This document shows positions 1 through 64,000 of a DNA stretch of 64,000 nucleotides, piece after piece; within the stretch, counting starts at the first letter, position 1, and the number at the start of each line of letters is the position of its first letter. The notes under the pieces are model-generated. The model searched no databases, was not told where the DNA came from, and was given only the letters and a program-made list of their open reading frames with translations. The DNA is from Bugula neritina (Eukaryota; Animalia; Bryozoa), in NCBI GenBank assembly GCA_964035545.1, contig OZ037767.1, positions 23,390,628 through 23,454,627 on the forward strand, read 5' to 3'. The translations under genes and the position numbers were made by a program.

Positions 1-549
1 CAAATGTTGTGTTTTTGAATAAGATGTACTACTAGTAATAGAGTCTCCGACACGTTACATATATATCTTAGCTTTGCTTTATAATTAATTTTGTGTACAC
101 AAATCCTGAACAGTGAACTATTTTGGGATTTCGAATCATTTGCCCGTAATTATCAATGATGTGCCGTTGCAGATTTTTAGTCTCTCTACTTTTGGTACAA
201 GTTTAATTAAAAAAATTAGAAGCATTTTCACACAGAATATATTTGTTTAAGGGTTATCTCCACAGTCAACAATGTTAAAAATAGGATAACTCTACATTTT
301 TTTTCGAAATTATTCTTCGCCCTACAACTTCGTATTGGGTTTCCCAAATAGATCAAAATCGAAACTGCTTCTTCCCATGAACCTTCACATCATTTTAGTG
401 AATTTAATTTTACAATTATTGATATTTAATTCCAATTGCAGTAGCACTCACTGAGCCTTGCTAATGGCTATTGTTTAGATGACACATTTTCAGTTTGTAT
501 TGTATTTCTTGATTGGTGTGTTTAGTGTTGCTAACATGGAATGTCAACG

Positions 550-1075
550 ACCGATACTGCTAGTCGTAGTGATAGTCATACTGATACTGATAGTGTTAGT
601 GATACTCATACTCGTAATCATAGCAGTTGGCGTAGCTCTACGAAAATCTAGCTCTAAATCGAGCACTTACACTATGAATAATAGATATTAAGTTCAACAG
701 TGGCTGATTAACTTTAGGTGTTTCATTTTGAATTTGGTGAAGTTTTAGTTTTATTTTCAGTATTACTATTATTATAACATTAACTACAACTATAAGTATA
801 AGTATTTAATTTTGCAATGTACTATTAGGCATTAGCATTTTACTATTGATACTTAGTTTTACAGTTACTATTACACTTTTTAATAGTATTAGTATACTTA
901 TACTATAGTTATACTAAAAGTAAAATTACAAATGCACCAAAATCGAAATAAAACACTTAGAGTTAGTCTTCCTGTTAGTGTTAGTGTTACTCTTGAAAAG
1001 TTAATCTTTCACTGATAGTAATACTAATAGTAATAGTATTCCTTATACTGTTTGTATTAGGAGTAATAGTCATAG
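550..1075. repeat. Degenerate 3/6-nt periodic low-complexity tract (ATAGTN/ATACTN-like), left flank of the retrotransposon
   Basis: Runs such as gatagtcatactgatactgatagtgttagtgatactcatactc. The same style continues at 8571-8680. Confidence 0.6.
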
Positions 1076-1380
1076 TGTTATAGTTTTCAGATTTAGGGTT
1101 GATATGCTGTCCAGAGAGTCTATTTATTTGCTATAGAACTGCACCAGGATAAGTCGAGTGAACGAGTATATTTTACACACAATTATACATTATAAAAACG
1201 ATACATTACATCCAGACAAGTTATACATCTAATCTATTTGACACTCTAGCTTCGACTGACTTAGCAGCGGGAAACTATAATTGCTGCTAACTATCAAATA
1301 CGCTAATTGGCTATTCATTGTTCCGGGTCAATTACGCGACCTTACATGTTGTGCTGCTGGTAGTTCCACGAACCACCACA
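1076..1380 (-). repeat. 3' LTR (305 bp)
   Basis: Direct repeat of 8264-8568. Minus-strand AATAAA at 1123-1128. 8-bp inverted repeat TTAGCAGC...GCTGCTAA at 1261-1290. Confidence 0.97.
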
Positions 1381-1391
1381 CCGCCCCCACC
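1381..1391 (-). other. Polypurine tract
   Basis: Minus strand GGTGGGGGCGG immediately 5' of the 3' LTR TG. Confidence 0.75.
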
Positions 1392-1666
1392 AGCAGAAAG
1401 CCCTCTTTCTGATATATATAAAAAAAAACATTCATTAGTAACCGCATACATCAGTGGACAAAAATAATACATAATATACAGGAAGAGACATAATAATAGG
1501 CAGAGTCATTATAACAATCCGTTACCTACAATTGACCAGCTATAGACGAGGAATACCGGCTAGCTGTGGTATAAGACAGGGAATAACCTGTCAAGCAGTC
1601 AAGCATTTGCACGAGGTCCTGGGTTCCCCCAAGAGAATGAAGTTGCGGATTATTCTGACAGCAGAA

Positions 1667-2744
1667 CTAGTGTCCTTGTTGGGCACGCCGGTGCTTGGCT
1701 TGGCATGTACGCAGTTTCCGTTTCATACGGCATACGGATCCCTTTAGCTGGAAGAGTCCTGTTGTAGTGTTAAGTAGATCTGGTGCCAGCTGGGTGAATT
1801 CTTCTTGTAATCGCAGGAGGCGTTCTTCTACTGTGGCCAGGCGGACTGGGTCTGGGGACGGTGTCCGTCTGCGGCGCAAGGGGGGACTGGGGGACCTGGT
1901 TCGTCTCTTCGTCGGGGTAGGGGAGATCTCTCCTTCTTCTGGATATGTAATCTCCTCGGGGGTGTATGTAATCTGAGGGCGGTCAGACACCAACGGGGAT
2001 TGTTGGCGGGCGTTGTCTAATACACGTTGGAACCCCGAGGACAGAACGGCTAACAGCATGGCCTTCTTCACCAGGGGTCGTATAAGTGTGAGGAACTCCG
2101 GGTATAGCTTAGCGTCGACCACGTAGTTTTCTCCAGGGAAACAGCCCGTCGCTCGATGTCTGGTGACGGGGTAGGGATACACATCATTGTACCCGCAGGG
2201 GCAGAATGTTAGTAGGAGATGAGCATTGACGTGTAGTTTCAGGGAGCGGTGAGAGGCGCATTCTTCACCACAAATCTGGCATCTCGTCCGTCCTCTGGAC
2301 CCCCAGGCCGTTTCTATTTCTTCCTCTGTTTGTGGAGATACCCACCGCCAACGGCGGCGTAGTGGCTCAGGCCGGTCACCACTAGCATACTCCTCCGGGT
2401 GCGGAGCGGGAAGTGTTCTATCCCGTACCCTGGTTGTAGCGGGTCGAGTGTAATCTGAAAAAGTTTCAACAGTGTTAATACAGTACACTGCCGTGTTGTC
2501 AGCTTGAATAGCTTGGCAACTCCTAATTCAGTTACCTCGTAGAGATTTGTGGTAGTGAATAGTCAGATAGAACACGTATTGCAATGAGATTATAAAAATC
2601 TCTAAGTCGAACTGAGTTCTTACTACGGTATTTCACTAACCTATCTCCAGCTCGATTGACTCAGTGAGTCGGAGCTGAGTGATGCAATCTAGTTTCGTAT
2701 TAAGATATAGTTAACTCACCCCACGATCTGTTGTCGTAAGACAT
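1667..2744 (-). CDS. Retrotransposon ORF3, predicted 2 exons (2744-2720, 2454-1667; 270 aa): C2H2 + C2HC zinc fingers, Arg/Ser/Pro-rich tract, coiled coil
   Basis: ATG TCT TAC GAC AAC AGA TCG TGG G|GTGAGT donor joins in phase to TTTTTCAG|AT TAC. Motifs CQIC-x12-HVNAH, CPC-x12-H-x4-C and TKRRTRSPSPPLRRRRTPSP, with a heptad-like C-terminus. Confidence 0.75.
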
Positions 2745-2768
2745 ACTGAATGTGTGAAATGGTTTGAA

Positions 2769-4624
2769 CTACTGCTTAGAAACACGTCTACTCCTGACTG
2801 CATCAGCGTATGAAAAGATCGAGCAACGTGGTTGGGGTGCGTGATTAAGACTTTGTGCACCCGGCGGATGAATTTTGTTTCTATTTCCGCCGATACAAAA
2901 GTTGATATTCCCGTGGTGTTGACAACTCCCACATTTGCTCGATACTTTTCTCGTACGGTTTTCCCCTAGACTTTCATACACGCCGCTTTTAACGCAGTCG
3001 CATATGAAGTCCTTCAAGTATGCGGGGGGTTGCCTCGTACGCTGTCCCCTTTCTAGGGGGGGTGACACGCTTGCCGGTTCGTTAGTAGGGGCCTCTAATG
3101 GCGTCTCTACTTCACCGTTAGCGGTCACCTCTTCTTGTTCTCCAGATGGAGCCCCTCCCTCCGTGGGGGTTTGCACTTCCGGAACCGGTTCGGTTTCTGG
3201 AAGTGATGGAATTAAACTTGGCGGTGGCGGACACGCTTCTGTTGACAAAAGCTGCCGCTCCTCTCTCACCAAGTTTTCTTCCCGCGGTATGACCACTTCG
3301 TATTCAGGTCCATGCCGCCGTCGCCCGCGCGTTGTTGTCTGCCTCCTGGGCTCTAACAACGGGGGGGCTTCTCCCACTCCGTCGGGGCTAGCCCAATACG
3401 GTTTCAAGCGAGACTCGTTCTGGATAGACACCTGTCCTGAGCGCTCAATCTTGTACGTATGATTTGGCATAGCCTCGACGACCACGTAGGGGCCTACGAA
3501 CTTAGGCTTCAGTTTATCAGCCTGTCCGCGACGCCTACGGTAATTGACCATCCACACCTTATCTCCCATTTGATAGAGAGGTGGTTCATCGGAATCTTCG
3601 TGCCGCACCTTCCACTGCTGTTTGCGCAGTATATCGTGTGCGGCCTTCATCCGTTCCACTAGTTCACTGGCATACTCGTGAACCGAGTTGTCTTGCTCTG
3701 GAACGTGATAGGTGAGATGGTCAGGGACACGAGTCTCTCTCCCGAGCATCAAGAGGTTTGGGGTCTCACCAGTACTGGTGTGTGGGGTGCTACGGTATGC
3801 ACGCATGACTTGCGGCAACACCGTATCCCATTCCTCTTGACCTCGTCCAAGGAGGAGACTCCGGAGTGCATCACCTAGCATCCGGTTGTTGCGCTCCACC
3901 ACCCCGTTACCTTGAGGGTGGTAGGGGGTGGTCCTGCTCTGATTTACTCCCCAGAGGTGGCAAAGGTCGCTCATCAGTTGAGACTGGAATTGAGCGCCTT
4001 GATCAGAGTGTATCTGTTCGGGGAGCCCAAAATAACAGAATACATGTTGGTCTAGTGCCCTGGCCACTGTTGGGGCTGATGCATCTGGGATAGCCAGAGC
4101 ATCCGCCCACCTAGTAAAGTGGTCGGTTAGTACTAGGATCCAATTATTGCCTCTGGGGGTCAGGGGCATGGGTCCGACCAGGTCTACAGCGACTACTTGC
4201 CAGGGCCTACCAGCATATAGCCTCCGCCGTCCTGCTTCCCCAGGGGGGCGGCTATGCTTACTGGCCTGGCAGATCTCACACTGTTTGACTCTGAGCCGGA
4301 CGTCACGCTCCATTTGTGGCCAATACCACCGGAGTCGTAATTTGGACATCACTCTCTCGACCCCTGCGTGGGCCTGTTTGTGAGTATCCCAAATCAACTC
4401 ACGGCGGATGGCCGTGGGGCAGACTACCCTCTTCCTTTCCGGGTGTCTGCCGCTGGCAGCTAGAGAGATGGTTAGTAACCCATCCTGCCCGATCCGCAGC
4501 GAGTCCCAACGCTGACAGTATAGCCGGAACTCGGCGCATCCCTGTCGTATGCGTTCCTCGCTGGGTCGTCGCCCTTCCCTTTTGGCCCGGTATATGTCTG
4601 CCACGACTCCAGGCAGCTCTTCTT
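2769..4624 (-). CDS. pol: Pol, part 2: integrase (HHCC, DDE, GPY) with long Pro/Glu-rich C-terminal tail; out of frame with RT/RH by an apparent 1-nt deletion
   Basis: HKQAH...CEIC; VDLVGP / HSDQG / VERNN; KFVGPY; RTRQPPAYLKDF. Adding one C at ~4625 restores ...ELKKLQEELPGVVADIYRAK. Confidence 0.94.
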
Positions 4625-7330
4625 GAGCTTCTTCAGCTCTCGAACATTACCGGCCAGTACAGGGTTGGCGCGGAGGTTTTGTACACCCTCCGGGGACTCA
4701 TCAATTCCTTGCCTGAGTTGACCCTGGTCCCAGTCAAACCGTGCTCCGTGGTGAGCCAGCGTCTCCAACTCGCATCGCGGGGGACCTCCATCACTCCTCT
4801 CGATGTTGAGACACTGTTTGCAACCTCCGTCAGGTCGGCGACTCAACCCATCCGCATTGCTGTGTCTCTTGCCCGGTCGATGTTCGATCCGGTATGAGAA
4901 TTCAGCTAGGATTTCGAGCCACCGGGCGACCTGACTAGAGGGCTCTGCTCTCTTGCACAACCAGATCAGCGAGGCATGATCCGTACGCAGCCGGAACTTC
5001 CTGCCATATAGGTATGGTCTGAAGTGCTTCACTGACTTGATTACTGCCAGCAGCTCCTTGCGGGTAGTGCAGTAGTTTCGTTCAGTGGGTGAGAGAGACT
5101 TGCTGTAGTAGGCTACTACTACTTCTCGGCCTTCCTGCACTTGCGACAGCACAGCGCCAACATTTTGGTCACTGGCGTCGGTGTCGAGGATGTACTCCAG
5201 AGTGGGGTCTGGGTAGGCCAAGATGGGCGCCGTTAGTAGGCAGCCCTTGAGGCGGTCGAACGCTTCTTGTTCGACTGGGGTCCACTGCCACGTCACTCCC
5301 TTTGCGGTGAGCCGGTTTAACGGCTGTGCTATGCCCGCAAAGTCTGGTATGTATTGTCTGTAATACCCTACCAGCCCCAAGAAAGCCCGGAGTCCGGTCA
5401 AGTCTTGGGGGGTGACCCAGTCTTCTATTGCCCGTACCTTCTCGGGATCCGTTGCCACGCCGTTTCGACCGACAACGTGCCCCAGGTACTTAACCTCTGG
5501 CTGCAATAGAGCGCACTTAGAAGGCTTGAGCTTAAGACCGGCACCTCGGAGTCTCTCAAAGACCTCCTGCAGACGACTGACATGTGTCTCGAAGTCTGGG
5601 GAGATCACGATGACATCATCGAGGTAGATCAGCAGTGTCTTCCAATGGAGCCCGCTGAGGACTTGCTCCATCAGCCTCTGGAAGGTGGCTGGGGCGGAGG
5701 TCAACCCGAAATGCAGCACCTTCCACTTCCACAAACCGTCCCGTGTGATAAACGCCGCTTTCTCTTGGGCGTCGGGACTCAGAGGAACTTGCCAATAGCC
5801 ACTTAGCAAGTCTAACGTACTGAAGTACTTGCTGCCGGCTAGGGCGTCCAATGACTCGTCAATACGAGGTAGAGGGTAGGCGTCCTGTATGGTTACGCTA
5901 TTGAGTTTGCGGTAATCCACACAGAACTGCCAACTGCCGTCTTTCTTCCGGACCAGTACGACTGGCGAGCTCCACGCACTATGGGCGGGCTCTATCAGTC
6001 CCCGGTCCAGAAGATCCCGTACTTGTCGGCTAACCTCCTTCTCTTTCTCCGGCCCCAGCCTGCGTGTGGGCTGCCGGACAGGGACTGTCCCTGCAGTCAG
6101 CGGTATTTCGTGTCTGACAATTCCAGTCAGTCCCACGTCATGCTCTCCGCTGCTGAACACATCACCGTAGTCGCGTAGTAACTTAGCCATAACTTGGCGT
6201 TCTCTGTTACTCGCGCAGCCGCTACAGGCTGTGTCATACAACTCCCGGAGATGTGCGGGGACTGCCCCTCGCCCTTGAGTAGGGCACTGAGGGAGTGCCT
6301 CTGTCGCATCACCCAGCGACGGGCCTACGTCTTCCTCCTGAACAGAGTGAAAACGGCCCAGCATCGACCCAGCCGGGAGCTTGATAGACTCGGTAAAGGG
6401 GTTGACGCACTGCACTAAGATCTCCCCTTGCTCAGTCAGCTGATTCAGACTGCTGGCAAGTTGGATCTTTTCGTGCGCGCCTTCAACTACCCCGAGTCCA
6501 GAGATCCGGCTATTATTCACCCTGCAGTGAATGGTAGCCCGGGAGCGGCCTGGTATGATACGGTTGCGTACCACTTGCACACCTCCCACTAAAAGGCGGC
6601 CGAACTTGTCGACGCAGGCGAGTTCCCGCCCGGACATCATCATTGCAGATTTGCTAAAATCTATGTGACATCCGTGCCGTTTTAGGAACGGCATCCCGAG
6701 GATGGCATCCTCCTTGAGCTGACTGACTATGAACGTCTCTTGGATCGTTTGATCACGGACTCGTCCCGTCAGCTCAATTATACCATAGAAGGGAAGGCAC
6801 GACCCGTCAGCTAGGGTGCCGTACTCCCCTTCGTATGATTCCATCTCGCCCCTGACCCTAGCACTGAGGGTGTCGAAGAGTTGGCGGCTTAAGAGGTTCG
6901 TGGTACAGCCCGAATCAATGAGGAAAGTAACAGCTTTGCCTTCCAGTTTACCGGGCAAGAAATAGCTGTTCCCATGGGGCTGCACCTGAACTCTCTCTTC
7001 AGGCCTTACTCTCGCAGGGAGTACCTCCCTCGCTTTGGGTCGCGAAGGAGGTCTCTTGGGGCGGTGGTAAGTAGGCCTCGGGGGTGCCGAGGCTAGATTC
7101 CCGGCTACCTTTGTGGGCTCCCATCCAGATTCTTGGGCTTGTAGCCCTGCGAATCTGTTGTGAAGGGGCATAGCCGCGAGGCGAAGCCCCTTGCTGGTCC
7201 ATCGTGGCTGTTGCCACTGTTGGTTGCCAGTACGCGGTACCCGTCTGGGTGACCTGCGTTTCTTCTTCCCTGGGGGTTTCATCGTCGGCCCGCAGGAGGT
7301 GGGAACATCTGCGGGCCGCGGTAGTTTAAC
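4625..7330 (-). CDS. pol: Pol, part 1: aspartic protease, reverse transcriptase, RNase H
   Basis: LIDSGCT (protease), CVDYRKLN and YLDD (RT), DTDASD...KELLAV...TDH (RNase H) in ORF 4472-7390. Confidence 0.96.
7265..7330 (-). promoter_or_regulatory. Candidate -1 programmed ribosomal frameshift signal (G_UUA_AAC plus stem-loop/pseudoknot)
   Basis: Heptamer GTTAAAC at 7330-7324 in gag phase, 5-nt spacer, perfect 10-bp stem CGGCCCGCAG/CTGCGGGCCG (7318-7309/7295-7286). Loop UUCCC can pair with a downstream GGGAA. Pol lies in the -1 frame. Confidence 0.75.
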
Positions 7331-8232
7331 CCCTGATTTAGGAAGGGACAGTATCGGCGGAAATGTCCTTGATTTCCGCACTCCCAGCAAAAGCTGACTG
7401 TTTCTCCCTGTGGCGGCGCCGGTGGCCGCATGGGCTCAGGGGCGGTACTCACTGGGGTTTGTGGTGTCAGTGTTGCTATCAGCTTGGCTAGCATGTCTGT
7501 CAGTTGAGTGACTTTCGATGCCGTCGCCAACTGGGACACGGCAGCCGCGGCGGGGGTTTCCTCCCCTTGTCCCGCGGCCGTGTCTGCGCGGTCTATCTCC
7601 ACTTGACGGGAGCTTCCGCGACTTTTATGCATCTGATTAGCTAGGAGGTAAGCTTCCCCCTCAGTCAGAGCATCTTCAACGGTGGTGACTCCCCTAGCTA
7701 GAAACTGGTGGTGGAGACCCAGATCGTCGACAGATGCTATGAAAGCGTCGAGGGTATACCTCTCGCGGTTGACTGGGGGCAAGTCGCTGTACGCGATCTG
7801 TGCCAGCTTCATGACCGCGGCGGCGTGCTCCCGCAGCGGGGTGCGGGGATCACGCCGCAACCTCTGCAATCGGGCCCTGGCATCTGTAGCAGAGAGGCCG
7901 AAGCGGGCCCGCAGAGAAGCAAAGATATTATCAATGTCTACGCCCAGCCCATAAGGCTTGGCTTTGTCCATCAATGCCATTCTAAGCTTCAGCAAGGCCA
8001 CCCTAGGGGGCCACTGGGCGACGTCCATTACGTCGCTAAACTCTTGGATAAACTGTTCCACCTCCTCTTCACCCGTGAAGGTGGGCGCCTTTAACCGGTA
8101 GCGGTCTTCAGTTAGTTCTCGCGGAACCCTTCGCTCTTCTACTACATGGTTAACAGGCATTGTCTCTACAGCATTGTCTCTACGCTCAACTTCTACTGCC
8201 GGTGGTTGAGTTCCAGCATTTTCAGTCTCCAT
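7279..8232 (-). CDS. gag: Gag (317 aa) with a single CCHC zinc knuckle
   Basis: ATG 12 nt after the PBS. Capsid-like motif APTFTGEEEVEQFI. Knuckle CWECGNQGHFRRYC. Confidence 0.93.
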   Translation of the reverse strand: METENAGTQPPAVEVERRDNAVETMPVNHVVEERRVPRELTEDRYRLKAPTFTGEEEVEQFIQEFSDVMDVAQWPPRVALLKLRMALMDKAKPYGLGVDIDNIFASLRARFGLSATDARARLQRLRRDPRTPLREHAAAVMKLAQIAYSDLPPVNRERYTLDAFIASVDDLGLHHQFLARGVTTVEDALTEGEAYLLANQMHKSRGSSRQVEIDRADTAAGQGEETPAAAAVSQLATASKVTQLTDMLAKLIATLTPQTPVSTAPEPMRPPAPPQGETVSFCWECGNQGHFRRYCPFLNQGLNYRGPQMFPPPAGRR

Positions 8233-8244
8233 CTTGGATGCACT

Positions 8245-8262
8245 ATCCCACTGCTGCCACCA
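8245..8262 (-). other. Primer binding site complementary to the 3' end of tRNA-Leu
   Basis: Minus strand TGGTGGCAGCAGTGGGAT, 1 nt after the 5' LTR. The plus strand ATCCCACTGCTGCCACCA resembles the 3' end of metazoan tRNA-Leu(AAG/TAG) plus CCA. Confidence 0.85.
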
Positions 8263-8263
8263 C

Positions 8264-8568
8264 TGTTATAGTTTTCAGATTCAGGGTTGATATGCTGTCC
8301 AGAGAGTCTATTTATTTGCTATAGAACTGCACCAGGATAAGTCGAGTGAACGAGTATATTTTACACACAATTATACATTATAAAAACGATACATTACATC
8401 CAGACAAGTTATACATCTAATCTATTTGACACTCTAGCTTCGACTGACTTAGCAGCGGGAAACTATAATTGCTGCTAACTATTAAATACGCTAATTGGCT
8501 ATTCATTGTTCCGGGTCAATTACGCGACCTTACATGTTGTGCTGCTGGTAGTTCCACGAACCACCACA
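8264..8568 (-). repeat. 5' LTR (305 bp)
   Basis: Matches 1076-1380 except at two positions (1094T/8282C and 1295C/8483T). Adjacent to the PBS. Confidence 0.97.
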
Positions 8569-8570
8569 CC

Positions 8571-8680
8571 AGTGATACATGTGCTCGTACTCAGTCTCAT
8601 GATGATAGACCATAGTCGGTGTCATAGTATAATCATACTCATAGTGATACTGATACCTATACTGATAGTGATAGGAAATG
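8571..8680. repeat. Continuation of the degenerate ATAGTG/ATACTG tract, right flank
   Basis: atcatactcatagtgatactgatacctatactgatagtgatagg. Confidence 0.6.
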
Positions 8681-9692
8681 TATTAGCTGCAACAGGTATA
8701 ATTGCATAAAACATAGAAAGTCAAGCAAAATTAGAAAAAAAATCTTGCTTATTCAGCTGTAATTGTTAATATTTTATCAGTTTAATGCAAGAAACTATAT
8801 TCACTAGCAGCTAAACTGTGAACAATAACTAAAAACTAGAAATATATAGTGTGTAATTAATTAATTAAAATGACCCATTACTAGAAAACCTACTCATTGA
8901 GCTAATAGTGGTAAATAAACAGGATTATGATGTTCAAAAGCTGATAGGGCTTGCAAAATCAGGCTGGGCTAAGAAGAACACTCACTTATATATGACAAAC
9001 CCCGCAGCTTTAGAGATGATTTGTTGAACATGCCTTACAATGGTCTTAAAATTTGCGTAAGAAAGCAAGATAATAAAACTGTCGCGTTTTAGTTACAATG
9101 GCTTAAATTCAAAACTTACAGCTCGTCATACACTTTACTCAATCACTATGGCATGAGATTTGCAAAAAAAGTATTGAAATTGCATTTCATGCAAAAAAGA
9201 TCCCTTCAAACAGTAAAAACCTTTGAGATGCAATCCAGCACCACTAACAGAAGCAAATCTATTCAAATAATGCAGAAGCAATTATTTAACTGTAATAGAC
9301 TACCATCTGTACTATTTTGATTATGATATTCTAGGATGCAATGGCACAGTGGAAATAGTTCATCAGTAAAAATATGCTCTAATAGATTTAGCATTTTAAA
9401 AATTGTGCGACAAAATAGTCCACAATTTAACTCGTTATTTTCTAAATTCCACAAAGCTTGTAATTTCAGCCATATGAGTAGCTCAAACTATTACTTGTTA
9501 ATGATGGCAATTACTAAAATTTATGCCCCCTCTTATGCTTCAGCATTTTTAGGCAGTGAGCACAATCCATTTTTCTATACCACCCATGTTTTATGTTTTA
9601 AATATAAAATTAAATATTGAACATTTATTTTTATAATCGGTTGAAGTTATTTGATTTATGCTGTAAATGTATGAGTTTTACAGACAGGCGCT

Positions 9693-12600
9693 ATGTTGGC
9701 GTTAGAGGAGCAACTCCGTGAGATGTTGCAATGCAAAATTTGCTTTGATGACAAAGAAAAGCAAAAGTTACTACCATGCCAGCATACTATCTGCTTGGAC
9801 TGCCTTAACAGATTAGCTGTAAAGGATTCCAGATATAAGTGCCCGCTATGTAATAGAGTATGTACATAGATCAACTAACAAATTACAGTAAAGTTACAAA
9901 TTGAATTTTATTCAAACTCAATTTTCTGTGTTTGGTAACGTATAAAATTAACCATGAATGTGTTGAATCAATTGGTGCAATGTAACAGTTCACATTATGG
10001 TGCAATGTAACAGTTCACATTATGGCCACAGTAAATCGAATGTGTTAGTGGAAGAAATGATCTCAGCTGCCTCAGCAGATAAATATATAGGAGAGACTCA
10101 CTGTGATATTGGTGCGATAACTGAGGTTGCTTTATTGCCTCATTCAACTATGAAAAGAGTGATTTATATTGCTTGTGCCTTCTTTTCTATGATATGAATG
10201 CTTGAAGGCGGTTTTTTCAAATTTACAGGAAATGCTGGTCCCAAATGGTGGGTTTGAGACTTTGCAGGAGAGTTTGATAACAAAGCAACTTGCTCATTTA
10301 ATTACTCCTCGTGATGATACCAGGCCACCCACGCCTTCTGCTCGGCCATCTAAAGGTAACAGTGAACTGTGCTTGTTTCCTTCAATGAGGTTGCTGTTTG
10401 ATCAGCAAGGAGTTGAAAATGCTGTTTTGTTACTCTATAGTCCATAAATATATATTGTTGTGTGAAAAATATTTTGACTAGACATTCCATAATGAGTCAT
10501 GCTTCCTTCAGGTTCTGAACTTCAAGTTGGTTTTCCCCGAAAAATCAAGGGTAACTTTTTCAGTTAAACAATGATGCAATATGTTTGCATACAGTTATAG
10601 GCAGTCCAGCTACTCCAGCTGTGCCAGAGAGGGAAGTAACACCTCCAAGTCAACTGGATGAAATTCAAAGAAACTTGAATGCAAAAATTTCCAAAGGAAA
10701 AGATGTACTAGCTCAATCCCAAAACAAAGTAGGTGTCTTATATATCTCTTTCATATGATTGAACTTGTTGAAATTCTTTAGAGGTCTTCAATAAAAATAC
10801 ACAAATTTTATGTATGACTACATCACATAATTATTCCTTAATTAAATGCATATTTCATTCATGTACTTCACTTAATATTTCACTGTGACACAAGATTATA
10901 TTGTTATTCTGTGTCTGTTTTTTAAATTTGGATGCATGTTATATGTATGCTGTGGTGAAGTGGATAGAGTGCTGGCCTAGGAAGCATTAGGTCAGGGGTT
11001 AAAGCCCAAACGCTGGTGCTGATGTTAGGAAGAGTATCCAGTCATAATTTTGCTCCTGTGCTACACTAGAAGAGTCTCAAGCCGGCTTTAAAGAGCCCTT
11101 TCTTATGTAATTTTTTTTATTTGTATGAAACAGCTATAGTTTGTATATGTGGAGATTTCTTATTTCTTTTGCACCTTTAGGTGAAATGCTACACGTCATC
11201 ATTGGATGACCTAGAACAAACAGCAGAGCGTATGAAGTCTTCCATCAACAATCTTATGGAGCAAACCATTGATAAACTTATGGCCAATGCTAGTAAAAAG
11301 GTGACTGATTGTTCCTTCAGTTTCATACACTTCTTTATTCACTGAGAGTTTGGAGGAGAAGTTCCTCAGTTCTAAAATGAAGTGACTGAGCTCAACCTCA
11401 TATTCATGTTTATGATGATTCGTTACAATGTACAACAATTTTATACAATTTTCAAGTTATTTTATTCAGACAAACTTTAAGTTTCCTTAAGAGACACCAT
11501 GAATAAAAATTCAGTGTTATAATTCAACAAATATAATTTTTAAAACATGTTTTGTCACTGAGCTTTAGAAAACTATAATACTAAATTTGTATTTCACAGC
11601 CCACTTTGATACTGCATTTTCTGGCGTAGAACTATGTAAATTATGCAAATTTGGAAAAAACTCAGGTTTAATAGCTAACACTGTACCCATAAAATTAGTA
11701 CTTGTGACATATTTTTATTACAGAACCTGGCTGAGTTGAGAAGAAGTAAAATATTTACTAAGTTTAAGTTTTTTTTTAGAGTTAAACTTAGTAGTAAAAA
11801 TAGTTTAGCTTTTATCAATCTTATCACATTTGAGGGAAAAAAAGCTTTTAGCAGTTCTTACTAATCAAGTTATGAATTTGTATCAAGACATTCAAGTTGA
11901 TTAAAATCTGCTTAAGTTTTCAATAAATTTTTAAAACCTGGAGAATAATTTATAATTGAATTTAATATCTTTTCTCTATTTGCTCATTTGCTGCTGTCCA
12001 TACAACTAAGTTTGTATTGAATCTTCAGGTTCAAGCTATTGAAGAGTTAACCCAGAAGAAGAATGAGGAGATTTTAGCTATAATATGCCAGTTATCGGAT
12101 ACAAACACTAAGACTGCTAGAGGAGTGGCGCTTCTAGAAAGAAGGCTCAACAGTCTTCAGTCCAATTACTCTATGAATTCAGTTGCTGATGATATACATA
12201 ATGCCCAGGCCAACATTTCCACTCTGGAAGAATTTATAACCAAACTTGGTGTGTAAATTATGTTACTACCAGTAAACATTACTCATGTGTTTTAGGACAG
12301 TTTTTGGTGTTCAAGTATTTATTTTCATCTGTTGGCTATATTTCTACGTATTAGCAAACGTATATCTGGCGTTCACAGTTGACCTAATACTTGCTAGCTT
12401 GGAATGATAATGCTTCTATTAAATAACATTTTAACCAAGTTAAGAAAAACTTTAAAGGTGTGATAAATTAATGTGTATGGTTTTCAAGAACGAATATTTC
12501 TTGAGCTTCCACTCTTCAAATTGGTAAACCAACTGTAAAAAATATTTTTTGTCAAGTATTAGTCAAAGTATTAAATGAAAATTTATTAATTCTGAAAAGA

Positions 12601-15600
12601 ATACTTGTATTCAACTGTAATTTTGCAATAAATAATTTGAATAGCAGACTGTCATTTAAAAAAACGATACCATACATGTTTTCTAGTTTATGTAATAGTG
12701 TAATTTATTTAGTTTCCTTCCATATGTTGAGTGATTGTATTTAACCTACTGACCTTCCTTGCTTACCATTTAAGCTATTTTTAATGCTAATTCCACTGAT
12801 TAGTATAGTGCTTGCACAAAATTTCTGCATTTTATTGAGTTCAATTTAAAAGTTAAATTGAAGGTTTAGAACTTTGTCTCTAAATCAAGTGTGTTGTGAG
12901 CTGTACTGTCAGTTAAACTTTGTCTCTATCCAATCTCACATTGTCTTGTTTCAATGAAACTCTGCCAGTTTTCATACAGTTAGTGTGCGAGTTATAAGAT
13001 TTTATATAGACCACATCCATCACTTCAGTATTTGGTCTAGTGGGCCAATTTTACACATACAGGAGTAATTGTAGGAGTAGCTGCCTCAATAACTATTGCT
13101 GAGGAGGAGTAAGTCATGTTAACTAGTGTAAGTTCTATCAGCTAAAGTAGGTCATGCTATTTGGTGTAAGTTCTATCTATTAGCTAGAGTACGTCTTATT
13201 AACTGGTATAAAGGGTATAATGTTGTTTACTTCAGATTCAGTTGCTGGTACATTTCGAGCTGGTGACAGTGTAAGATTAAGAATGGATGACGGAATGCTG
13301 GACTCAGAATTTCTGTTGAGTGATTTGAACCACTATAGTATAGGATATATACACACTGTTGATGATGACGGAGATGTGAGTTGATATGAGTATTGTACCA
13401 TACATACAGAGTATTACTTGTGTACCAAACATACAGAGTATTACTTGTGTACCGGGTACATACAGAGTACATACAGAGTATTACTTGTGTAGTACATTTG
13501 TAATATTCCATGCATAAGTGAAATTTTTTTCATTCTGTAGTGTGCTGTGCTATTTGCGGAGAATTCCAGATGGACTGGAAATATTTCTCAATTAGAAAGG
13601 TCAGCCACAAAACACACGCTGCCTGTGGTAGGTGATAGAGTGAGAGTGAAACCTTCCGTCGTAGAACCACACTTCAAGTGGGGAATGGTGAAACCAACTA
13701 GGTAAACCTGCTACTGTTTATTTACTGTAAGTTAAAGGACACCTTGAATATGCCCATACCAACCCATATCACTCGTTGTGTGTGATATGTTGAGCTTAAT
13801 TAATAAACTCATGGCTATTTATAGTCTCCATTCCTGTCAGAGCCTCTGATAAAAAGGGTTTTTAAGGGGGTTAAAGACTGTGCCCCTCATTATGCTGGCA
13901 ACTAGATTTGCAGCATTTCGAAGTAACACACTGATGCCCTGCTGAATGTTGAACTTATTTGATGTTACACAGCTGCAAAATAAATGAATAACGTCTGATT
14001 TCCAAATGTTCATGAAATGTAAAAAGGAATGAATAATCACTGTATTATAATATAAATTTAAATTATCTATATTTTCAAAAATGAGAGCTAGTCTTAAATA
14101 CTTCTAATCTAATATATAAATTTTGTGACCAATATGCATACTGCGCACCTTCTATCTCCTGTAGATGATAATGTAAAGTACTATTTTTTTAGCATTGGGA
14201 TGCTCTCAGAACTGAAAAACACAGGACCTAAGCAAGGCAGGCAGGTGGAGGTTGACTTCCCAGAGGATCATGATTGGACAGGATTGTTTGATGAGTTGGA
14301 GAAAGTGGAGGTTGAACCACTTAAGGTCCGTATTGCTTTCTCTCCTCAACTCCTTCCTCTTCTCTCCACCCTCTCTTCACCACCCTTTCCATCACCCACT
14401 TTTTTCATTTCGCCTTCTCTTTCCTTCCTCTTCTGTCTTTCACACTCAATCCCCTTACTTATTTTCAACTCCCCCTCTCTCCTTATCCCTCTTCTTCTTC
14501 TCATTCCCTTCCTTTGCTCTTCATTCTCTCTTTCTCATTTTTTTACTGCTTTTCTCTCTTTCTCCTCTGCCTTTCTCTTTGCATGCATTTATACTTTCGA
14601 GATCATCCTAGGTTTTGAATTGAAAGTTTAGTGTTATCAAAATTTTATTATACTCATGGCAATCTCATTCATTACCTAGAACTAGAACTACCTTTAGTAA
14701 ACATTTTCTAAGCAATGGTTTTTTGCTGCCCAAGCTTCAAATTTAAATTTAAATGCATTTGTTATTTTGTTATATATAAGCTATATATGTTAACCACATT
14801 TAATTCTTCAACTGTAATTGCCTTTGTATTTTTAGTATGTATATAATATCTGTTTTATGAATGCAATTGTAAGTATTGTAGTAAGCAGTGGTTACACTTT
14901 TGAGATATTTATTTAAAGTTTTTTTACATTCTTTTAAATTACCAATTCTGCAATTTTTACTCTTTTTGGAACCTTTGGCATGAGTCAATTGCAACTAAGC
15001 TTACAGTATTTTATGTACGTAATAGTGAGCACTTACTCTGGACATTTAAGAGAATGTAGCTAAATATCTCACCAACACATTTTGTATGCATCACAGTAGT
15101 TCAAGTGTGTCTCTGCTATGTAGGTAGGAGATGATGTTTGGATTGCTAGTAACATCACCGAACCGGTGAGAGGCTGGGCAGGAGTAACTGCAAATAGTGT
15201 AGGCACTTTGCTCTCTGTTCACGGGGAGGATGTGGAAGTGAAATTCCCCGAGTGTGAGAATTGGAAAGGTCTTCTGTCGGAACTGGAGAAAGTTAGACCC
15301 ATTACTGTGGGAGACAAAGTCAAGGCAAGTATTACTTGATGCAAATATCTTTATAGAAATGGAGGTTGTTAGTCAACACTAAAAATTATCTCAATCCACC
15401 AGACTTTTTGTTTCTAGTTCTTCTATACCAGTGCAAAGTAGAGTTAGTGATGAATATAAAAGGAAAGAGCAAACAAGAATAACTTGCAAATGTTATTCGT
15501 GTGATATTTTGTCACTGGAGACTTTGTTAAAGACTTGTGACTTAAGCTGCTAACATAGCCATTGTGCTCACCTAGGACAATCGAATCATTCAATTTATAG

Positions 15601-17093
15601 AGCAGAAGCTTTTAAAATAATTTAACACCAGCGCATAATAATGCTTAGTTAATCAATGTATGCAGTTTCGTTTAAGAGCTTTCTGGGAATACCCACAGTC
15701 ATATTGTAATCAACTGGTGATAAGATATTACGCTAATTGTAAAAGTCTGGGTTTCTAACTTTAAACGTTTAACTTAACAAAACTTGCTACCAACTCCCGT
15801 CTTTTATGAAAACCCAATAGATTTTTCACTGCTGAGTAAAACTACAAAGTTCTGATTAGCTGTAGGTAATTGGATGACTCACTGATCGTTGTTACATCTC
15901 TCAGATTAGTATTTGTAATGTTCTGATAAATTCTAGGTGAAGAGGTCTGTGACGGAGCCGAAGTTTGCGTGGGGTGGAATTAGTCACGACGATGTGGGTA
16001 AAGTCGCAAAAATACTAAACAGTTCTGAGCATGGTTAGTGTTCACTTTAAATCAATTAAACTTTCTATTAATGCATTGGCAAATAGATATAGTTGTCCCA
16101 AGGCTTTGGCTAGCTGGAAGATTGTAGTGTAGCCTGAATAAACAATATAGTTGGGAACTATCTTTATCTCTAAGTCTAAATGTTGACTATGATAGCAGAA
16201 TCACTGCATTAGCATAGCTACACTATTTTATCAGTTATACATGCATGTAGTAGTTATGTTTTTATCATGTGGACATGGCAATAATTTTATAAATGTTTGA
16301 ATTTTTGTTCATGTTTTGGGAGATTTTAAATATTAAATGCCCGTAACTGCAAAAACACAGAAATAGAATTATTAAAGAAGTTAGATTTAAATAATTTATT
16401 TTGTTTATAGAATTGTTTAACTCCCAAATATCCAGTTATAACATGTGTAGCTCTGTGTTTGTAGGTCAAGTGGCAAAGATAGATTTCCCGAACAGGCTAG
16501 GACTATGGCAATGTCTGATGGATGAGATTGAGATTGTTAGCCGACACACCGGGAGTGATCAGAGTAGCCGCAGAGCCAGGAGGTCTAGCGATCTTCAGTG
16601 AGTCATATTTATTTTTCTTGAAACAAGTTGAATTCTGTGGAACTGGTTGGCATTCAGACTTTCAGACTTTATAAAAAAGGAGTAAATAATTTTTTGAGAG
16701 CATTTCTAAGGAAAAGGTCTCATTTCTATCATATTTTTTTTAGCAAATTGTTATTAAAATACAGATTTAGAGGCAAGAGATTTACGAGGTTTCAATTACC
16801 ATGATGCTATTTTTAGTTCAGTCGTTGTACTGCACAAGATTGGCTGAAAACCTGCTGTTCTTTTAAAAAGATTTATTTTAAAATATAGGAATTTATTTTT
16901 AGTCTACAGCTAAAGTTGATTCACAAATTTAATAATTTCTGGCTTCAAAAATTATTAATTGTCTTAACTTAGCCAATTTTTACAAGCTTGATTTCAGACC
17001 TATGAACTATGGGTAGTGTTTGGGTTTAGTTGTGCGTAGAAGTTGTTGGCTAACATTTCTTTCTGTGTTATATTTAGATGCCCTACGCAGTAG
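9693..17093 (+). CDS. RING-HC E3 ligase-like protein: RING, Pro-rich linker, coiled coil, four HERC2/KEG-like SH3-type repeats, C-terminal CaaX (CPTQ); ~546 aa
   Basis: Phase-consistent exons 9693-9857, 10229-10355, 10601(or 10595)-10728, 11181-11300, 12029-12248, 13236-13375, 13541-13701, 14193-14325, 15124-15324, 15937-16033, 16465-16597, 17078-17093. RING CKIC...LPCQHTICLDC...CPLC. Repeats VGDRVRVKPSVVEPHFKWG...VDFPEDHDWTGLFDELEKV. Confidence 0.88.
9973..10022. repeat. Perfect 25-bp tandem duplication in intron
   Basis: TGGTGCAATGTAACAGTTCACATTA x2. Confidence 0.9.
10950..11050 (+). mobile_element. Degenerate tRNA-derived SINE-like fragment
   Basis: A-box-like TGGTGAAGTGGATAG and B-box-like GGTTAAAGCCC, followed by TTAGGAAGAGTATCCAGTCATAA, which resembles a common invertebrate SINE body. 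Confidence 0.35.
13395..13492. repeat. Intronic minisatellite (~27-bp unit)
   Basis: CATACAGAGTATTACTTGTGTACC, about 3 copies. Confidence 0.85.
14330..14580. repeat. Polypyrimidine (CT-rich) low-complexity intronic tract
   Basis: Almost only C/T on the plus strand. Confidence 0.8.
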
Positions 17094-18085
17094 CAAGGCA
17101 TGGAGATTCACAGGGCGGAGCGCTGAATATTTATTTATAAAAAACAGAAGACTTTGCTACCAGTTGGTGGCTGTCTACAATATTTTTACTTACCAACACT
17201 TTGGCAGTTTTGCCAAACTTACTGGTTTACTTTACTGATATTTTGCTGAAACTTGATGGTTGTGACATTATAATGCAGTTTATAAACATATTAAGTAGAC
17301 ATATGCTATGCTTTGCAAATGAATCACAACTGAGTGTATTAGTGATTTGGGCTAGATATCAACACATGTATATACAATTGCCGTAAAAGAATTTTTTGCT
17401 GCTATCGGCGTGACTATTGTTATAAACATTATTTTTATTCAATATGCCAATGAAGTTTTTTTCAATGGTTTTGATTCAAGTAAATTTAAATAGCAAAATA
17501 TTGCTTTTTTCTAAATTTTATCAGTTTTATACAAATTAAGATTATTTAGCTTCAATTTTCACTTATATTAAATATGAATTCTATGGAACTCTTAAAAATG
17601 AGTTCTTATTTTGAGTGATGATGTTTTTCACTTTGCTAATAAAGATAATTATTGCACATTAATAAAGTTGATCAGTAAAAGATGACTACTAACAAATGCT
17701 GTTGAATTACCAAATGGATTCATTAGCACTCCAAGTAACCACATACTAATATCTCAATATTCAAATTCAATTAGAGATATGGTAGAAGTTTGAAGTTTAT
17801 TGTGAAAGAGAAAATTGAGTAAATAAAGCCGATGTGTTTCATTGGCTGCTTGATATAATATTACACAGAAACCATTTGTTCACTATTACTATACGTTTAG
17901 TTGGTATGTGCCATCTAATTTTTCGATTTTATGTAGTCAATACTCAATAGGTCCAGAGATATTTTCTAAAATTCAGCAACCAATTGGCTCTGTTAACAGG
18001 AAAGACATTAACAGCTGTTGACTGCTGCAGATAGCATTTTCATCAGAACTATTCCGCATCAACACAGAAGATTCTTTTGACCATC

Positions 18086-21000
18086 TTAGCTGAGGGTCAA
18101 CCATTTTGGTCCGTATCTCAGTCTTTCTCTCCTGTTTCTATTTTCTATTTTTTGTCTCCTCAGCTCTCTCAGAATACGGGCTAAGCTTGGGTCAGGCTCT
18201 CTGGCAAGAGATCTGCCACTGCGGAAACTCATATCACTAGTCCCTCTAGCAAACCTGTAGCCTTGATTGTCGTATCCAATTTTCTTAGGAAACAGAATCA
18301 TTCTTTCACCATCTGGTCTTCGTACAGGTCTGGGCTGTTGATAGTTTCTGTTGAAGATAAACAACTGATAATAAAGCAGTTTAAGTGTGAACTCAGTTGC
18401 ATGTGTGGAAATAATTAAAACCAATCAAGGATGGTATATACTAACATAATATTATTTTAACTTTATAACTTTGTATAAAATTCTGCAGCTTTGAATATAC
18501 AGTGCATTCTTCAAAACCAGTAGGTTCGAAGTGAGCAAGTTTTGTCGATTTTATTTCAATCCATAGCTAAACCTCTCCCCCCTCCCTAAATTTATCACAT
18601 GCTTCAAAACAATTTAAAGTATATATATCCTAAGCAACAGGTACTTTCATTTAGCAGGGACAAATTTTAATAGCCCAAGTTTTCTAATTTCTTTATAAAT
18701 TACAGTTTGAAATCAAATTTAATTTATTCTTTTGTTACATTTAAAATTTTAAGCACACAAGCTTTTCTCAATTTCTCCTATACTGCACCTATCTCTAGCA
18801 GAGTTGACTTATATAATTAAGTAGAGGTTATGATAGTAAGAATACAGAATTAATGTCCATCTCTTATTGGCTAGGAGCTTTACATACTCATGCACTGTGA
18901 CTTTTGAAACTATAAGTCTAATAAAATAAAGTCTGATCCTGTTGAAAATGCAGTTAAATCATCTCAACCTATTGGTATGTAAGTAAGCAAATCACAATCT
19001 ATGACCTGTGTTTTCTATGTTTATGTTTAAGATATTTACTGCAAGTATCTTGATAAACTGTTTATATTAACACATCACAGGAAAATTGCAAGGTTTTTCT
19101 ACTAATTACTAGTTCCAGTGTTTGTGCTTTACCCAGGTGATGAAACACGTTATCATAACATAATGTGATGTTGAATAGCCAACAGACTAATGAACTAGTG
19201 ACTAGCTTCACCCACATTGCCTGGTCCAAAACACCAGTGGATATGTTGAATTTCGTTGCCATTAGAGATTTTATATTATATAAACAGGTCTACCTTTCAT
19301 ATTTTGGAGGAGATACCATAAGCACTTTTTGTCTGGTTTTTGGAACTTTGGTTGCTCTAAAGTTTATTTTTAGAGGTTGTCTACCTCTACCTCTCCTTTC
19401 TTTCTTCATTGTTTGTTTTGGCTTTACTGGCGTCTTTTTAGGGTTTTTTAAGCCTAACGCCTAGAAATTTGCAGAAAAGGAAGATGTTGGCTTTAACTAT
19501 ACAGACAAAATTTTAAACTATACCAAGGCTTTAAAATCTCATTTAGTACAACTGATCAAAACTTTAAGGAAAATTTGAAATTTTCAAAAACTTAATTATG
19601 GAAAACTGGCTGCCTAATGTCAAAATTATGCAATGCTGAATTGCAAAAATGTTATTACCAGAGAAAAACAGTTTAGTCTAACTCACATAGACTTGCAGCT
19701 ATGCCAAAATGATATGTTTAGCAAATTTAAAACATTAATAGTAATAATAAATTATAGCTCATGAGAAGCTAACAGGACTGCTTGTTTAAACGCTATATCA
19801 AAATTAATATCATATGGTTGTTTTGAAAAAATAGCTTAAACGTTATTAATTATTTGAACTAATTGAGATTTTTAAACAACTTTATGTTGATGACATTTCA
19901 AAATCTTTGTTTTTAAGGTTTTAAAATATCACTTTAGCTCTAACCCGATAGAACTTGGAGTCTTCTTTAGCAGTAGTTACATTGATAACTTCACCAGAAC
20001 TACCTACTAGTACTACGGGATCAAATGTCTTGTCAGAATCACTATCTACAAAGAAGTTCATGCAATTAGAATTTTTTGAACCTTATAATACAAGTTAGTA
20101 CTATAGATTAATTCTTGATAGGCATTTAAAGTCTGATATAAAAAACTGCTCAAGCTTTTTAAAAAATATAAGGAACTTTTAAAATTTTATCTAAATTTTT
20201 TTGAAATCTATAAAAGTACCATTATCTTGGCTTTTTGGTGCGTCAGCTTCTTCCTGGTTTTCGGTTTCTGCATCTTTAGTACTTGATAGTTTTTTATCTG
20301 TTGAAGGAATAGCCTCAATAATTTTGCTGGGATCTTCAGTGATTTTGTCGGGATCTTCAGTGATTTTGTCGGGATCTTCAGTTATTTTGTCAGAATCTTG
20401 AGTTTTTTCAACTTGCGGGACCACCTCAACTTTTTTTGGAGTATCATTATTTACTTCTCTTTTGGCAGTAGAAGAATTGTTTGTGGAAAATTTCGTGCTG
20501 GAGACTTTTTGCTTGTTTTTGGAAGGTTTAGTAAGCTTTTTAGGAATGTCTGGTTTTACTACTGCATCGTCATTTTTAGGAGTTGTCTCTACTTTAATTG
20601 GTTCTTCAGATCTTCTTGGCACTCTTATCTCTTTTGTAGACCTATCTCCTGAATTACAAACAGTATAAATACTAATATACTGCAATTTCTTTTATAAAAG
20701 TTGCAACAAACAACAGCCACCAAAGACATTCATTATGAGAAAATATTGTCCAATTCTGACAAAAATAAACTTTACTTATTATAAATCTAGACATGCATGT
20801 ACTGGTTACTGTAGAGATGAGTTGCCCCAGTAGCTCCTATGTAGTGTGATGTTAAGCACGCCAGCTTGCAAGTTGGAATTCTGAGGTTCAATTCCTAGTG
20901 GAGGCAGAAGTTTTTACAGTTACCAGATAAAGTACATGACAAACAGACACCAACAGCTCACAACATAAGAACTATATTATACAAACCTGCGTAAGGAACA

Positions 21001-24000
21001 GTGCTTGGTATTCTGTATTCCGTTTCACCTACTGGAGGGAGCAGAGCCACCTTCATTCTCTTGCATTTCGGATACTTTGAAGTGTTGCTCAAGACTTGAT
21101 GGTCAAGTTTGCCCTGATCTCGCTGCTTCCAATTCACCAGCATGTCTGTTAGATCTCTTTGGAGTGAATCATTGTAAGCATCACACATTTTTGCACGCTG
21201 CTCATCAGGTGTGTTGGGTTTTAGTGGTTTTGGAGCCAAAGCACTTTGCTTATAATTTTTAGTGGTTTGAGGCTTATTGTTCTCAATATGAATTTTTACT
21301 GGGTGGTTGCTCGTTGAGATTGGTGGTGCATCTTGTTGATTCGTCTTCATGCTTTTTCCTATGCTGTGAATTGCTTTCCAGATTGCTTCATGGATGCTGT
21401 TTGTTGAACTTGATGGACAATGCTTGTCAGAGGATTTGTGAGTTTTGTCTCGGTGCCGCTTTGCTCGACGCCGTTTTGCTCGTAACTGAGCTTCTTGCAA
21501 ATCCGTTCTTTGGCCAAGTTGCTGTTGGTCTAAATGATCTAGCGTACAATGCGGTTCATCTTTTTGATTTAATAATTTCTCAATCTCATCTAAATTTAGT
21601 ATTTTGTTTTCTGTTTCCAATGGTTGAACCTTTAATTGAGGAGAAAACATTTCTTTTTTATATGATTTATTTCCATATGATGGCATGTTTATTTTGGGCT
21701 TGAACACCAATCTCTGAGTTTGATTAGATGGATGGCTAGACTTCACTACTGAGGAAGGCTGCGCTTTCTTCTTTGATTTATGGCCACGGCTTTTTCCATC
21801 AAATCTATTTGCAGGGTGTTTATAATTTAGGCATGATTCTGCAGTTGAACAATCAGCAAGCTGAAGTTTCTTTCTAGGATAAGTGTGCAGACGGCTTTGA
21901 TCAAGTTGTTTTGATGAATGTGTACAAGTTTGCACGTGTTTTATGTCACTTTTACTGTCACTAGCATATTGGTGTTTTACTTCCTTACATTTGAATTTTG
22001 TTCCATGTCTTTTGATAATTGGGGAAGTTGTAACTTCAAGTTTCACACTGTTTCTTAGTGGTTGATATTGTTTTCTGTATTTTCGTACTTGTGACTTTTG
22101 AGCTCCATTGGGCTTCTTACCAGAAAGTTTATTTTCATCTCCACAAGTGGTATAAATAGGATGTTTATACTTTCTTCTAGATGGTTTCATAATACAATCT
22201 GTCAACTCACTGCTTAAAGAATCATCCTGTATGATTGTTTTAGATATTGGCCTCTTGTATGCTAGATAGTACTGCTGTGTGCTCATCCTGTTACAGTTTT
22301 CACAATTCCTGCAATTTGCTAACTTTTTGACTCTTGTCCTTTTTGATATTCTTCTGATGGTTTGTAGGTGATCACTATTTGGAATTTCCAAAGTTCTGTT
22401 TGGTGGCTGGTTTGTCATAGTGCTCTTTGAGGCTGTTGGGAGTACCTTTAGAAAGCGAGTAGTTTCACTTTCAAATTCATAGGGCTTGTAGGCCAATGTT
22501 GATTCTGGAACTATCTTGAAAAATTTTGGCCTCTGGTATGCTACAGTCACGTTAAAGAGTTGATCAGTGTAAACACATGCTGATATTAAACAGTTTTTTA
22601 TTACAGATTTTTCATAGTTGTACATATGTATAATTTAGCTTTAGTATGTACATACAAATAAATGTTTCTATAGGGTGGCTGCACATATTGATAAACTGAG
22701 AAAATACAGCAATACAATGAGAAGTTTTGCTTATGTATGTTTAGAATTGAAAAAAATCTGTACTTTCAAACCAAAAAACTTTTTTTGCATTTAATTGAAG
22801 TTACAAGTACAAAAGTATTTAAAATCTAAATGATGTAATCATGTAGTAGCAATTCTTCACAACTTTTATATTACTAAAATAGTAAAGTAAACACTCTGAA
22901 CTCTGGGGTAGCAAGTTTTGCAAAACCATTTCACATTATACTACATATCTATTGAAATACCTGTTTGAGCTTTTAGACTTTGAGAGTAGCTAGTATCACT
23001 TAGACATGAATGATCAGAGTTGTATCTTCTACTGTATTTCATTCTGGGTGTGCAAAGAGGTGTCAAGTCAGATGTGTTGTTATGTTTTGCTTTATTCCTG
23101 TTAATAAAAAGTTATAACATTTTTTTTGATCAAAATTGATTATTTTACTACTTTGATTTACTTTTGTGTCAAGTTAGTTAAGTTAGTCGCATACTATTTT
23201 AATCTTATTTGTTTTATTTGGCTGAATAACAATTTTAAATAATAATGAACTAGTAAATAACAGGAAATAGAACGAAATAACATCAAAACTAATGTTAATA
23301 TATGGTATACTGTATATTGCAACTTGTAGGGATATTTCTAATATATAGTTTATATTGCAACTTGCAGTGATAATGCTAATTTTAAAGAAGTTGAACACCT
23401 TTGCCATTCTTTGTGCTTTAACCTTGACTTCGTCATCAATCCTAGCCCAGCATTCCGGGAACATCTCTTTCCCTATAAGTAAAAGTTGTTTACACATATT
23501 TGTATAATAACCCATAAATTTATGGTTTTATGGTTTTTATTATGATGAATTTATTCATAATAATAATAATAATAATTAAGTAAACACTGCAACGGACTAA
23601 GGACTAAAAATAATCATTTTTTTGGTATTTTCAGAGCTGAAATGGTGATTGAATAAAGATACACCAAAATAAAATAGCCATACCTGGGGCACTTTAGGCA
23701 TGAAATATTTGTTCCAAATGCCTTTGAGTTTGAAAAGCAGCTGTCTATAAAGATTGAACTGCAATCCCTTAAAAGAGGCATAAAATATATAAAAATTACT
23801 CAAATACACAACATAATACAATGTCACAAAACTGTTGGTAGCAGTGTGACGAGTTCGAAAAGTCTGGTAGTCAGAAGTGTATAGACAAGTAGCATACAGC
23901 TTGCTAATCCAGTTGAGAGTAAATAGAGTTGTGAATATAAGTAGACTTTATTTCTCTAGTAAGATATGCACAGATGAATTTATAAAAATGAACTGATTCG

Positions 24001-26750
24001 TAAACACAACTGCCTCAGTATTTATAGTAAACAAAACACTCTAGAACATTCTCAAGCATTCCGGTATAGAAGATTCTAGTAGAAAGCATTCCCCACATGC
24101 CAATACTATTTATAGAAAATCAAAACAAAACAAAACATTGGAATTTCCATGGTTATTAACATGACTAATGAAAACAATAACAATGAACAATGACCCATCT
24201 CTTTGATCAGTTTAGAATATTTATGAACATTTTTGTATAATCATTAGGAAAAACCCGGTAAGTCTATAGGTATATATACACTCAGAATTTGTGACATACA
24301 ATTTTAATGGTTAGCATCTATGTTTTGCTGAGTATGAAATAGTGTAGCTATAATTTCGCAGACAAAATTAAACAAGTAAACCTTCACACCGAGCTCTACA
24401 TTTTACTGCTAGAAAGACAACTCTACTAAACATGTGGGAGTATGAAAAATGTGTGCTGGCTTATTAAGTAAGCTAGAAGCGTGCAGCAGTGCAACACTTC
24501 ACTATATCTAATGCAACAATCCTAATGCAAGTTTGGGGGGGGGGGGGTAACATTGCAGTACTAGTTTGATTTTAGAATGATTGCAGGTTGGACACTGCTA
24601 CAATTTTACAATTGATAGAAAATACAAAAACAAAAATAATTATATAGCTGAGAAAAAATACTCAAAAAGCTTATTTCATAGCAATGAAATAAATGAAACT
24701 AGCAAAAAATATTTATTAATATTTCTTTAAACTAACTATTGCATATATAACATTGCCAACAGTCAATATTGAATTAATATTAATTATTATGCAAGCAGCA
24801 GTAAAAAAACAGTGGCATCATTTCATTTTATAAATTTGAACAACATGTTATTGTGTACAATGAATGTGATGGCTTTGTTCAAGCGATGAGTGAGACACCA
24901 ATGTAAAAAGTTTTAGTAATTGCCCATGCTTATTTTACACATCAAATATTTATCTAACATAAACCAGGTGTGATCACCTTTTATCAGTTGGTAGTTGTAT
25001 ACACATACCTGAATGGTGAGAGACACCACCATTAGTATAATATACTCCATATTTAAACAATATGTGGCTAGTTGCTCCACATGCACTGTTTTCTTATTGC
25101 TCTCAGAAGAACTCCAGCTTGTCAGACTTAATAAATAACAATAGGCTGAGTTTCACATATAACATACATTAGTTTTAGCAGAGTAAAATGTCAGACTATC
25201 TAGCTTACGCTTAGATTGGGGCAAGTCTGGTAGTTTAATCATGCTTTATTAACTACAAGGTACTTCACTTGCCTGCCATTCAACTGGTAATACATTATGA
25301 GTGTATAACTAAGTTATTATAACACAGCTTATATTTTTTGTAAAACATTATTTTAGCTGCTTTTATTTCTGGTATTTTTTCATGAAGGGAAAAACACTGA
25401 CCAGCCACTTTTCTCCCTGTTTACTCTGCTTACATTTTATTTTGCTTGTTTTTCCCTTATAAATGCATTTTTGACCAAAATCTGCATGCTATTCCTCACA
25501 AACAGTTGAATTATGATTAAAAAATTGAAGTATTAATTTGATCAAGGACACATTAAACTCAAATAATACACACAACGTACCTACACAAAGCTCGTAGATT
25601 GCCTGCTGGCCAACCATATGCTATGAAATCAATGCTTTTCTCACAGAAACTGTAAACTCCTTGAGATAGACTAGAGGATTCCTATAAATGGAAAAAACGA
25701 AGTTGCTGGTAAAAATAGCCTAACATATAAATTTCAACAATAAAAAAGCTTAATTTGAGAAACTCGAGTAAAATATTAGAAGTTTACAAGTGATAAAAAT
25801 TGAACTATAGATTTCAGTATATGAATTTTTTCACATTAATTCTGTCTACCAATATACTATCTACTTAGTTTTGTATGTAACTCATTTAGCCTACTGAATG
25901 TCTGTCTGTTTGTATGTATGTATGTATTTCTAGATACGTCTATCTTGCCCCCACCGGGATTCGAATCACATACTTCCGGCTTGCAAGCAGGCTCGCTAAC
26001 CAATTGCACCACCAGGGTTGCTGTGTTAACTCAATGCTACGCCAAGTAAAATGAGTTAGCTTTCAACAGACTCCCAGTAATAAGTCTCAGGGTAAATATT
26101 TCTCCGTTTATAGACTATGCCCTATTAATACTAGTTTATATGCTGCATACCTTGGCTGTTCCAGCTGGTCTCTCCACATTTAAGCTTGTAGCTGTCTCAT
26201 AACTGGAAAGCAGTATGCCACCTGCAGTGTAAGCAGATGCCAGTAAAGACAACTACAATTAGATAAATAAAAGCATAAATACATTAAAGTAGCATAAGTT
26301 TTATATATTATATAGCATGCTATTTTTTGTAGTGATTTATATATTATGATCATTTAAAATAATTCCACATTCTAAAAGTTTCAACTGTTTAGACATCAAG
26401 CAATGTTGGTGCATAATAAATGTATAAAGTAGTATAGTTCTGGTCTGCAATGAAATAACATCTAATCTAAAATTCCAAATAATATCCTAAATCAAAACAG
26501 GTTTTGTAAAAAACCTATTTGGATTGGAGTCATAATATATTGAGTAATAAATAATTTACAAGGCTAACATAAAGAATATACAAATCAAATTTTCAACTGT
26601 AATCAGAAAAAAATTATAAAATATTTCTAGACTTTTTTAAACCACATTAACTTTTTAAAAAAATTGCTGCTTTTTATTAAAAAAACAATTTAAAAGGTTT
26701 TTTGCTGTTTGCAAGTACATATAATTATTAAATCTCGACTTACAGTGCAT
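18086..26750 (-). CDS. Uncharacterised ~1000-aa Lys/Ser/Thr/Arg-rich, probably disordered protein (11 coding exons)
   Basis: Phase-consistent exons 26750-26744, 26221-26151, 25681-25581, 25126-25009, ~23472-23399, ~23097-22961, 22540-20987, 20648-20220, 20045-19945, 19460-19294, ~18347-18086. No recognised domain. The start codon is uncertain. Confidence 0.72.
20320..20395 (-). repeat. Coding 21-bp tandem repeat (DKITEDP x3)
   Basis: GGGATCTTCAGTGATTTTGTC units in the exon. Confidence 0.85.
20824..20950 (+). mobile_element. tRNA(Ala-like)-derived SINE copy
   Basis: GTAGTGTGATGTTAAGCACGCCAGCTTGCAAGTTGGAATTCTGAGGTTCAATTCCTAGTGGAGGCA has a CTTGCAA loop and a B-box. The tail ACAAACAGACA is shared with the 25890-26020 copy. 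Confidence 0.6.
23822..24296. mobile_element. Solo LTR (475 bp) of a second LTR family, in an intron
   Basis: TGTCACAAA...TTTGTGACA inverted termini, flanked by a perfect 5-bp TSD TACAA (23817-23821 and 24297-24301). Confidence 0.85.
25890..26020 (-). mobile_element. tRNA-Ala(UGC)-like SINE / tRNA pseudogene with (TACA)n/(CAGA)n tail
   Basis: Minus strand GGTGGTGCAATTGGTTAGCGAGCCTGCTTGCAAGCCGGAAGTATGTGATTCGAATCCCGGTGGGGGCA. The acceptor stem is imperfect and a microsatellite tail follows. Confidence 0.65.
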
Positions 26751-27959
26751 AAATAAAGGCTGGCATGAGATGAAGTAGTTTGAAGTCTTCTAAAAAACAT
26801 CCAATAGCGAGCATACTTCCTGGTTGTATTCGTCAGCACAGTAACAGCCCCGTAGAGTAACTGTAACGTGTAGAAACTACACAGTAGTATATGGAGTAAT
26901 AGCCAGGAGCCTCTTGTGTTCTGGAAATATATTCATTTCTTTATTCACAGTAAATCAAAAACAGATTCAAGGTTTCACAGGTTTTGAATCCTATGAACAA
27001 ATTATTATCACTTATAAATATAATAGATGTAGAACAGCTTTACCATATTTATAAAATAACAAATATAATGTTTTTTTTATGTAAAATATTTATCCAAACA
27101 AATTATTATAGCCCCATTTGCAAAAAATAGTTTGTATTTATTTCAATTATGAAGCCTTTTTCACATGTTATAACACTTTAGAGTTTAGTGGTAAATAGAA
27201 TTTGTTGCTTATGAAAATAGCTGCCCAAGTTTTCTTTTCATGGTTTTTAATAGTCAATTAATTTTGTTTAATTGTTAAAAGCTGCAATTTACTAGGTTTT
27301 AAAAGTTCATAACTATATTTTACAGCTCTATAATGAAAATCTACCTACTTTTTTGCTTTTCTCCTGCTCCAGTTTTACTGTATTTGCTTGGTAGATCACA
27401 AACAGGGACAGGCACATTAAAAATACAGCTGTTAAATTTTCTCTGCTATTTCTGTGTTTCATAACTTTTAATGCAAATAAAGGTATGTCAGCTTAAAATC
27501 ACTAACAGCTATTTTTCAATAGCAAGTCTGCAATCTAAGCAGCAGCTAATGCAAAGATCATTTATTCAAAAATATCGAATACATCATATAAATATATAAT
27601 TTTTTCTGAACTGAAGAAAATTTTTGTGTGAAAAGTAGATTCTGATTCTGCTTAACTGGTGTATATTTTATAAAGTAAGTCACGTGACAAGCCTTATAGG
27701 TATTAGACTAGATGCGAGGTAAAACTCAGCAACAACTGCATGCATGCAAATTTTTAATCATGCATCAGTAGTACATACCTCTAAACAAGTTCGAGTAAAT
27801 AGTTGTGGAAACACTTTGTCATATAAAAATATTGTTTGAGAATTAACCTTGTGTGTAACAATTTGTAGCCCTGAGGTAGTGTATGACTCAATGCTGTGTT
27901 TTTGATGAACACATTCTTGTATACTAGTTAATTGCTCTGGTAGACTAGCTGCAAGAGTA

Positions 27960-29280
27960 ATGGGTTCAAACGCAAGCAGCGATGAAGATAAACAAGACAT
28001 CCCATCTGAAAGTTTCCATCTGCAGTATATGAGTGGATTACTACACCATGGGGCCAAGGATAAAGTTAGAAGATACCAAAGTTGCCTCTACAATACTTAT
28101 GCAGCTCCAATTGTTAAATATCATCGTGATAGTGTCTTAACTACGAAAGCTCAATCATCAAGTTCCAACGGTAAGTGTGTAGATTATGCAATAATTTTAA
28201 GAGTTTAAAAGCAGGTTTACATTTAAGTTTATGTTGGGAGTGTACATATAAAAAATTTTTGCTATAAGCTTATAAGTTGGAATAGATGTTTCATCTTATT
28301 AGTTTTTCATCATTTCTCACTACATCTCTTTTAGCTGTTCTCAGGGGAATAGGTAGCCTAATAGATGTTCGATGAAATTTTACGTTGCATTGCTTACTAC
28401 CCCACACCCAATTTGTTACATCACCTGTCACACTACCTGTCACATCACCTTTTCACAATCTGTCATACAGCTTGTCATATCACCTGTCATACCCTGTGAT
28501 ACAACTGGTCCTATTACTTGTCATGCCACCTGTCATGACACTTGCCATAACCTGTCATACAACTGGTCATAGCACATGTCACATACATACCATAAAGTTG
28601 TTTCTTCAAAATAATATTACCTCCTATTGTCCCATAGTAGTTTAGAATTATTATGCAATCTATTATTAATCAAACTAGATATGTGGAAGAGTTTGCTTCT
28701 ATTCAATTGTAGTAATTAAATAATTGATACTAATTATAATTATTGCAATTACTATAAAACATTTTCAAGTTCAGTCTTATTACTATAAATTAAGTTAATT
28801 TTTAGTGCATTCGAAATTGTACTGCTATAACCTTGTAGCAAAACTTCAACATATTCTAATGTGATTTACAAACACTTTTTAATTAAAATAGCTTATATAA
28901 AAGTAAGTTTGAGGTTTTAATGCTATGTTTTAAAAAATGTATATAGTGTTTAATTTGTATCAAATTTTTTAGCTGCCATTAGGAATTCAAACGAAAAAGG
29001 TCAATCAACAATTTCAAAGAGTGAAATTTTAAAGAAGAATGTAATTCAGACAACGAAGGGCTGCGATGAAATCAATCAAATGAATATTGAAAATATAAAT
29101 GTATTGCCCCTCTCTATTACCAGACGCCAGAGTTGTCTACCATCATCTATAGAGATTAGTATTCTAACAAAACACCTCAACTTTAAACTCTTCTCTAGAA
29201 AAACCAAAATTTTAAAGAACATTCACAACAGAGAAAGCAATAGTGAAAGAAGAAGACTTTTACAGTATAAGTTGAGTTGA
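27960..29280 (+). CDS. Uncharacterised 172-aa protein with N-myristoylation-type start (MGSNAS)
   Basis: Exon 27960-28170 (G|GTAAGT) joins in phase 1 to 28973-29280 (TTTTTTAG|CT) and stays open to TGA. Confidence 0.65.
28415..28585. repeat. Degenerate ~12-bp minisatellite (CACCTGTCATAC-like)
   Basis: Repeated cctgtcac/cctgtcat/cttgtcat units in an intron. Confidence 0.75.
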
Positions 29281-30259
29281 TACTTATGTTGTCTGACAAT
29301 TTCCCTCAATTTATTAATTTATTGTATCATAAAATCAACAGATTAGAGTTGCCATTTAAATAAAAATGCTGTTTAAAATGAAATATTTACGTAATATGAG
29401 CTAGAGTTTAGTTTAAATGTTTGTAAATATAAATGCAAATATACTATTATCTAAATAAAGAAACTGATTGGTTCATTACTGGCTCCTTAGTTTGATTTAC
29501 CTGAACTCTTAGACTATAGAGAAATACAATATCAATACTGAACAAAAGTTGTTACACCCCTTTCTTAACATGCCTACTGGTCAACTTGGTTATTTAGATT
29601 ATACCTTTAAAGAAAATATAACACAATTTTATCAACAACTATTAAATATTTGAGATAGTTTATATATTGACAACATTTTTCACAATTAGCTTAGTGAAAT
29701 ATAAATCAAATTTTAGGCAACATTTCTGTCAATTCATGAATGGTTCTGTCCAAACCTACACACCCAATAGTTTCTTGTAGACATGCACAGCAAGTTATTA
29801 ATATTATTGTCTCTGTCAAATAACATGCTGTAAGTTTATAACACACCAGCAGATTTCATTCTACCTCCTGGAGTATTGGTTTTTAACTTTTATTATACTT
29901 TTAGCATTTTTTTGTGTAAGTTAAAACTCCAGGGTATTCTTATAGTAAAGTTATTTATAGCTCTGGTAAAATTATTACAAATTAATAAGTAAATAACTGT
30001 CAAAGTAGTGGTTAAGTGCAGAGGAGAATATTTTTGCCTGGGTTGAGCACTTATTTTTTGCCGTGACGTTTGAGTTGGCTTTATTTCATAGTTAGAATTA
30101 ATGTTTTGTGCTAAGAAAAATGTTTGAACTAGCTCCATATATATATAGGGCGTTGTAGCATGCAATTTTAAAAGTATTAGTCTATAGTTAGTGAGTGTGT
30201 GGAAGTATTAGGGTGAAAGCTATATAAGACTAAAGTTAACTGAAAAATTTCAAAATAAT

Positions 30260-30425
30260 CCTGTGAAGTTTAGAGGTAGTTTGTAACACTTAGAAGTAGT
30301 TTTGTAAAGTTTAGAGGTGGTTCTGTAACATTTAGAGGTAAATCTGTAAAGTTTAAAAATAATTCTTTGAGGCTTAGGCCTTAGAGGTAGCCCTGTAAGA
30401 TTTAGAGTTGGCTGTGTAAAGTTAA
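30260..30425. repeat. Degenerate ~21-bp minisatellite
   Basis: TGTAAAGTTTAGAGGTAGTT-like units. Confidence 0.7.
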
Positions 30426-30778
30426 GCTACTAGAATTTATCATCTACATTCTATTTGGTGGCCAGTGAGTCAGTTAGTTTCTGAAGATGCATATAAAAAA
30501 ACACTATCTATTAAAGTTACTAAAATTTTAGAGAAAATTTATTCAATAAGGCAAAGTGTTACATGAATGTTTTGGATGACTGTACTAATCCAAACAGGTG
30601 GGGAATATTGCCAATGCTATAATTATTAAGCACAGTAATGAATAAAAATGTTAACCCTGATTACAAAGTAATGATGTGGCAAATATATCCATGTAGCTTA
30701 TATGATAGACAATTTTCTTCTGTAGCATATGGTGACGGTATAATATATACTATTGGTTGACTCAGGTTAAGTTTCTAA

Positions 30779-30830
30779 CCAATCAGTTGACAGCTACACT
30801 CAGGACTCCAGCCCAAAGACTATATATAAG
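30779..30830 (+). promoter_or_regulatory. CCAAT box and TATA box of the defensin-like gene
   Basis: CCAATC at 30779 and TATATATAAG at 30821-30830, upstream of a non-coding exon ending CAG|GTAAGT at ~30906. Confidence 0.6.
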
Positions 30831-31049
30831 TAGAGGTTATTTTATACTAAGTATTGTGTGTTTCTTCTTTGTTATAGCATACTGTAGACTATTAAACATT
30901 AGCCAGGTAAGTTAGTCAATGTATTTTACTCTTTAGCTAATATTAACAAGTATGTTTATTAAAGATTCATCATATTTTGAATAATGTATAAATTAATATG
31001 GAAATATAAATAAGAATTCACTCAAATGCTTGTAGTTCACAGATTCAAT

Positions 31050-31492
31050 ATGAAGTTCTTTGCTTTCTTATCAATTACCATCATCATCATGGCTTTCCTT
31101 GGTAAGCATAAAACTGTTTTATATTATGTTAATATTGACAAACAATACTATATATTCATACTCCTTGCTCTGAATATAGTAACTATAATAAAGTTGACAG
31201 AAATATAAATATCACCTCCTGAAATACTTGTGTGTTTAACAAATAAACTTGAGACCTGAATCATATATCATTACTAGCACCAATTACAGTATCTCATTAA
31301 ACTATTATATTATGTTCATGAAGTTTATAATAAACCTTAAGTATTCTGTTTTCTTTAGATCTGGTGGAAGCAGGTCCCACCACAACTAAATCAAGTTTGA
31401 AAGAGTGTAAGAAATATTGCTACAAGAGAGGTTATACCCGAGGGAGTTATTTGTTCAAGTTCATATGCACCTGCAGAGGCGAAAAAAGTTAG
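31050..31492 (+). CDS. Secreted cationic cysteine-stabilised (CxxxC...CxC) defensin-like peptide, 61-aa precursor
   Basis: Exons 31050-31101 and 31359-31492 give MKFFAFLSITIIIMAFLDLVEA|GPTTTKSSLKECKKYCYKRGYTRGSYLFKFICTCRGEKS*. Phase-1 intron in the signal peptide. AATAAA at 31598. Confidence 0.82.
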
Positions 31493-31664
31493 TTAGGCTA
31501 ATTTTGAAAGTGGTTTCACTTATCACCAAACATTTGATTTTGTAAACTATAAAGATAATTGCTCTCTATTTTTGTGAATTGTAATGCTTGTAATTACAAT
31601 AAAATTTTCTAGTTTTAATATCGGTTTTGAAAAAAATAAAGCAAATTATTTGATTGACATGTAC

Positions 31665-31945
31665 AAATATATACACTTTATACATATATACACTTTATAC
31701 CCATATAGGCTATATACTGTACACCTATATACACTTTATACCTATATATACTATATACCTATATACACGTATTACCTATATACACTTTATACCTATATAC
31801 ACTTTACACCCATATCTACTTTACACCTATATACACTTTATACCTATATACACTTATTACCTATATACACTTTATACATATATACACTTTATACCTATAT
31901 ATACTTTATACCTACGTACACTTTATACCTATATACACTTTATGC
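31665..31945. repeat. 17-bp minisatellite
   Basis: TATACCTATATACACTT units. Confidence 0.9.
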
Positions 31946-34496
31946 AGTAAAATACTGTTATGAGTAAAAGTAAAACTTTAAGTTACAAATTAGGGTTCTA
32001 TCCTGTGACAATCTGATCAATAACTGGAGAGCCTGCCTTAAGAATTTGTAATTTCATGAGAAATATATTATAAAATAAACACATAGTCATGAATTCTATC
32101 ATGCACTGACCACACTGGCATTTCAAACTTGGTAAACTCCCAAACATGTTAAATAAACCAAATATTTATTATTAAGTTGAAATATATAAAAAATACTTAA
32201 GGAAAGCTTCAAACTATTACAAATACTGAAAAACAAAACTAACCTGTGCCTCTTTAAGTTAATTCCAATTCAAATATAATAAACTGTTAAATATTCATTG
32301 CATTATACTGCTTTTACAACTTGAAATAATTATGCTATGTGATAACTTAACAGTGCTGATTTTATTTTTTTTGCTAGAAGTCGGCTGTTATAATTCCTCC
32401 CCCAATAATAAATAAAAAATACATCACTGCAAAAACCACCTTCAAGTGAATCAGTTGAACAACTAACAGCAGTAAATAAGACTATTCATCAGTATCCTGA
32501 TTCTTATTCTGCTGCATATTCTGCATATTCATATACTAATTTTGAAGGGTGTGTCAACCAGACACATAAACACGCAGAAATAAAATTTTAATGTATATAT
32601 AAAAGCATTTACACTGATATACTACTTATAAATCCTCACGCAAAATCAAAATTATATGCTACTAAAACTGAGTGCAGATTTGGCGTGTTTTAGATGGGCC
32701 ACCTGTATAGCCTACATGCTATTTCCTATTTATCTTACAATACATAAATATTATATTCATTATTTTCTATCAACAACCTCATGGGATTAGAGAACTTGGA
32801 TTAACACCTGTGAAACATTGCTTTGCTTGTCACTGTTCACCATATAATATATATTTAGTGTTTTCACAACTAGTGGTGGGCTGCAGAGATCGCAGGAGCT
32901 CAGCTATGGAGAGAAGCCCATAGCTAGCTACCCCAAGAGCTAGCAGCATGTTTACATGCACAGTGTGTGTATGTGTGTTTCATAGTTCATCATCATAGTA
33001 TATTAATAGCTCCTAAACCAAATATTGGTTACCCTGATGAGTTTCAATTAGTAGAGCCAGAGAGCAAGTTATACTACTAATAATCTTACATTAAACACAA
33101 GATACATATTAGTAACTATTGAAATCTAAGAGCAGAAGCTATATTATTTTCAAGTTATCAGAGAAGAGTGAAAGGTTTGTCTGCTAAGAATTTTCTTGTT
33201 TTTTATTTAGACTTATATTGTGTGTTTAGTTTATCTAGATTTCACAGTGTAGCTTCGTGAGCAAAAGTATTATAAGGTGGAATGAAATACTAATAACTAC
33301 ACTCACAAGACATCAGTTGAATTCCACACTCTTAGAGGAATACAATACATTTGTCTACAGTTATATTTTTCATTTCATACAGTATACTATAATATAACAT
33401 TTAATAGACACTTGTTATACAGGCACACTTAATTGATGGGTATGATAGATATAATTAGTTTAATGTGTGTCAGCATATTAACTTCTAGCCAAAGGATTAT
33501 AACATTTTATCCTTTAGCTATTCAACACTTTCTTTTATATGCAGAGCTATGATGGGTAACTAAAGAAAAAGCCTTCTAGGTTGGAGTGGCAGCTTTGAAA
33601 CTAAGTTACTTCTGCCTTTTATTCACTAGAGCCCGAACTGATCAGATGTGCCTAGAGAAGGGAAGCTTCTAGTACCAATACCACCAGTCAGTACAATTTC
33701 AACACAATTGGCTAGGAGCTCCGATCCCAGTCAAAGACATTACACACTGCTTCTACAAAGACAATAGTAGTCTGTCTCTTTCTTTCTCAATGTTTGGTAA
33801 GTTATCTTTTAAATAATTTTGTTAGCTTTGCCTGTCTTACTGTCATTGGTTTAACCAAAGTCTCTTTTTCTTTAGCTGGTACTTTCTCTCGTATGGTAAA
33901 CTTGAAAACCGACTTTAATAGTAGCACGATTCTTTAGATTGATGTGGCTTTTGTGACATGGGTAGTTTATTTTGGACCTAGACTTGACTTAGTTGCATAA
34001 TTTGCAATTTAAAATTGATTTTCTATGATTTATATTTTCGAAGACTTTAGTTAAAAACCCGTTAAGGTGAAGCTCTTTGTGAATCTATGCTATGCAAGAG
34101 TCTACATGTTGGTTGGCTATTTCAAAATTTGTGCTCACAAGTTCCTGCATGAATAAAAAAAGATTGACTATACAAAAACAATTAATAATAAAAGTCTCAA
34201 ATGAAGCCCTGCATGGCCAATTGAATTGTTTTGGTGAGAGACTGGTGAATTCCAGAAAGTTCTGCTTTGTTCTAAATTTTCAGCTGCTTCAGCAGCACTT
34301 ATCACACCCCCTGTCAACACATGACATATTTTGAGTTCTTGTGCTTGTTTGTGGACTTGATGATTGAATATTCTCTTTATAGGTCTGTAATTATAAATTA
34401 AGTGAAGTTAGTTGTTTTTCAGACACTGTTGTAGCCTGTTTTCTTAAAAGAAGTGAATTCTTGTTTACCAGATGGTAGCTGGAAACTGTTTGATGC

Positions 34497-34568
34497 CATA
34501 CTCCTTCATATCTGGTTTGAGAGCCTTTGTTAGTCTTGCATACTGCCTGGCTGTCATCTCCTCGTATG
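34497..34568 (-). pseudogene. SYF2: Isolated exon fragment of pre-mRNA splicing factor SYF2
   Basis: After a TTTTAG acceptor the sequence reads AYEEMTARQYARLTKALKPDMKEY, resembling the conserved SYF2 block (human approximately [24 protein letters not shown], from memory). No other SYF2 exons were seen. Confidence 0.7.
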
Positions 34569-34663
34569 CTAAAAGTGTTACACTGGTCCTACTGTTTCCA
34601 ATAGTTGTGTATTTGAAAATATTGATATAATGAAGTATATATAACATACTATATAGTATAACA

Positions 34664-35882
34664 TCTCTCTCTCTCTCTTGCAGTCAGTCGATACGACTAT
34701 GACTGTTTTATGGATTCGGCTTAAATTTGGTTGCAGCTCTCCACGCAGCTCTGTTGTCAGCTGTCTGCTGCCATGAACTCAAGTTTATTGCTCTCCATTT
34801 CATATTCCTCTTAGCAACATCTTTAAGTCTGAGTCTAGGTCGCCCTGTATTTCGTTTACCCTCTTTCAGCTGAGAGTAGAGCAATTGTGTTGGTAGCCGG
34901 CTATGTTCCATCCTGTGCACATGGCCTAGCCATCTCAAGTTCTTTTCTATAAGGATGTCCGCCATGCTTGGCAAATTGGCACGTCTTAATATTTCTTCAT
35001 TCCTAACTTTGTCATACCATTTTACGGCCATTATGTCTCTCAGTTGTCTCATCATGAAAGCGCTTAGCTTCTTCACCTGTGTCCTGTATATTGTCCATGT
35101 TTCTGCTCCATACAGCAGGCTTGAGAGCACCACCGCTTTGTAGACTTTACACTTTACCCTGATAGATACATGTCTGTTGTTCCAGAGTCTCTGCTGCAGC
35201 TTTCCGTAAGCCGCACTTGCTTTACTTAGTTTGCTCCGTGGCTCTTTACCTATTTTTGCTGTACAGGAAACAGTGCTTCCTAGATAAGTAACGTCTGAGG
35301 CAAGTGCAACTGGTTCTTGATCTATCATGACAACTTCAGGTTCAGGTAGAGGGTGGATGAGTTTGATTGGCTGGTACATGCATTCTGTCTTTTTTATGTT
35401 GATTTCTAAGCTAAACTGAGCTGCTGCTTTTGCAAAGTTGTTCACTAGCACTTGCATATCTGCAGCGCAGCGCAATGTGCCACCAAAGCACTGTCATCAG
35501 CAAACAACATCTCTCTGACTAGGTGTTTGGTAGTACGGGTCTTAGACTTGAACTGAGCCACATCAAAGAGATCAGCCCCATGTCGAGTTTGAATATAAAT
35601 CCCTTCATTTACATTTTTAAATGCCACCTCAAGCATAGCGGTCAAGTATAATGAAAATAGTGTGGGCGCAAGAACACACCCCTACTTGACACCATTGGTT
35701 ACTGTAAACTCATTTGAAGCATCTTTACCTTGCACTACCTTGGCTTGCATGCCTGCATGAAGAGCTTATATCAGGTTGGTGACCTTCTCAGTTAAGCCAA
35801 ACTTCTTCAGTACCCTCCAGAGGCCATCTCTTGATACTGTATCAAAGGCTTTTGTAAAGTCTATAAATACAGCATACAGCTT
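34664..35882 (-). mobile_element. 5'-truncated, decayed RTE-clade LINE (RT and C-terminal region)
   Basis: FIDFTKAFDTVSR, VK*GCVLAP, MLFADD, LLYGAETW, LRWLGHVHRM...GRP. Stops at ~35683 and ~35768, a 5-nt duplication frameshift at ~35465, a 3' stem-loop at 34681-34705 and a (GA)n tail. Confidence 0.93.
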
Positions 35883-36680
35883 CAATTAGAATACTTGGAA
35901 TGAATTAGGTTGAGAATTGTCTGCTCTTTAAATTGAACCTGATTTTCTCAGCTTTCAAAAGACTTTACTAAGCTGCAATTGAATAAACTTGGGCAAATAT
36001 GAGTTTATTGGTGGCTATAACTAGTAACGTAACAATAATAATATCACTCTCCAATAAAATGTTACAAGTATGAAGTGTAGCTTCACCACCAAATGATTGA
36101 GAAAGCACTGATGTCACATTAGCATAGCTATATACTATTTATTTTTTATTTATAACACATGGGAAGAAAAACTAACCCACGAATGCATGCATGCACAGGC
36201 TTTTAGAATTGCATATTATATTGTTGCATTTCCATAAGCTGCCTTCCATTATATCATGCTTTATCTATTCAAAACTTAATTCACATTATTTTTATTTAGG
36301 GTTGAATTGTTATTAGAGTATTTAATATAAGTTTGTTATCTACAAAGTGGCTAATCAAAAAAGCTTGCAAATAAAATATAATATTAATTTATTGTTATAA
36401 TAATTCTATACCAAAAATCATAACAAATAACAAGCAGTAAACCATGATACAACAAAATCATATAATATAACTTTTAGTATAATATTATTTACATGTGGCA
36501 CATGTGCATAGCACACAAGTTTAAGCCAAGAAAAATAATAATTTGAAAGAATGCGTAATACGTTGTCTATGTACACTATATTACAAAGAGAGGTGGTGAG
36601 TCAGCTGAAACAGCAGCAGCAGCTGTGGTGATGCTAAAGCTCAAACAGAAAACATCTGTGGCTCTCAGCTCATCCCAGCA

Positions 36681-37400
36681 TTATCTGCAACATACCAGAA
36701 TATTTGAGAACAGCCTAAAATGGCTACAATAAGAAATAGTGCTAATACATAAGTCGAGGAAAATATATTTTAATCATAGCAATATTTTCATAAAATTTTA
36801 TTATCACAAACTGGTGTGTTCAGTAGAGTGTCGCTTTATTACCTGAGTTTATGCACAGCATAGCCAACGGCTGCCACTGCTCCTAGCGCTGCTCCAGCAA
36901 AGAAGATGGTCCTTAGTCTACCCCCTCTTTGTGTAGGAGGAGGAAACAAGTCCATCTTTTGATTGACGTCCCCAACCCATTCGTCCACCATTCTTCTTTT
37001 CTTCTCTCTTGTGAAGATCCCCAGCTGCCCTGCAGAAGCACATCAATAAAAGTTGCCATAATATTTTATAGTGCTAGAAATATTAGATGATAATATTTAC
37101 ATGGCATATTGTAATAAATCACCTCACAAAATAGATATTATTTCACTTACCATTGTTTAAGGTAGTCGCCATTGTAGTGAAGGCAGTCTTAACTGATGTT
37201 TGCTCAGGTATCTGTTAACAAATAAATAATAATTCAGCATGAAAACATTAAATAAAATTTTTAAAAATTGATTAAAAGCTGTTTTGGATTCAATCAACTT
37301 ATATAATTAAATAACTTACTTTGACCTGATTGGCTGCCTGCTCGGCATAGTACTGTTCCACGTGGGAGTTGTGACTCATGAATGATGAACTTGAAGACAT
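36681..37400 (-). CDS. Uncharacterised 120-aa protein with a C-terminal transmembrane segment (tail-anchored-like)
   Basis: Exons 37400-37320, 37211-37151, 37029-36843, 36714-36681 are phase-consistent and end ...RLRTIFFAGAALGAVAAVGYAVHKLRLFSNILVCCR*. Confidence 0.78.
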
Positions 37401-40058
37401 TGTAGATTATTTAAAGTAAGTTTCAGATTTGCAAAGAATACACTAAACTTAGTCAGTTAGCAAATTTCTTTTGAAGATGAATAAATTTAAGTGATTGTGA
37501 TGTCATTATTTTTTGTGTACATAGTTTATTTTTCCATTGTTGACATTCTTTGGTATATTTTTATTAAAACAAAATGGAAGTTTTAATACCAGTCTTAATT
37601 ATTTGCATTGTTGCAAGAAGACAAGTTTTATCTCAATATATTTCATACTATATAGCTTTATACATACATGGTGTGCATCTATAATACGGTATTTTATATC
37701 AAAAGTTTGTAATAAACAAACCAATTATACTTATAATGCCTCAGAAGATTCATTACAAGTTATAATTACTAGTGCTGGTCTGTTTCATGTTTTATAACGT
37801 TTAATCCGCCTTGTTTTGTGTTATGTTGTGAAAGTTATTAGTTCATGTAATTGAAAAATACAATAGCTATAAGCAAACAGGCTGAAACCTGCTTTTGTTG
37901 GGAGAAATATTAAAAAGTGACTTGAAGCAGAACCGAGTTGGGGTGACTGAGTGAAGTGGTTCCAGAGTTTAGAGCAACTATTTGTAAACAAATAATGTTT
38001 TCAGCCACCACAAACTCGGTGCCCCTTCTAGCTGTCACAATGCACACAACCACTGAGCTAGAAATAAGCATTTTCCAATCCATTGCACATATCCCTGTAA
38101 TATAATGTGTCCATTCCAAGTAATTCATATATAATATTATATTCAACTTAATTACCTGTAGTACCATAATAATATTAGCATATATTGTGTTCATTCTCTG
38201 GCATGCTCAATATTCATCGAGAAAGATTATTTAGCAAAGCAAGTTGCTCTAGACTCTAGAGTCTATACAGTTGATTTTTGTAAAATGAAGTAGTTTAGAG
38301 ATAATTGTTCATCATTATTGGCCACATTAAAATATAACTAAGTTTCATTTCAGTGAATGGCCGTGTGGTTGAACTACTGAAAAATAAAAGTGGCATATTA
38401 TTTGAGACAGATTTTTTTCAATGAACCTCCGACTGTGCATTTCACTATCTTTTGCTCTTCAAGTGTAACTCTGTCTCATTCTCTCTGGTAACTGTTAGTA
38501 TTACCTAAGTTTAACCTAACCACATAATACTATTACTTAGTTAATAATTCTATAAACATCAACTTAATGTGATTTTATCCAATAACTTGGTTCAATTTAA
38601 CTCTATCTATTACAACAACTAAATTTTATTTGAACCTAGAATAATACAGGGTAAAAAAAGCTTTTTTACAAAGAGTGTTTTTAAACTGTGGTTATATTTT
38701 GAACATTATAGCTAAATTAAAAAACACTAAATTTTTAATAGTATAAGGAGATGCTCTGTTTATTTACATGATTAGCCTAGTAAAGTTACAAAATAGCAGA
38801 GAGTGCAGTAAAAGAAAATACAATCCCAAAAATAAAGTATAGAATTAATGTTGAAGCGTTTGAGGAGCAATTGATTTGCACAGCAAGTTTAAAGTTTAAC
38901 ATCACAGTAAAATAAGCAAATAAGTACACAAGCATACCAATAATCATTACAAAGGAAATGCAACTCCTACAGAAAACTAAAACAAATCCAAAACATTTTG
39001 ACAAATTTTGGGATGGTCCCTCATCAGATAAACTCGGCTCAATTCAAATCTCATTGAAAAACAAATCTTAGTTAAGGCAAGTATGTAGTCATAAAAACTG
39101 TTTAAACAAACATAATTTTGTAGCCGAATGAAAACAATTACAACATTTTCGAGCCATGTGTTTTTCCCATAGGTGGCATCTATAGAATTATTAGAAAACA
39201 AACAAGAAACAAAATAGTTAGTATTTAAAATGGACATCAAATGAGCAACTTAATTGTAAATAATTCGGTGAATTAACCTACACTTCTACAATGTCCTACC
39301 CTAGGGCTCATTTTATTGGCTTAGCTATAAGGAGTGAGCAAATGAACTTGCAAAAGGGTCGAGCAGCGGGCTTTACAGTAAAACCGTGTTGACATGTAAA
39401 TACAGTTAGATGTATTGAATGCTACAACATTTCTCTTTGGGACTTTATCTACCGTGCTTTCTCGAGACACATCTTTGATTTCAAAGGAAAAAATATTGAT
39501 ATTTAGGCAATTTTAGGATGTTTAAATTATGGTGTGAACGGTACAATGTGTCATACCACTAAGGGTCTGAGCATTAAAATATTAAAAACTAAATTTTCTG
39601 AACAAATCAATCAGCTAACCAGTAAAAAACACTACAAACACCATATTTTCTAATGATCGTTGAACAGTTAAAACATCACGTAGAGACTCAGTTATTCCCA
39701 GTTGCTGAACTTTTCTCCAATGAGTCATTTAGTTACTCTACCAGGTATTATAATTATCTAATATATATCTTGGAAGTTTGTATAAATATTAAATAGCGAT
39801 ATGAAAAATATTTGTAATTTCAATATTCTAGTGTGGAACTCTGGCACCGAGACATATAACTAAAAGAATTATAAAATAATACAATATAATAATAATATGT
39901 AATAATACAATATAATAATAATATATAATAATACAACATAACAAAAATAAGTGAACTCAGCTGTACAGAGTTACAATTAGTAAAGACAGCGCTTGAGCTC
40001 ATCGCTGCCACAGCTTATGGTTGTAGGTTTAGCATCACATAACAAACAAACACATCCA

Positions 40059-43000
40059 CTAAACATCAGTAGATAGTGACTCTGCCAGCTGTATCTTCTC
40101 TTGATACTCAAAGAAGTTTGCGAGTTCGGCATCTTCGGCTCTTAGAGCTTGATCCTTGGCCGTGTGCCCCTGTTGACATATAGTTATGGATAAGTCATTC
40201 TCAGTCTTCAACAGTTTTACTGATTTTATAGCAGATTTCAGAATAAAACACCGAGTGCTCTTTAATCAGCTGTATTCAGTTAGTTGAAGTCATACTGATA
40301 AGTAAAATAGTTCATTTTACAAAATTTAAAAATAACCAAATATTAGAATATAAAAAGAAATGTTTTAATTATTTAACATTGACAAGTTCAACATTTTTAG
40401 AGTTATCATACACACGCACACGCACACACACACACACTCGCACGCACACACAAACGGATGTCTGCATGCACACACATAATGTATATATACACTTCAAAGC
40501 AGCATAATTTTATACACACTGTAGCCAAAAGAAATTTAAGCTTACCACTTTGTCTTTAAGAAGTACATTTGCCCCTGCCTGTATTAGGATTCTACAGATT
40601 GTACGCCGCTGGTACCAGGCAGCTTTATGTAGAGCTGTTTGACCTCTACAATAGATGTAATATAGTACTTACCTAACAGTAATAGTAGACTAAAATGTTC
40701 TAAAAATAAATTGCCGTCGCTATATTTGATATGATATGCGGTAGCCTTTTACTGATATACGAATGAAATAATTTCACTTGAGTTTGGCCATGTACTAATA
40801 ACACTATTAATAAAGAAGCTGATACAATGTACAGCCAGCTTATTTTGTCCAATGGTGAAAAAAACTACATCAACTTTTAAAACATAGACACAGACATTCT
40901 GGAAAAAGAACTTCATTTTCTATAATAACATATTTTATACTTTTCACTGTCCAGCTGGTTCAGGAGTGAGACGTGACAATTCTGAACAATATAGGCAGCT
41001 ATCTCCTTGCAGTTGAACCTGGCAGCGTAATGTAATAACGTCATGTCACTATTATCCGCCTGCATGATGTTTCCACCTGACGAATGAGCGTCCACGAATT
41101 GCTTATAGTCATTCCTCTTTACTGCATCCAGCATGACCTTATCATATGAGGCAGCGGGCTTTTCAGAGGAAACACTATAAAATATCCGTATGTTCTTTAA
41201 GAGATATAGACATTAAAACTTTCAATTTAGTAGTAAGACACTTTGATAAGGAAAGCCGTGGTCATGGTTGAACCCAGCCATTGATTTAAAGAAAAACATC
41301 CTGATAATTGCTCCTGTGTCTCAAACACATGCTGTTCATTTACCAAAACCCTTAATCTTAGTCGAGGGGAAGGGGAGATGTATGAATAGGTACAATAAAA
41401 GGTAAGATACTTGAATAAAATTATTCAACAGGTTCTAATGAAGAATCATCTTACACCAGAAAGACTTAAACAAAGAATTAAAACTTGGAAAAACTGCAGC
41501 TATTAATTTTGAATGAATTAGCCATTTTCACCTCATGCTAAAATTTGAATCCTACATATAAGAAGCAATAGGAGTTGTCAGTTTTAGATAAAATGTTTAA
41601 GGTTTAGAAATAGCTAATAAAGGTAAAAAAAAATTTTTTTTACTGTTGCACTGTTTCAATGAATAGTGTACTTAAAAAATTCTCCAGTAATCATGTGTGC
41701 TATAAAGCCAAAGAGTGTATTTGTAATTGCCCTTCCATGCACAGCAATATAAAGTCAATGTGTATTTTACTTGCGCCTTTGCTACGTAATGCTACAGATT
41801 TTACTTACGCTCACCCTTTGCCATATGTTTTAGTAGGATAATACTGAATTCTCTAAGCAATAAATACAGCCAGCCCACAATCATATTGAGCTACATACGT
41901 ATATCAAGACATGCAAATAAACCTACACAGGAGACCTGGGAGGAGTGATGGGGAACTTGAAGTTGGACATAATGCTACTTGCTGACTCTGCTGTTCTTGG
42001 AAGGCTGTCGGCTGCTTCATCACCCTGAAGTTAACAAGATATAATATATGCAATAAGACAAACTACATGCTGCAGATAGTTACCTAAATGTCAGTTTAAA
42101 TATTTTTACATTATTTAAACTTTAGTATTTCCGTTTCACTAGAAGTAACGATTGAAATTGGACTAATGAATTGACACGAAACATTTATAAACTACTGAGA
42201 CATTTGAACACTTAGACACAAGTGATTACCTGTAAAGGAAGTGTAGCCAACTCCGGGTCTAGTATATACAAATCTACACTGGATATGTCTGTAACATAAT
42301 GCAGGTGCTCCTGGCCTTGATCAATGCGAAAAAACCTAACCGAAGTAGTGGCTACAAATTATAAATAATATAATTATTCTTAACATTAATTTTTTTTAAC
42401 TATGTTAAATTTTTTTTAATCTAATAATCATTGCACACATTTTCAAGAAATAAATAAACAAGTTAGAGCAAATAACTGAACATGTGACAGTTTAGTACTA
42501 GGACTGAAGGTGTGGAAATACAACTAAAGTCTAGACAGAATATACCAGACTATCAGTTATAGAAATAAGAAGGCCTTCAGTAAAAATAACTACACTATTA
42601 GTAGAGGAACTTATAATGATGTGGTTATAGTGACCATAATAACCTAACCATCATACCAACCTGTTACACCATTTAAAGCAGTTTCAGTTCTTAATTTGCC
42701 ATATTGTTTTCTATATACACAAATCAACTTTCAACTATGTGTATTTTGCACCAAAATCTAAAGTAATGCTTTCTGCTTTAAACAGTCCAACTTGTAGCAA
42801 AACATCTGCACACTAATCAGTTTTTTAACAATATATGTATATGAGAAATAAACTCGAAGGTTTCAAACCAACTATGATAATTTTAATAACATTATCTGCA
42901 AACACTTTAGTGCAAACAGTACAATACAAGTTAATGTGTGTCTTACAATCAAGAAAGCACCAACGAGGAGATAACGGCTGTACACAACGCAGCTTAGAAG

Positions 43001-46000
43001 CTCTCTTAGACTCTCCCGTCTCCTCCTTGTCACCAGATTCCTCCAGCTGCAGCATGTCCTTGCCAAGTCTGTTAATCTGCTCCCTCACCGCTTCTAGATC
43101 AGCGTCTCTCAGCACCACAATAAGGCCCAGGGGTACGGCTGCCAATAGCAACACAATGGTCTATTATACAAGTTTAGTTCAATGGGTGGGCAACTCCTAA
43201 ATTGTAACTTGGTTTTGTATAGAAATATAACATTATATCAAGTATAGGCTCCATAAGGTTAGATTACTTATTTACACAAGTTTGTTATAGCAAACTTGAA
43301 ATCCCTGGCAATACAAAGTGTTGAGGTTTTCCCAAAATAAAATGAAGATTTCAAACCAAATATTACGATGAAATTGTATAACTTACAAACTGCTTCGAGT
43401 TTAGCTTTGTCGTAATGATAAGTTTCATAGTCTTTCAGTCCAATTCGATTCACCTGCAGACGAATTCTGCTACTAAGCTGCATTGCGCTCTCTCTAAAAA
43501 CAGATTACCTGCATCATTACCTGCATCATTACCTGCGTCATTACCTGCGCTACTACCTGTGCCATTACCTGCACTATTACCTGCACTACTATCTATGACC
43601 TGTACTATTATCTGTGTTATGAGAAGAACACAGCACTAACGTTATACACGAGGAAATTCAAAAATGAGATGGGGCTATCTATCTACTGAACCATAACAGC
43701 CAGCTCTGCTGCCTTGCAGTAATGATTTAGTAAGTTAGTTAGTGCAGCTCATTGCTAAGTTTACTCTGTAAAGTGAGGGATAGCTGTGAAGTTCACAAGT
43801 AATCTCATAATTTCTAATATTTGTAAATTTCTATACATAGTCACACAGGCTATATATAACTGTGGTAGAATGCAGTAATTTAAATGCTTGAACTTACTAA
43901 GTCTAATAAACTGCCTATAAATAGTAAACAACAATATCTTGTAAACTAAGAAATACTGATATTGAACATATACTATACTAAATTTTTTAACAGAGTTATG
44001 ACAGATAATAGCAAAATGAATTATATTTTACTCTAACTTAAGCACTAAGAAGAGACTTTGTCTTGCATACAGTGAAAACCAACATGAATGAATTATAATA
44101 TTTAGTTTTCAATATAAGCAAGTTATATAAGTTGATGATAGTTGGAAAATGTAACATGTACAACACATGGCAAGTACCCAACCATTATATACATCACTAT
44201 AATAAGTTAGGCTTTGCGTATGTAGTTCAAGATTCAAAAATATATTTGTGAATTCACTGTAATTAATAGCGTTTTGAAACACATACTTTACATTGGATAG
44301 TTGCGTTCCCGCTTTCTTTTGCTTCATCAACATCTTAGCCTGATTCCTTAACTTCATAACAATCACCGAAGGTTGGAGCCTACAAGGTTCACCATCAACC
44401 TGAGAAAAAATAATTCACCACCATTAAAACAGGGAAGTTACATAGTGCACATAAGTCTAGTAAGGTAGGCTAATAACTACATTGAGGAAAAATGTGCAAC
44501 ACATAGAAAGGAATAGGATGAAGACTGAGTACTATACTCTTGAAAAAAAAACACAAGTGAAGCCTATTGATTCACATAGTGATAATGATGGCTACAAAAA
44601 AAAACTTTAATAGAGCTTCAACTTTTTTAAGAGAGAAGAGCCTAAACAGATTTTTGGTTATTTCTATTTTGAAATAAAATTAATATTAAAAAAAGAGTGC
44701 TGAAGCATAATCAATCTATCTATAGATGTCAAGGAAACATTGTGAGTTCCAACTTCAAGTCCGGGATTTGCTGAGATCTTGTTGTAAAGAATCTGAATGC
44801 AATGACTCACCTGCATGGGGATTGATTTGGTTGTTGTTAGCTTTACTTCACTACACTGTAATATCTTTTCACCATGACCACCAACTTGAAGTGTCGCCTG
44901 AAACATATCTGTACTGTAACCAAAGTTAAGTAACTGAAGAGGCTACCTTGCGGTCATAAATACACAACTTTTACACACTGAATTAGAAAAGTTATTCAAG
45001 TAAAATGATTTGCAAGAATAAAATATTTTTTATTTCACTAAGTTTTATTAGATTTAGTAAATTGTTAGGGCAACTAAAAGGTAAACTAGAAGCTTCATGC
45101 TGTTACGAACATTTTATGGTTAAAATGATAAGATATGTTGAAACCAATAGTCAAATATTTTATAGCTTCGGCAGACAGTATTCATCATTATTCCTATAGT
45201 CCGCTGACCATAAGTCAAGTTGCACTCGATAACTTTTTAAGCAATTGATGCAGAACAAAAGAGACTGCAGGAGATAAGTTACAACAAACATCTCACCAGC
45301 TGTGTAGTAGTGAAACCTATAACTTCTAACTTTCCATCATCAGCACGGGGCGGGTCAAACTGACTGCCATGCGTCCCCCAAGGATTAGTCCCCGAGGCAT
45401 ACTTGGGGATGTTGAGGAAAAGCAAGCAGTGTAACTTGAGCTCTTTCATTTTCTGTGTCACATCTTCCCCATCGCACTAAATTTAAAATACTATCCGTTA
45501 CATAGAACAAAACAGAAATCTCTAAAATCGAGAACTATTATTGTTTTGAACTCCTCACAACCACAAATCAGTTGTAATGCAGCAAAAGGGAAGCTATAAA
45601 GCTGATATACATAAAAATTGAGTAGTTCCAATATATTGCTAGAAATTCTAGAGCAAGGTCTCCAGCTGATTCAGCAGTCAAAATGAAAACAATAAACAAC
45701 TATCTAACTCAACTGGTTAATGATTAATCATTTTTCTCAATGAAATTTATGTAAACACATAATAGCTTGTAACAACAGCATTTAAGCAGATTCACTAATT
45801 TTCGTCAAAGTTTATATCAAGACACTTTCTGGCTAGCAAAATGTCTGACATAATTCTCCTTCTAGACTTGATAGTTTTTACAGTTGTATACTGAAGATGA
45901 TGAAATATAACAGACTCTTATAACAAACCATATATCATTTTAGTTATTTTACTGATGGCAGATACAAACGCATTATTATGTACTATAAAACTAAGCTCTT

Positions 46001-49000
46001 TTTTGGATTCATTTGTTAAATGCAGATTTCCTGTTGGTCAAAAGGAGTTGGTCAATTCACCAGTTTGACCTCACACTATTCATGGCCAGTTCCAATAACT
46101 ATCGTAGAATCAAATGGAATTAGAACTGGGCACAGGGAACTGGCTATATTTAAACTAAACCAACTCAAGTTTATAGTTAATTGTTCATAGCTGGCCTACT
46201 TCTATCTTGATATGATCCATCAGATCTTTCCATGGCCGCTTTACCACATCGCGACTTCCGGCTCCAGCCATTGTCATTTTATTTCGAAAAGCGCTGTTAA
46301 ACTTTTCAGGATTGGCTTCACGACTTTCATGAAACTCTAGTAAGACGTGAGCATCAGCACCCAGACTGAAATCATAAAACAGTTGCCAGAGTTGTAATCA
46401 TATATTCCAGTCATCAAGTATACATTGTAGTTCCTATTTCATACTATACTATAACAAGCTCATGTTGCCAAATCTTCTAGGGTCTATAAAAAATCGGTCC
46501 AGTGATGTAAAACCTATCTTATATAAACTGTTTTTACAGATACACAACTTATTATTGAATTTACATAAAAAACGTTAATAAGTTAAAATATCATAAGAAA
46601 AGGGGAAATAAACCCTGAGAAAAACTATAAAACCTGGTGGTAAAAACTTGTTCTTTTTTGTAACCTACATCAATAAATTTGGAACAAAATAGTCGAGAGT
46701 ATTTCTTTTAATTTTATTGAGGATGAAATGTTTGCTTTAGTCAAACATAGCCTATTCTAGTGTCTAGAAACGTGGATGCCAGTGTATATTTAGTTAAACA
46801 TGAAAAGATATATTTGCAGAGTAAAAGAGATTGAGTTATGCAACTGTTTTATTCAGCATTTGATGTGAGTTTCATATAATAAAATTTACTTTGCAAACAA
46901 ATGTCAAACTTTTATGAGCACACAAGCTAACAAATGTTTTAAATAGAAAATAATATTCAATAAGAAAAGTACCTGAAATAGTTATTCATAACAGAGATAG
47001 GCAAGTTTGCTTTAGCATTCTCCGCAGGAGAGAGAGGAGTATCTGGGTGCAGTGGAGTGACATTCAAGTCCCACCTGTCTAACAAAGCTACTGCACTTTC
47101 TTCTACCTGCTGTAGAATTTTCGATATTGGCTCGTCTGTGTACCCCTACAACACCAAGTCCATCACTCAACACAAGAGCTATAGATAGCAGATAAACCTT
47201 GTAATATCATCAGACAACAAAACACAACCAATGAGAAAGAGAAGAATGATTAGTATACAAGTCAATAGACCAAGTAACAATAGTTACTGGTAGAGAGCTG
47301 AAATCAAAGCATAAAAAAATAAATATAATAATTTTACAAGACTTGATGAAACATCCCCAGTAGTTTTAGCTGACTCACATAGTATAATTCACGCAATCAA
47401 TTGCATATTAACTATAGACATATAATAAGTCTTTCGTTAGTTAATTTCGTGCATTATAGGCTATTACTAATTACTAAATATCATGATTAGAGGTATTTAT
47501 ATAATTTCTTCAAGAGTTGTCTTATCAAGCTAAATGTTGAATACACAAAGGTCCACTGAATGAACATAAAACTCTTCAACATTCGTACAGTTTTACCAAT
47601 TGCTTTGAGTTAAAACTCATATTTACTTTAAATCCAGTAGCTACTGATGCTGTCTGGTTTGTTATGATGGAATAAAGAATCATATTGACGAAAACAGACT
47701 GAAACATGTAAAATTTGAGTTTTTCCAAACTTCTCTGCAAAAGCTGTATATAATTTACAGGAAAATTTTCCATAGTCTAGAAGCAGAATCTATAACTAGA
47801 ACTGCGCTGTACACTTACAGCTCCCCAATTGAGTGTACGCGATAAATCATTGCCGGTACCGAGGGGAAGCACGGATACAGCGGGAGTGCTGGTGAATGAA
47901 ACATTGTCAATCTCTGAGAGAATCCAGCCTACAGTACCATCACCTCCACACACCAGAATATGCAGGTTAGCCACCTACAAACATTAGCAATGAAAAACAT
48001 AAACAGTTGAATAAAGCATATAATATAGGGTTACATTAAGTAACACATTTTGAGTCAAATGACATTTTTTACTTTCAATAATCATTAAGGTCATGCTGAA
48101 GGTCAATACAAGGTCAATAAACATTTTACTCAAAAAGTTTTATCTGAATAATTTGAAGCTATTTCTGGAAGTTCTGGGCTAAAATAGTACAGAATGAGAG
48201 AACAACTCCAGCACCTTTTTGTATAGCTCCAGGCCAGCTCTTGGACCTCCGTCAGTCAAGTCAAATACTTGTCTCGGGTTTAAGTAGAAATTAAATTTAG
48301 GTAAAAGACGTGAGCCGCTATTTCCTCCACTTCGAGGATTCACAAACACTACAATGTAGATAATAATTATAAATATAACACAGCAGAACTACATACTAAG
48401 CATTTGTTGGCTTGAAACACTTAGCCTGAGCATAAAAATAGACATTTTAATAAACATATCTTTGTATACATTTAGTTTGAACAAATGTTATAAAGTGTAG
48501 GTTATGATGAGATATTTACTATTCACTGTACAGTACTGTTGGTGAGTTTATCTATTTATAACTTTTGTTATTATCACAGCCTAAAATCCTAAATCTTCCG
48601 GAAAATTATAATGCATGAAAATATGAAAGTTAAAGTGGACGTTTTAAAGAAATTCAAAAGTAATGAAAGTCACCAAGACCAGCTGTTTGCCTACTTGTAA
48701 AGCTGAAATTACTGTAATGTTGCAATATAAATCATTTTCAAATATATTTTTTCTGATACAAACTAGGGGTGCCTTACCATGGACTATACTATTATTCAGT
48801 GTAGTTGTTAGTTACCTAGCAACGGTCTTTTGTTCGCTGTAGGAATATGTTTTATAATGAAGGGCTTAAAGTCTGTCATATTAGCAAAACATTTCTCGGC
48901 ACTATTGGAGGTTGCCAGACGCTTACGCGATGATTTTTTGCTCATTTTCTTCACTGAAGATTTGAAGGCTAACTACAAACACAACCAGTAAAACTCAAAC

Positions 49001-52000
49001 AATTGTATAAACTAGCATGCTTCCCAATATCCCATAGCTCCCTTCAAGTAGCTAATAGCAACAGCTAATACAAATAAAACCCTGAAAATATAATCTATAA
49101 ACAAGTTTATTACAAAATCTGTGAAATTTTATACTAGGAATAAATTTTTTGATTTCTAAAAAGTACTACTTAAAAATCAAGTTTCTAAATATGACAGTCA
49201 AAACTTTTTTCTGTATAATGACTTTTCCCTCCCCATTTCAGAATAAAATAATTTTCTACAGGTTTGTTTCAGGTAGTTTTAAACACAAAATTCACCTAAT
49301 AACCACAACAACATATTTAAAGGGTTATCATTTACCCAAATAATAAAGCCTAATCATTAGAAAGATTACGCTGACAAAAGACCAAAATCACATAATTCAT
49401 ATGTTCTAATGTCACAATACTTTACTACGAAACAAACCCTATAACTTTGAGTGAAGGTTCAGGTTTCATTCCTAATAAATATAATGTTTCATAGAACAGC
49501 ATATTTTTTATAATTTAATTACTGGTAAACTATTAGCTGCCATAAATTGTAATACAGAGACATGATATATCGATATGCAGCACTGACATCTCTTTAGTTA
49601 GAGTAGAGGTTGCAAACTCCAGCAAGGCTTCACTTTAAATAAACAATATCTAAGTTTGTGATATTGAAACAAAAGTTGCGATACCTACTTTCCGAGATAT
49701 TTTAATAATCCATGACGGTGGAATAATGAGATTTGCAAAGTCGCCAAGTTTACACTCTTCACCTATATGTTCTTGTGAAAAGCAGGTCTTTGCATGGTAA
49801 GCGGTTTGACACCATGAACAACACACAGCTATAATATCCTGAGAATAAAACAAATCCACCCATACATATGGTTTTAATAAAAACAGTAATGGTTGCCAAT
49901 TGCATTGAATAATTGTTAGACCTAAATATGTAGCATATCAGAACCATAATTTCACTAGTATATGCTTAGTATTTAGTTTGGCTTTATGCATGTAAGTTAA
50001 CTGAATAGATAATAGCGAAATCTGCTGTTTAGAGAAAGAAGTATTAGAAGACCTTCAGCTACAACATTAACCTGCAACATTTTATAACACTAATTAATAA
50101 CCACCTGATTGAAATTTGCTATCTTTGAAATGCATGCTATAAAAATTCAGCTGCAGGTTTTAATCAAATGGCTTACTTTTACAGACTGAAAAGGGAAGTT
50201 TCGTTGTGGGAAAGTTTTCATGCAGGCTTTACATTTGCCATCTTGCCTTTTTTTGTGAATCCAATGATGTTGCACACCCTGTTGCTGAAAATTGAACATT
50301 AATATGTAAAACAATATTTACAAAAAAGATTACAAGGCATTCTCCATTGAACACTTGAAGTTATACTAATATACATTATTAAAACCTTTCTTTTGTATAG
50401 CAGTTAAATATACCTGCTATAAGGTTCTATGTTTAATTTAGTTCCATGATAAAAACTTAATTTAAAAATTCCAACTACTTCCTACCAGCTCAGCTCTACC
50501 AAAGACCTATTCATTAAGTAAACTTGAATTAAAATTCCAAACAGAATGTAAGAAACATGCCACATTTAGTGAGCCCACTAACCTCTCTGTAGTTTCGAAT
50601 TCCAGCCTCTCTAAATGTGGGTTTGCATTGAGACTCCTGTGAATATAGAGTAGAGTAGTTAGTGTACAGTTCATATATGTCTATACCAACCATTATATTA
50701 TTAACACTACTTTACAAAGTAATAGAATGAAATAAAGAGAGAAATTAGAAATTAGAGAGGCCGATATATACTTGGCCTTGAAACAAAACTTGTGCACCAG
50801 AAAATGCTAGAAGAACAAAAGGTGTAGTGATTTCAAGACGAGCTATACATCTGCAATACATACTCTCTCCAGTTGATCAATACAGGCCAAGTGCACCGTC
50901 ATATAGCACGCACTACACTTCTTCCTGTCCCCCTGTTTCTGCAACAAATTTACAAAATACAGCTTTTTTAACAGCGATAAAAGAATTCAAAAGCATATAA
51001 AACAAGACACTATTTAGTTGATTGTAATACTAGTAACTGTAATATAAGCAGTGAGTGAGGACGAGGAGGAGGGAGGGAGGAGGGGGGGAGAGAGGGGGGA
51101 GGAGGGGGAGGAGAGAGGGGGGAGGAGGGAGGGGGAAGAGGGAGGGGGAGGAGGGACCTTATGAATGTAAAAACACCGAGAAACAACCTCGAACATTTAA
51201 GGCACCCTGCCAGCTCAACGCGGCCGAAGTTTTCTCATTGAAGAGCAGAACTGATGGAGAGGGGGCTGTCATTGCTTTGTAATGGCAATTATAAAGATAA
51301 GTAACTAGTAGTAAGAAATAGATATAATTGAGTAGTTGCTTTTTAAATACTAAACTTTTTATAGAGATATGCATGTCTTACTTTTTAGTTGAATTTACCT
51401 ATATAAAAATAACAACAGAAATAAGTTCTTGACAAGCACCTAACTTGAGGTGAAAAGCACCTAACTTGGGGTGACAAGCACCTAACTTGAGATGACAAGC
51501 ACCTAACTTGAGATGACAAGCACCTAACTTGAAGTGACAAGCACCTAGCTTCAGGTCCTTGTTTCAACAACACAAAAGTGAGCATGTCAGTCTCTCTTTG
51601 ACAAGCACAGCAGGATTCAACTGCAGGATGTGCTGGTCAAGGAGAAGTTTTACACTTACCACAATGCAGTCTCTCTCTGAGAGATAGCACGACTCCCCAG
51701 ATGAATAGTCACACCACAAATGTGCACCTTGTTTAGCATATTCCTAAAACATCGTAGGAAACAGATTTACATCTTACAACACACTTGATAACAACTTCAA
51801 ACTGTTAAATCCGAGATAGTATAGCAATCTGACATGATTACGAGTATACAGTGAATAACCGTGATAGGTATTTATTGAAGGTATCTCATATTCTAATCTC
51901 AACACTAGTGTCACACTTTTATAACTAGTTAAATAACGCATGCTGCACAGGGCTATTTACTGTGGAGAGAACAAATCCTAAAACATAGTTTATTTATAAC

Positions 52001-55000
52001 AAAATATTAAATAATGGTCTACAGCAAGCATTATAATTAAACATACAAGTAATTAATACTAGTAACTTGAACAGGCTAAACTGCAGTAAATAGTGAAAAG
52101 TAGGACTTGATATTTAATGGATATTTTCACAAAGCAGTAGAGAATAAGTAGCCCACCGTCCAGTCAACTTTACATGTCTCTATCACTCTGTGTTGAGATC
52201 TCAGATCCACCTCCAAAGTATTACCAGAATCTAACTTTATTTTGTTGTAAATTGCTCTCCTATAAAATGAATATTGGCATAGAAGCAGTAGTAGTAGGAG
52301 AAAGGTTACAGTATATTTAATATAATATATTATGTTGGTAGTATATTTGGTTATTGGAGTTGATATGAATCATTTAGTGGCTGACTAATTTCAATATTTA
52401 GCTGTTTTTAATTATTGTCATGATTGTGCATGCCATGCAAATAAATGTAGTGATTATATATATTTATTAAAACCATAAAAACATCAAAACCATGGAATAC
52501 ATATTTTTGAAAGGTCAGAAAAATTATCAACTGTAGATATAATTTGACTTAAACCAATAATGTTTACACATACTTTTCCTCAACACATTTTGGGTTAATT
52601 AACAGCAAGACTTGAAACATGAAAAACATGAAAACAAATATTATTTCGAGATTTCAAGACTTAATAGTTTTATTCAAGAATATTTTCAGCCAAAAACCTG
52701 ACCTTTTTAAAACAAGGAAACCTGATGCTATATGTTGAACATATTTTAAGTTTCAATAATATATAATATTCTACTAGTTGCAGAATGTTGAAGATAGTAT
52801 GTTTGTTGACTGCAGAGACATAACTTTAGTGTATGTTGAATTCAACTTTGAGTACAGTATTAAAGGAACTACAAAAACTATAAATATTATTAAAATGTTT
52901 TGGAGCCCGACTCTAATTTTCCTTAAGGTCACTTTGCCTGATCATAACAAACCAAACATAATCAGAAGGCAGTGTTTTTAACACAGATGTTGAAAAAATT
53001 TTGACACCTTCAGTACCATGGAATATAGTCTCAATTTATCATTATATCATTTCAAACCTAACTCTAATTTCAGTGAAAAGTCAACAATTGAAAAACCCCA
53101 ACTGCAAACAGATCAAAGCTACACACTTTCAATACATAGCATTGAACAAGCAGGGGTAATATATGTCTACAACAGCTTCCTTTATTCAGCTAAATGTGAG
53201 CTAAGAATGTGACTAAGAATAGAAATATAACATAATTTAGATCTTGAAGGATTGGAATTCTTGGTAAACAAAAAGGCATGACAAGGTACAGATATTTTGA
53301 TTGGCTAACTAAATATAGGTCACAGGCAACATGGGTAAACAGATTGTTCTATAAGCAGCACCAAGTTGGGGGTGACGGAGTGAAATAGTTTCAGATTCTC
53401 TATTTTGGAATTCTAAGTTCCAACCTATACCTCCAACTCCAAACTTGAGAACCCGCAAACTACTACACTCAGTCACCCCCAACTCGGAGCTGCTTATAGA
53501 AGCATTTTGGGTAAACTCTTATGGGTTGGGTACTACACAACACATAATGAATGGAAGAGAAAAGCAGACAGAACCTTCTACCACATGCAAATGAAAACTA
53601 GGCAGCATTCGGAATAACTTTACACATGAATTATAGCTAAAATAGTAATACATGATATACGACAATCCCATCAGCAATAGATTTGGTCTGACCCGTAGAA
53701 CTGCTTGCCACTTTACAAACCGGATAGATATTCCTGGAAATAGTTGTAATAAAAGACATGGGAGCAAAGGCTAGTTCACAAATTCTGAGTGCGTCGTATA
53801 CAGACTAGATCTACACAGATATTGTCCGGGTTAGCACATATAAAAGCTGGGTAAAGGCCATCAGCAACAGCAGCAGTAGCAGCAGCAGCACCAACACCAT
53901 GAGGTTACAATACACAATAGCTAAAGTCAGCTATAAGAAAGAAGACGTGGGCAGAAAAATAAGCTAGAAAGCATGCTAAAAATCGCTAGTGTACATACGA
54001 TTCGTCAGAGAGAGATTTTGCCGAAGCAACAGTAATGTTATCATCGGGTGATGTGGGCTTGCTGTGAACAAGAAGGGCTTCTCTGCAATATCAGTGAACA
54101 GTTAGACACATCTGCAAGTTGCAACCTTCCTACTATCTCTAAACAGTGACCCAAGTGGTAGAATTATCAGGAACAATCGCTTATAGCAGGCATGTTCATA
54201 GCCTAGCAAACAATATATACTAGAATTATCCTTTTTCTTTGTTGCACTAGACATGGTTTGATCACCTGCTATTGCTCTAATCGAAAGTCAAATAATATAT
54301 AGAATGAAACAAATGTTCAGGCTACATCCTGTTGTTGAAATGGAAATGAAGCAAATAACTTGAGTTCAATCATATTGAAAAATAATCTGTTTGCCCAGAG
54401 CCTTGCAATTCAAATTTTTAGAATTCAATCTCTGGATTTTAATGGGACGTACCATGGTTAGGCTTAACTTTACCTTTTATAGAGGCAATACTAACTATCA
54501 CACCTTGGCTTACCTACTGTAGTTACACACACAGTTCCTATATAATTACAACTTCAAAATATCAAGTAATTATATAGAAATTGTCTTCCTTTTAGAAACT
54601 GAATGAAAATTGCAATGAAAATGGTTCAATACAATAAAAACCTTGCCAAATACACTGCTAGCCAAAACTTAACCAAACAGATAAACTATCGAAGTAAGTT
54701 TTTGGAGAGGTCAACAATGAAAACTGTATCTTAGTTGGAGAATAGCAGTAAAAAAAATTGAATAACACATCGGAATTGTTTTTTATTGAATATGCTACCA
54801 CATACACAATGTTATACCTGAATTTTGAAAGCCATTAAAGCTAAATTGCATTGGGAAGATAACTTTTTGTGTGCATTTGTATAGGCACCGTTGAAAAATG
54901 CTTATAAATAAACCTAAATTTTTCTTATAAACATATTACATATAAATTTTGTCTTGACCATAGAAATAAAATATTACAGGGAGAATAGGCTGGTAATTTT

Positions 55001-58000
55001 GAAAAAAGTAGGGTGTACATTTTAATGCTTCAATTGGTAGGTACTGCTGCAAGTGGAAAGAAAGGTAGAAAATATACAAGTTTTTTCAAGTGTTCAAGTG
55101 AGCTAGCAACCATAATTATATGCACATACTTTTGAGAAATACACGTATTACCCAACACATCGCCTATTTAGATTTATAAATTTGAGAATAATACTAATTA
55201 TATATCTTTTTTTAACCTGTAAACCACAAACAGCATATCAAAACCAAATCTTTCAAAAATAAAACCACACTTGAAATAACTAAATAAAATAACTTCTTAG
55301 TGGGTGAGCTGACAACTCCAAACAACTGATTTCGAAACAAAATTGATAGCAAAAGTAGAATTTGATGACAAATAGACATTTTTCATCAAAAAGAGAATCA
55401 AGTAAAACTCCGATCTGACCGAAACCGCCACTTTGACCAGCTGAATAAAAGAAATAAAAGCTCTATAACAGCAGCTCACAGCAGAAATAGACAAACAGAC
55501 AGACAACAAACTCGCCACACAAAGCGCCTGCTAGAGTCTAGAGAACATTTGGTGGGCAAGCTCAGACACAGTGTATATGCTACTAGTTACACGTCACAGT
55601 CTAGTCATATGATAGAGTCACATAGCAAAGTATTCACATGACACAGTAGTCACATGACACAGTAGAGTCACATGATACTGTAGAGTCACATGACGCAGTA
55701 GAGTCACATGACACAGTAGAGTCACATGACACAGTAGTCACATGATACAGCAGATTCACTAATCAAGAATCACTACCGTAGGGCAGACAACTTCGTCAAA
55801 TTATGACAAACTCACTCGGAGTCGGCAAATTTTGAGAATGAGTGACATTTTTGAAGTCCATACATCAGCACGTCATCAAAAGATATTCTGCGACGTGACA
55901 TTCTTTGAGCAACAGCTCCTTTCGGCTTGTCGATTGTATCAGAGGTGGGAACATGTAAAGTAACAGCATTTGTGTAAAGATTGCACTTGTTTTGATGCTG
56001 TTGTTGAAACATCTTATCAACTTTAGAGCGCCTTGTACCAGTATCGCCTTGTAGCAGTGGAGAGCATATTGCGTTAGTGTCACCTTGTAGCAGTAGAGAG
56101 CACCTTGTAGAAGTGTCACCTTGTGGCAGTGGAGAGCATCTTGTAGAAGTGTCACCTTGTGGCAGTGGAGAGCACCTTGTAGAAATGTCCCCTTGTAGCA
56201 GTGAAGAGCACTTTGTGGAAGTGTCACCTTGTGGCAGTGGAGAGCACCTTGTAGAAGTGTCACCTGAATCAGATTCGTCAGTGTAGTTTGAGGAGACAGA
56301 ATAACTTTGCTGTGAGCTGGTAGGTACTAGCGTCTCTGCAGTTGATGGGAGATAGTCAGCTTCACTTTCGCTCTCACCAGATATTTGTGAATAAGTAAAA
56401 ACCAAATCTTTAGGTGGAGTTAATTTGTTGAATAACTTTTCTTGAGATGACGATTGTCTAGGCATGGTCTCTAATGACGTCTTTTCATTAACCAAGCTGG
56501 AATGGCTTGAAATATTATCTAAAAACATTTAATTAAAATATCCAACATTATAAAGCAGAACGTACAAGAGATATCAAGAGTTAAATGGCCAACAGTAGAA
56601 AAGCAAATTTCAGTAAGAAGAAAATGCTTTTCTTACCCCCTTCAGCAGAGAATAAAACCAGATCAGCGTGAGAGCCTACATTGTCATTAATATTGAAAGT
56701 AAATCTATTTTTAGAAGAATAACTAATTGTGTTTTCAGAGTCAAGTGCCAGGTCAAAACTTTCTTCGTCACTATTAAAGCTCTCAATACTGCTAGAAGTA
56801 TCTGAATCATAAGCAGCCGTTTCTTCCTCAGCCAATCTCGCCTTCTGCTCCGCCATTAGGATGCAATGTAAACAACTTGAAGATGCTGCTTAAAACAAAA
56901 ACATACAATTTTGTTGGCAAGTAACTTGCAAAATTATCAGTGTGATGCAAAATTAATAAACATCATTTTTATTTAAATACCGTCAACCGCTGCAAAAAAT
57001 TCATAAAGTGAAAATTTCCATTTGCTAACAAACCAGCATAACTTACTTTTACCTATAGTATAGAGTGTGGGTGTAGTAGGTGGTGTCGAGTGTTCAGTAT
57101 TGAAGGTAGACAGATCTGAATCGGATGAAGCTGCAATACTGGTCACACTGGCATTAGACAAGGAGTATGATGTTAGTTTGGCCAGCAGCTTTCTCCTAGC
57201 ACCAGCCAATAGACCGTGACCAGTCATATCTAGAGATCTAGAACGTTCCTGTCTTCGAACTGGCACTTCCAGAAGGGACAGCTACAGTATAGACCAGAAT
57301 GCATGACAGAGAAGTACAACAGACTCACTCAAAGCTGGCTCTCAATTAGTCTTAACCAGTCCCTTAAACTACTCTGCATGAAAATCAGTTGCAGTTGTAA
57401 AATCTCAGATCCAGGAGTCTTAAGTTGCTAAAGCTTTGCTAATTCTATCTTACATTTTAATATGAATAAAATGATTTAGCCCACCTGCGCCCCACTATAT
57501 TCCGATTTCCTGCCCTTCACAATAAAATTTAGTTCCCCTGTCCCCTCATCTGCCCTAATTGGTAACTAGTATTGAAGTCAAGGCCTTTACTCAACAGTTA
57601 ATAATATCTCGTCGCTGCAGATATAATGTATATACAAATGCAGTCCAAACAAAACTCAATTATCAATACTTTTTGTAATCAACAATAATTAGCTTTTAAA
57701 GTAGATCTGAACGTTGTATTGACTGTGTAATAGTTAAGTATAACAGTATAGCAGGATAACGTTATAGTGATATTTACAACCTTAGCATGTTCAATGCATA
57801 TATTAACTGTTTTAAATATATCACAGAACATGGGCGGTATTGCTTTCAAATAATTGAAAAAGAAACTCAAATTTAGTTTTGGTGCTCACATTGCCATAGT
57901 GTTTCTCTTAACGATATCAATTATGTCCTCACAACACATTCATAAGTGAATAACTTGAAATCAGTAATGTACCTGAGTCTATGATATTAGTAAAAAGAGC

Positions 58001-61000
58001 TTTTCAATGTCTTACCAGAAACAAAACAACTTTAGGAAATCGTAATTTGTTACAGTGCAGATGTGCAATAAACTCTGAAGGTCAATTATCACTTCTAGAA
58101 CTCAAGTCAAACTTAAAAGATTGGAATAATTCAAGTCTATAACAGAGATTTGGCTGATAAATACCGTCTTTCATATCACTTTACAGACTTTTTGCCATCC
58201 CAAAAAGATTTTCTAGGGCTAACTAGAATAAACGAAATATAAACGTGCTGAAAAACAATAATTGATATTTTAAGAAACTACAAGAACCTGCAATGGTATT
58301 AAACTAGCTAACTATATTAAAAATATAGAGCCACAGACTTCTAATGCATAGCCTTGGTATTGCATAATAGTTACTGTAGATTGTCAAAGTAATATGTTAA
58401 TGTCAATAACTCAACTATATTGCATCATAATCGCACATCATAGGACACCAACAGTGAAATAATCAATATAACATATAGCTGTGGCAATGACAGAGCTAGA
58501 AACAAGAACAAAACTTCTAAGGAAATGCTCAGCATAAAATAACCTGAGTAGGACTAGACATCAGTGCAATAGGCTATTGAGTACTGAGTTCAGTAGCCCA
58601 ACAATCACGGCTAAACGTAATGAGAAAGTTTACCAAGTTATTGACATGCAAAAAAAATCTATAAACAAAATAGAGGGTGTTTTTATAACTAAAGATGACA
58701 TCATAATTCAAAATTTTTTGTGTGCAGGTTATTTCAAACTTGTTAAAACATTTGTCTAAGCTGATTTGTATGACAAGCAACTAACAAAGTGTTTCAATTA
58801 AAACCCATGTAATAATTGAAACTCTCTAGTATCAGAAATCAAAGTAGTTGAATTTTTAGTAATCCTGCTGAATGTAATTGCTTGTGTCATATGTACAAAC
58901 TTTCTCCATAAGTTTACAGTAAAGCTTGCGTAGAAGTGAAAAGTTCCACTCCGAGGTTTTGCAGTCTGATTAGTGAACATAATACAGTTACTGCATGAAT
59001 AGTTCGCAGAACAAAAAAAGCTCAGCAGCAGTTTTGCTATTAGATTAATAGAGGTGGAAGTTGCCATTTTGGAGTAACTCACTAAATATGCATGTGCATG
59101 GACTAAACCTGAATAGCACTGACTTTAGAAAACTCGCTGACTCTGCATTATTTTGGTAAAAAGTAGACATTTAATACTATATGATAGTTTCATTTTACCA
59201 TAGAAAATGATTCAAAGCATTTATGCCAAGTAGGTTGGCTATCGCAGGTTTTGCTAATTTTAATTCAACAAATCAAGAAACTTAAAAATCCAAATTTTTG
59301 CAAGAAAAGTCTTAGTTTTTCAGTACCAGGAGTTTGTATTTTAGAAATCACAAGGAGTAACTCTCAAATATGTTTTTAAATGTTGGAAAATTATTTGCTA
59401 AAAATCTCACTGTGCTCTTAAAACATGTACAGCTGTTATTATATATTTTTCTAGAAGTGATGCTTACATGGTGAGAGCAAGTTGATGTTTGCAGCAGTTT
59501 TAATATACTTAATTTAATTTTGCTAGGAATGTCTATAGAGATTGCCTGGTATTTCTAGGTTACACAGAGGAATCAAATGCTAAAGAAATTGACCTTGGCT
59601 GTATAAATTCAAGATAGCACCTTTATAACTTGAATACTAACACTATATTATTAGTATCAAAATTTTACAACTGTAGCAGTAAAAAATTAAATTAAAATGC
59701 ATTTTATATACAACCCATCCCTGTAGACTTCTTGTACAAAAAGAAGAAAATAAAAACCCTTTCCATCTACTAATAAGTACTACAGTATTACATAATGGAG
59801 ACTTTTAATCATGCATGTATATTGAGAGAAAGTGGTGTTGAAAACTGCATTAAGTGAGGCAGTTTACAAATATGCCAGCTGGTCTAAACATTGCAATCTA
59901 AACAATGCAACATTGCAAAATATAGGAGGCCTATATGAACCAAAATGGTGCCTGAGTATGCAGTTTTCTATATTTAGTGAAAGAGTGACAGCATGTGGGA
60001 CGTGCATATAGGTTTATTGCCAATAAACATCTTCAAAACTGAAGCAGGCAGGCAAAGTAGTATTGGTAGCTTGTTTAATTAACACAACTGTAGACTGTAG
60101 AGCAATGTCTATTTTTAAATGACAAAAGTGGTAGGTGATATTGAAACGATTATATAATTATTCTTAAGTTTTAATGTGGTTTTTACAAGCAGTGACATCA
60201 ATCTTATGAAAGTTCTACTCAGTGCCTGTACCTGTACCAAGCAGCGGAAAGTGACCAGAGCAGCCCACTGTGTTACCTGTACATTTTGTAAAGGTATATG
60301 TACACTTAATAAAGGTAGATTTTGTAAAGGTATATGTACACTTTATAAAGGTAGATTTTGTAAAGGTATATGTACACTTTATAAAGGTAGATTTTGTAAA
60401 GGTATATGTACACTTTATAAAGGCAGATTCTTTAAAAGTATATGTACATTTTATAAAGGTAGATTTTGTAAAAGTACATCTTGTAAAGGTATAGCCTATA
60501 TGTATATTTTTTAGAGGTACGTGTACAATTTGTAAAGGCATATATGCACTTTTTAAAGGCATATATGTAAACTTTGTAAAGGTACAAGTACACTCTATAT
60601 ATGTTATCTATTTACAATACAGCACTATACACTATATCTATACCCTATACCACTATACACTATATCTATACACTATACCACTATACCACTATACACTACA
60701 TCTATACACTATACCACTATACCACTATACACTACATCTATACACTATACCACTATACACTACATCTATACACTATACCACTATACACAATATCTATACA
60801 CTATACCACTATACACTACATCTATACCCTATACCACTATATACTATATCTATACATACTATACTACTATACACTATATCTATACACTATACTACTATAC
60901 GCAATATAAATGCATATACCAGACTTACAGGCTTCTTATGGTGAAAACCCGTCTCATTCTGAGCAGAAGATTCGGGACAGTTCTCTATGGCAGGCATGCT

Positions 61001-61042
61001 GGGAGATCGAGACCTGGACAGAAGTTTGCTGAGGAGAGGCAT
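40059..61042 (-). CDS. DGKZ: Type IV diacylglycerol kinase (DGK zeta/iota; rdgA-like), about 25 exons
   Basis: Two C1 domains (HLWCD...CSAC..VHLAC; HHWIH...CKAC...CSWC..AYH), MARCKS-like basic tract ([10 protein letters not shown]), [73 protein letters not shown], ankyrin repeats and PDZ-binding C-terminus STDV*. Start inferred at [15 protein letters not shown] (61042). Confidence 0.95.
43505..43590. repeat. 12-bp intronic minisatellite
   Basis: ATTACCTGCATC/ACT-like units. Confidence 0.85.
51051..51156 (+). repeat. G/A-rich homopurine tract (G-quadruplex/triplex-prone) in a DGK intron
   Basis: Multiple G3-G7 runs separated by A. Confidence 0.75.
51430..51552. repeat. 21-bp minisatellite, about 6 copies
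   Basis: GACAAGCACCTAACTTGAGAT units. Confidence 0.92.
53347..53501. mobile_element. MITE-like long imperfect palindrome (~55-bp arms)
   Basis: TTCTATAAGCAGCACCAAGTTGGGGGTGACGGAGTG... versus ...CACTCAGTCACCCCCAACTCGGAGCTGCTTATAGAA. Confidence 0.75.
55612..55752. repeat. 16-18-bp minisatellite
   Basis: GACACAGTAGAGTCACAT units. Confidence 0.88.
56030..56265 (-). repeat. Coding 36-bp tandem repeat ([12 protein letters not shown] x~6) in the DGK N-terminal exon
   Basis: Seen in ORF 55812-56528. Confidence 0.9.
60280..60590. repeat. 36-bp minisatellite
   Basis: TTTTGTAAAGGTATATGTACACTTTATAAAGGTAGA units. Confidence 0.92.
60620..60900. repeat. TATACAC/TATACCA-based minisatellite
   Basis: Compound 7-mer units such as ctatacactataccactataccactatacactacatc. 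Confidence 0.9.
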
Positions 61043-62901
61043 ATCTGCATACAGAAGCTGTGATTCTGCCTTCACCTACAAGATGTGGTCCTGCTAATGA
61101 TTGTCAAGCTATTATACCTATCAACTGTATATTGCAATTATAATTATAGTTTATAGCTTTTATTACGTCAATTCATCTACTGAAGAATATTGATATAAGT
61201 GTGAATGCAGTAGCTAATGCTTCGGGCAATGGAGTTTGAGTCAAAAATAACCTCAACACATTAGCAAGTTGACTGGGCACCTTATATGTACACTGCTACA
61301 GTGTCAACATTCTATGTACGTCTGTGTTAAGAGAGGAAAATTTTTAATGCAGTTCAAATATTCATTTAAACACCTCATTGAAATATGATGTACATATATC
61401 TAGATTAAATTTAAGCAAAAACACTCTACGAAATCATATAATATCTGCAACACACTATTTAAAAGTTCTAATTCACTACAAATTTTGGAGGCCGAGCCTA
61501 AGTTATTTGAACAAAAAAGAGCGTAGTTTTGGTTTTACAATTGCTCACTGTCATTTTATGGATTTGTCAAATGGCATTGTGACAGAGAAGTTAAGTAACC
61601 CCAGAACTTTATTGCAACGCTGGAATTGAAGATAGTGGTGCAGCCAGTGTCTTTTTGACTACCCAACTGTAGAACTCTAGCATTAGTCTAATGGAAGTAG
61701 GTAGATCTCTTTCAGAAAAAGGAACATAAAAACTCAAGTTCACACCCTCCTTTTAAGAAAGGAAATGTACTAAAATTACATTTAGGAGCATTTCATAACT
61801 ATTATCATTTTGAGAGGTAGTGGGAAGGCTTGAAAGTAATATATTTGTAAACTTCAACCTAGGATTTCTTTAAAAATCAGGGCAGTATTTGATATTTACT
61901 ATGCATCATTAAAAAATTGTGAAAGATAAATTATACTGATTGGCTAAGAAGAAAAAGGTAAAAGTTCACTGATGATTCATAAGGGTGAGGACAGAAATTA
62001 ATGCTGATAAGAAATTTACTATTACAATGAACTCAAAACATTAGCACCTGTGAACAGAACAAATTATAATGATACTACTAAAACGTTACTTATTTGATGG
62101 ATAACCATTAACACTATTCACTTCACACTACTCAACAACATAACCTTACAGAGCCAAATTAAACTAACTAGCTGTAGTAAACTGTATATGTGAAAACCAT
62201 TCAAATTCATCTCACCTAATCAGCATCACTCTTCAGAAATTCTAGTAAAGACTACTCAGTATACAGCACTATAATATAGTCTATACCTTACAACTATAAT
62301 AATAAGCTAAGGCAGCAGCTGAGGCAGAACGTGCTGTCAGCAGCCACTAGCATTAAACTGTACCTGTAGTTAAGCCTACCTAAGCTAAATTTACTATCAG
62401 CTCAAGATCTATGCTACAGTTTGCCTAAAAATGTTAACCTTTATAGTTTACAAAACACAAGGGAGTGTATTTATTCTCTAGCTAATAGTCTTGATGAGAA
62501 TACTCAACCAGTGCATTAAAATAGTGGCAGATCTTTCAAGTGTAAACAAAGTAATTTCTAAAAATATAATAGGAGGGTTTGAATAAGAAATAGAGAAGTT
62601 GCCGTTTACTACACTGTAGTAATACATCAATATTTTAAAGACTATATTAATAGTTAATTTAATGAATAACGGCGTATAATATAATTCATACATGTATAAT
62701 TTTTACTTTTAATTCTCTGGTTTATTCTAGGCTTACTCGTTCATTCAAGTATAAACATAAGTATGACTCAAGTATAAACACAAGTACCACTCAAGTATAA
62801 ACACACCACAACCTTTTGTATATTTTATTGAATAGATCAGCAAGATGAAAACTGTGTAGAGATTGGAAAGGTGACAGCTACCTATGTCTATGCCTTTAGA
62901 G

Positions 62902-62925
62902 CAGGGGTGTCCAACCTTTTCAGAG
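62902..62925 (+). mobile_element. Single hAT-type terminal inverted repeat remnant
   Basis: CAGGGGTGTCCAACCTTT is typical of hAT termini. No partner end was found. Confidence 0.4.
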
Positions 62926-64000
62926 CCACTGAAACGAAATATTCTGTAAAATTCTGGCCAATCTGTAAAATTTAGCTAGAGCTGGAGGCCACGGCATCTG
63001 TATTTTTCAAATTACTTTTTTCCGACTTCCTATGAATCTTTACAGAATGAAGTCCCAATAACTACTGCCTGCTGCATGTATTGCTGCATGTATATAAATA
63101 AGGCATTGAAAAGGTGGTTTTTAACCTCTAATTCATGTGTGCAAAATAGTTGTATTTGCTATGCCTTTGAAGGCCACATAAAATTAGGCTGAAGTTTGTA
63201 TTCAAAAATGCTGTTTTCATGTAAAATTAATTTTAGGTTACACATTTGAAGCTGGAGGATAAATTTTGGCTGCTTTGCTCAGTGCTTGGATGAGCTTCTT
63301 TGCTGCAGTTATTAGTTCTTAAACATGGAGTTGGCCAAAACAAAAGTGGGTTCCAAAACAAACCAGATTGATAATCTGATGCTTAAAGATATTTTGTGTG
63401 GTTCACAAAATAGGATGTTAAGTTGATGCCACATTATCAGTATATTTATAGGAGTTATCTCACCACATAAAGTGTGACATTGTTTTTAGGAATTGTCTTA
63501 CATTTTAACATCTTTCAATTTTAGTCCATTGGAAAAAGTTTTGATCAAGAAGCATAACCTCATTGACGACTATTACATCTGAATAAATTAAAATTATTTT
63601 GTCTGTATGTACATGATGTCGAAAGCTTTAAAAATTATTTTTTCTGTTTTTGTAGAGGAAAACCAAGCTAAAGTCTAACAAAACCAGCTCCCATTGTTGA
63701 GAATTTTAAAAAATTACTCCAGCACTTTAATCTGACATAGATGTTAGTAAAATTTCAAACCTTAAAACAAGTTCTTGCGATCAACATGTTTGGCGTGGCT
63801 CTTGTACATACAACCCATTGGTAGACTAGATATAACTGAAGTCACAACTTTTATTAGTCCTTATATTTAGTCCTTTTCCCAGCTGCTATCTCATAGCTCA
63901 TAGGCAGTAATTACATCAAACCTAAAACAAACATTATGATTTACAATCATCTAGATACTTTTATTAACTAAAGATTAGGCTTAGAAGCAAAATGTCTAAG

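Follow-up and report, generated by a model that had tools for sequence, protein, structure and literature searches.

A conserved zinc-finger gene between integrase and the 3' LTR of a Ty3/gypsy element from Bugula neritina, likely joined to the start of gag by splicing and possibly a regulator of unspliced RNA

The export of unspliced RNA from the nucleus is a problem solved by CERV for Cer1, a Ty3/gypsy element of Caenorhabditis elegans, and by Rev for HIV (PMC10309623; PMC3315495). CERV has its N-terminal exons in common with GAG, contains a Cys finger and a leucine zipper, and is required for the export of gRNA (PMC10309623; PMC3315495). It is a protein of 517 aa encoded by five exons; besides a C4 finger, it has domains termed H, M, and G-protein-like, and it is reported to lack obvious homology outside nematodes (PMC10309623). 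Other non-env third ORFs in the literature consulted are enzymes or fusogens (PMC5408684; PMC7264820; PMC11952523; PMC12440569): those of bdelloid rotifer LTR elements are a GDSL esterase and a DEDDy exonuclease (PMC5408684), and sORF2 of the MDG1 group is a small membrane fusogen whose transcripts are reported to be unspliced (PMC11952523). The balance between spliced and unspliced RNA in envelope-less LTR retrotransposons is known from very few cases, for example, Cer1/CERV.

We analyzed a 64-kb stretch of B. neritina DNA (hereafter the window), in which a young Ty3/gypsy retrotransposon lies on the minus strand of AT-rich DNA, running from 8568 to 1076; all features of the element described below are on that strand. 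It is bounded by two TG...CA LTRs of 305 bp, the 5' LTR (8264..8568) and the 3' LTR (1076..1380), which differ at 2/305 nucleotides. One nucleotide behind the 5' LTR is a primer-binding-site-like 18-mer (8245..8262), presumably tRNA-Leu-like, and a G-rich purine tract (PPT; 1381..1391) precedes the 3' LTR. The interior encodes gag (7279..8232), an ORF of 317 aa with a weak Pfam match and a C-terminal CCHC knuckle, followed by pol, in which Pfam shows protease, then RT, then RNase H, then integrase. The first three domains are in a 5' part (4472..7435) and integrase is in a 3' part (2769..4646; ORFs and Pfam), whose frame differs from that of the 5' part in this copy. The closest named matches to the RT came from other invertebrates, with 50 to 56% identity. 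A candidate −1 frameshift heptamer was found in the gag/pol overlap (7324..7330); it is of the slippery type, is in the right phase for −1, and has behind it a stretch of approximately 480 nt whose RNA is predicted to fold strongly (z −2.9 to −4.4). Very stable RNA structures were also predicted in the integrase tail (3288-3169, z −7.0) and in RT (6048-5929, z −5.2), either of which could be the true cis element.

The window copy looks defective because pol occupies two frames and a target-site duplication is missing. Several sister contigs differ by an indel at 4472-4646, where the frame changes, which indicates that the split of pol either is peculiar to this defective copy or arose through misassembly. 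Although the LTRs are nearly identical, no target-site duplication was found, as the 4- and 5-bp flanks differ; this concerns the present copy, which may be recombinant or mis-joined, and not the element family. The flanks at 1066-1075 and 8569-8578 are similar simple repeats; a recombinant copy, a mis-joined copy, or an insertion preference for simple repeats could each give this pattern. Elsewhere in the window, a 261-codon frame at 34711-35493 (minus strand) resembles the 3'-terminal part of what we take to be a LINE (RTE-like) reverse transcriptase ORF. Long Lys/Ser-rich open frames of 558 and 166 codons at 20194-22634 (minus strand), one of them with a 21-nt tandem repeat, are probably host exons, and minisatellite arrays occupy 31677-31976, 51409-51575, 55618-56276, and 60243-60928, with periods of 17, 21, 18/36, and 36/28, respectively.

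The third gene, ORF3, lies between pol and the PPT/3' LTR, where retroviruses keep env. The pol frame ends at a TAG (2771-2769), and the main exon of ORF3 (1667..2454) comprises 261 codons after a split codon, plus a stop. A preliminary description had proposed that this frame, which has no early ATG, is entered through a 25-nt micro-exon, and the elements of that proposal were correctly read. Read without splicing, the frame has no Met before 2059 (residue 157 of 286), a position behind both zinc fingers. The candidate micro-exon (2720..2744) begins with an ATG (2744-2742), holds eight codons plus 1 nt (peptide MSYDNRSW), and ends in the phase-1 donor G|GTGAGT, with the intron starting at 2719. 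The intron ends at 2455 after 265 nt, its phase 1 fits the open frame 2527-1667, and the joined product would have 8 + 1 + 261 = 270 aa. A branch-point-like site, a pyrimidine tract, and the 3' splice site are found at 2455..2493. The acceptor-like string reported directly ahead of the micro-exon ATG is also present (2746..2752) as a candidate site. On the minus strand of the element, GGTGAGT occurs once, GTGAGT three times, and acceptor-like strings 13 times. With these frequencies and the 72 close homologues of the ORF (see below), the arrangement exceeds what chance would give.

The description of ORF3 as a non-env gene lacking a membrane helix agrees with our analysis. The highest hydropathy over 19 residues is 1.51, no transmembrane helix was predicted, and values above 1.8 occurred in just 4/72 close homologues. 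No env match was obtained with Pfam for the proteins of the element, and ORF3 does not show the signal peptide and transmembrane helix that characterize env.

ORF3 proves to be a genuine and conserved gene. Word seeding retrieved 72 close homologues among 1412 candidates, with identities of 44 to 97%, and a profile built from 57 of the close sequences retrieved 121 cluster representatives. The two fingers assigned by the preliminary description, C-x2-C-x12-H-x3-H (C58, C61, H74, and H78) and C-x-C-x12-H-x4-C (C84, C86, H99, and C104, counted from 2452), are present. Ligands were counted in the aligned rows of the close set and in 112 further cluster representatives. In the close set, the eight Cys/His residues were kept in 41/43, 41/44, 42/49, 46/51, 50/50, 48/51, 53/55, and 66/68 rows, and the corresponding counts were 71/77, 75/77, 74/79, 75/81, 80/83, 78/81, 73/81, and 65/70 in the further representatives, that is, all eight were kept in 86 to 100% of aligned rows in both sets. 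The ligand conservation that the preliminary description had named as a check thus holds across the 72 close and about 110 further homologues. A reading of ORF3 as a captured fragment of a host zinc-finger gene or a neutral passenger, for which one could cite that its sole named homologue is an annotated host-genome gene of the bryozoan Watersipora subatra, is extremely improbable: frames stay open and ligands conserved down to 44% identity in dozens of subfamilies, and a donor-like constraint is built into gag (see below), so that the neutral-passenger form is largely refuted; a host origin is possible.

The alignment and a fold model place both fingers, together with a Trp motif and helices, in one conserved domain of 127 aa (1997..2377). 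The domain was modeled with a pLDDT of 96.4 and a pTM of 0.88 using 100 chosen sequences; the fold of full-length ORF3 was poor (pLDDT 61), with a long C-terminal helix at residues 208-259 in that model. The domain fold gave no match at E ≤ 0.001 in PDB or BFVD, and a search of the ESM Atlas with ORF3 returned matches that were all below 0.9. Pfam and PDB sequence searches detected the first finger alone and weakly: zf-C2H2 (PF00096) scored 13.9 bits on the window protein against a cut-off of 25.2 and reached E ≤ 0.01 in 6 to 8 of 100 family members. The sequence matches of the domain were solely to DNA-binding C2H2 fingers (SALL and ZBTB; best E 1.3e-5 over about 21 positions), and the first finger showed a weak fold match to C2H2 fingers too. 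The fact that all sequence matches are DNA-binding fingers favors a DNA target. No enzyme domain was found in the protein family by Pfam.

Two further segments follow the domain. The C-terminal heptad helix with a basic end (1676..1831), a coiled coil predicted from the model and a heptad score, recurs among homologues, in line with the coiled coil of the preliminary description. Tails of at least 80 residues occur in 35 of the 65 distant homologues that contain the motif; the heptad was detected in 23/35 of these versus 18/175 shuffles by a crude script score, which is not COILS. A basic patch in the tail was found in 24/35 versus 81/175 shuffles, little above the expectation from composition. 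We do not claim a leucine-rich export signal, since the pattern is indistinguishable from an amphipathic helix. The Ser/Pro/Arg tract (1853..1924) occurs in 3/66 close homologues that span the region, all at least 79% identical to the window protein, and on these alignments it is an insertion private to a subfamily. Because the tract is confined to so few homologues, the analogy drawn earlier between the SPRRR tract and the hepadnavirus core fails.

Evidence connecting the wider ORF3 family to Gypsy elements came from homologues with flanking sequence. Sequence resembling the integrase tail lies in front of ORF3 and in frame in two of them, P0047 (E 2e-6) and P0097 (E 5e-6; both against the first 9 kb of the window), which are probably internally deleted copies, and three others (P0026, P0029, and P0048) read through intron-homologous sequence. 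Among the distant homologues, linkage to Gypsy elements was shown for P0097 only. No locus of a relative was confirmed with a close ORF3 alignment in metagenome, viral, or genome contigs, nor with integrase in viral contigs or with distant homologues in viral and metagenome contigs. Contigs of the same size common to ORF3 and gag matches numbered 4 versus a chance mean of 1.5 and maximum of 4, which is not significant. The single named homologue is the annotated gene of W. subatra; its two annotated isoforms, P0092/P0191 (XP_067940964.1 and XP_067940963.1), carry the ORF3 domain twice, along with a C-terminal heptad, and this protein may be the product of a domesticated gene.

One homologue, P0023, displays what a spliced product would look like. 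Its first 14 residues are the same as those at the N-terminus of the gag homologue P0369, and past this leader it continues exactly at the residue predicted by the acceptor at 2455. Against gag leaders P0023 scored 73, whereas the next of 194 proteins scored 39. In gag, no other part of the variable leader is as conserved as the site of the join: codon 16 is Glu in 62/62 sequences (the N-terminal region is present in 63/120 gag homologues), and codon 15 specifies a residue whose codon is able to contain the donor dinucleotide in 60/62. The window copy itself does not have the donor pattern at codon 15. The gag donor was spotted after P0023 was found, but the conservation of this site does not depend on P0023, and the acceptor had been predicted beforehand. 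On the acceptor side, the residue before the site is Ser or Leu, compatible with YAG, in 20/21 read-through homologues, the exception being P0023; this count leaves out P0091, a false regex match. P0023 sits on a 5.3-kb contig and for that reason may represent a reverse-transcribed spliced RNA, whereas a chance deletion hitting both sites is unlikely. The join point of P0023 indicates that the acceptor at 2455 proposed in the preliminary description is very probably used. Together with the donor-like conserved site in gag, it suggests that the gag leader (8190..8232; 14 codons plus 1 nt, ahead of the conserved codons 15-16) probably opens the coding sequence of the ORF3 mRNA in this family as its first exon. 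Thus, the ORF3 of the family appears to be joined to the start of gag, likely by splicing, as seen in one homologue.

The micro-exon may be the start exon of an RNA from an internal promoter, a regulatory cassette, or unused. Its ATG shares the integrase frame, eight codons behind the pol stop. An exon starting from the upstream acceptor would be 26 nt long and, after the gag leader, would lead into a shifted frame that ends after 46 codons. The donor is apparently kept in P0026, since the two residues that it would encode open the frame called there. In 127 sister contigs (X2), 17 substitutions and two insertions reach 3% or more; the ATG, the donor, and the two AG sites have no variant of at least 3%, which has a probability of about 0.4 by chance and is not significant alone. 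Of the three variants within the micro-exon, two are synonymous when read from the ATG, and the first intron base of the donor differs in two sister contigs. A joint at 2720/2454 was not found in the contigs of two runs; the RNA run X1, which contains a small share (0.13) and scattered contigs, covers none of 2380-2780 and is uninformative either way on expression.

The preliminary description gave the micro-exon the main role: a multiply spliced mRNA would have it as its principal first coding exon, and the SPRRR tract would be the phospho-regulated part of the protein that binds nucleic acid. The perfect donor, unique on the element and apparently kept in P0026, the acceptor-like site upstream, and the variant-free ATG and splice sites (subject to the chance level given above) speak for it. 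Against it stand the presence of the tract in 3/66 homologues, the frameshift that an exon from the upstream acceptor would cause behind the gag leader, the deviating first intron base of the donor in two sister contigs, and P0023, the only spliced-looking product, which skips the micro-exon. We consider this version very unlikely. The accessory or regulatory role that it assigned to ORF3 is plausible; the micro-exon as first exon and the multiply spliced mRNA are hypothetical, and the one spliced-looking product uses the gag leader instead.

The 265-nt segment between the micro-exon and the acceptor (2455..2719) shows conservation even in relatives that have an ORF3 of about 48% identity, with scores of 85 for P0026, 52 for P0029, and 76 for P0048 against shuffle maxima of 24.5 to 31.5, and the alignments contain frame-shifting indels. 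This combination indicates that the candidate intron is constrained yet non-coding. A coding role for the region upstream of the acceptor was considered and rejected, as homologues read through it in different frames. The segment is predicted to be structured, with a folding z of −2.15 that is unexceptional for this element (15/62 element windows are below −2). Substitutions in the sister contigs were compared with the predicted fold, in which 61% of the stretch is paired: seven of nine fall at unpaired positions, one keeps its pair, and one breaks a weak pair. Within a predicted hairpin (2648..2677; stems 2677-2672/2653-2648 and 2670-2666/2662-2658, pair probabilities 0.86 and 0.97), 3/3 changes in the sister contigs fall in the eight unpaired of 30 positions, and one compensatory pair is implied by fixed codon positions of P0026. 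This evidence for a structured segment is suggestive only. Rfam gave no match for the intron segment. The 172 nt of its 3' part (2455-2626) contain 0 variants of at least 3% and the 93 nt of its 5' part contain nine; these variants are not independent, and the depth dips there.

We propose that ORF3 is a nuclear regulator, comparable to Rev and CERV, that lets unspliced RNA of the element escape splicing or leave the nucleus. An intact ORF lies between integrase and the PPT, with conserved zinc ligands and no membrane helix. Splicing of the gag leader to the acceptor at 2455, strongly suggested by one homologue and by donor-like conservation in gag, would make a spliced RNA that encodes the ORF3 protein, without Gag or Pol, the default: a strong donor would lie inside gag, and Gag, Pol, and the genome need unspliced RNA. 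A basic zinc-finger/coiled-coil protein that lacks a membrane helix and comes from the spliced RNA, together with a conserved, predicted-structure segment confined to RNA that retains the intron, would suit the task that CERV and Rev perform. The protein would then oligomerize through its C-terminal coiled coil and bind nucleic acid through the two-finger domain and the basic end. The target, the weakest step of the chain, may be a structured element in the intron-retaining RNA, with 2719-2455 as the candidate, and the 25-nt micro-exon may provide a second, optional entry to the acceptor. We hold the first two steps, a conserved non-env third gene and its splicing from the gag leader, to be highly probable, and put the probability of the whole chain at roughly 45%. 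A broader synthesis is unlikely as a whole: an envelope-less Gypsy clade, widespread in marine invertebrates, would have independently evolved a switch in the style of complex retroviruses, in which the gag donor feeds a new zinc-finger/coiled-coil regulator, a structured response element lies in the retained intron, a second phase-1 donor and a 26-nt cassette exon that shifts the frame serve to tune or shut off the regulator, and the domain was also taken up by a bryozoan host gene.

The main rival to such an RNA-fate regulator retains the same spliced gene and makes its product a dimeric, DNA-binding transactivator or repressor of the LTR, with the micro-exon opening the coding sequence of a transcript from an internal promoter, which would set off a feedback loop; foamy-virus Tas is the analogue for this role. 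It draws on the resemblance of the first finger to DNA-binding C2H2 fingers by sequence and, weakly, by fold, on the order of finger, linker, and coiled coil, which is the layout of a transcription factor, and on a micro-exon with its own ATG, the right phase, and mostly synonymous variants in that frame. However, there is just one canonical finger, the larger domain around it has no fold match, the internal promoter is only hypothetical, and the conserved structured intron segment is left unexplained, so that we regard a transcriptional role as rather unlikely.

Alternatively, the ORF3 protein could counter host silencing or guide integration via chromatin or a host protein, and the donor at 2719 could give an integrase-ORF3 fusion if the stop at 2771 were read through. 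The position of the micro-exon in the integrase frame behind a single TAG, the double occurrence of the domain in a bryozoan protein, and the similar simple repeats on both flanks of this copy fit such a role. Against it, the TAG shows no variant of at least 3% in the 127 sister contigs, no fused full-length protein was seen among the lengths searched, and an enzyme domain is absent according to Pfam; we judge it quite improbable.

No description of the ORF3 protein family was found in the literature searched; subscription journals, Repbase reports, and supplements may hold one. The earlier term "undescribed system" is nevertheless too strong, as a spliced non-env regulator that shares the gag leader is already known from a Ty3/gypsy element, namely CERV (PMC10309623). 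At the level of the domain, the first finger has the classical C2H2 spacing C-x2-4-C-x12-H-x3-5-H and weak matches to PF00096, SALL, and ZBTB, but the window protein falls below the Pfam cut-off, lacks the tandem canonical fingers of classical C2H2 proteins, and has a CxC-H-C second site, with both sites in one 127-aa domain. Like the bdelloid ORF3s and sORF2, it is a conserved extra ORF without env in an invertebrate Gypsy element; by Pfam, these proteins have no homology to ORF3. Its placement as a sense ORF between pol and the 3' LTR and, probably, its expression by splicing are shared with env and env-like ORF3s (PMC7264820; PMC5408684), whereas it has zinc ligands in place of a signal peptide or membrane helix.

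With Rev and Rex, the ORF3 protein would share a spliced-RNA origin, a basic stretch, an oligomerization helix, and a candidate structured element in the intron; by contrast, its element carries no env, and a role in export is proposed for it. To our knowledge, Rev has no zinc-finger domain like that of ORF3. CERV is the closest counterpart, being a non-env Ty3/gypsy accessory protein from a spliced mRNA that shares gag N-terminal coding (here seen in P0023), with a Cys-rich finger, a coiled coil or leucine zipper, and a basic stretch. ORF3 differs in its length of about 270 to 275 aa, its C2H2 and CxC-H-C domain, its C-terminal coiled coil, and its single exon between pol and the PPT, and CERV has a demonstrated function, whereas ORF3 is known here from sequence alone. 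No sequence or fold similarity of ORF3 to CERV or Rev and no match to a G-protein-like domain was found, the separation from CERV being based on its description. If our proposal is right, the ORF3 family works like CERV; it is not a CERV member, since length, domains, and finger type differ, and it looks unrelated. Even if its function were transcriptional, it would constitute an undescribed family of accessory proteins that standard annotation of transposable elements would miss or mislabel as env. Beside CERV, the ORF3 family provides a second, apparently unrelated candidate for the control of spliced and unspliced RNA in envelope-less elements; its new domain is well predicted, its splice sites can be named precisely as predictions, and a candidate RNA element accompanies it.

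Follow-up and report, generated by a model that had tools for sequence, protein, structure and literature searches.

A bryozoan gene joining a TRIM-type RING and coiled coil to four HERC2/KEG-type barrel repeats: a candidate lipid-anchored ubiquitin ligase of Bugula neritina

The window analyzed here, a stretch of 64,000 nucleotides from Bugula neritina, carries a predicted gene of 12 exons (9693..17093), all on the forward strand, whose spliced reading frame of 1641 nt encodes 546 amino acids plus a stop codon. Ten of its introns are of the GT-AG type and one is GC-AG, with the GC donor at exon 9; the locus L001 has a GT donor at the equivalent place. Exon 1 (9693..9857) encodes an N-terminal helix and a RING-HC finger, exon 2 (10229..10355) the post-RING helix known as a flank of TRIM-type RINGs and the start of a Pro-rich linker. 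The latter ends in exon 3 (10601..10728), where a long coiled-coil helix begins at residue 115 (around 10651) that continues through exon 4 (11181..11300) and ends at residue 220 (around 12148) in exon 5 (12029..12248), followed by short helices resembling the TRIM L2 region. The remaining exons mainly encode barrel repeats: a degenerate first repeat spans exon 6 (13236..13375) and part of exon 7 (13541..13701), the second runs from there into exon 8 (14193..14325), the third lies in exon 9 (15124..15324), and the fourth begins in exon 9, fills exon 10 (15937..16033) and ends in exon 11 (16465..16597) ahead of an Arg-rich tail with an RRxS-type site. Exon 12 (17078..17093) contributes 16 coding nucleotides, i.e. 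the CaaX motif CPTQ (17079-17090) and the stop codon.

Of six boundary pairs tried for exon 3, four keep the frame open; the 546-residue version aligns to the Watersipora subatra orthologue (XP_067945984.1/XP_067945983.1) with 5 gap positions in 546. A candidate 22-nt exon (11724-11745) was excluded: including it disrupts the reading frame, and no such segment is needed for the alignment with the orthologue. That the RING and the repeat exons belong to one gene, as an earlier note on this DNA had assumed, is borne out by collinearity with the W. subatra RefSeq protein (68% identity over 546 residues) and by intron positions shared with a separate contig set, in which exons 2 and 4-9 lie on a single 4.8-kb contig. 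The one sequencing run covering the gene gave unspliced contigs with no exon joints, possibly from the source sample, and is silent on expression.

The model probably lacks one or more 5' exons, since the orthologue carries 68 additional N-terminal residues and an in-frame splice acceptor (9684..9692, AG ending at 9683, forward strand) lies 9 nt before the ATG, where an upstream exon probably joins. The earlier note had not mentioned such an extension. In the orthologue, and only there, it starts with Met-Gly-x-x-x-Ser, which is the consensus for N-myristoylation. A search of the window by a scan for MG starts, PAM30 tblastn and enumeration of donors outside the retroelement returned no convincing counterpart.

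The RING (C14-C53, 9732-9851) matches Pfam zf-C3HC4 with 33.7 bits (cut-off 21) and retains all eight zinc ligands, the E2-contacting residues Ile16 and Pro51 as well as the flanking helices. Its nearest relatives are the RINGs of TRIM56, TRIM32 and TRIM2, and Foldseek superposes it on the TRIM2 RING with a TM(target) of 0.72-0.78. Hence, the earlier description as a TRIM-style N-terminal RING-HC holds, and with these zinc ligands and E2-contact residues the encoded protein is probably an E3 ligase, as had been proposed. The reported absence of a B-box is likewise confirmed: just four scattered residues (H78, C143, C200, H237) could serve as ligands between the RING and repeat 1, and the orthologue has no Pfam B-box.

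The linchpin residue, which had gone unmentioned, is Asn54 (9852-9854); Asn occupies this position in 8 of 12 RINGs of the family and another residue in the other 4. In TRIM8, an Asn linchpin explains the preference for UBE2N, biasing the ligase toward K63 chains and disfavoring UBE2D-type E2s (PMC13769585). UBE2N is an uncertain partner here, because the essential ubiquitin-contacting E12 of TRIM8 is replaced by Met11 and because RNF20/Bre1, which also have an Asn linchpin, pair with UBE2A/Rad6. The non-Arg linchpin and Met11 could also mark a catalytically weak or inactive RING that needs a partner RING or serves as a scaffold or tether, with a lipid-anchored rod bridging or shaping membranes. 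A tether would be in keeping with the predicted rod of about 15 nm described below and with an orthologue that has a lipid motif at each terminus, but the RING together with its helices ranks among the best-conserved parts of the protein (89% identity), E2-contact residues included, which makes this reading unlikely.

An AF2 model (mean pLDDT 75, against 39.6 from a single sequence) shows a helix of 106 residues, two short helices and then four barrels; at a pTM of 0.43 it does not fix the geometry between domains. The coiled coil noted earlier is thus supported by a predicted helix of about 105 residues, while Pfam TRIM_CC found no match in a scan of the orthologue. In addition, a TRIM-like antiparallel dimer, not raised before, is predicted for residues 66-330 of the orthologue (score 0.53; best of three controls 0.00), the two chains running antiparallel about residue 234 to form a rod of approximately 104 residues. 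The runs share at least 42% of contacts at a pLDDT of at least 60, and RING residues are absent from the listed interface. In calibration, 21 of 30 solved microbial pairs and 17 of 29 eukaryotic pairs attained the mark, and no single chain did (0/23 and 0/30, respectively). The score may echo memorized solved TRIM coiled coils, as of the seven eukaryotic pairs lacking an older relative only one passed.

The four repeats (residues 260-322, 329-393, 397-456 and 458-523; 43-73 bits with a dedicated HMM) follow one another with periods of 69, 68 and 61 residues. Four repeats of about 60 residues had been reported before, and this count stands; the consensus given with it fits repeats 2-4 only, since repeat 1 is degenerate and without the P-x-x-x-W-G loop. 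They are assigned to the SH3-like barrels of Pfam SH3_15 by the profile score of the orthologue (49.5 bits, cut-off 24) and the five-stranded barrel of the model; single exons of the window score below the cut-off because exon borders cut the repeats. The closest solved relative in sequence and fold is the INBD of HERC2 (9L8Y/9L93), where exon 9 matches 9L8Y with an E value of 1.3e-8; the MIB1 REP region resembles the barrels in fold (Foldseek E 1e-5 to 1e-6, 12-16% identity). Spt5 KOW arrays, which took the top Foldseek ranks at 11-16% identity, were regarded as generic SH3-like barrels. In the ESM Atlas, exon 9 retrieved SH3_15 clusters with a recognition value under the tool's threshold, and the repeat region gave no usable match.

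Barrels of this type are known to bind proteins. The HERC2 INBD binds its substrate NCOA4 (PMC12318192), and the KEG repeats on their own pull down MAPKKK18 (PMC11020294). Conceivably, the protein might be an iron-sensing ligase that recognizes an Fe-S-loaded partner in the way HERC2 recognizes NCOA4, given that the HERC2 INBD is its best solved relative and that repeats 2 and 4 retain the W-G loop, whose backbone atoms contact NCOA4. This loop is, however, the family core of all such repeats, and the NCOA4-contacting side chains are only partly kept: the four contacts K2655/Y2656/K2677/Q2686 (interface from PMC12318192) are complete in no repeat, their equivalents being K,F,Q,R in repeat 4, H,F,R,D in repeat 2 (assigned by eye) and V,R,E,C in repeat 3, with the loop absent from repeat 1. 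Moreover, HERC2, a HECT ligase, uses its single INBD together with the adjacent CPH domain, which is absent here. An iron-related role is thus highly improbable.

Among known systems, the TRIM family shares the N-terminal RING-HC, the flanking helices, the coiled coil of about 105 residues with short fold-back helices, the (here predicted) antiparallel dimer and a C-terminal recognition module. The bryozoan protein differs in that it has no B-box, a CaaX end, and SH3_15 barrels in place of NHL or PRY-SPRY domains. Plant KEG likewise combines an N-terminal RING with tandem HERC2-like (SH3_15) repeats, which it uses for substrate binding and TGN/endosome localization. In contrast, its kinase and ankyrin region is missing (Pfam scan of the orthologue versus plant KEG P0014), P0014 has 12 repeats instead of four, the coiled coil and the CaaX motif are found on the bryozoan side, and the lettuce KEG examined has an Arg linchpin instead of Asn. 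Mind bomb (MIB1/2 REP; 4TSE, 4XI6/7), a RING E3 found in animals, also has tandem SH3_15 barrels, but its MZM region, its ankyrin region and its RINGs at the C-terminus are missing here. The RING of the window protein is N-terminal, and the Pfam scan of the orthologue found no MIB_HERC2/ZZ, ankyrin or C-terminal RING domains. The nearest animal architecture is that of fish TRIM25-like proteins automatically named "KEG-like" (e.g. Pygocentrus XP_017538314.2/XP_017538316.1, Colossoma, Metynnis and Coilia), in which a RING and coiled coil precede three to seven tandem HERC2-type barrels at the usual place of PRY-SPRY. Unlike the bryozoan protein, they have B-boxes, a TRIM25-type RING, an Arg linchpin and TRIM_CC, their repeats are near-identical and recently amplified, and no CaaX is present; their array is probably a separate fusion.

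Protist proteins, too, combine a RING with these barrels. Contrary to what the earlier note had implied, the pairing is not special to plants and the present gene. That note had also suggested convergence with KEG. An origin independent of KEG is likely, judging from the missing kinase and ankyrin regions and the TRIM-type RING, while convergence of the repeat array finds no backing in the repeat phylogeny, which that note had called for. Trees of 125 rows, and then 39 of them, with about 60 columns and no true HERC2 or MIB row, gave no supported grouping for the array: monophyly of bryozoan repeats with those of KEG (p-AU 0.078) or fish (p-AU 0.138) was not rejected, nor was a single bryozoan clade (p-AU 0.31).

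RefSeq labels the W. subatra orthologue an "uncharacterized protein", in line with the previous view that the architecture represents no named animal family. W. subatra additionally encodes at least five divergent paralogues (approximately 30% identity), four of them on one chromosome-sized contig, a family absent from the earlier note. A metagenome scan yielded three loci out of 55 pattern matches, none extending to the first or last exon. Diversifying paralogues, together with the array at the PRY-SPRY place in the fish proteins, might suggest an innate-immunity TRIM analogue whose barrels form a pathogen- or effector-binding head. This is very improbable, because the gene is under strong purifying selection (pN 0.20 versus a saturated pS of 0.88, 248 codons) and its repeats are position-specific and slowly evolving (65-89% identity), unlike a fast-evolving receptor.

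The C-terminus, whose CaaX motif had been overlooked, ends in CPTQ behind a basic, Arg-rich patch. The orthologue, which has the same domain order, shares this end: 10 of the last 11 residues are identical, against 5 of 12 in the preceding stretch. With a Cys fourth from the C-terminus in a tetrapeptide accepted by FTase, the end is predicted to be farnesylated. In a yeast FTase screen, CPTQ has an EF of 1.33 (CASQ 1.61, SASQ 0.13) and an HM score of 4.36 (cut-off 3), values of weak specificity as most CXXX sequences were farnesylated in that screen; none of the 5% with the highest ranking had Pro at a1 (PMC10320760 and supplement). The motif is known from two species, and none of the four named W. 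subatra paralogues with repeats has a CXXX end.

With its high Ydj1 score and a Ras_HM of 2.44, CPTQ also resembles shunted sequences of the CASQ/CKQQ class, whose established members are not known to be simple membrane residents. Accordingly, the protein could instead be a soluble or chaperone-like E3 or scaffold, with the Cys unmodified or farnesylated for protein contacts (Ydj1-type shunt), that builds K48 chains on cytosolic targets. K48 turnover of NCOA4 by HERC2 relies on the same barrel, and the W. subatra paralogues do without either terminal lipid motif. Against this, the Arg-rich patch before the CaaX motif and the MG-x-x-x-S start of the orthologue represent two separate lipid signals, which favors membranes, and an Asn linchpin disfavors UBE2D-type E2s in TRIM8. 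A soluble ligase is therefore a less likely alternative, albeit one to be taken seriously. To our knowledge, no well-studied RING ligase carries lipid signals at both termini, and a literature search on this point brought up just a general review.

On balance, a slight preference is given to a membrane-anchored, dimeric, B-box-less TRIM-like E3 of bryozoans that probably grips its targets with the barrels and is held by a predicted farnesyl group. According to the models, the coiled coil would pair two chains head-to-tail in an antiparallel rod, so that a RING and the barrel array of the partner chain come to lie at one end together. Farnesyl and basic patch may keep the protein on the cytosolic membrane face, with an N-myristoyl group adding to the anchoring if the window gene shares the N-terminus of the orthologue. 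By analogy to HERC2 and KEG, the barrels could bind short stretches of membrane-proximal proteins. The Asn linchpin, as in TRIM8, may favor UBE2N and K63 chains, which would mark targets for sorting or signaling more than for the proteasome. A more elaborate version, which is tentative and as a whole rather doubtful, would be an N-myristoylated and C-farnesylated ligase whose rod lies along or bridges membranes, each tip carrying a RING, four barrels and two lipids. It would form UBE2N-dependent K63 chains in trans, with phosphorylation next to the farnesylated Cys as the switch. In this version, animals would have captured the HERC2/KEG barrel several times independently to act as a TRIM-type recognition head, the present gene being one instance.

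The gene alone opens no major question, but it adds an undescribed E3 architecture from a little-studied phylum, with similar layouts recurring in fish and plants. The barrel of HERC2-INBD, KEG and MIB thereby appears as a mobile recognition module on RING ligases of plants, fish, protists and bryozoans. A RING ligase lipid-marked at both termini would, if true, be unusual, and the conserved Asn linchpin offers an independent test case for the rule proposed from TRIM8. Finally, the compact four-barrel protein may provide a tractable model for binding by such arrays, which is poorly known even in KEG.

The RING gene at 9693-17093 on the forward strand was read from the sequence between 8500 and 18500 together with splice-site tests, which bore out the 12-exon frame (1641 nt, 546 aa) proposed in the earlier note; GT-AG borders flank ten introns, and the intron after 15324 has GC-AG instead. 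With exon 9 as query, one match was obtained among 39 longer candidates, namely Watersipora subatra XP_067945984.1, which is annotated as 'uncharacterized' and shares 68% identity with the window protein over all 546 aa (five gap positions). This match points to a bryozoan origin of the window. The gene is also present on three metagenome contigs. On one of these, L003, exon 2 is followed by exons 4-9 in collinear arrangement, and at the exons checked its introns fall at the window positions; another, L001, has a GT donor at the place of the GC donor. Over 248 codons, the comparison of window and contigs gave a pN of 0.20 and a saturated pS of 0.88. Moreover, many exon-sized open reading frames (ORFs) in databases lose their similarity to the window protein at the window exon borders; all eight that were looked up are ENA/Logan records. 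This is a real, conserved and uncharacterized single gene. Its intron 8 contains a CT-rich low-complexity tract (14330-14580) and its intron 6 short tandem repeats (13390-13500).

Exon 1 encodes a C3HC4 RING (Pfam, 33.7 bits vs. a cut-off of 21), and, in line with the earlier note, there is no B-box: the stretch from the RING to repeat 1 contains only four Cys/His residues. An HMM seeded with the repeats of window protein and orthologue and iterated on 161 proteins located all four of the proposed HERC2/KEG-like repeats (aa 260-322, 329-393, 397-456 and 458-523), of which the first lacks the P-x-x-x-W-G loop. An AF2 model of the orthologue from a 91-row alignment (mean pLDDT 75, pTM 0.43) starts with the RING and the helices that flank it; a disordered linker then leads to a helix of 106 residues, after which come two short helices and the four barrels. 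This is the TRIM coiled-coil/L2 arrangement without B-boxes. The homodimer prediction for two copies of orthologue residues 66-330 scored 0.53 (best control 0.00), with contacts 223-245, 234-234 and 198-273 running antiparallel across residues 184-287. In benchmarks, 21 of 30 solved microbial pairs and 17 of 29 eukaryotic pairs (animal, 7 of 16) attained the passing mark, including one of seven eukaryotic pairs without an older relative, and none of the 23 and 30 respective single chains did so. The dimer runs share at least 42% of contacts at a pLDDT of at least 60, and our own alignment was not an input. Judging from these models, the protein is likely to dimerize, in antiparallel fashion; since TRIM coiled-coil dimers have already been solved, the pass may merely reflect those known structures.

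HERC2 is the sole solved relative of the barrels in sequence searches. Foldseek matches HERC2 (9L8Y/9L93) at 26-28% identity, the MIB1 REP (4TSE/4XI6/4XI7) at 12-16% and Spt5 KOW arrays, read as generic fold, at 11-16%, as well as the TRIM2 RING. The MIB1 REP binds Notch-ligand tails. An iron sensor of the NCOA4 type would be a rival reading of the protein: the matched HERC2 segment, the INBD, is described as a five-stranded barrel that together with the CPH domain binds [2Fe-2S]-loaded NCOA4 (PMC12318192). The full set of NCOA4-contacting INBD side chains is kept in none of the four window repeats (counted on alignments, repeat 2 by eye). The repeats of KEG mediate interactions and possibly dimerization (PMC3697954), pull down MAPKKK18 (PMC11020294) and are required for recruitment to the TGN/endosome (PMC3355576), and 'KEG-like' turned up solely as the label of a gene in expression work on salmon and rockfish. 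No description of the window gene or its architecture was found in the open literature searched.

A 50%-cluster search returned 2443 proteins at E ≤0.001, the best 150 of which were listed, 45 Pfam-scanned and 20 looked up by name. Among those scanned, the barrel array is joined to calpain, SPRY, caspase-like, thioredoxin and kinase domains or to WW/C-terminal RING; P0010, P0020, P0031, P0035, P0036 and P0007 are such records with calpain (with EF-hands), caspase-like or SPRY/Neuralized domains. Also among these matches, an N-terminal RING accompanies the array in plant KEG, in two unclassified eukaryotes and, with 3-5 repeats, in RING-B-box-coiled-coil proteins of fish (Pygocentrus, Colossoma, Metynnis, Serrasalmus), one of which was automatically named 'KEG-like'; a Coilia model has seven repeats without a RING. 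The pairing, for which the earlier note proposed a lineage-specific ligase, has close parallels. As the N-terminal half of the fish proteins is TRIM25-like, whereas the window RING is nearest to TRIM56/32/2, the two animal fusions probably arose independently. The fish records P0022, P0156-P0161, P0009 and P0037 are TRIM25/finTRIM-like with 2-7 barrels in PRY-SPRY position that closely resemble the HERC2 INBD (E 1e-18), and no description of such proteins was found in the open literature searched. By sequence, the window protein is not a TRIM, KEG or Mind bomb protein: it is predicted to work like a TRIM, although without a B-box, and unlike KEG it has neither kinase nor ankyrin. The 'uncharacterized' label of the RefSeq orthologue upholds the view that no named family applies. 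An immune receptor would be a rival reading of the protein.

Watersipora was the only named animal with the gene among 20 records looked up, which does not imply absence elsewhere. At least five divergent paralogues are modelled in W. subatra (P0011, P0021, P0026, P0029, P0101; ~30% identity), four of them on one contig. In P0011, P0021 and P0029, as in P0055, a second internal coiled coil splits the array as a duplicated coiled-coil-plus-repeats unit. The repeat tree gives no resolution of deep branches; bryozoan repeats cluster according to their place in the array, first repeats with one another and repeat 3 likewise with its counterpart, and the sequences thus place the array before these paralogues.

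Asn54 directly follows the final cysteine of the RING. Of 12 family RINGs checked, 8 have Asn at this linchpin position (the others Gly, Val, Cys or Lys), and all five outside rows have Arg (two fish, one KEG, two protist). In TRIM8, an Asn linchpin confers on the RING a selectivity for UBE2N and for K63 chains, yet RNF20/Bre1 share it and act with other E2s (PMC13769585). TRIM8 E11, I17 and P53 correspond to E10, I16 and P51 of the window protein, whereas the essential E12 is replaced by Met11, a difference that bears on the rival reading of a tether with weak RING. From its sequence, the protein is very likely an active E3; a UBE2N/K63 preference has about an even chance.

The orthologue begins with 68 additional residues, which start with M-G-S-E-S-S-K, an N-terminus of the myristoylation type. 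An in-frame acceptor lies 9 nt upstream of the window ATG. Because no exon matching the extension was found in 1-1075 or 8569-9640, and because a 7.5-kb LTR retroelement sits 1.1 kb upstream of the gene, the window probably begins to the right of the first exon(s). The element probably resides inside the first intron of the RING gene. It is a full-length Ty3/Gypsy-type element (1076-8568, reverse strand) with LTRs of ~307 bp (99.3% identical), flanks that form no perfect target-site duplication, and gag-like (7279-8265), protease-RT-RNaseH (4472-7435) and integrase (2769-4646) ORFs. Between integrase and 3' LTR, a 286-aa ORF (1667-2527, reverse strand) has, judged by eye, Cys/His residues in a C2H2-like arrangement; it gave no Pfam match at 0.001. 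Myristoylation in the window species could go either way.

In both species, the C-terminus consists of a basic patch, an RRxS-type site and a final CPTQ, these four residues being encoded by a 16-nt terminal coding exon; the two proteins agree at 10 of their 11 terminal positions, vs. 5 of the preceding 12. In a yeast screen that covered all 8000 CXXX sequences, CPTQ had an enrichment of 1.33 (farnesylated CASQ 1.61, control SASQ 0.13), an HM score of 4.36 (cut-off 3) and a Ras_HM of 2.44 (PMC10320760). By analogy, these scores fit farnesylation with no trimming afterwards; against it speaks that most CXXX pass and that the top 5% lack Pro at a1. The protein is quite probably farnesylated. A soluble ligase making K48 chains would be a rival reading. 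Several other repeat proteins begin with MG or finish in CXXX; none of the five W. subatra paralogues does either.

Elsewhere in the window, a diacylglycerol kinase zeta/iota-like gene has its exons on the reverse strand at ~40913-57281 (extent by eye), with DGKI (42825-43160) and ankyrin (40913-41212) matches. Downstream of the RING gene lies a low-complexity gene (20191-22634, reverse strand) whose large ORFs of 558 and 166 aa gave no Pfam match. A 261-aa ORF (34708-35493, reverse strand) resembles by eye the 3' part of a LINE reverse transcriptase, without a Pfam match at 0.001.

Taken together, a membrane-anchored ligase is preferred, in which the antiparallel dimer would put the RING of one chain near the barrels of its partner, so that a target gripped by the barrels at the membrane would be ubiquitinated in trans. 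That the substrates are membrane-proximal is a tentative proposal, at slightly less than even chance. The gene was already in RefSeq as an anonymous model from a relative; its parts are known and their order has close parallels. On recent capture of the module, the fish TRIM25/finTRIM-like barrel proteins are possibly the better lead. It is through the lipid signals and the linchpin that the gene becomes testable.

Follow-up and report, generated by a model that had tools for sequence, protein, structure and literature searches.

A predicted two-disulfide, defensin-like peptide gene in the bryozoan Bugula neritina

Our analysis suggests that a short locus in the genome of the bryozoan Bugula neritina is an intact three-exon gene, and that its product is probably a secreted, two-disulfide CS-alpha-beta peptide of 39 residues and net charge +8 that likely acts in host defence by binding membranes. 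The locus lies within the window, by which we mean the whole 64,000-nucleotide stretch of contig OZ037767.1 that was analysed. A first-pass annotation of this DNA had proposed a minimal defensin lacking exactly one bonded pair of cysteines, the first and fourth (C1 and C4). Below, we consider the gene, the predicted fold and its possible origin, a second copy that covers its promoter and leader, and what the peptide may do.

Gene structure and surrounding sequence

The first-pass annotation described a complete small gene running from a CCAAT box to an AATAAA signal, and all of its features were found in place. They are as follows.

30779..30783, + strand: CCAAT box, an inferred promoter element, unchanged in the second copy (in which likeness starts at 30776)
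30821..30830, + strand: TATA box, unchanged in the second copy
30851..30906, + strand: non-coding exon 1, its start assumed about 30 nt past the TATA box
30907..31042, + strand: intron 1, 136 nt, GT-AG, within the 5' UTR
31043..31101, + strand: exon 2, with the ATG at 31050 and the first 17 codons of a predicted signal peptide
31102..31358, + strand: intron 2, 257 nt, GT-AG, phase 1
31359..31372, + strand: end of the predicted signal peptide, with cleavage inferred after Ala22 (-3 Val / -1 Ala)
31373..31489, + strand: predicted mature 39-aa cationic peptide, with Cys12, 16, 32 and 34
31490..31492, + strand: TAG stop
31598..31603, + strand: AATAAA polyadenylation signal, with a further AATAAA at 31635

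The predicted spliced product is 61 aa long. Splice sites were ranked with generic weight matrices that we wrote ourselves. Among 7372 GT sites, the donor at 30907 stands in the top 0.03% and that of intron 2 in the top 1.8%; among 8079 AG sites, the acceptors reach the top 4.2% (intron 1) and the top 2.6% (intron 2). Position 31358 is the sole acceptor with a positive score within 31102-31400. A frameshifted or alternative-acceptor reading of the gene was dropped on splice-site scores. The open frame, both splice pairs, the TATA box and the AATAAA signal are all intact, and the 5' UTR, inferred to be 63 nt long, contains no upstream ATG. Judged by its sequence, the locus is a real, well-formed three-exon gene, predicted to encode a secreted peptide. 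A second TATA-like box at 31005-31014, inside intron 1 and 45 nt 5' of the ATG, could be an alternative start.

Residues 3-17 of the leader form a 15-residue apolar core with a mean Kyte-Doolittle value of 2.7, and the cleavage site was placed by the -3/-1 rule. The predicted mature peptide has 39 residues, including 7 Lys, 3 Arg and 2 Glu, which gives a net charge of +8 and a pI of 9.7; the length, composition and charge given in the first-pass annotation agree with our recomputed values. The hydrophobic predicted leader and the charge of +8 are thus those of a secreted cationic peptide. An intron in the 5' UTR together with a phase-1 intron where the leader ends is described for CS-alpha-beta genes in the available part of PMC5308243, where phase-1 introns are also said to be common in many secreted proteins.

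The gene is flanked by degenerate 21-nt repeats upstream (30241-30414) and by a 17-nt minisatellite just downstream (31677-31976). Further downstream, a multi-exon diacylglycerol kinase zeta gene lies on the minus strand at about 40077-57281. A first query with a kinase exon found no candidate; for one exon, the top 45 or so matches are nearly all lophotrochozoan. Among 29 of 120 matches, chosen for breadth, the Watersipora kinase has the highest score against the window, at 1142 summed bits, the runner-up reaching 1002. In a tree built by a quick method from 28 chosen proteins and the window pieces found by an annelid query, the window joins Watersipora, the one bryozoan included, with SH-aLRT 100 and 66% identity, both branches being long. 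An LTR retrotransposon occupies 1076-8563 on the minus strand, with 300-nt terminal repeats that are 99% identical, frames for a gag-like protein, protease, reverse transcriptase, RNase H and integrase, and an additional frame of 286 aa that weakly matches a C2H2 zinc finger; it looks recently inserted. Lys/Ser-rich open frames of 558 and 166 aa at 20191-22634 (minus strand), with no Pfam match, are probably exons of an uncharacterised gene. Broken frames at 34708-35681 (minus strand) also have no Pfam match and resemble a LINE reverse transcriptase. Exon-like frames at 10193-15339 (plus strand) give weak matches to a coiled-coil and to SH3-like repeats, and we take them to be possibly a gene of ubiquitin-ligase type.

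Predicted fold and origin of the four-cysteine pattern

The mature peptide contains only four cysteines (12, 16, 32 and 34), spaced 3-15-1. None occurs among the 11 residues preceding Cys12, so that C1 is absent, and Tyr26 stands at the position of C4, 9 residues after Cys16 and 5 before Cys32. The GXC gamma-core motif is correspondingly incomplete, with Gly24 retained and the cysteine replaced (Gly24-X-Tyr26). The first-pass annotation was right about the four cysteines; as a correction to its description, C4 is substituted and not deleted. By itself, the loose motif CX3C-X8..20-CXC is weak evidence, since 32% of 300 simulated regions of 55 kb contained it at least once; the motif with two glycines occurred in 0 of 300 such regions, although that pattern was drawn afterwards from the observed peptide.

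AlphaFold2, run without an alignment, predicts a helix at residues 9-18 and strands at 23-27 and 31-35 (best pLDDT 88.0). A 43-residue form yields the same helix and hairpin plus an N-terminal strand (best pLDDT 86.2). One of the five models was confident in each run, the others scoring 59-72 (63-72 in the 39-residue run). The CSH motif is present in the model, with Cys12 and Cys16 on the helix and Cys32 and Cys34 on the last strand, and the CSH rule as given in PMC5308243 predicts disulfides Cys12-Cys32 and Cys16-Cys34. By title, 40 of the 47 Foldseek rows listed are defensins or scorpion peptides; of the rest, five are titled cystine-dense or Egk peptides and two are unrelated. The search with the 43-residue model shifts toward plant defensins and brings in more unrelated rows, and neither AlphaFold2 model had a Foldseek match at E <= 0.001. 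The best VIA-align Z was 4.5 (rmsd 1.9, 36 residues aligned), and unrelated folds, PAN/apple among them, are scattered through the matches.

Sequence-based comparisons point in the same direction. The best Pfam match is Defensin-like PF24552 (E 0.016), whose 15.7 bits lie below the curated threshold of 27. Three of five PDB sequence matches are defensins, at E 0.42-1.4, and none of the five is better than 0.42. In the ESM Atlas, the nearest clusters are those of scorpion short toxins, of beta-toxins and of gamma-thionins, in the range 0.76-0.81 and all below 0.9. These similarity sources are not mutually independent, as all respond to the same cysteine and glycine pattern; the proposed CS-alpha-beta assignment rests on agreeing weak, partly dependent signals together with the exact spacing. 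The earlier proposal of a CS-alpha-beta fold without exactly C1-C4 is thus favoured by spacing, modelled topology and weak but consistent look-alikes, none of them significant singly. The structural check that it suggested returned a defensin-like helix and hairpin and mostly CS-alpha-beta look-alikes, but not significance.

The closest comparison is with six-cysteine invertebrate defensins (Anopheles variants 2E3E and 2NY9, actinomycesin 2RU0, heliomicin/ARD1). These share with the predicted product a signal followed by a short cationic peptide, the CX3C helix, the CXC strand, a Gly-Tyr after the helix, the gamma-core glycine and the 9+1+5 register. They have three disulfides, whereas two are predicted here, with no C1 and a tyrosine at C4; the bryozoan peptide also has no propeptide and scores below every family cut-off. 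Many insect defensins are spaced 3-9-5-1, whereas the myxobacterial peptide AdDLP is spaced 3-18-1 (PMC5116183, available part). The 15-residue spacer equals the 9+1+5 register and has Tyr26 where C4 would stand, so a secondary loss of C1 and C4 appears likelier than an AdDLP-like ancestral state. A six-cysteine ancestor would have lost C1 and C4, a tyrosine would have taken the C4 position, and the gene would have been duplicated.

The first-pass annotation had drawn a parallel with AdDLP. The parallel holds in that both peptides have the four CSH cysteines and no others, and hence no GXC cysteine (PMC5116183). Compared by cysteine spacing, AdDLP has a spacer of 18 residues against 15 here, the bryozoan gene is an animal gene with introns, and the likeness is probably convergent. 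Nonetheless, we considered whether the peptide could be a retained ancestral, CSH-only molecule of the AdDLP type, or a convergent fold unrelated to defensins. In the text available of PMC5116183, AdDLP, with these same four cysteines, is proposed as the ancestral form. In the 533-row sheet of Tarr 2016, which we inspected by eye, AdDLP is the sole row with exactly four CSH cysteines. Sponge, tardigrade and gastropod sequences are grouped with it, but they carry extra cysteines (PMC5116183); CSH-only cores in animals have some precedent because of these three sequences. Empty homologue searches also fit such a reading, although searches with peptides this short are insensitive: a word-index search with 23-76 aa found no homologue, phmmer returned 0 matches at E <= 0.001 among 1.84 billion representatives, and 0 of 586 pattern matches in metagenome contigs and 0 of 600 in prokaryote genomes were confirmed as homologues. 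Against it, the spacer is 15 rather than 18, the gamma-core glycine and the exact register are retained, an ungapped alignment to actinomycesin sets Tyr26 on its fourth cysteine, and no prokaryotic relative was found. We therefore regard a relic or an unrelated convergent fold as improbable, and prefer secondary loss from a six-cysteine defensin.

Cysteine reduction has been described elsewhere. One bacterial defensin has tyrosines in place of a cysteine pair (PMC11561630), and the cysteine-reduced insect peptides LmDEF4 (PMC4996505) and DvirARP (PMC11116330) lose other cysteines, as far as the available parts of these sources describe them. Mollusc defensins, mytilins, myticins and macins have eight or more cysteines (PMC5116183, in part), against four here. 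In the literature searched, mostly papers outside subscription, we found no report of a natural four-cysteine animal defensin and none of a bryozoan CS-alpha-beta peptide.

A second copy, matched over promoter and leader

The first-pass annotation had also suggested looking for paralogues. A second copy, about 90% alike over 30776-31144, was found in the one public DNA run that contains the stretch (X1), known from the promoter and leader part alone and in a run that is possibly the window's own source and hence not independent. Between 31164 and 31655 no contig of this run matched the gene, a gap that carries no weight because a filter removes some of the records. No RNA run containing the stretch turned up, which bears in neither direction on expression. 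A 6657-nt contig of this run, at depth 115, equals the window exactly over 29800-30902, whereas two contigs at depths 94 and 95 match 30776-30902 with 9 differing letters and 30887-31144 with 24; we infer that these two belong to one copy. A 44-nt contig spanning the first donor has a depth of 230, about double. A 129-nt contig (depth 86), which matches 31025-31070 with 7 differences, may represent a third copy. No further copy of the gene was found within the window. A 60-nt stretch at 22579-22637 is 75% alike to intron 1 (E 3e-4); it is AT-rich and the likeness is probably due to chance.

Likeness begins 3 bases 5' of the CCAAT box and stops 43 nt into intron 2, beyond which both flanks differ. 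Because the upstream flanks are unlike, we read the second copy as a paralogue rather than an allele, that is, as the product of gene duplication. All 8 listed indels fall within intron 1. Of the 28 listed substitutions, the promoter and exon 1 carry 6 (over 131 nt), intron 1 carries 14 (136 nt), exon 2 carries 6 (59 nt) and intron 2 carries 2 (over 43 nt), so that substitution density in exon 2 is not below that in intron 1. The promoter boxes, the ATG, the splice dinucleotides and the leader frame are all unchanged, and the five coding changes of exon 2 include one silent change and the small or hydrophobic exchanges Thr to Ala, Met to Thr and Phe to Leu.

The existence of at least one other copy, seen over the promoter and leader only, raises the question of whether the window gene arose by duplication from a normal six-cysteine defensin and is now decaying, with selection gone. 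In favour of decay, an analogue of coprisin without C1-C4 was left with no antibacterial activity at concentrations up to 100 uM (PMC4281341, available part). The intact open frame, splice pairs, TATA box and AATAAA argue against decay, as does the confident AlphaFold2 model. Moreover, the two missing cysteines correspond to a bonded pair; by simple arithmetic, 15 pairs are possible, of which 3 would be bonded and 1 would be this dispensable pair. Decay consequently seems a poor explanation, and we continue with the reading of an intact gene.

Proposed function and significance

Under our preferred reading, the disulfides Cys12-Cys32 and Cys16-Cys34 would tie the predicted helix (residues 9-18) to the last strand, and the N-terminal arm would run along the hairpin, occupying the site of the would-be third disulfide. 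Basic residues occur in all seven segments of the peptide, four of them on the helix, and the hairpin tip (residues 26-31) is aromatic and apolar, with one lysine. The ten basic residues could mediate electrostatic capture on fungal, protist or bacterial anionic lipids, after which the aromatic tip could insert and disturb the membrane. Capture followed by insertion is the general mode described for such peptides (PMC8819291, in part).

The coprisin Cys3,34-to-Ala analogue, in which exactly the C1-C4 bond is gone, is a close experimental counterpart, engineered there and natural here. According to the available part of PMC4281341, the analogue kept its fold, as seen by CD spectrum, and most of its antifungal activity. 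AdDLP is described as having no antibacterial or antifungal activity and as acting only on Plasmodium (PMC5116183). Because of these two activity profiles, eukaryotic microbes are the likelier targets, and the bryozoan peptide is perhaps antifungal or anti-protist more than antibacterial. Two other CS-alpha-beta peptides, xanthusin-1 (PMC11561630) and Zytrisin-1 (PMC5234102), are reported in the available parts of these sources to be without detectable antimicrobial activity. No canonical kappa-B site occurs in 24256-32131, and therefore induction is unsupported. A near-palindromic, G-rich 12-mer at 30601-30612 is Rel-type-like, though off the consensus searched.

A different possibility is that the secreted peptide has a non-microbial target: it might bind an ion channel or a receptor and so keep off predators or settling larvae, or it might serve in signalling. 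Short scorpion CS-alpha-beta peptides (cobatoxin, agitoxin 2, OSK1) are similar in size and in predicted beta-alpha-beta-beta topology (TM-score 0.6-0.7), and a phase-1 leader intron is common to both (PMC5308243, in part). They give the top Foldseek TM-scores, up to 0.71, and scorpion short toxins head the ESM Atlas clusters (0.81). The short N-terminal arm and predicted third strand are as in scorpion peptides, and a leader that is conserved next to a mature part that may have diverged is toxin-family-like. However, the bryozoan peptide has four cysteines and a host that is likely a non-venomous filter feeder, and to our knowledge bryozoans have no venom apparatus. The KCXN signature of the gamma-core, which is tied to channel block (PMC5116183), is also absent, Ser25 and Tyr26 occupying those positions, which makes a channel blocker less likely and weakens the toxin-like option of the first-pass annotation. 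The charge of +8 and the apolar hairpin tip are instead typical of antimicrobial peptides (PMC8819291). Defensins and toxins of this superfamily are described as not separable by sequence alone (PMC5116183). We consider a non-microbial target unlikely on balance; by analogy, the peptide most likely works like a defensin, though with four cysteines it falls outside the six-cysteine group.

Bryozoan gene-encoded antimicrobial peptides are represented in the available parts of two sources by big defensins only (PMC10414684, PMC7203481). Those of Flustra foliacea are the sole bryozoan entries (2 rows) among 390 lophotrochozoan antimicrobial peptides (PMC10414684), and they belong to another superfamily, being beta-defensin-related with six cysteines and a precursor of about 119 aa. 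In part of PMC5116183, the CS-alpha-beta fold is regarded as complete once the third disulfide is present, and the two-disulfide state is taken for an ancestral, bacterial one. An animal peptide that has come to two disulfides naturally, by loss, would directly test whether this bond is dispensable and which activity remains. With 39 residues and two predicted disulfides, the peptide would be easily synthesised and assayed.

Finally, we tentatively raise, as a possibility short of an even chance, that the gene belongs to an undescribed bryozoan multigene family of naturally two-disulfide CS-alpha-beta peptides, in which a conserved promoter-leader cassette is joined to fast-changing mature exons and which would hold the first exactly four-cysteine members of this superfamily in animals. 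Such a family, if it exists, would show that natural peptides can lose the third disulfide, and it would equip bryozoan colonies with a gene-encoded means of resisting fouling microbes or small grazers.
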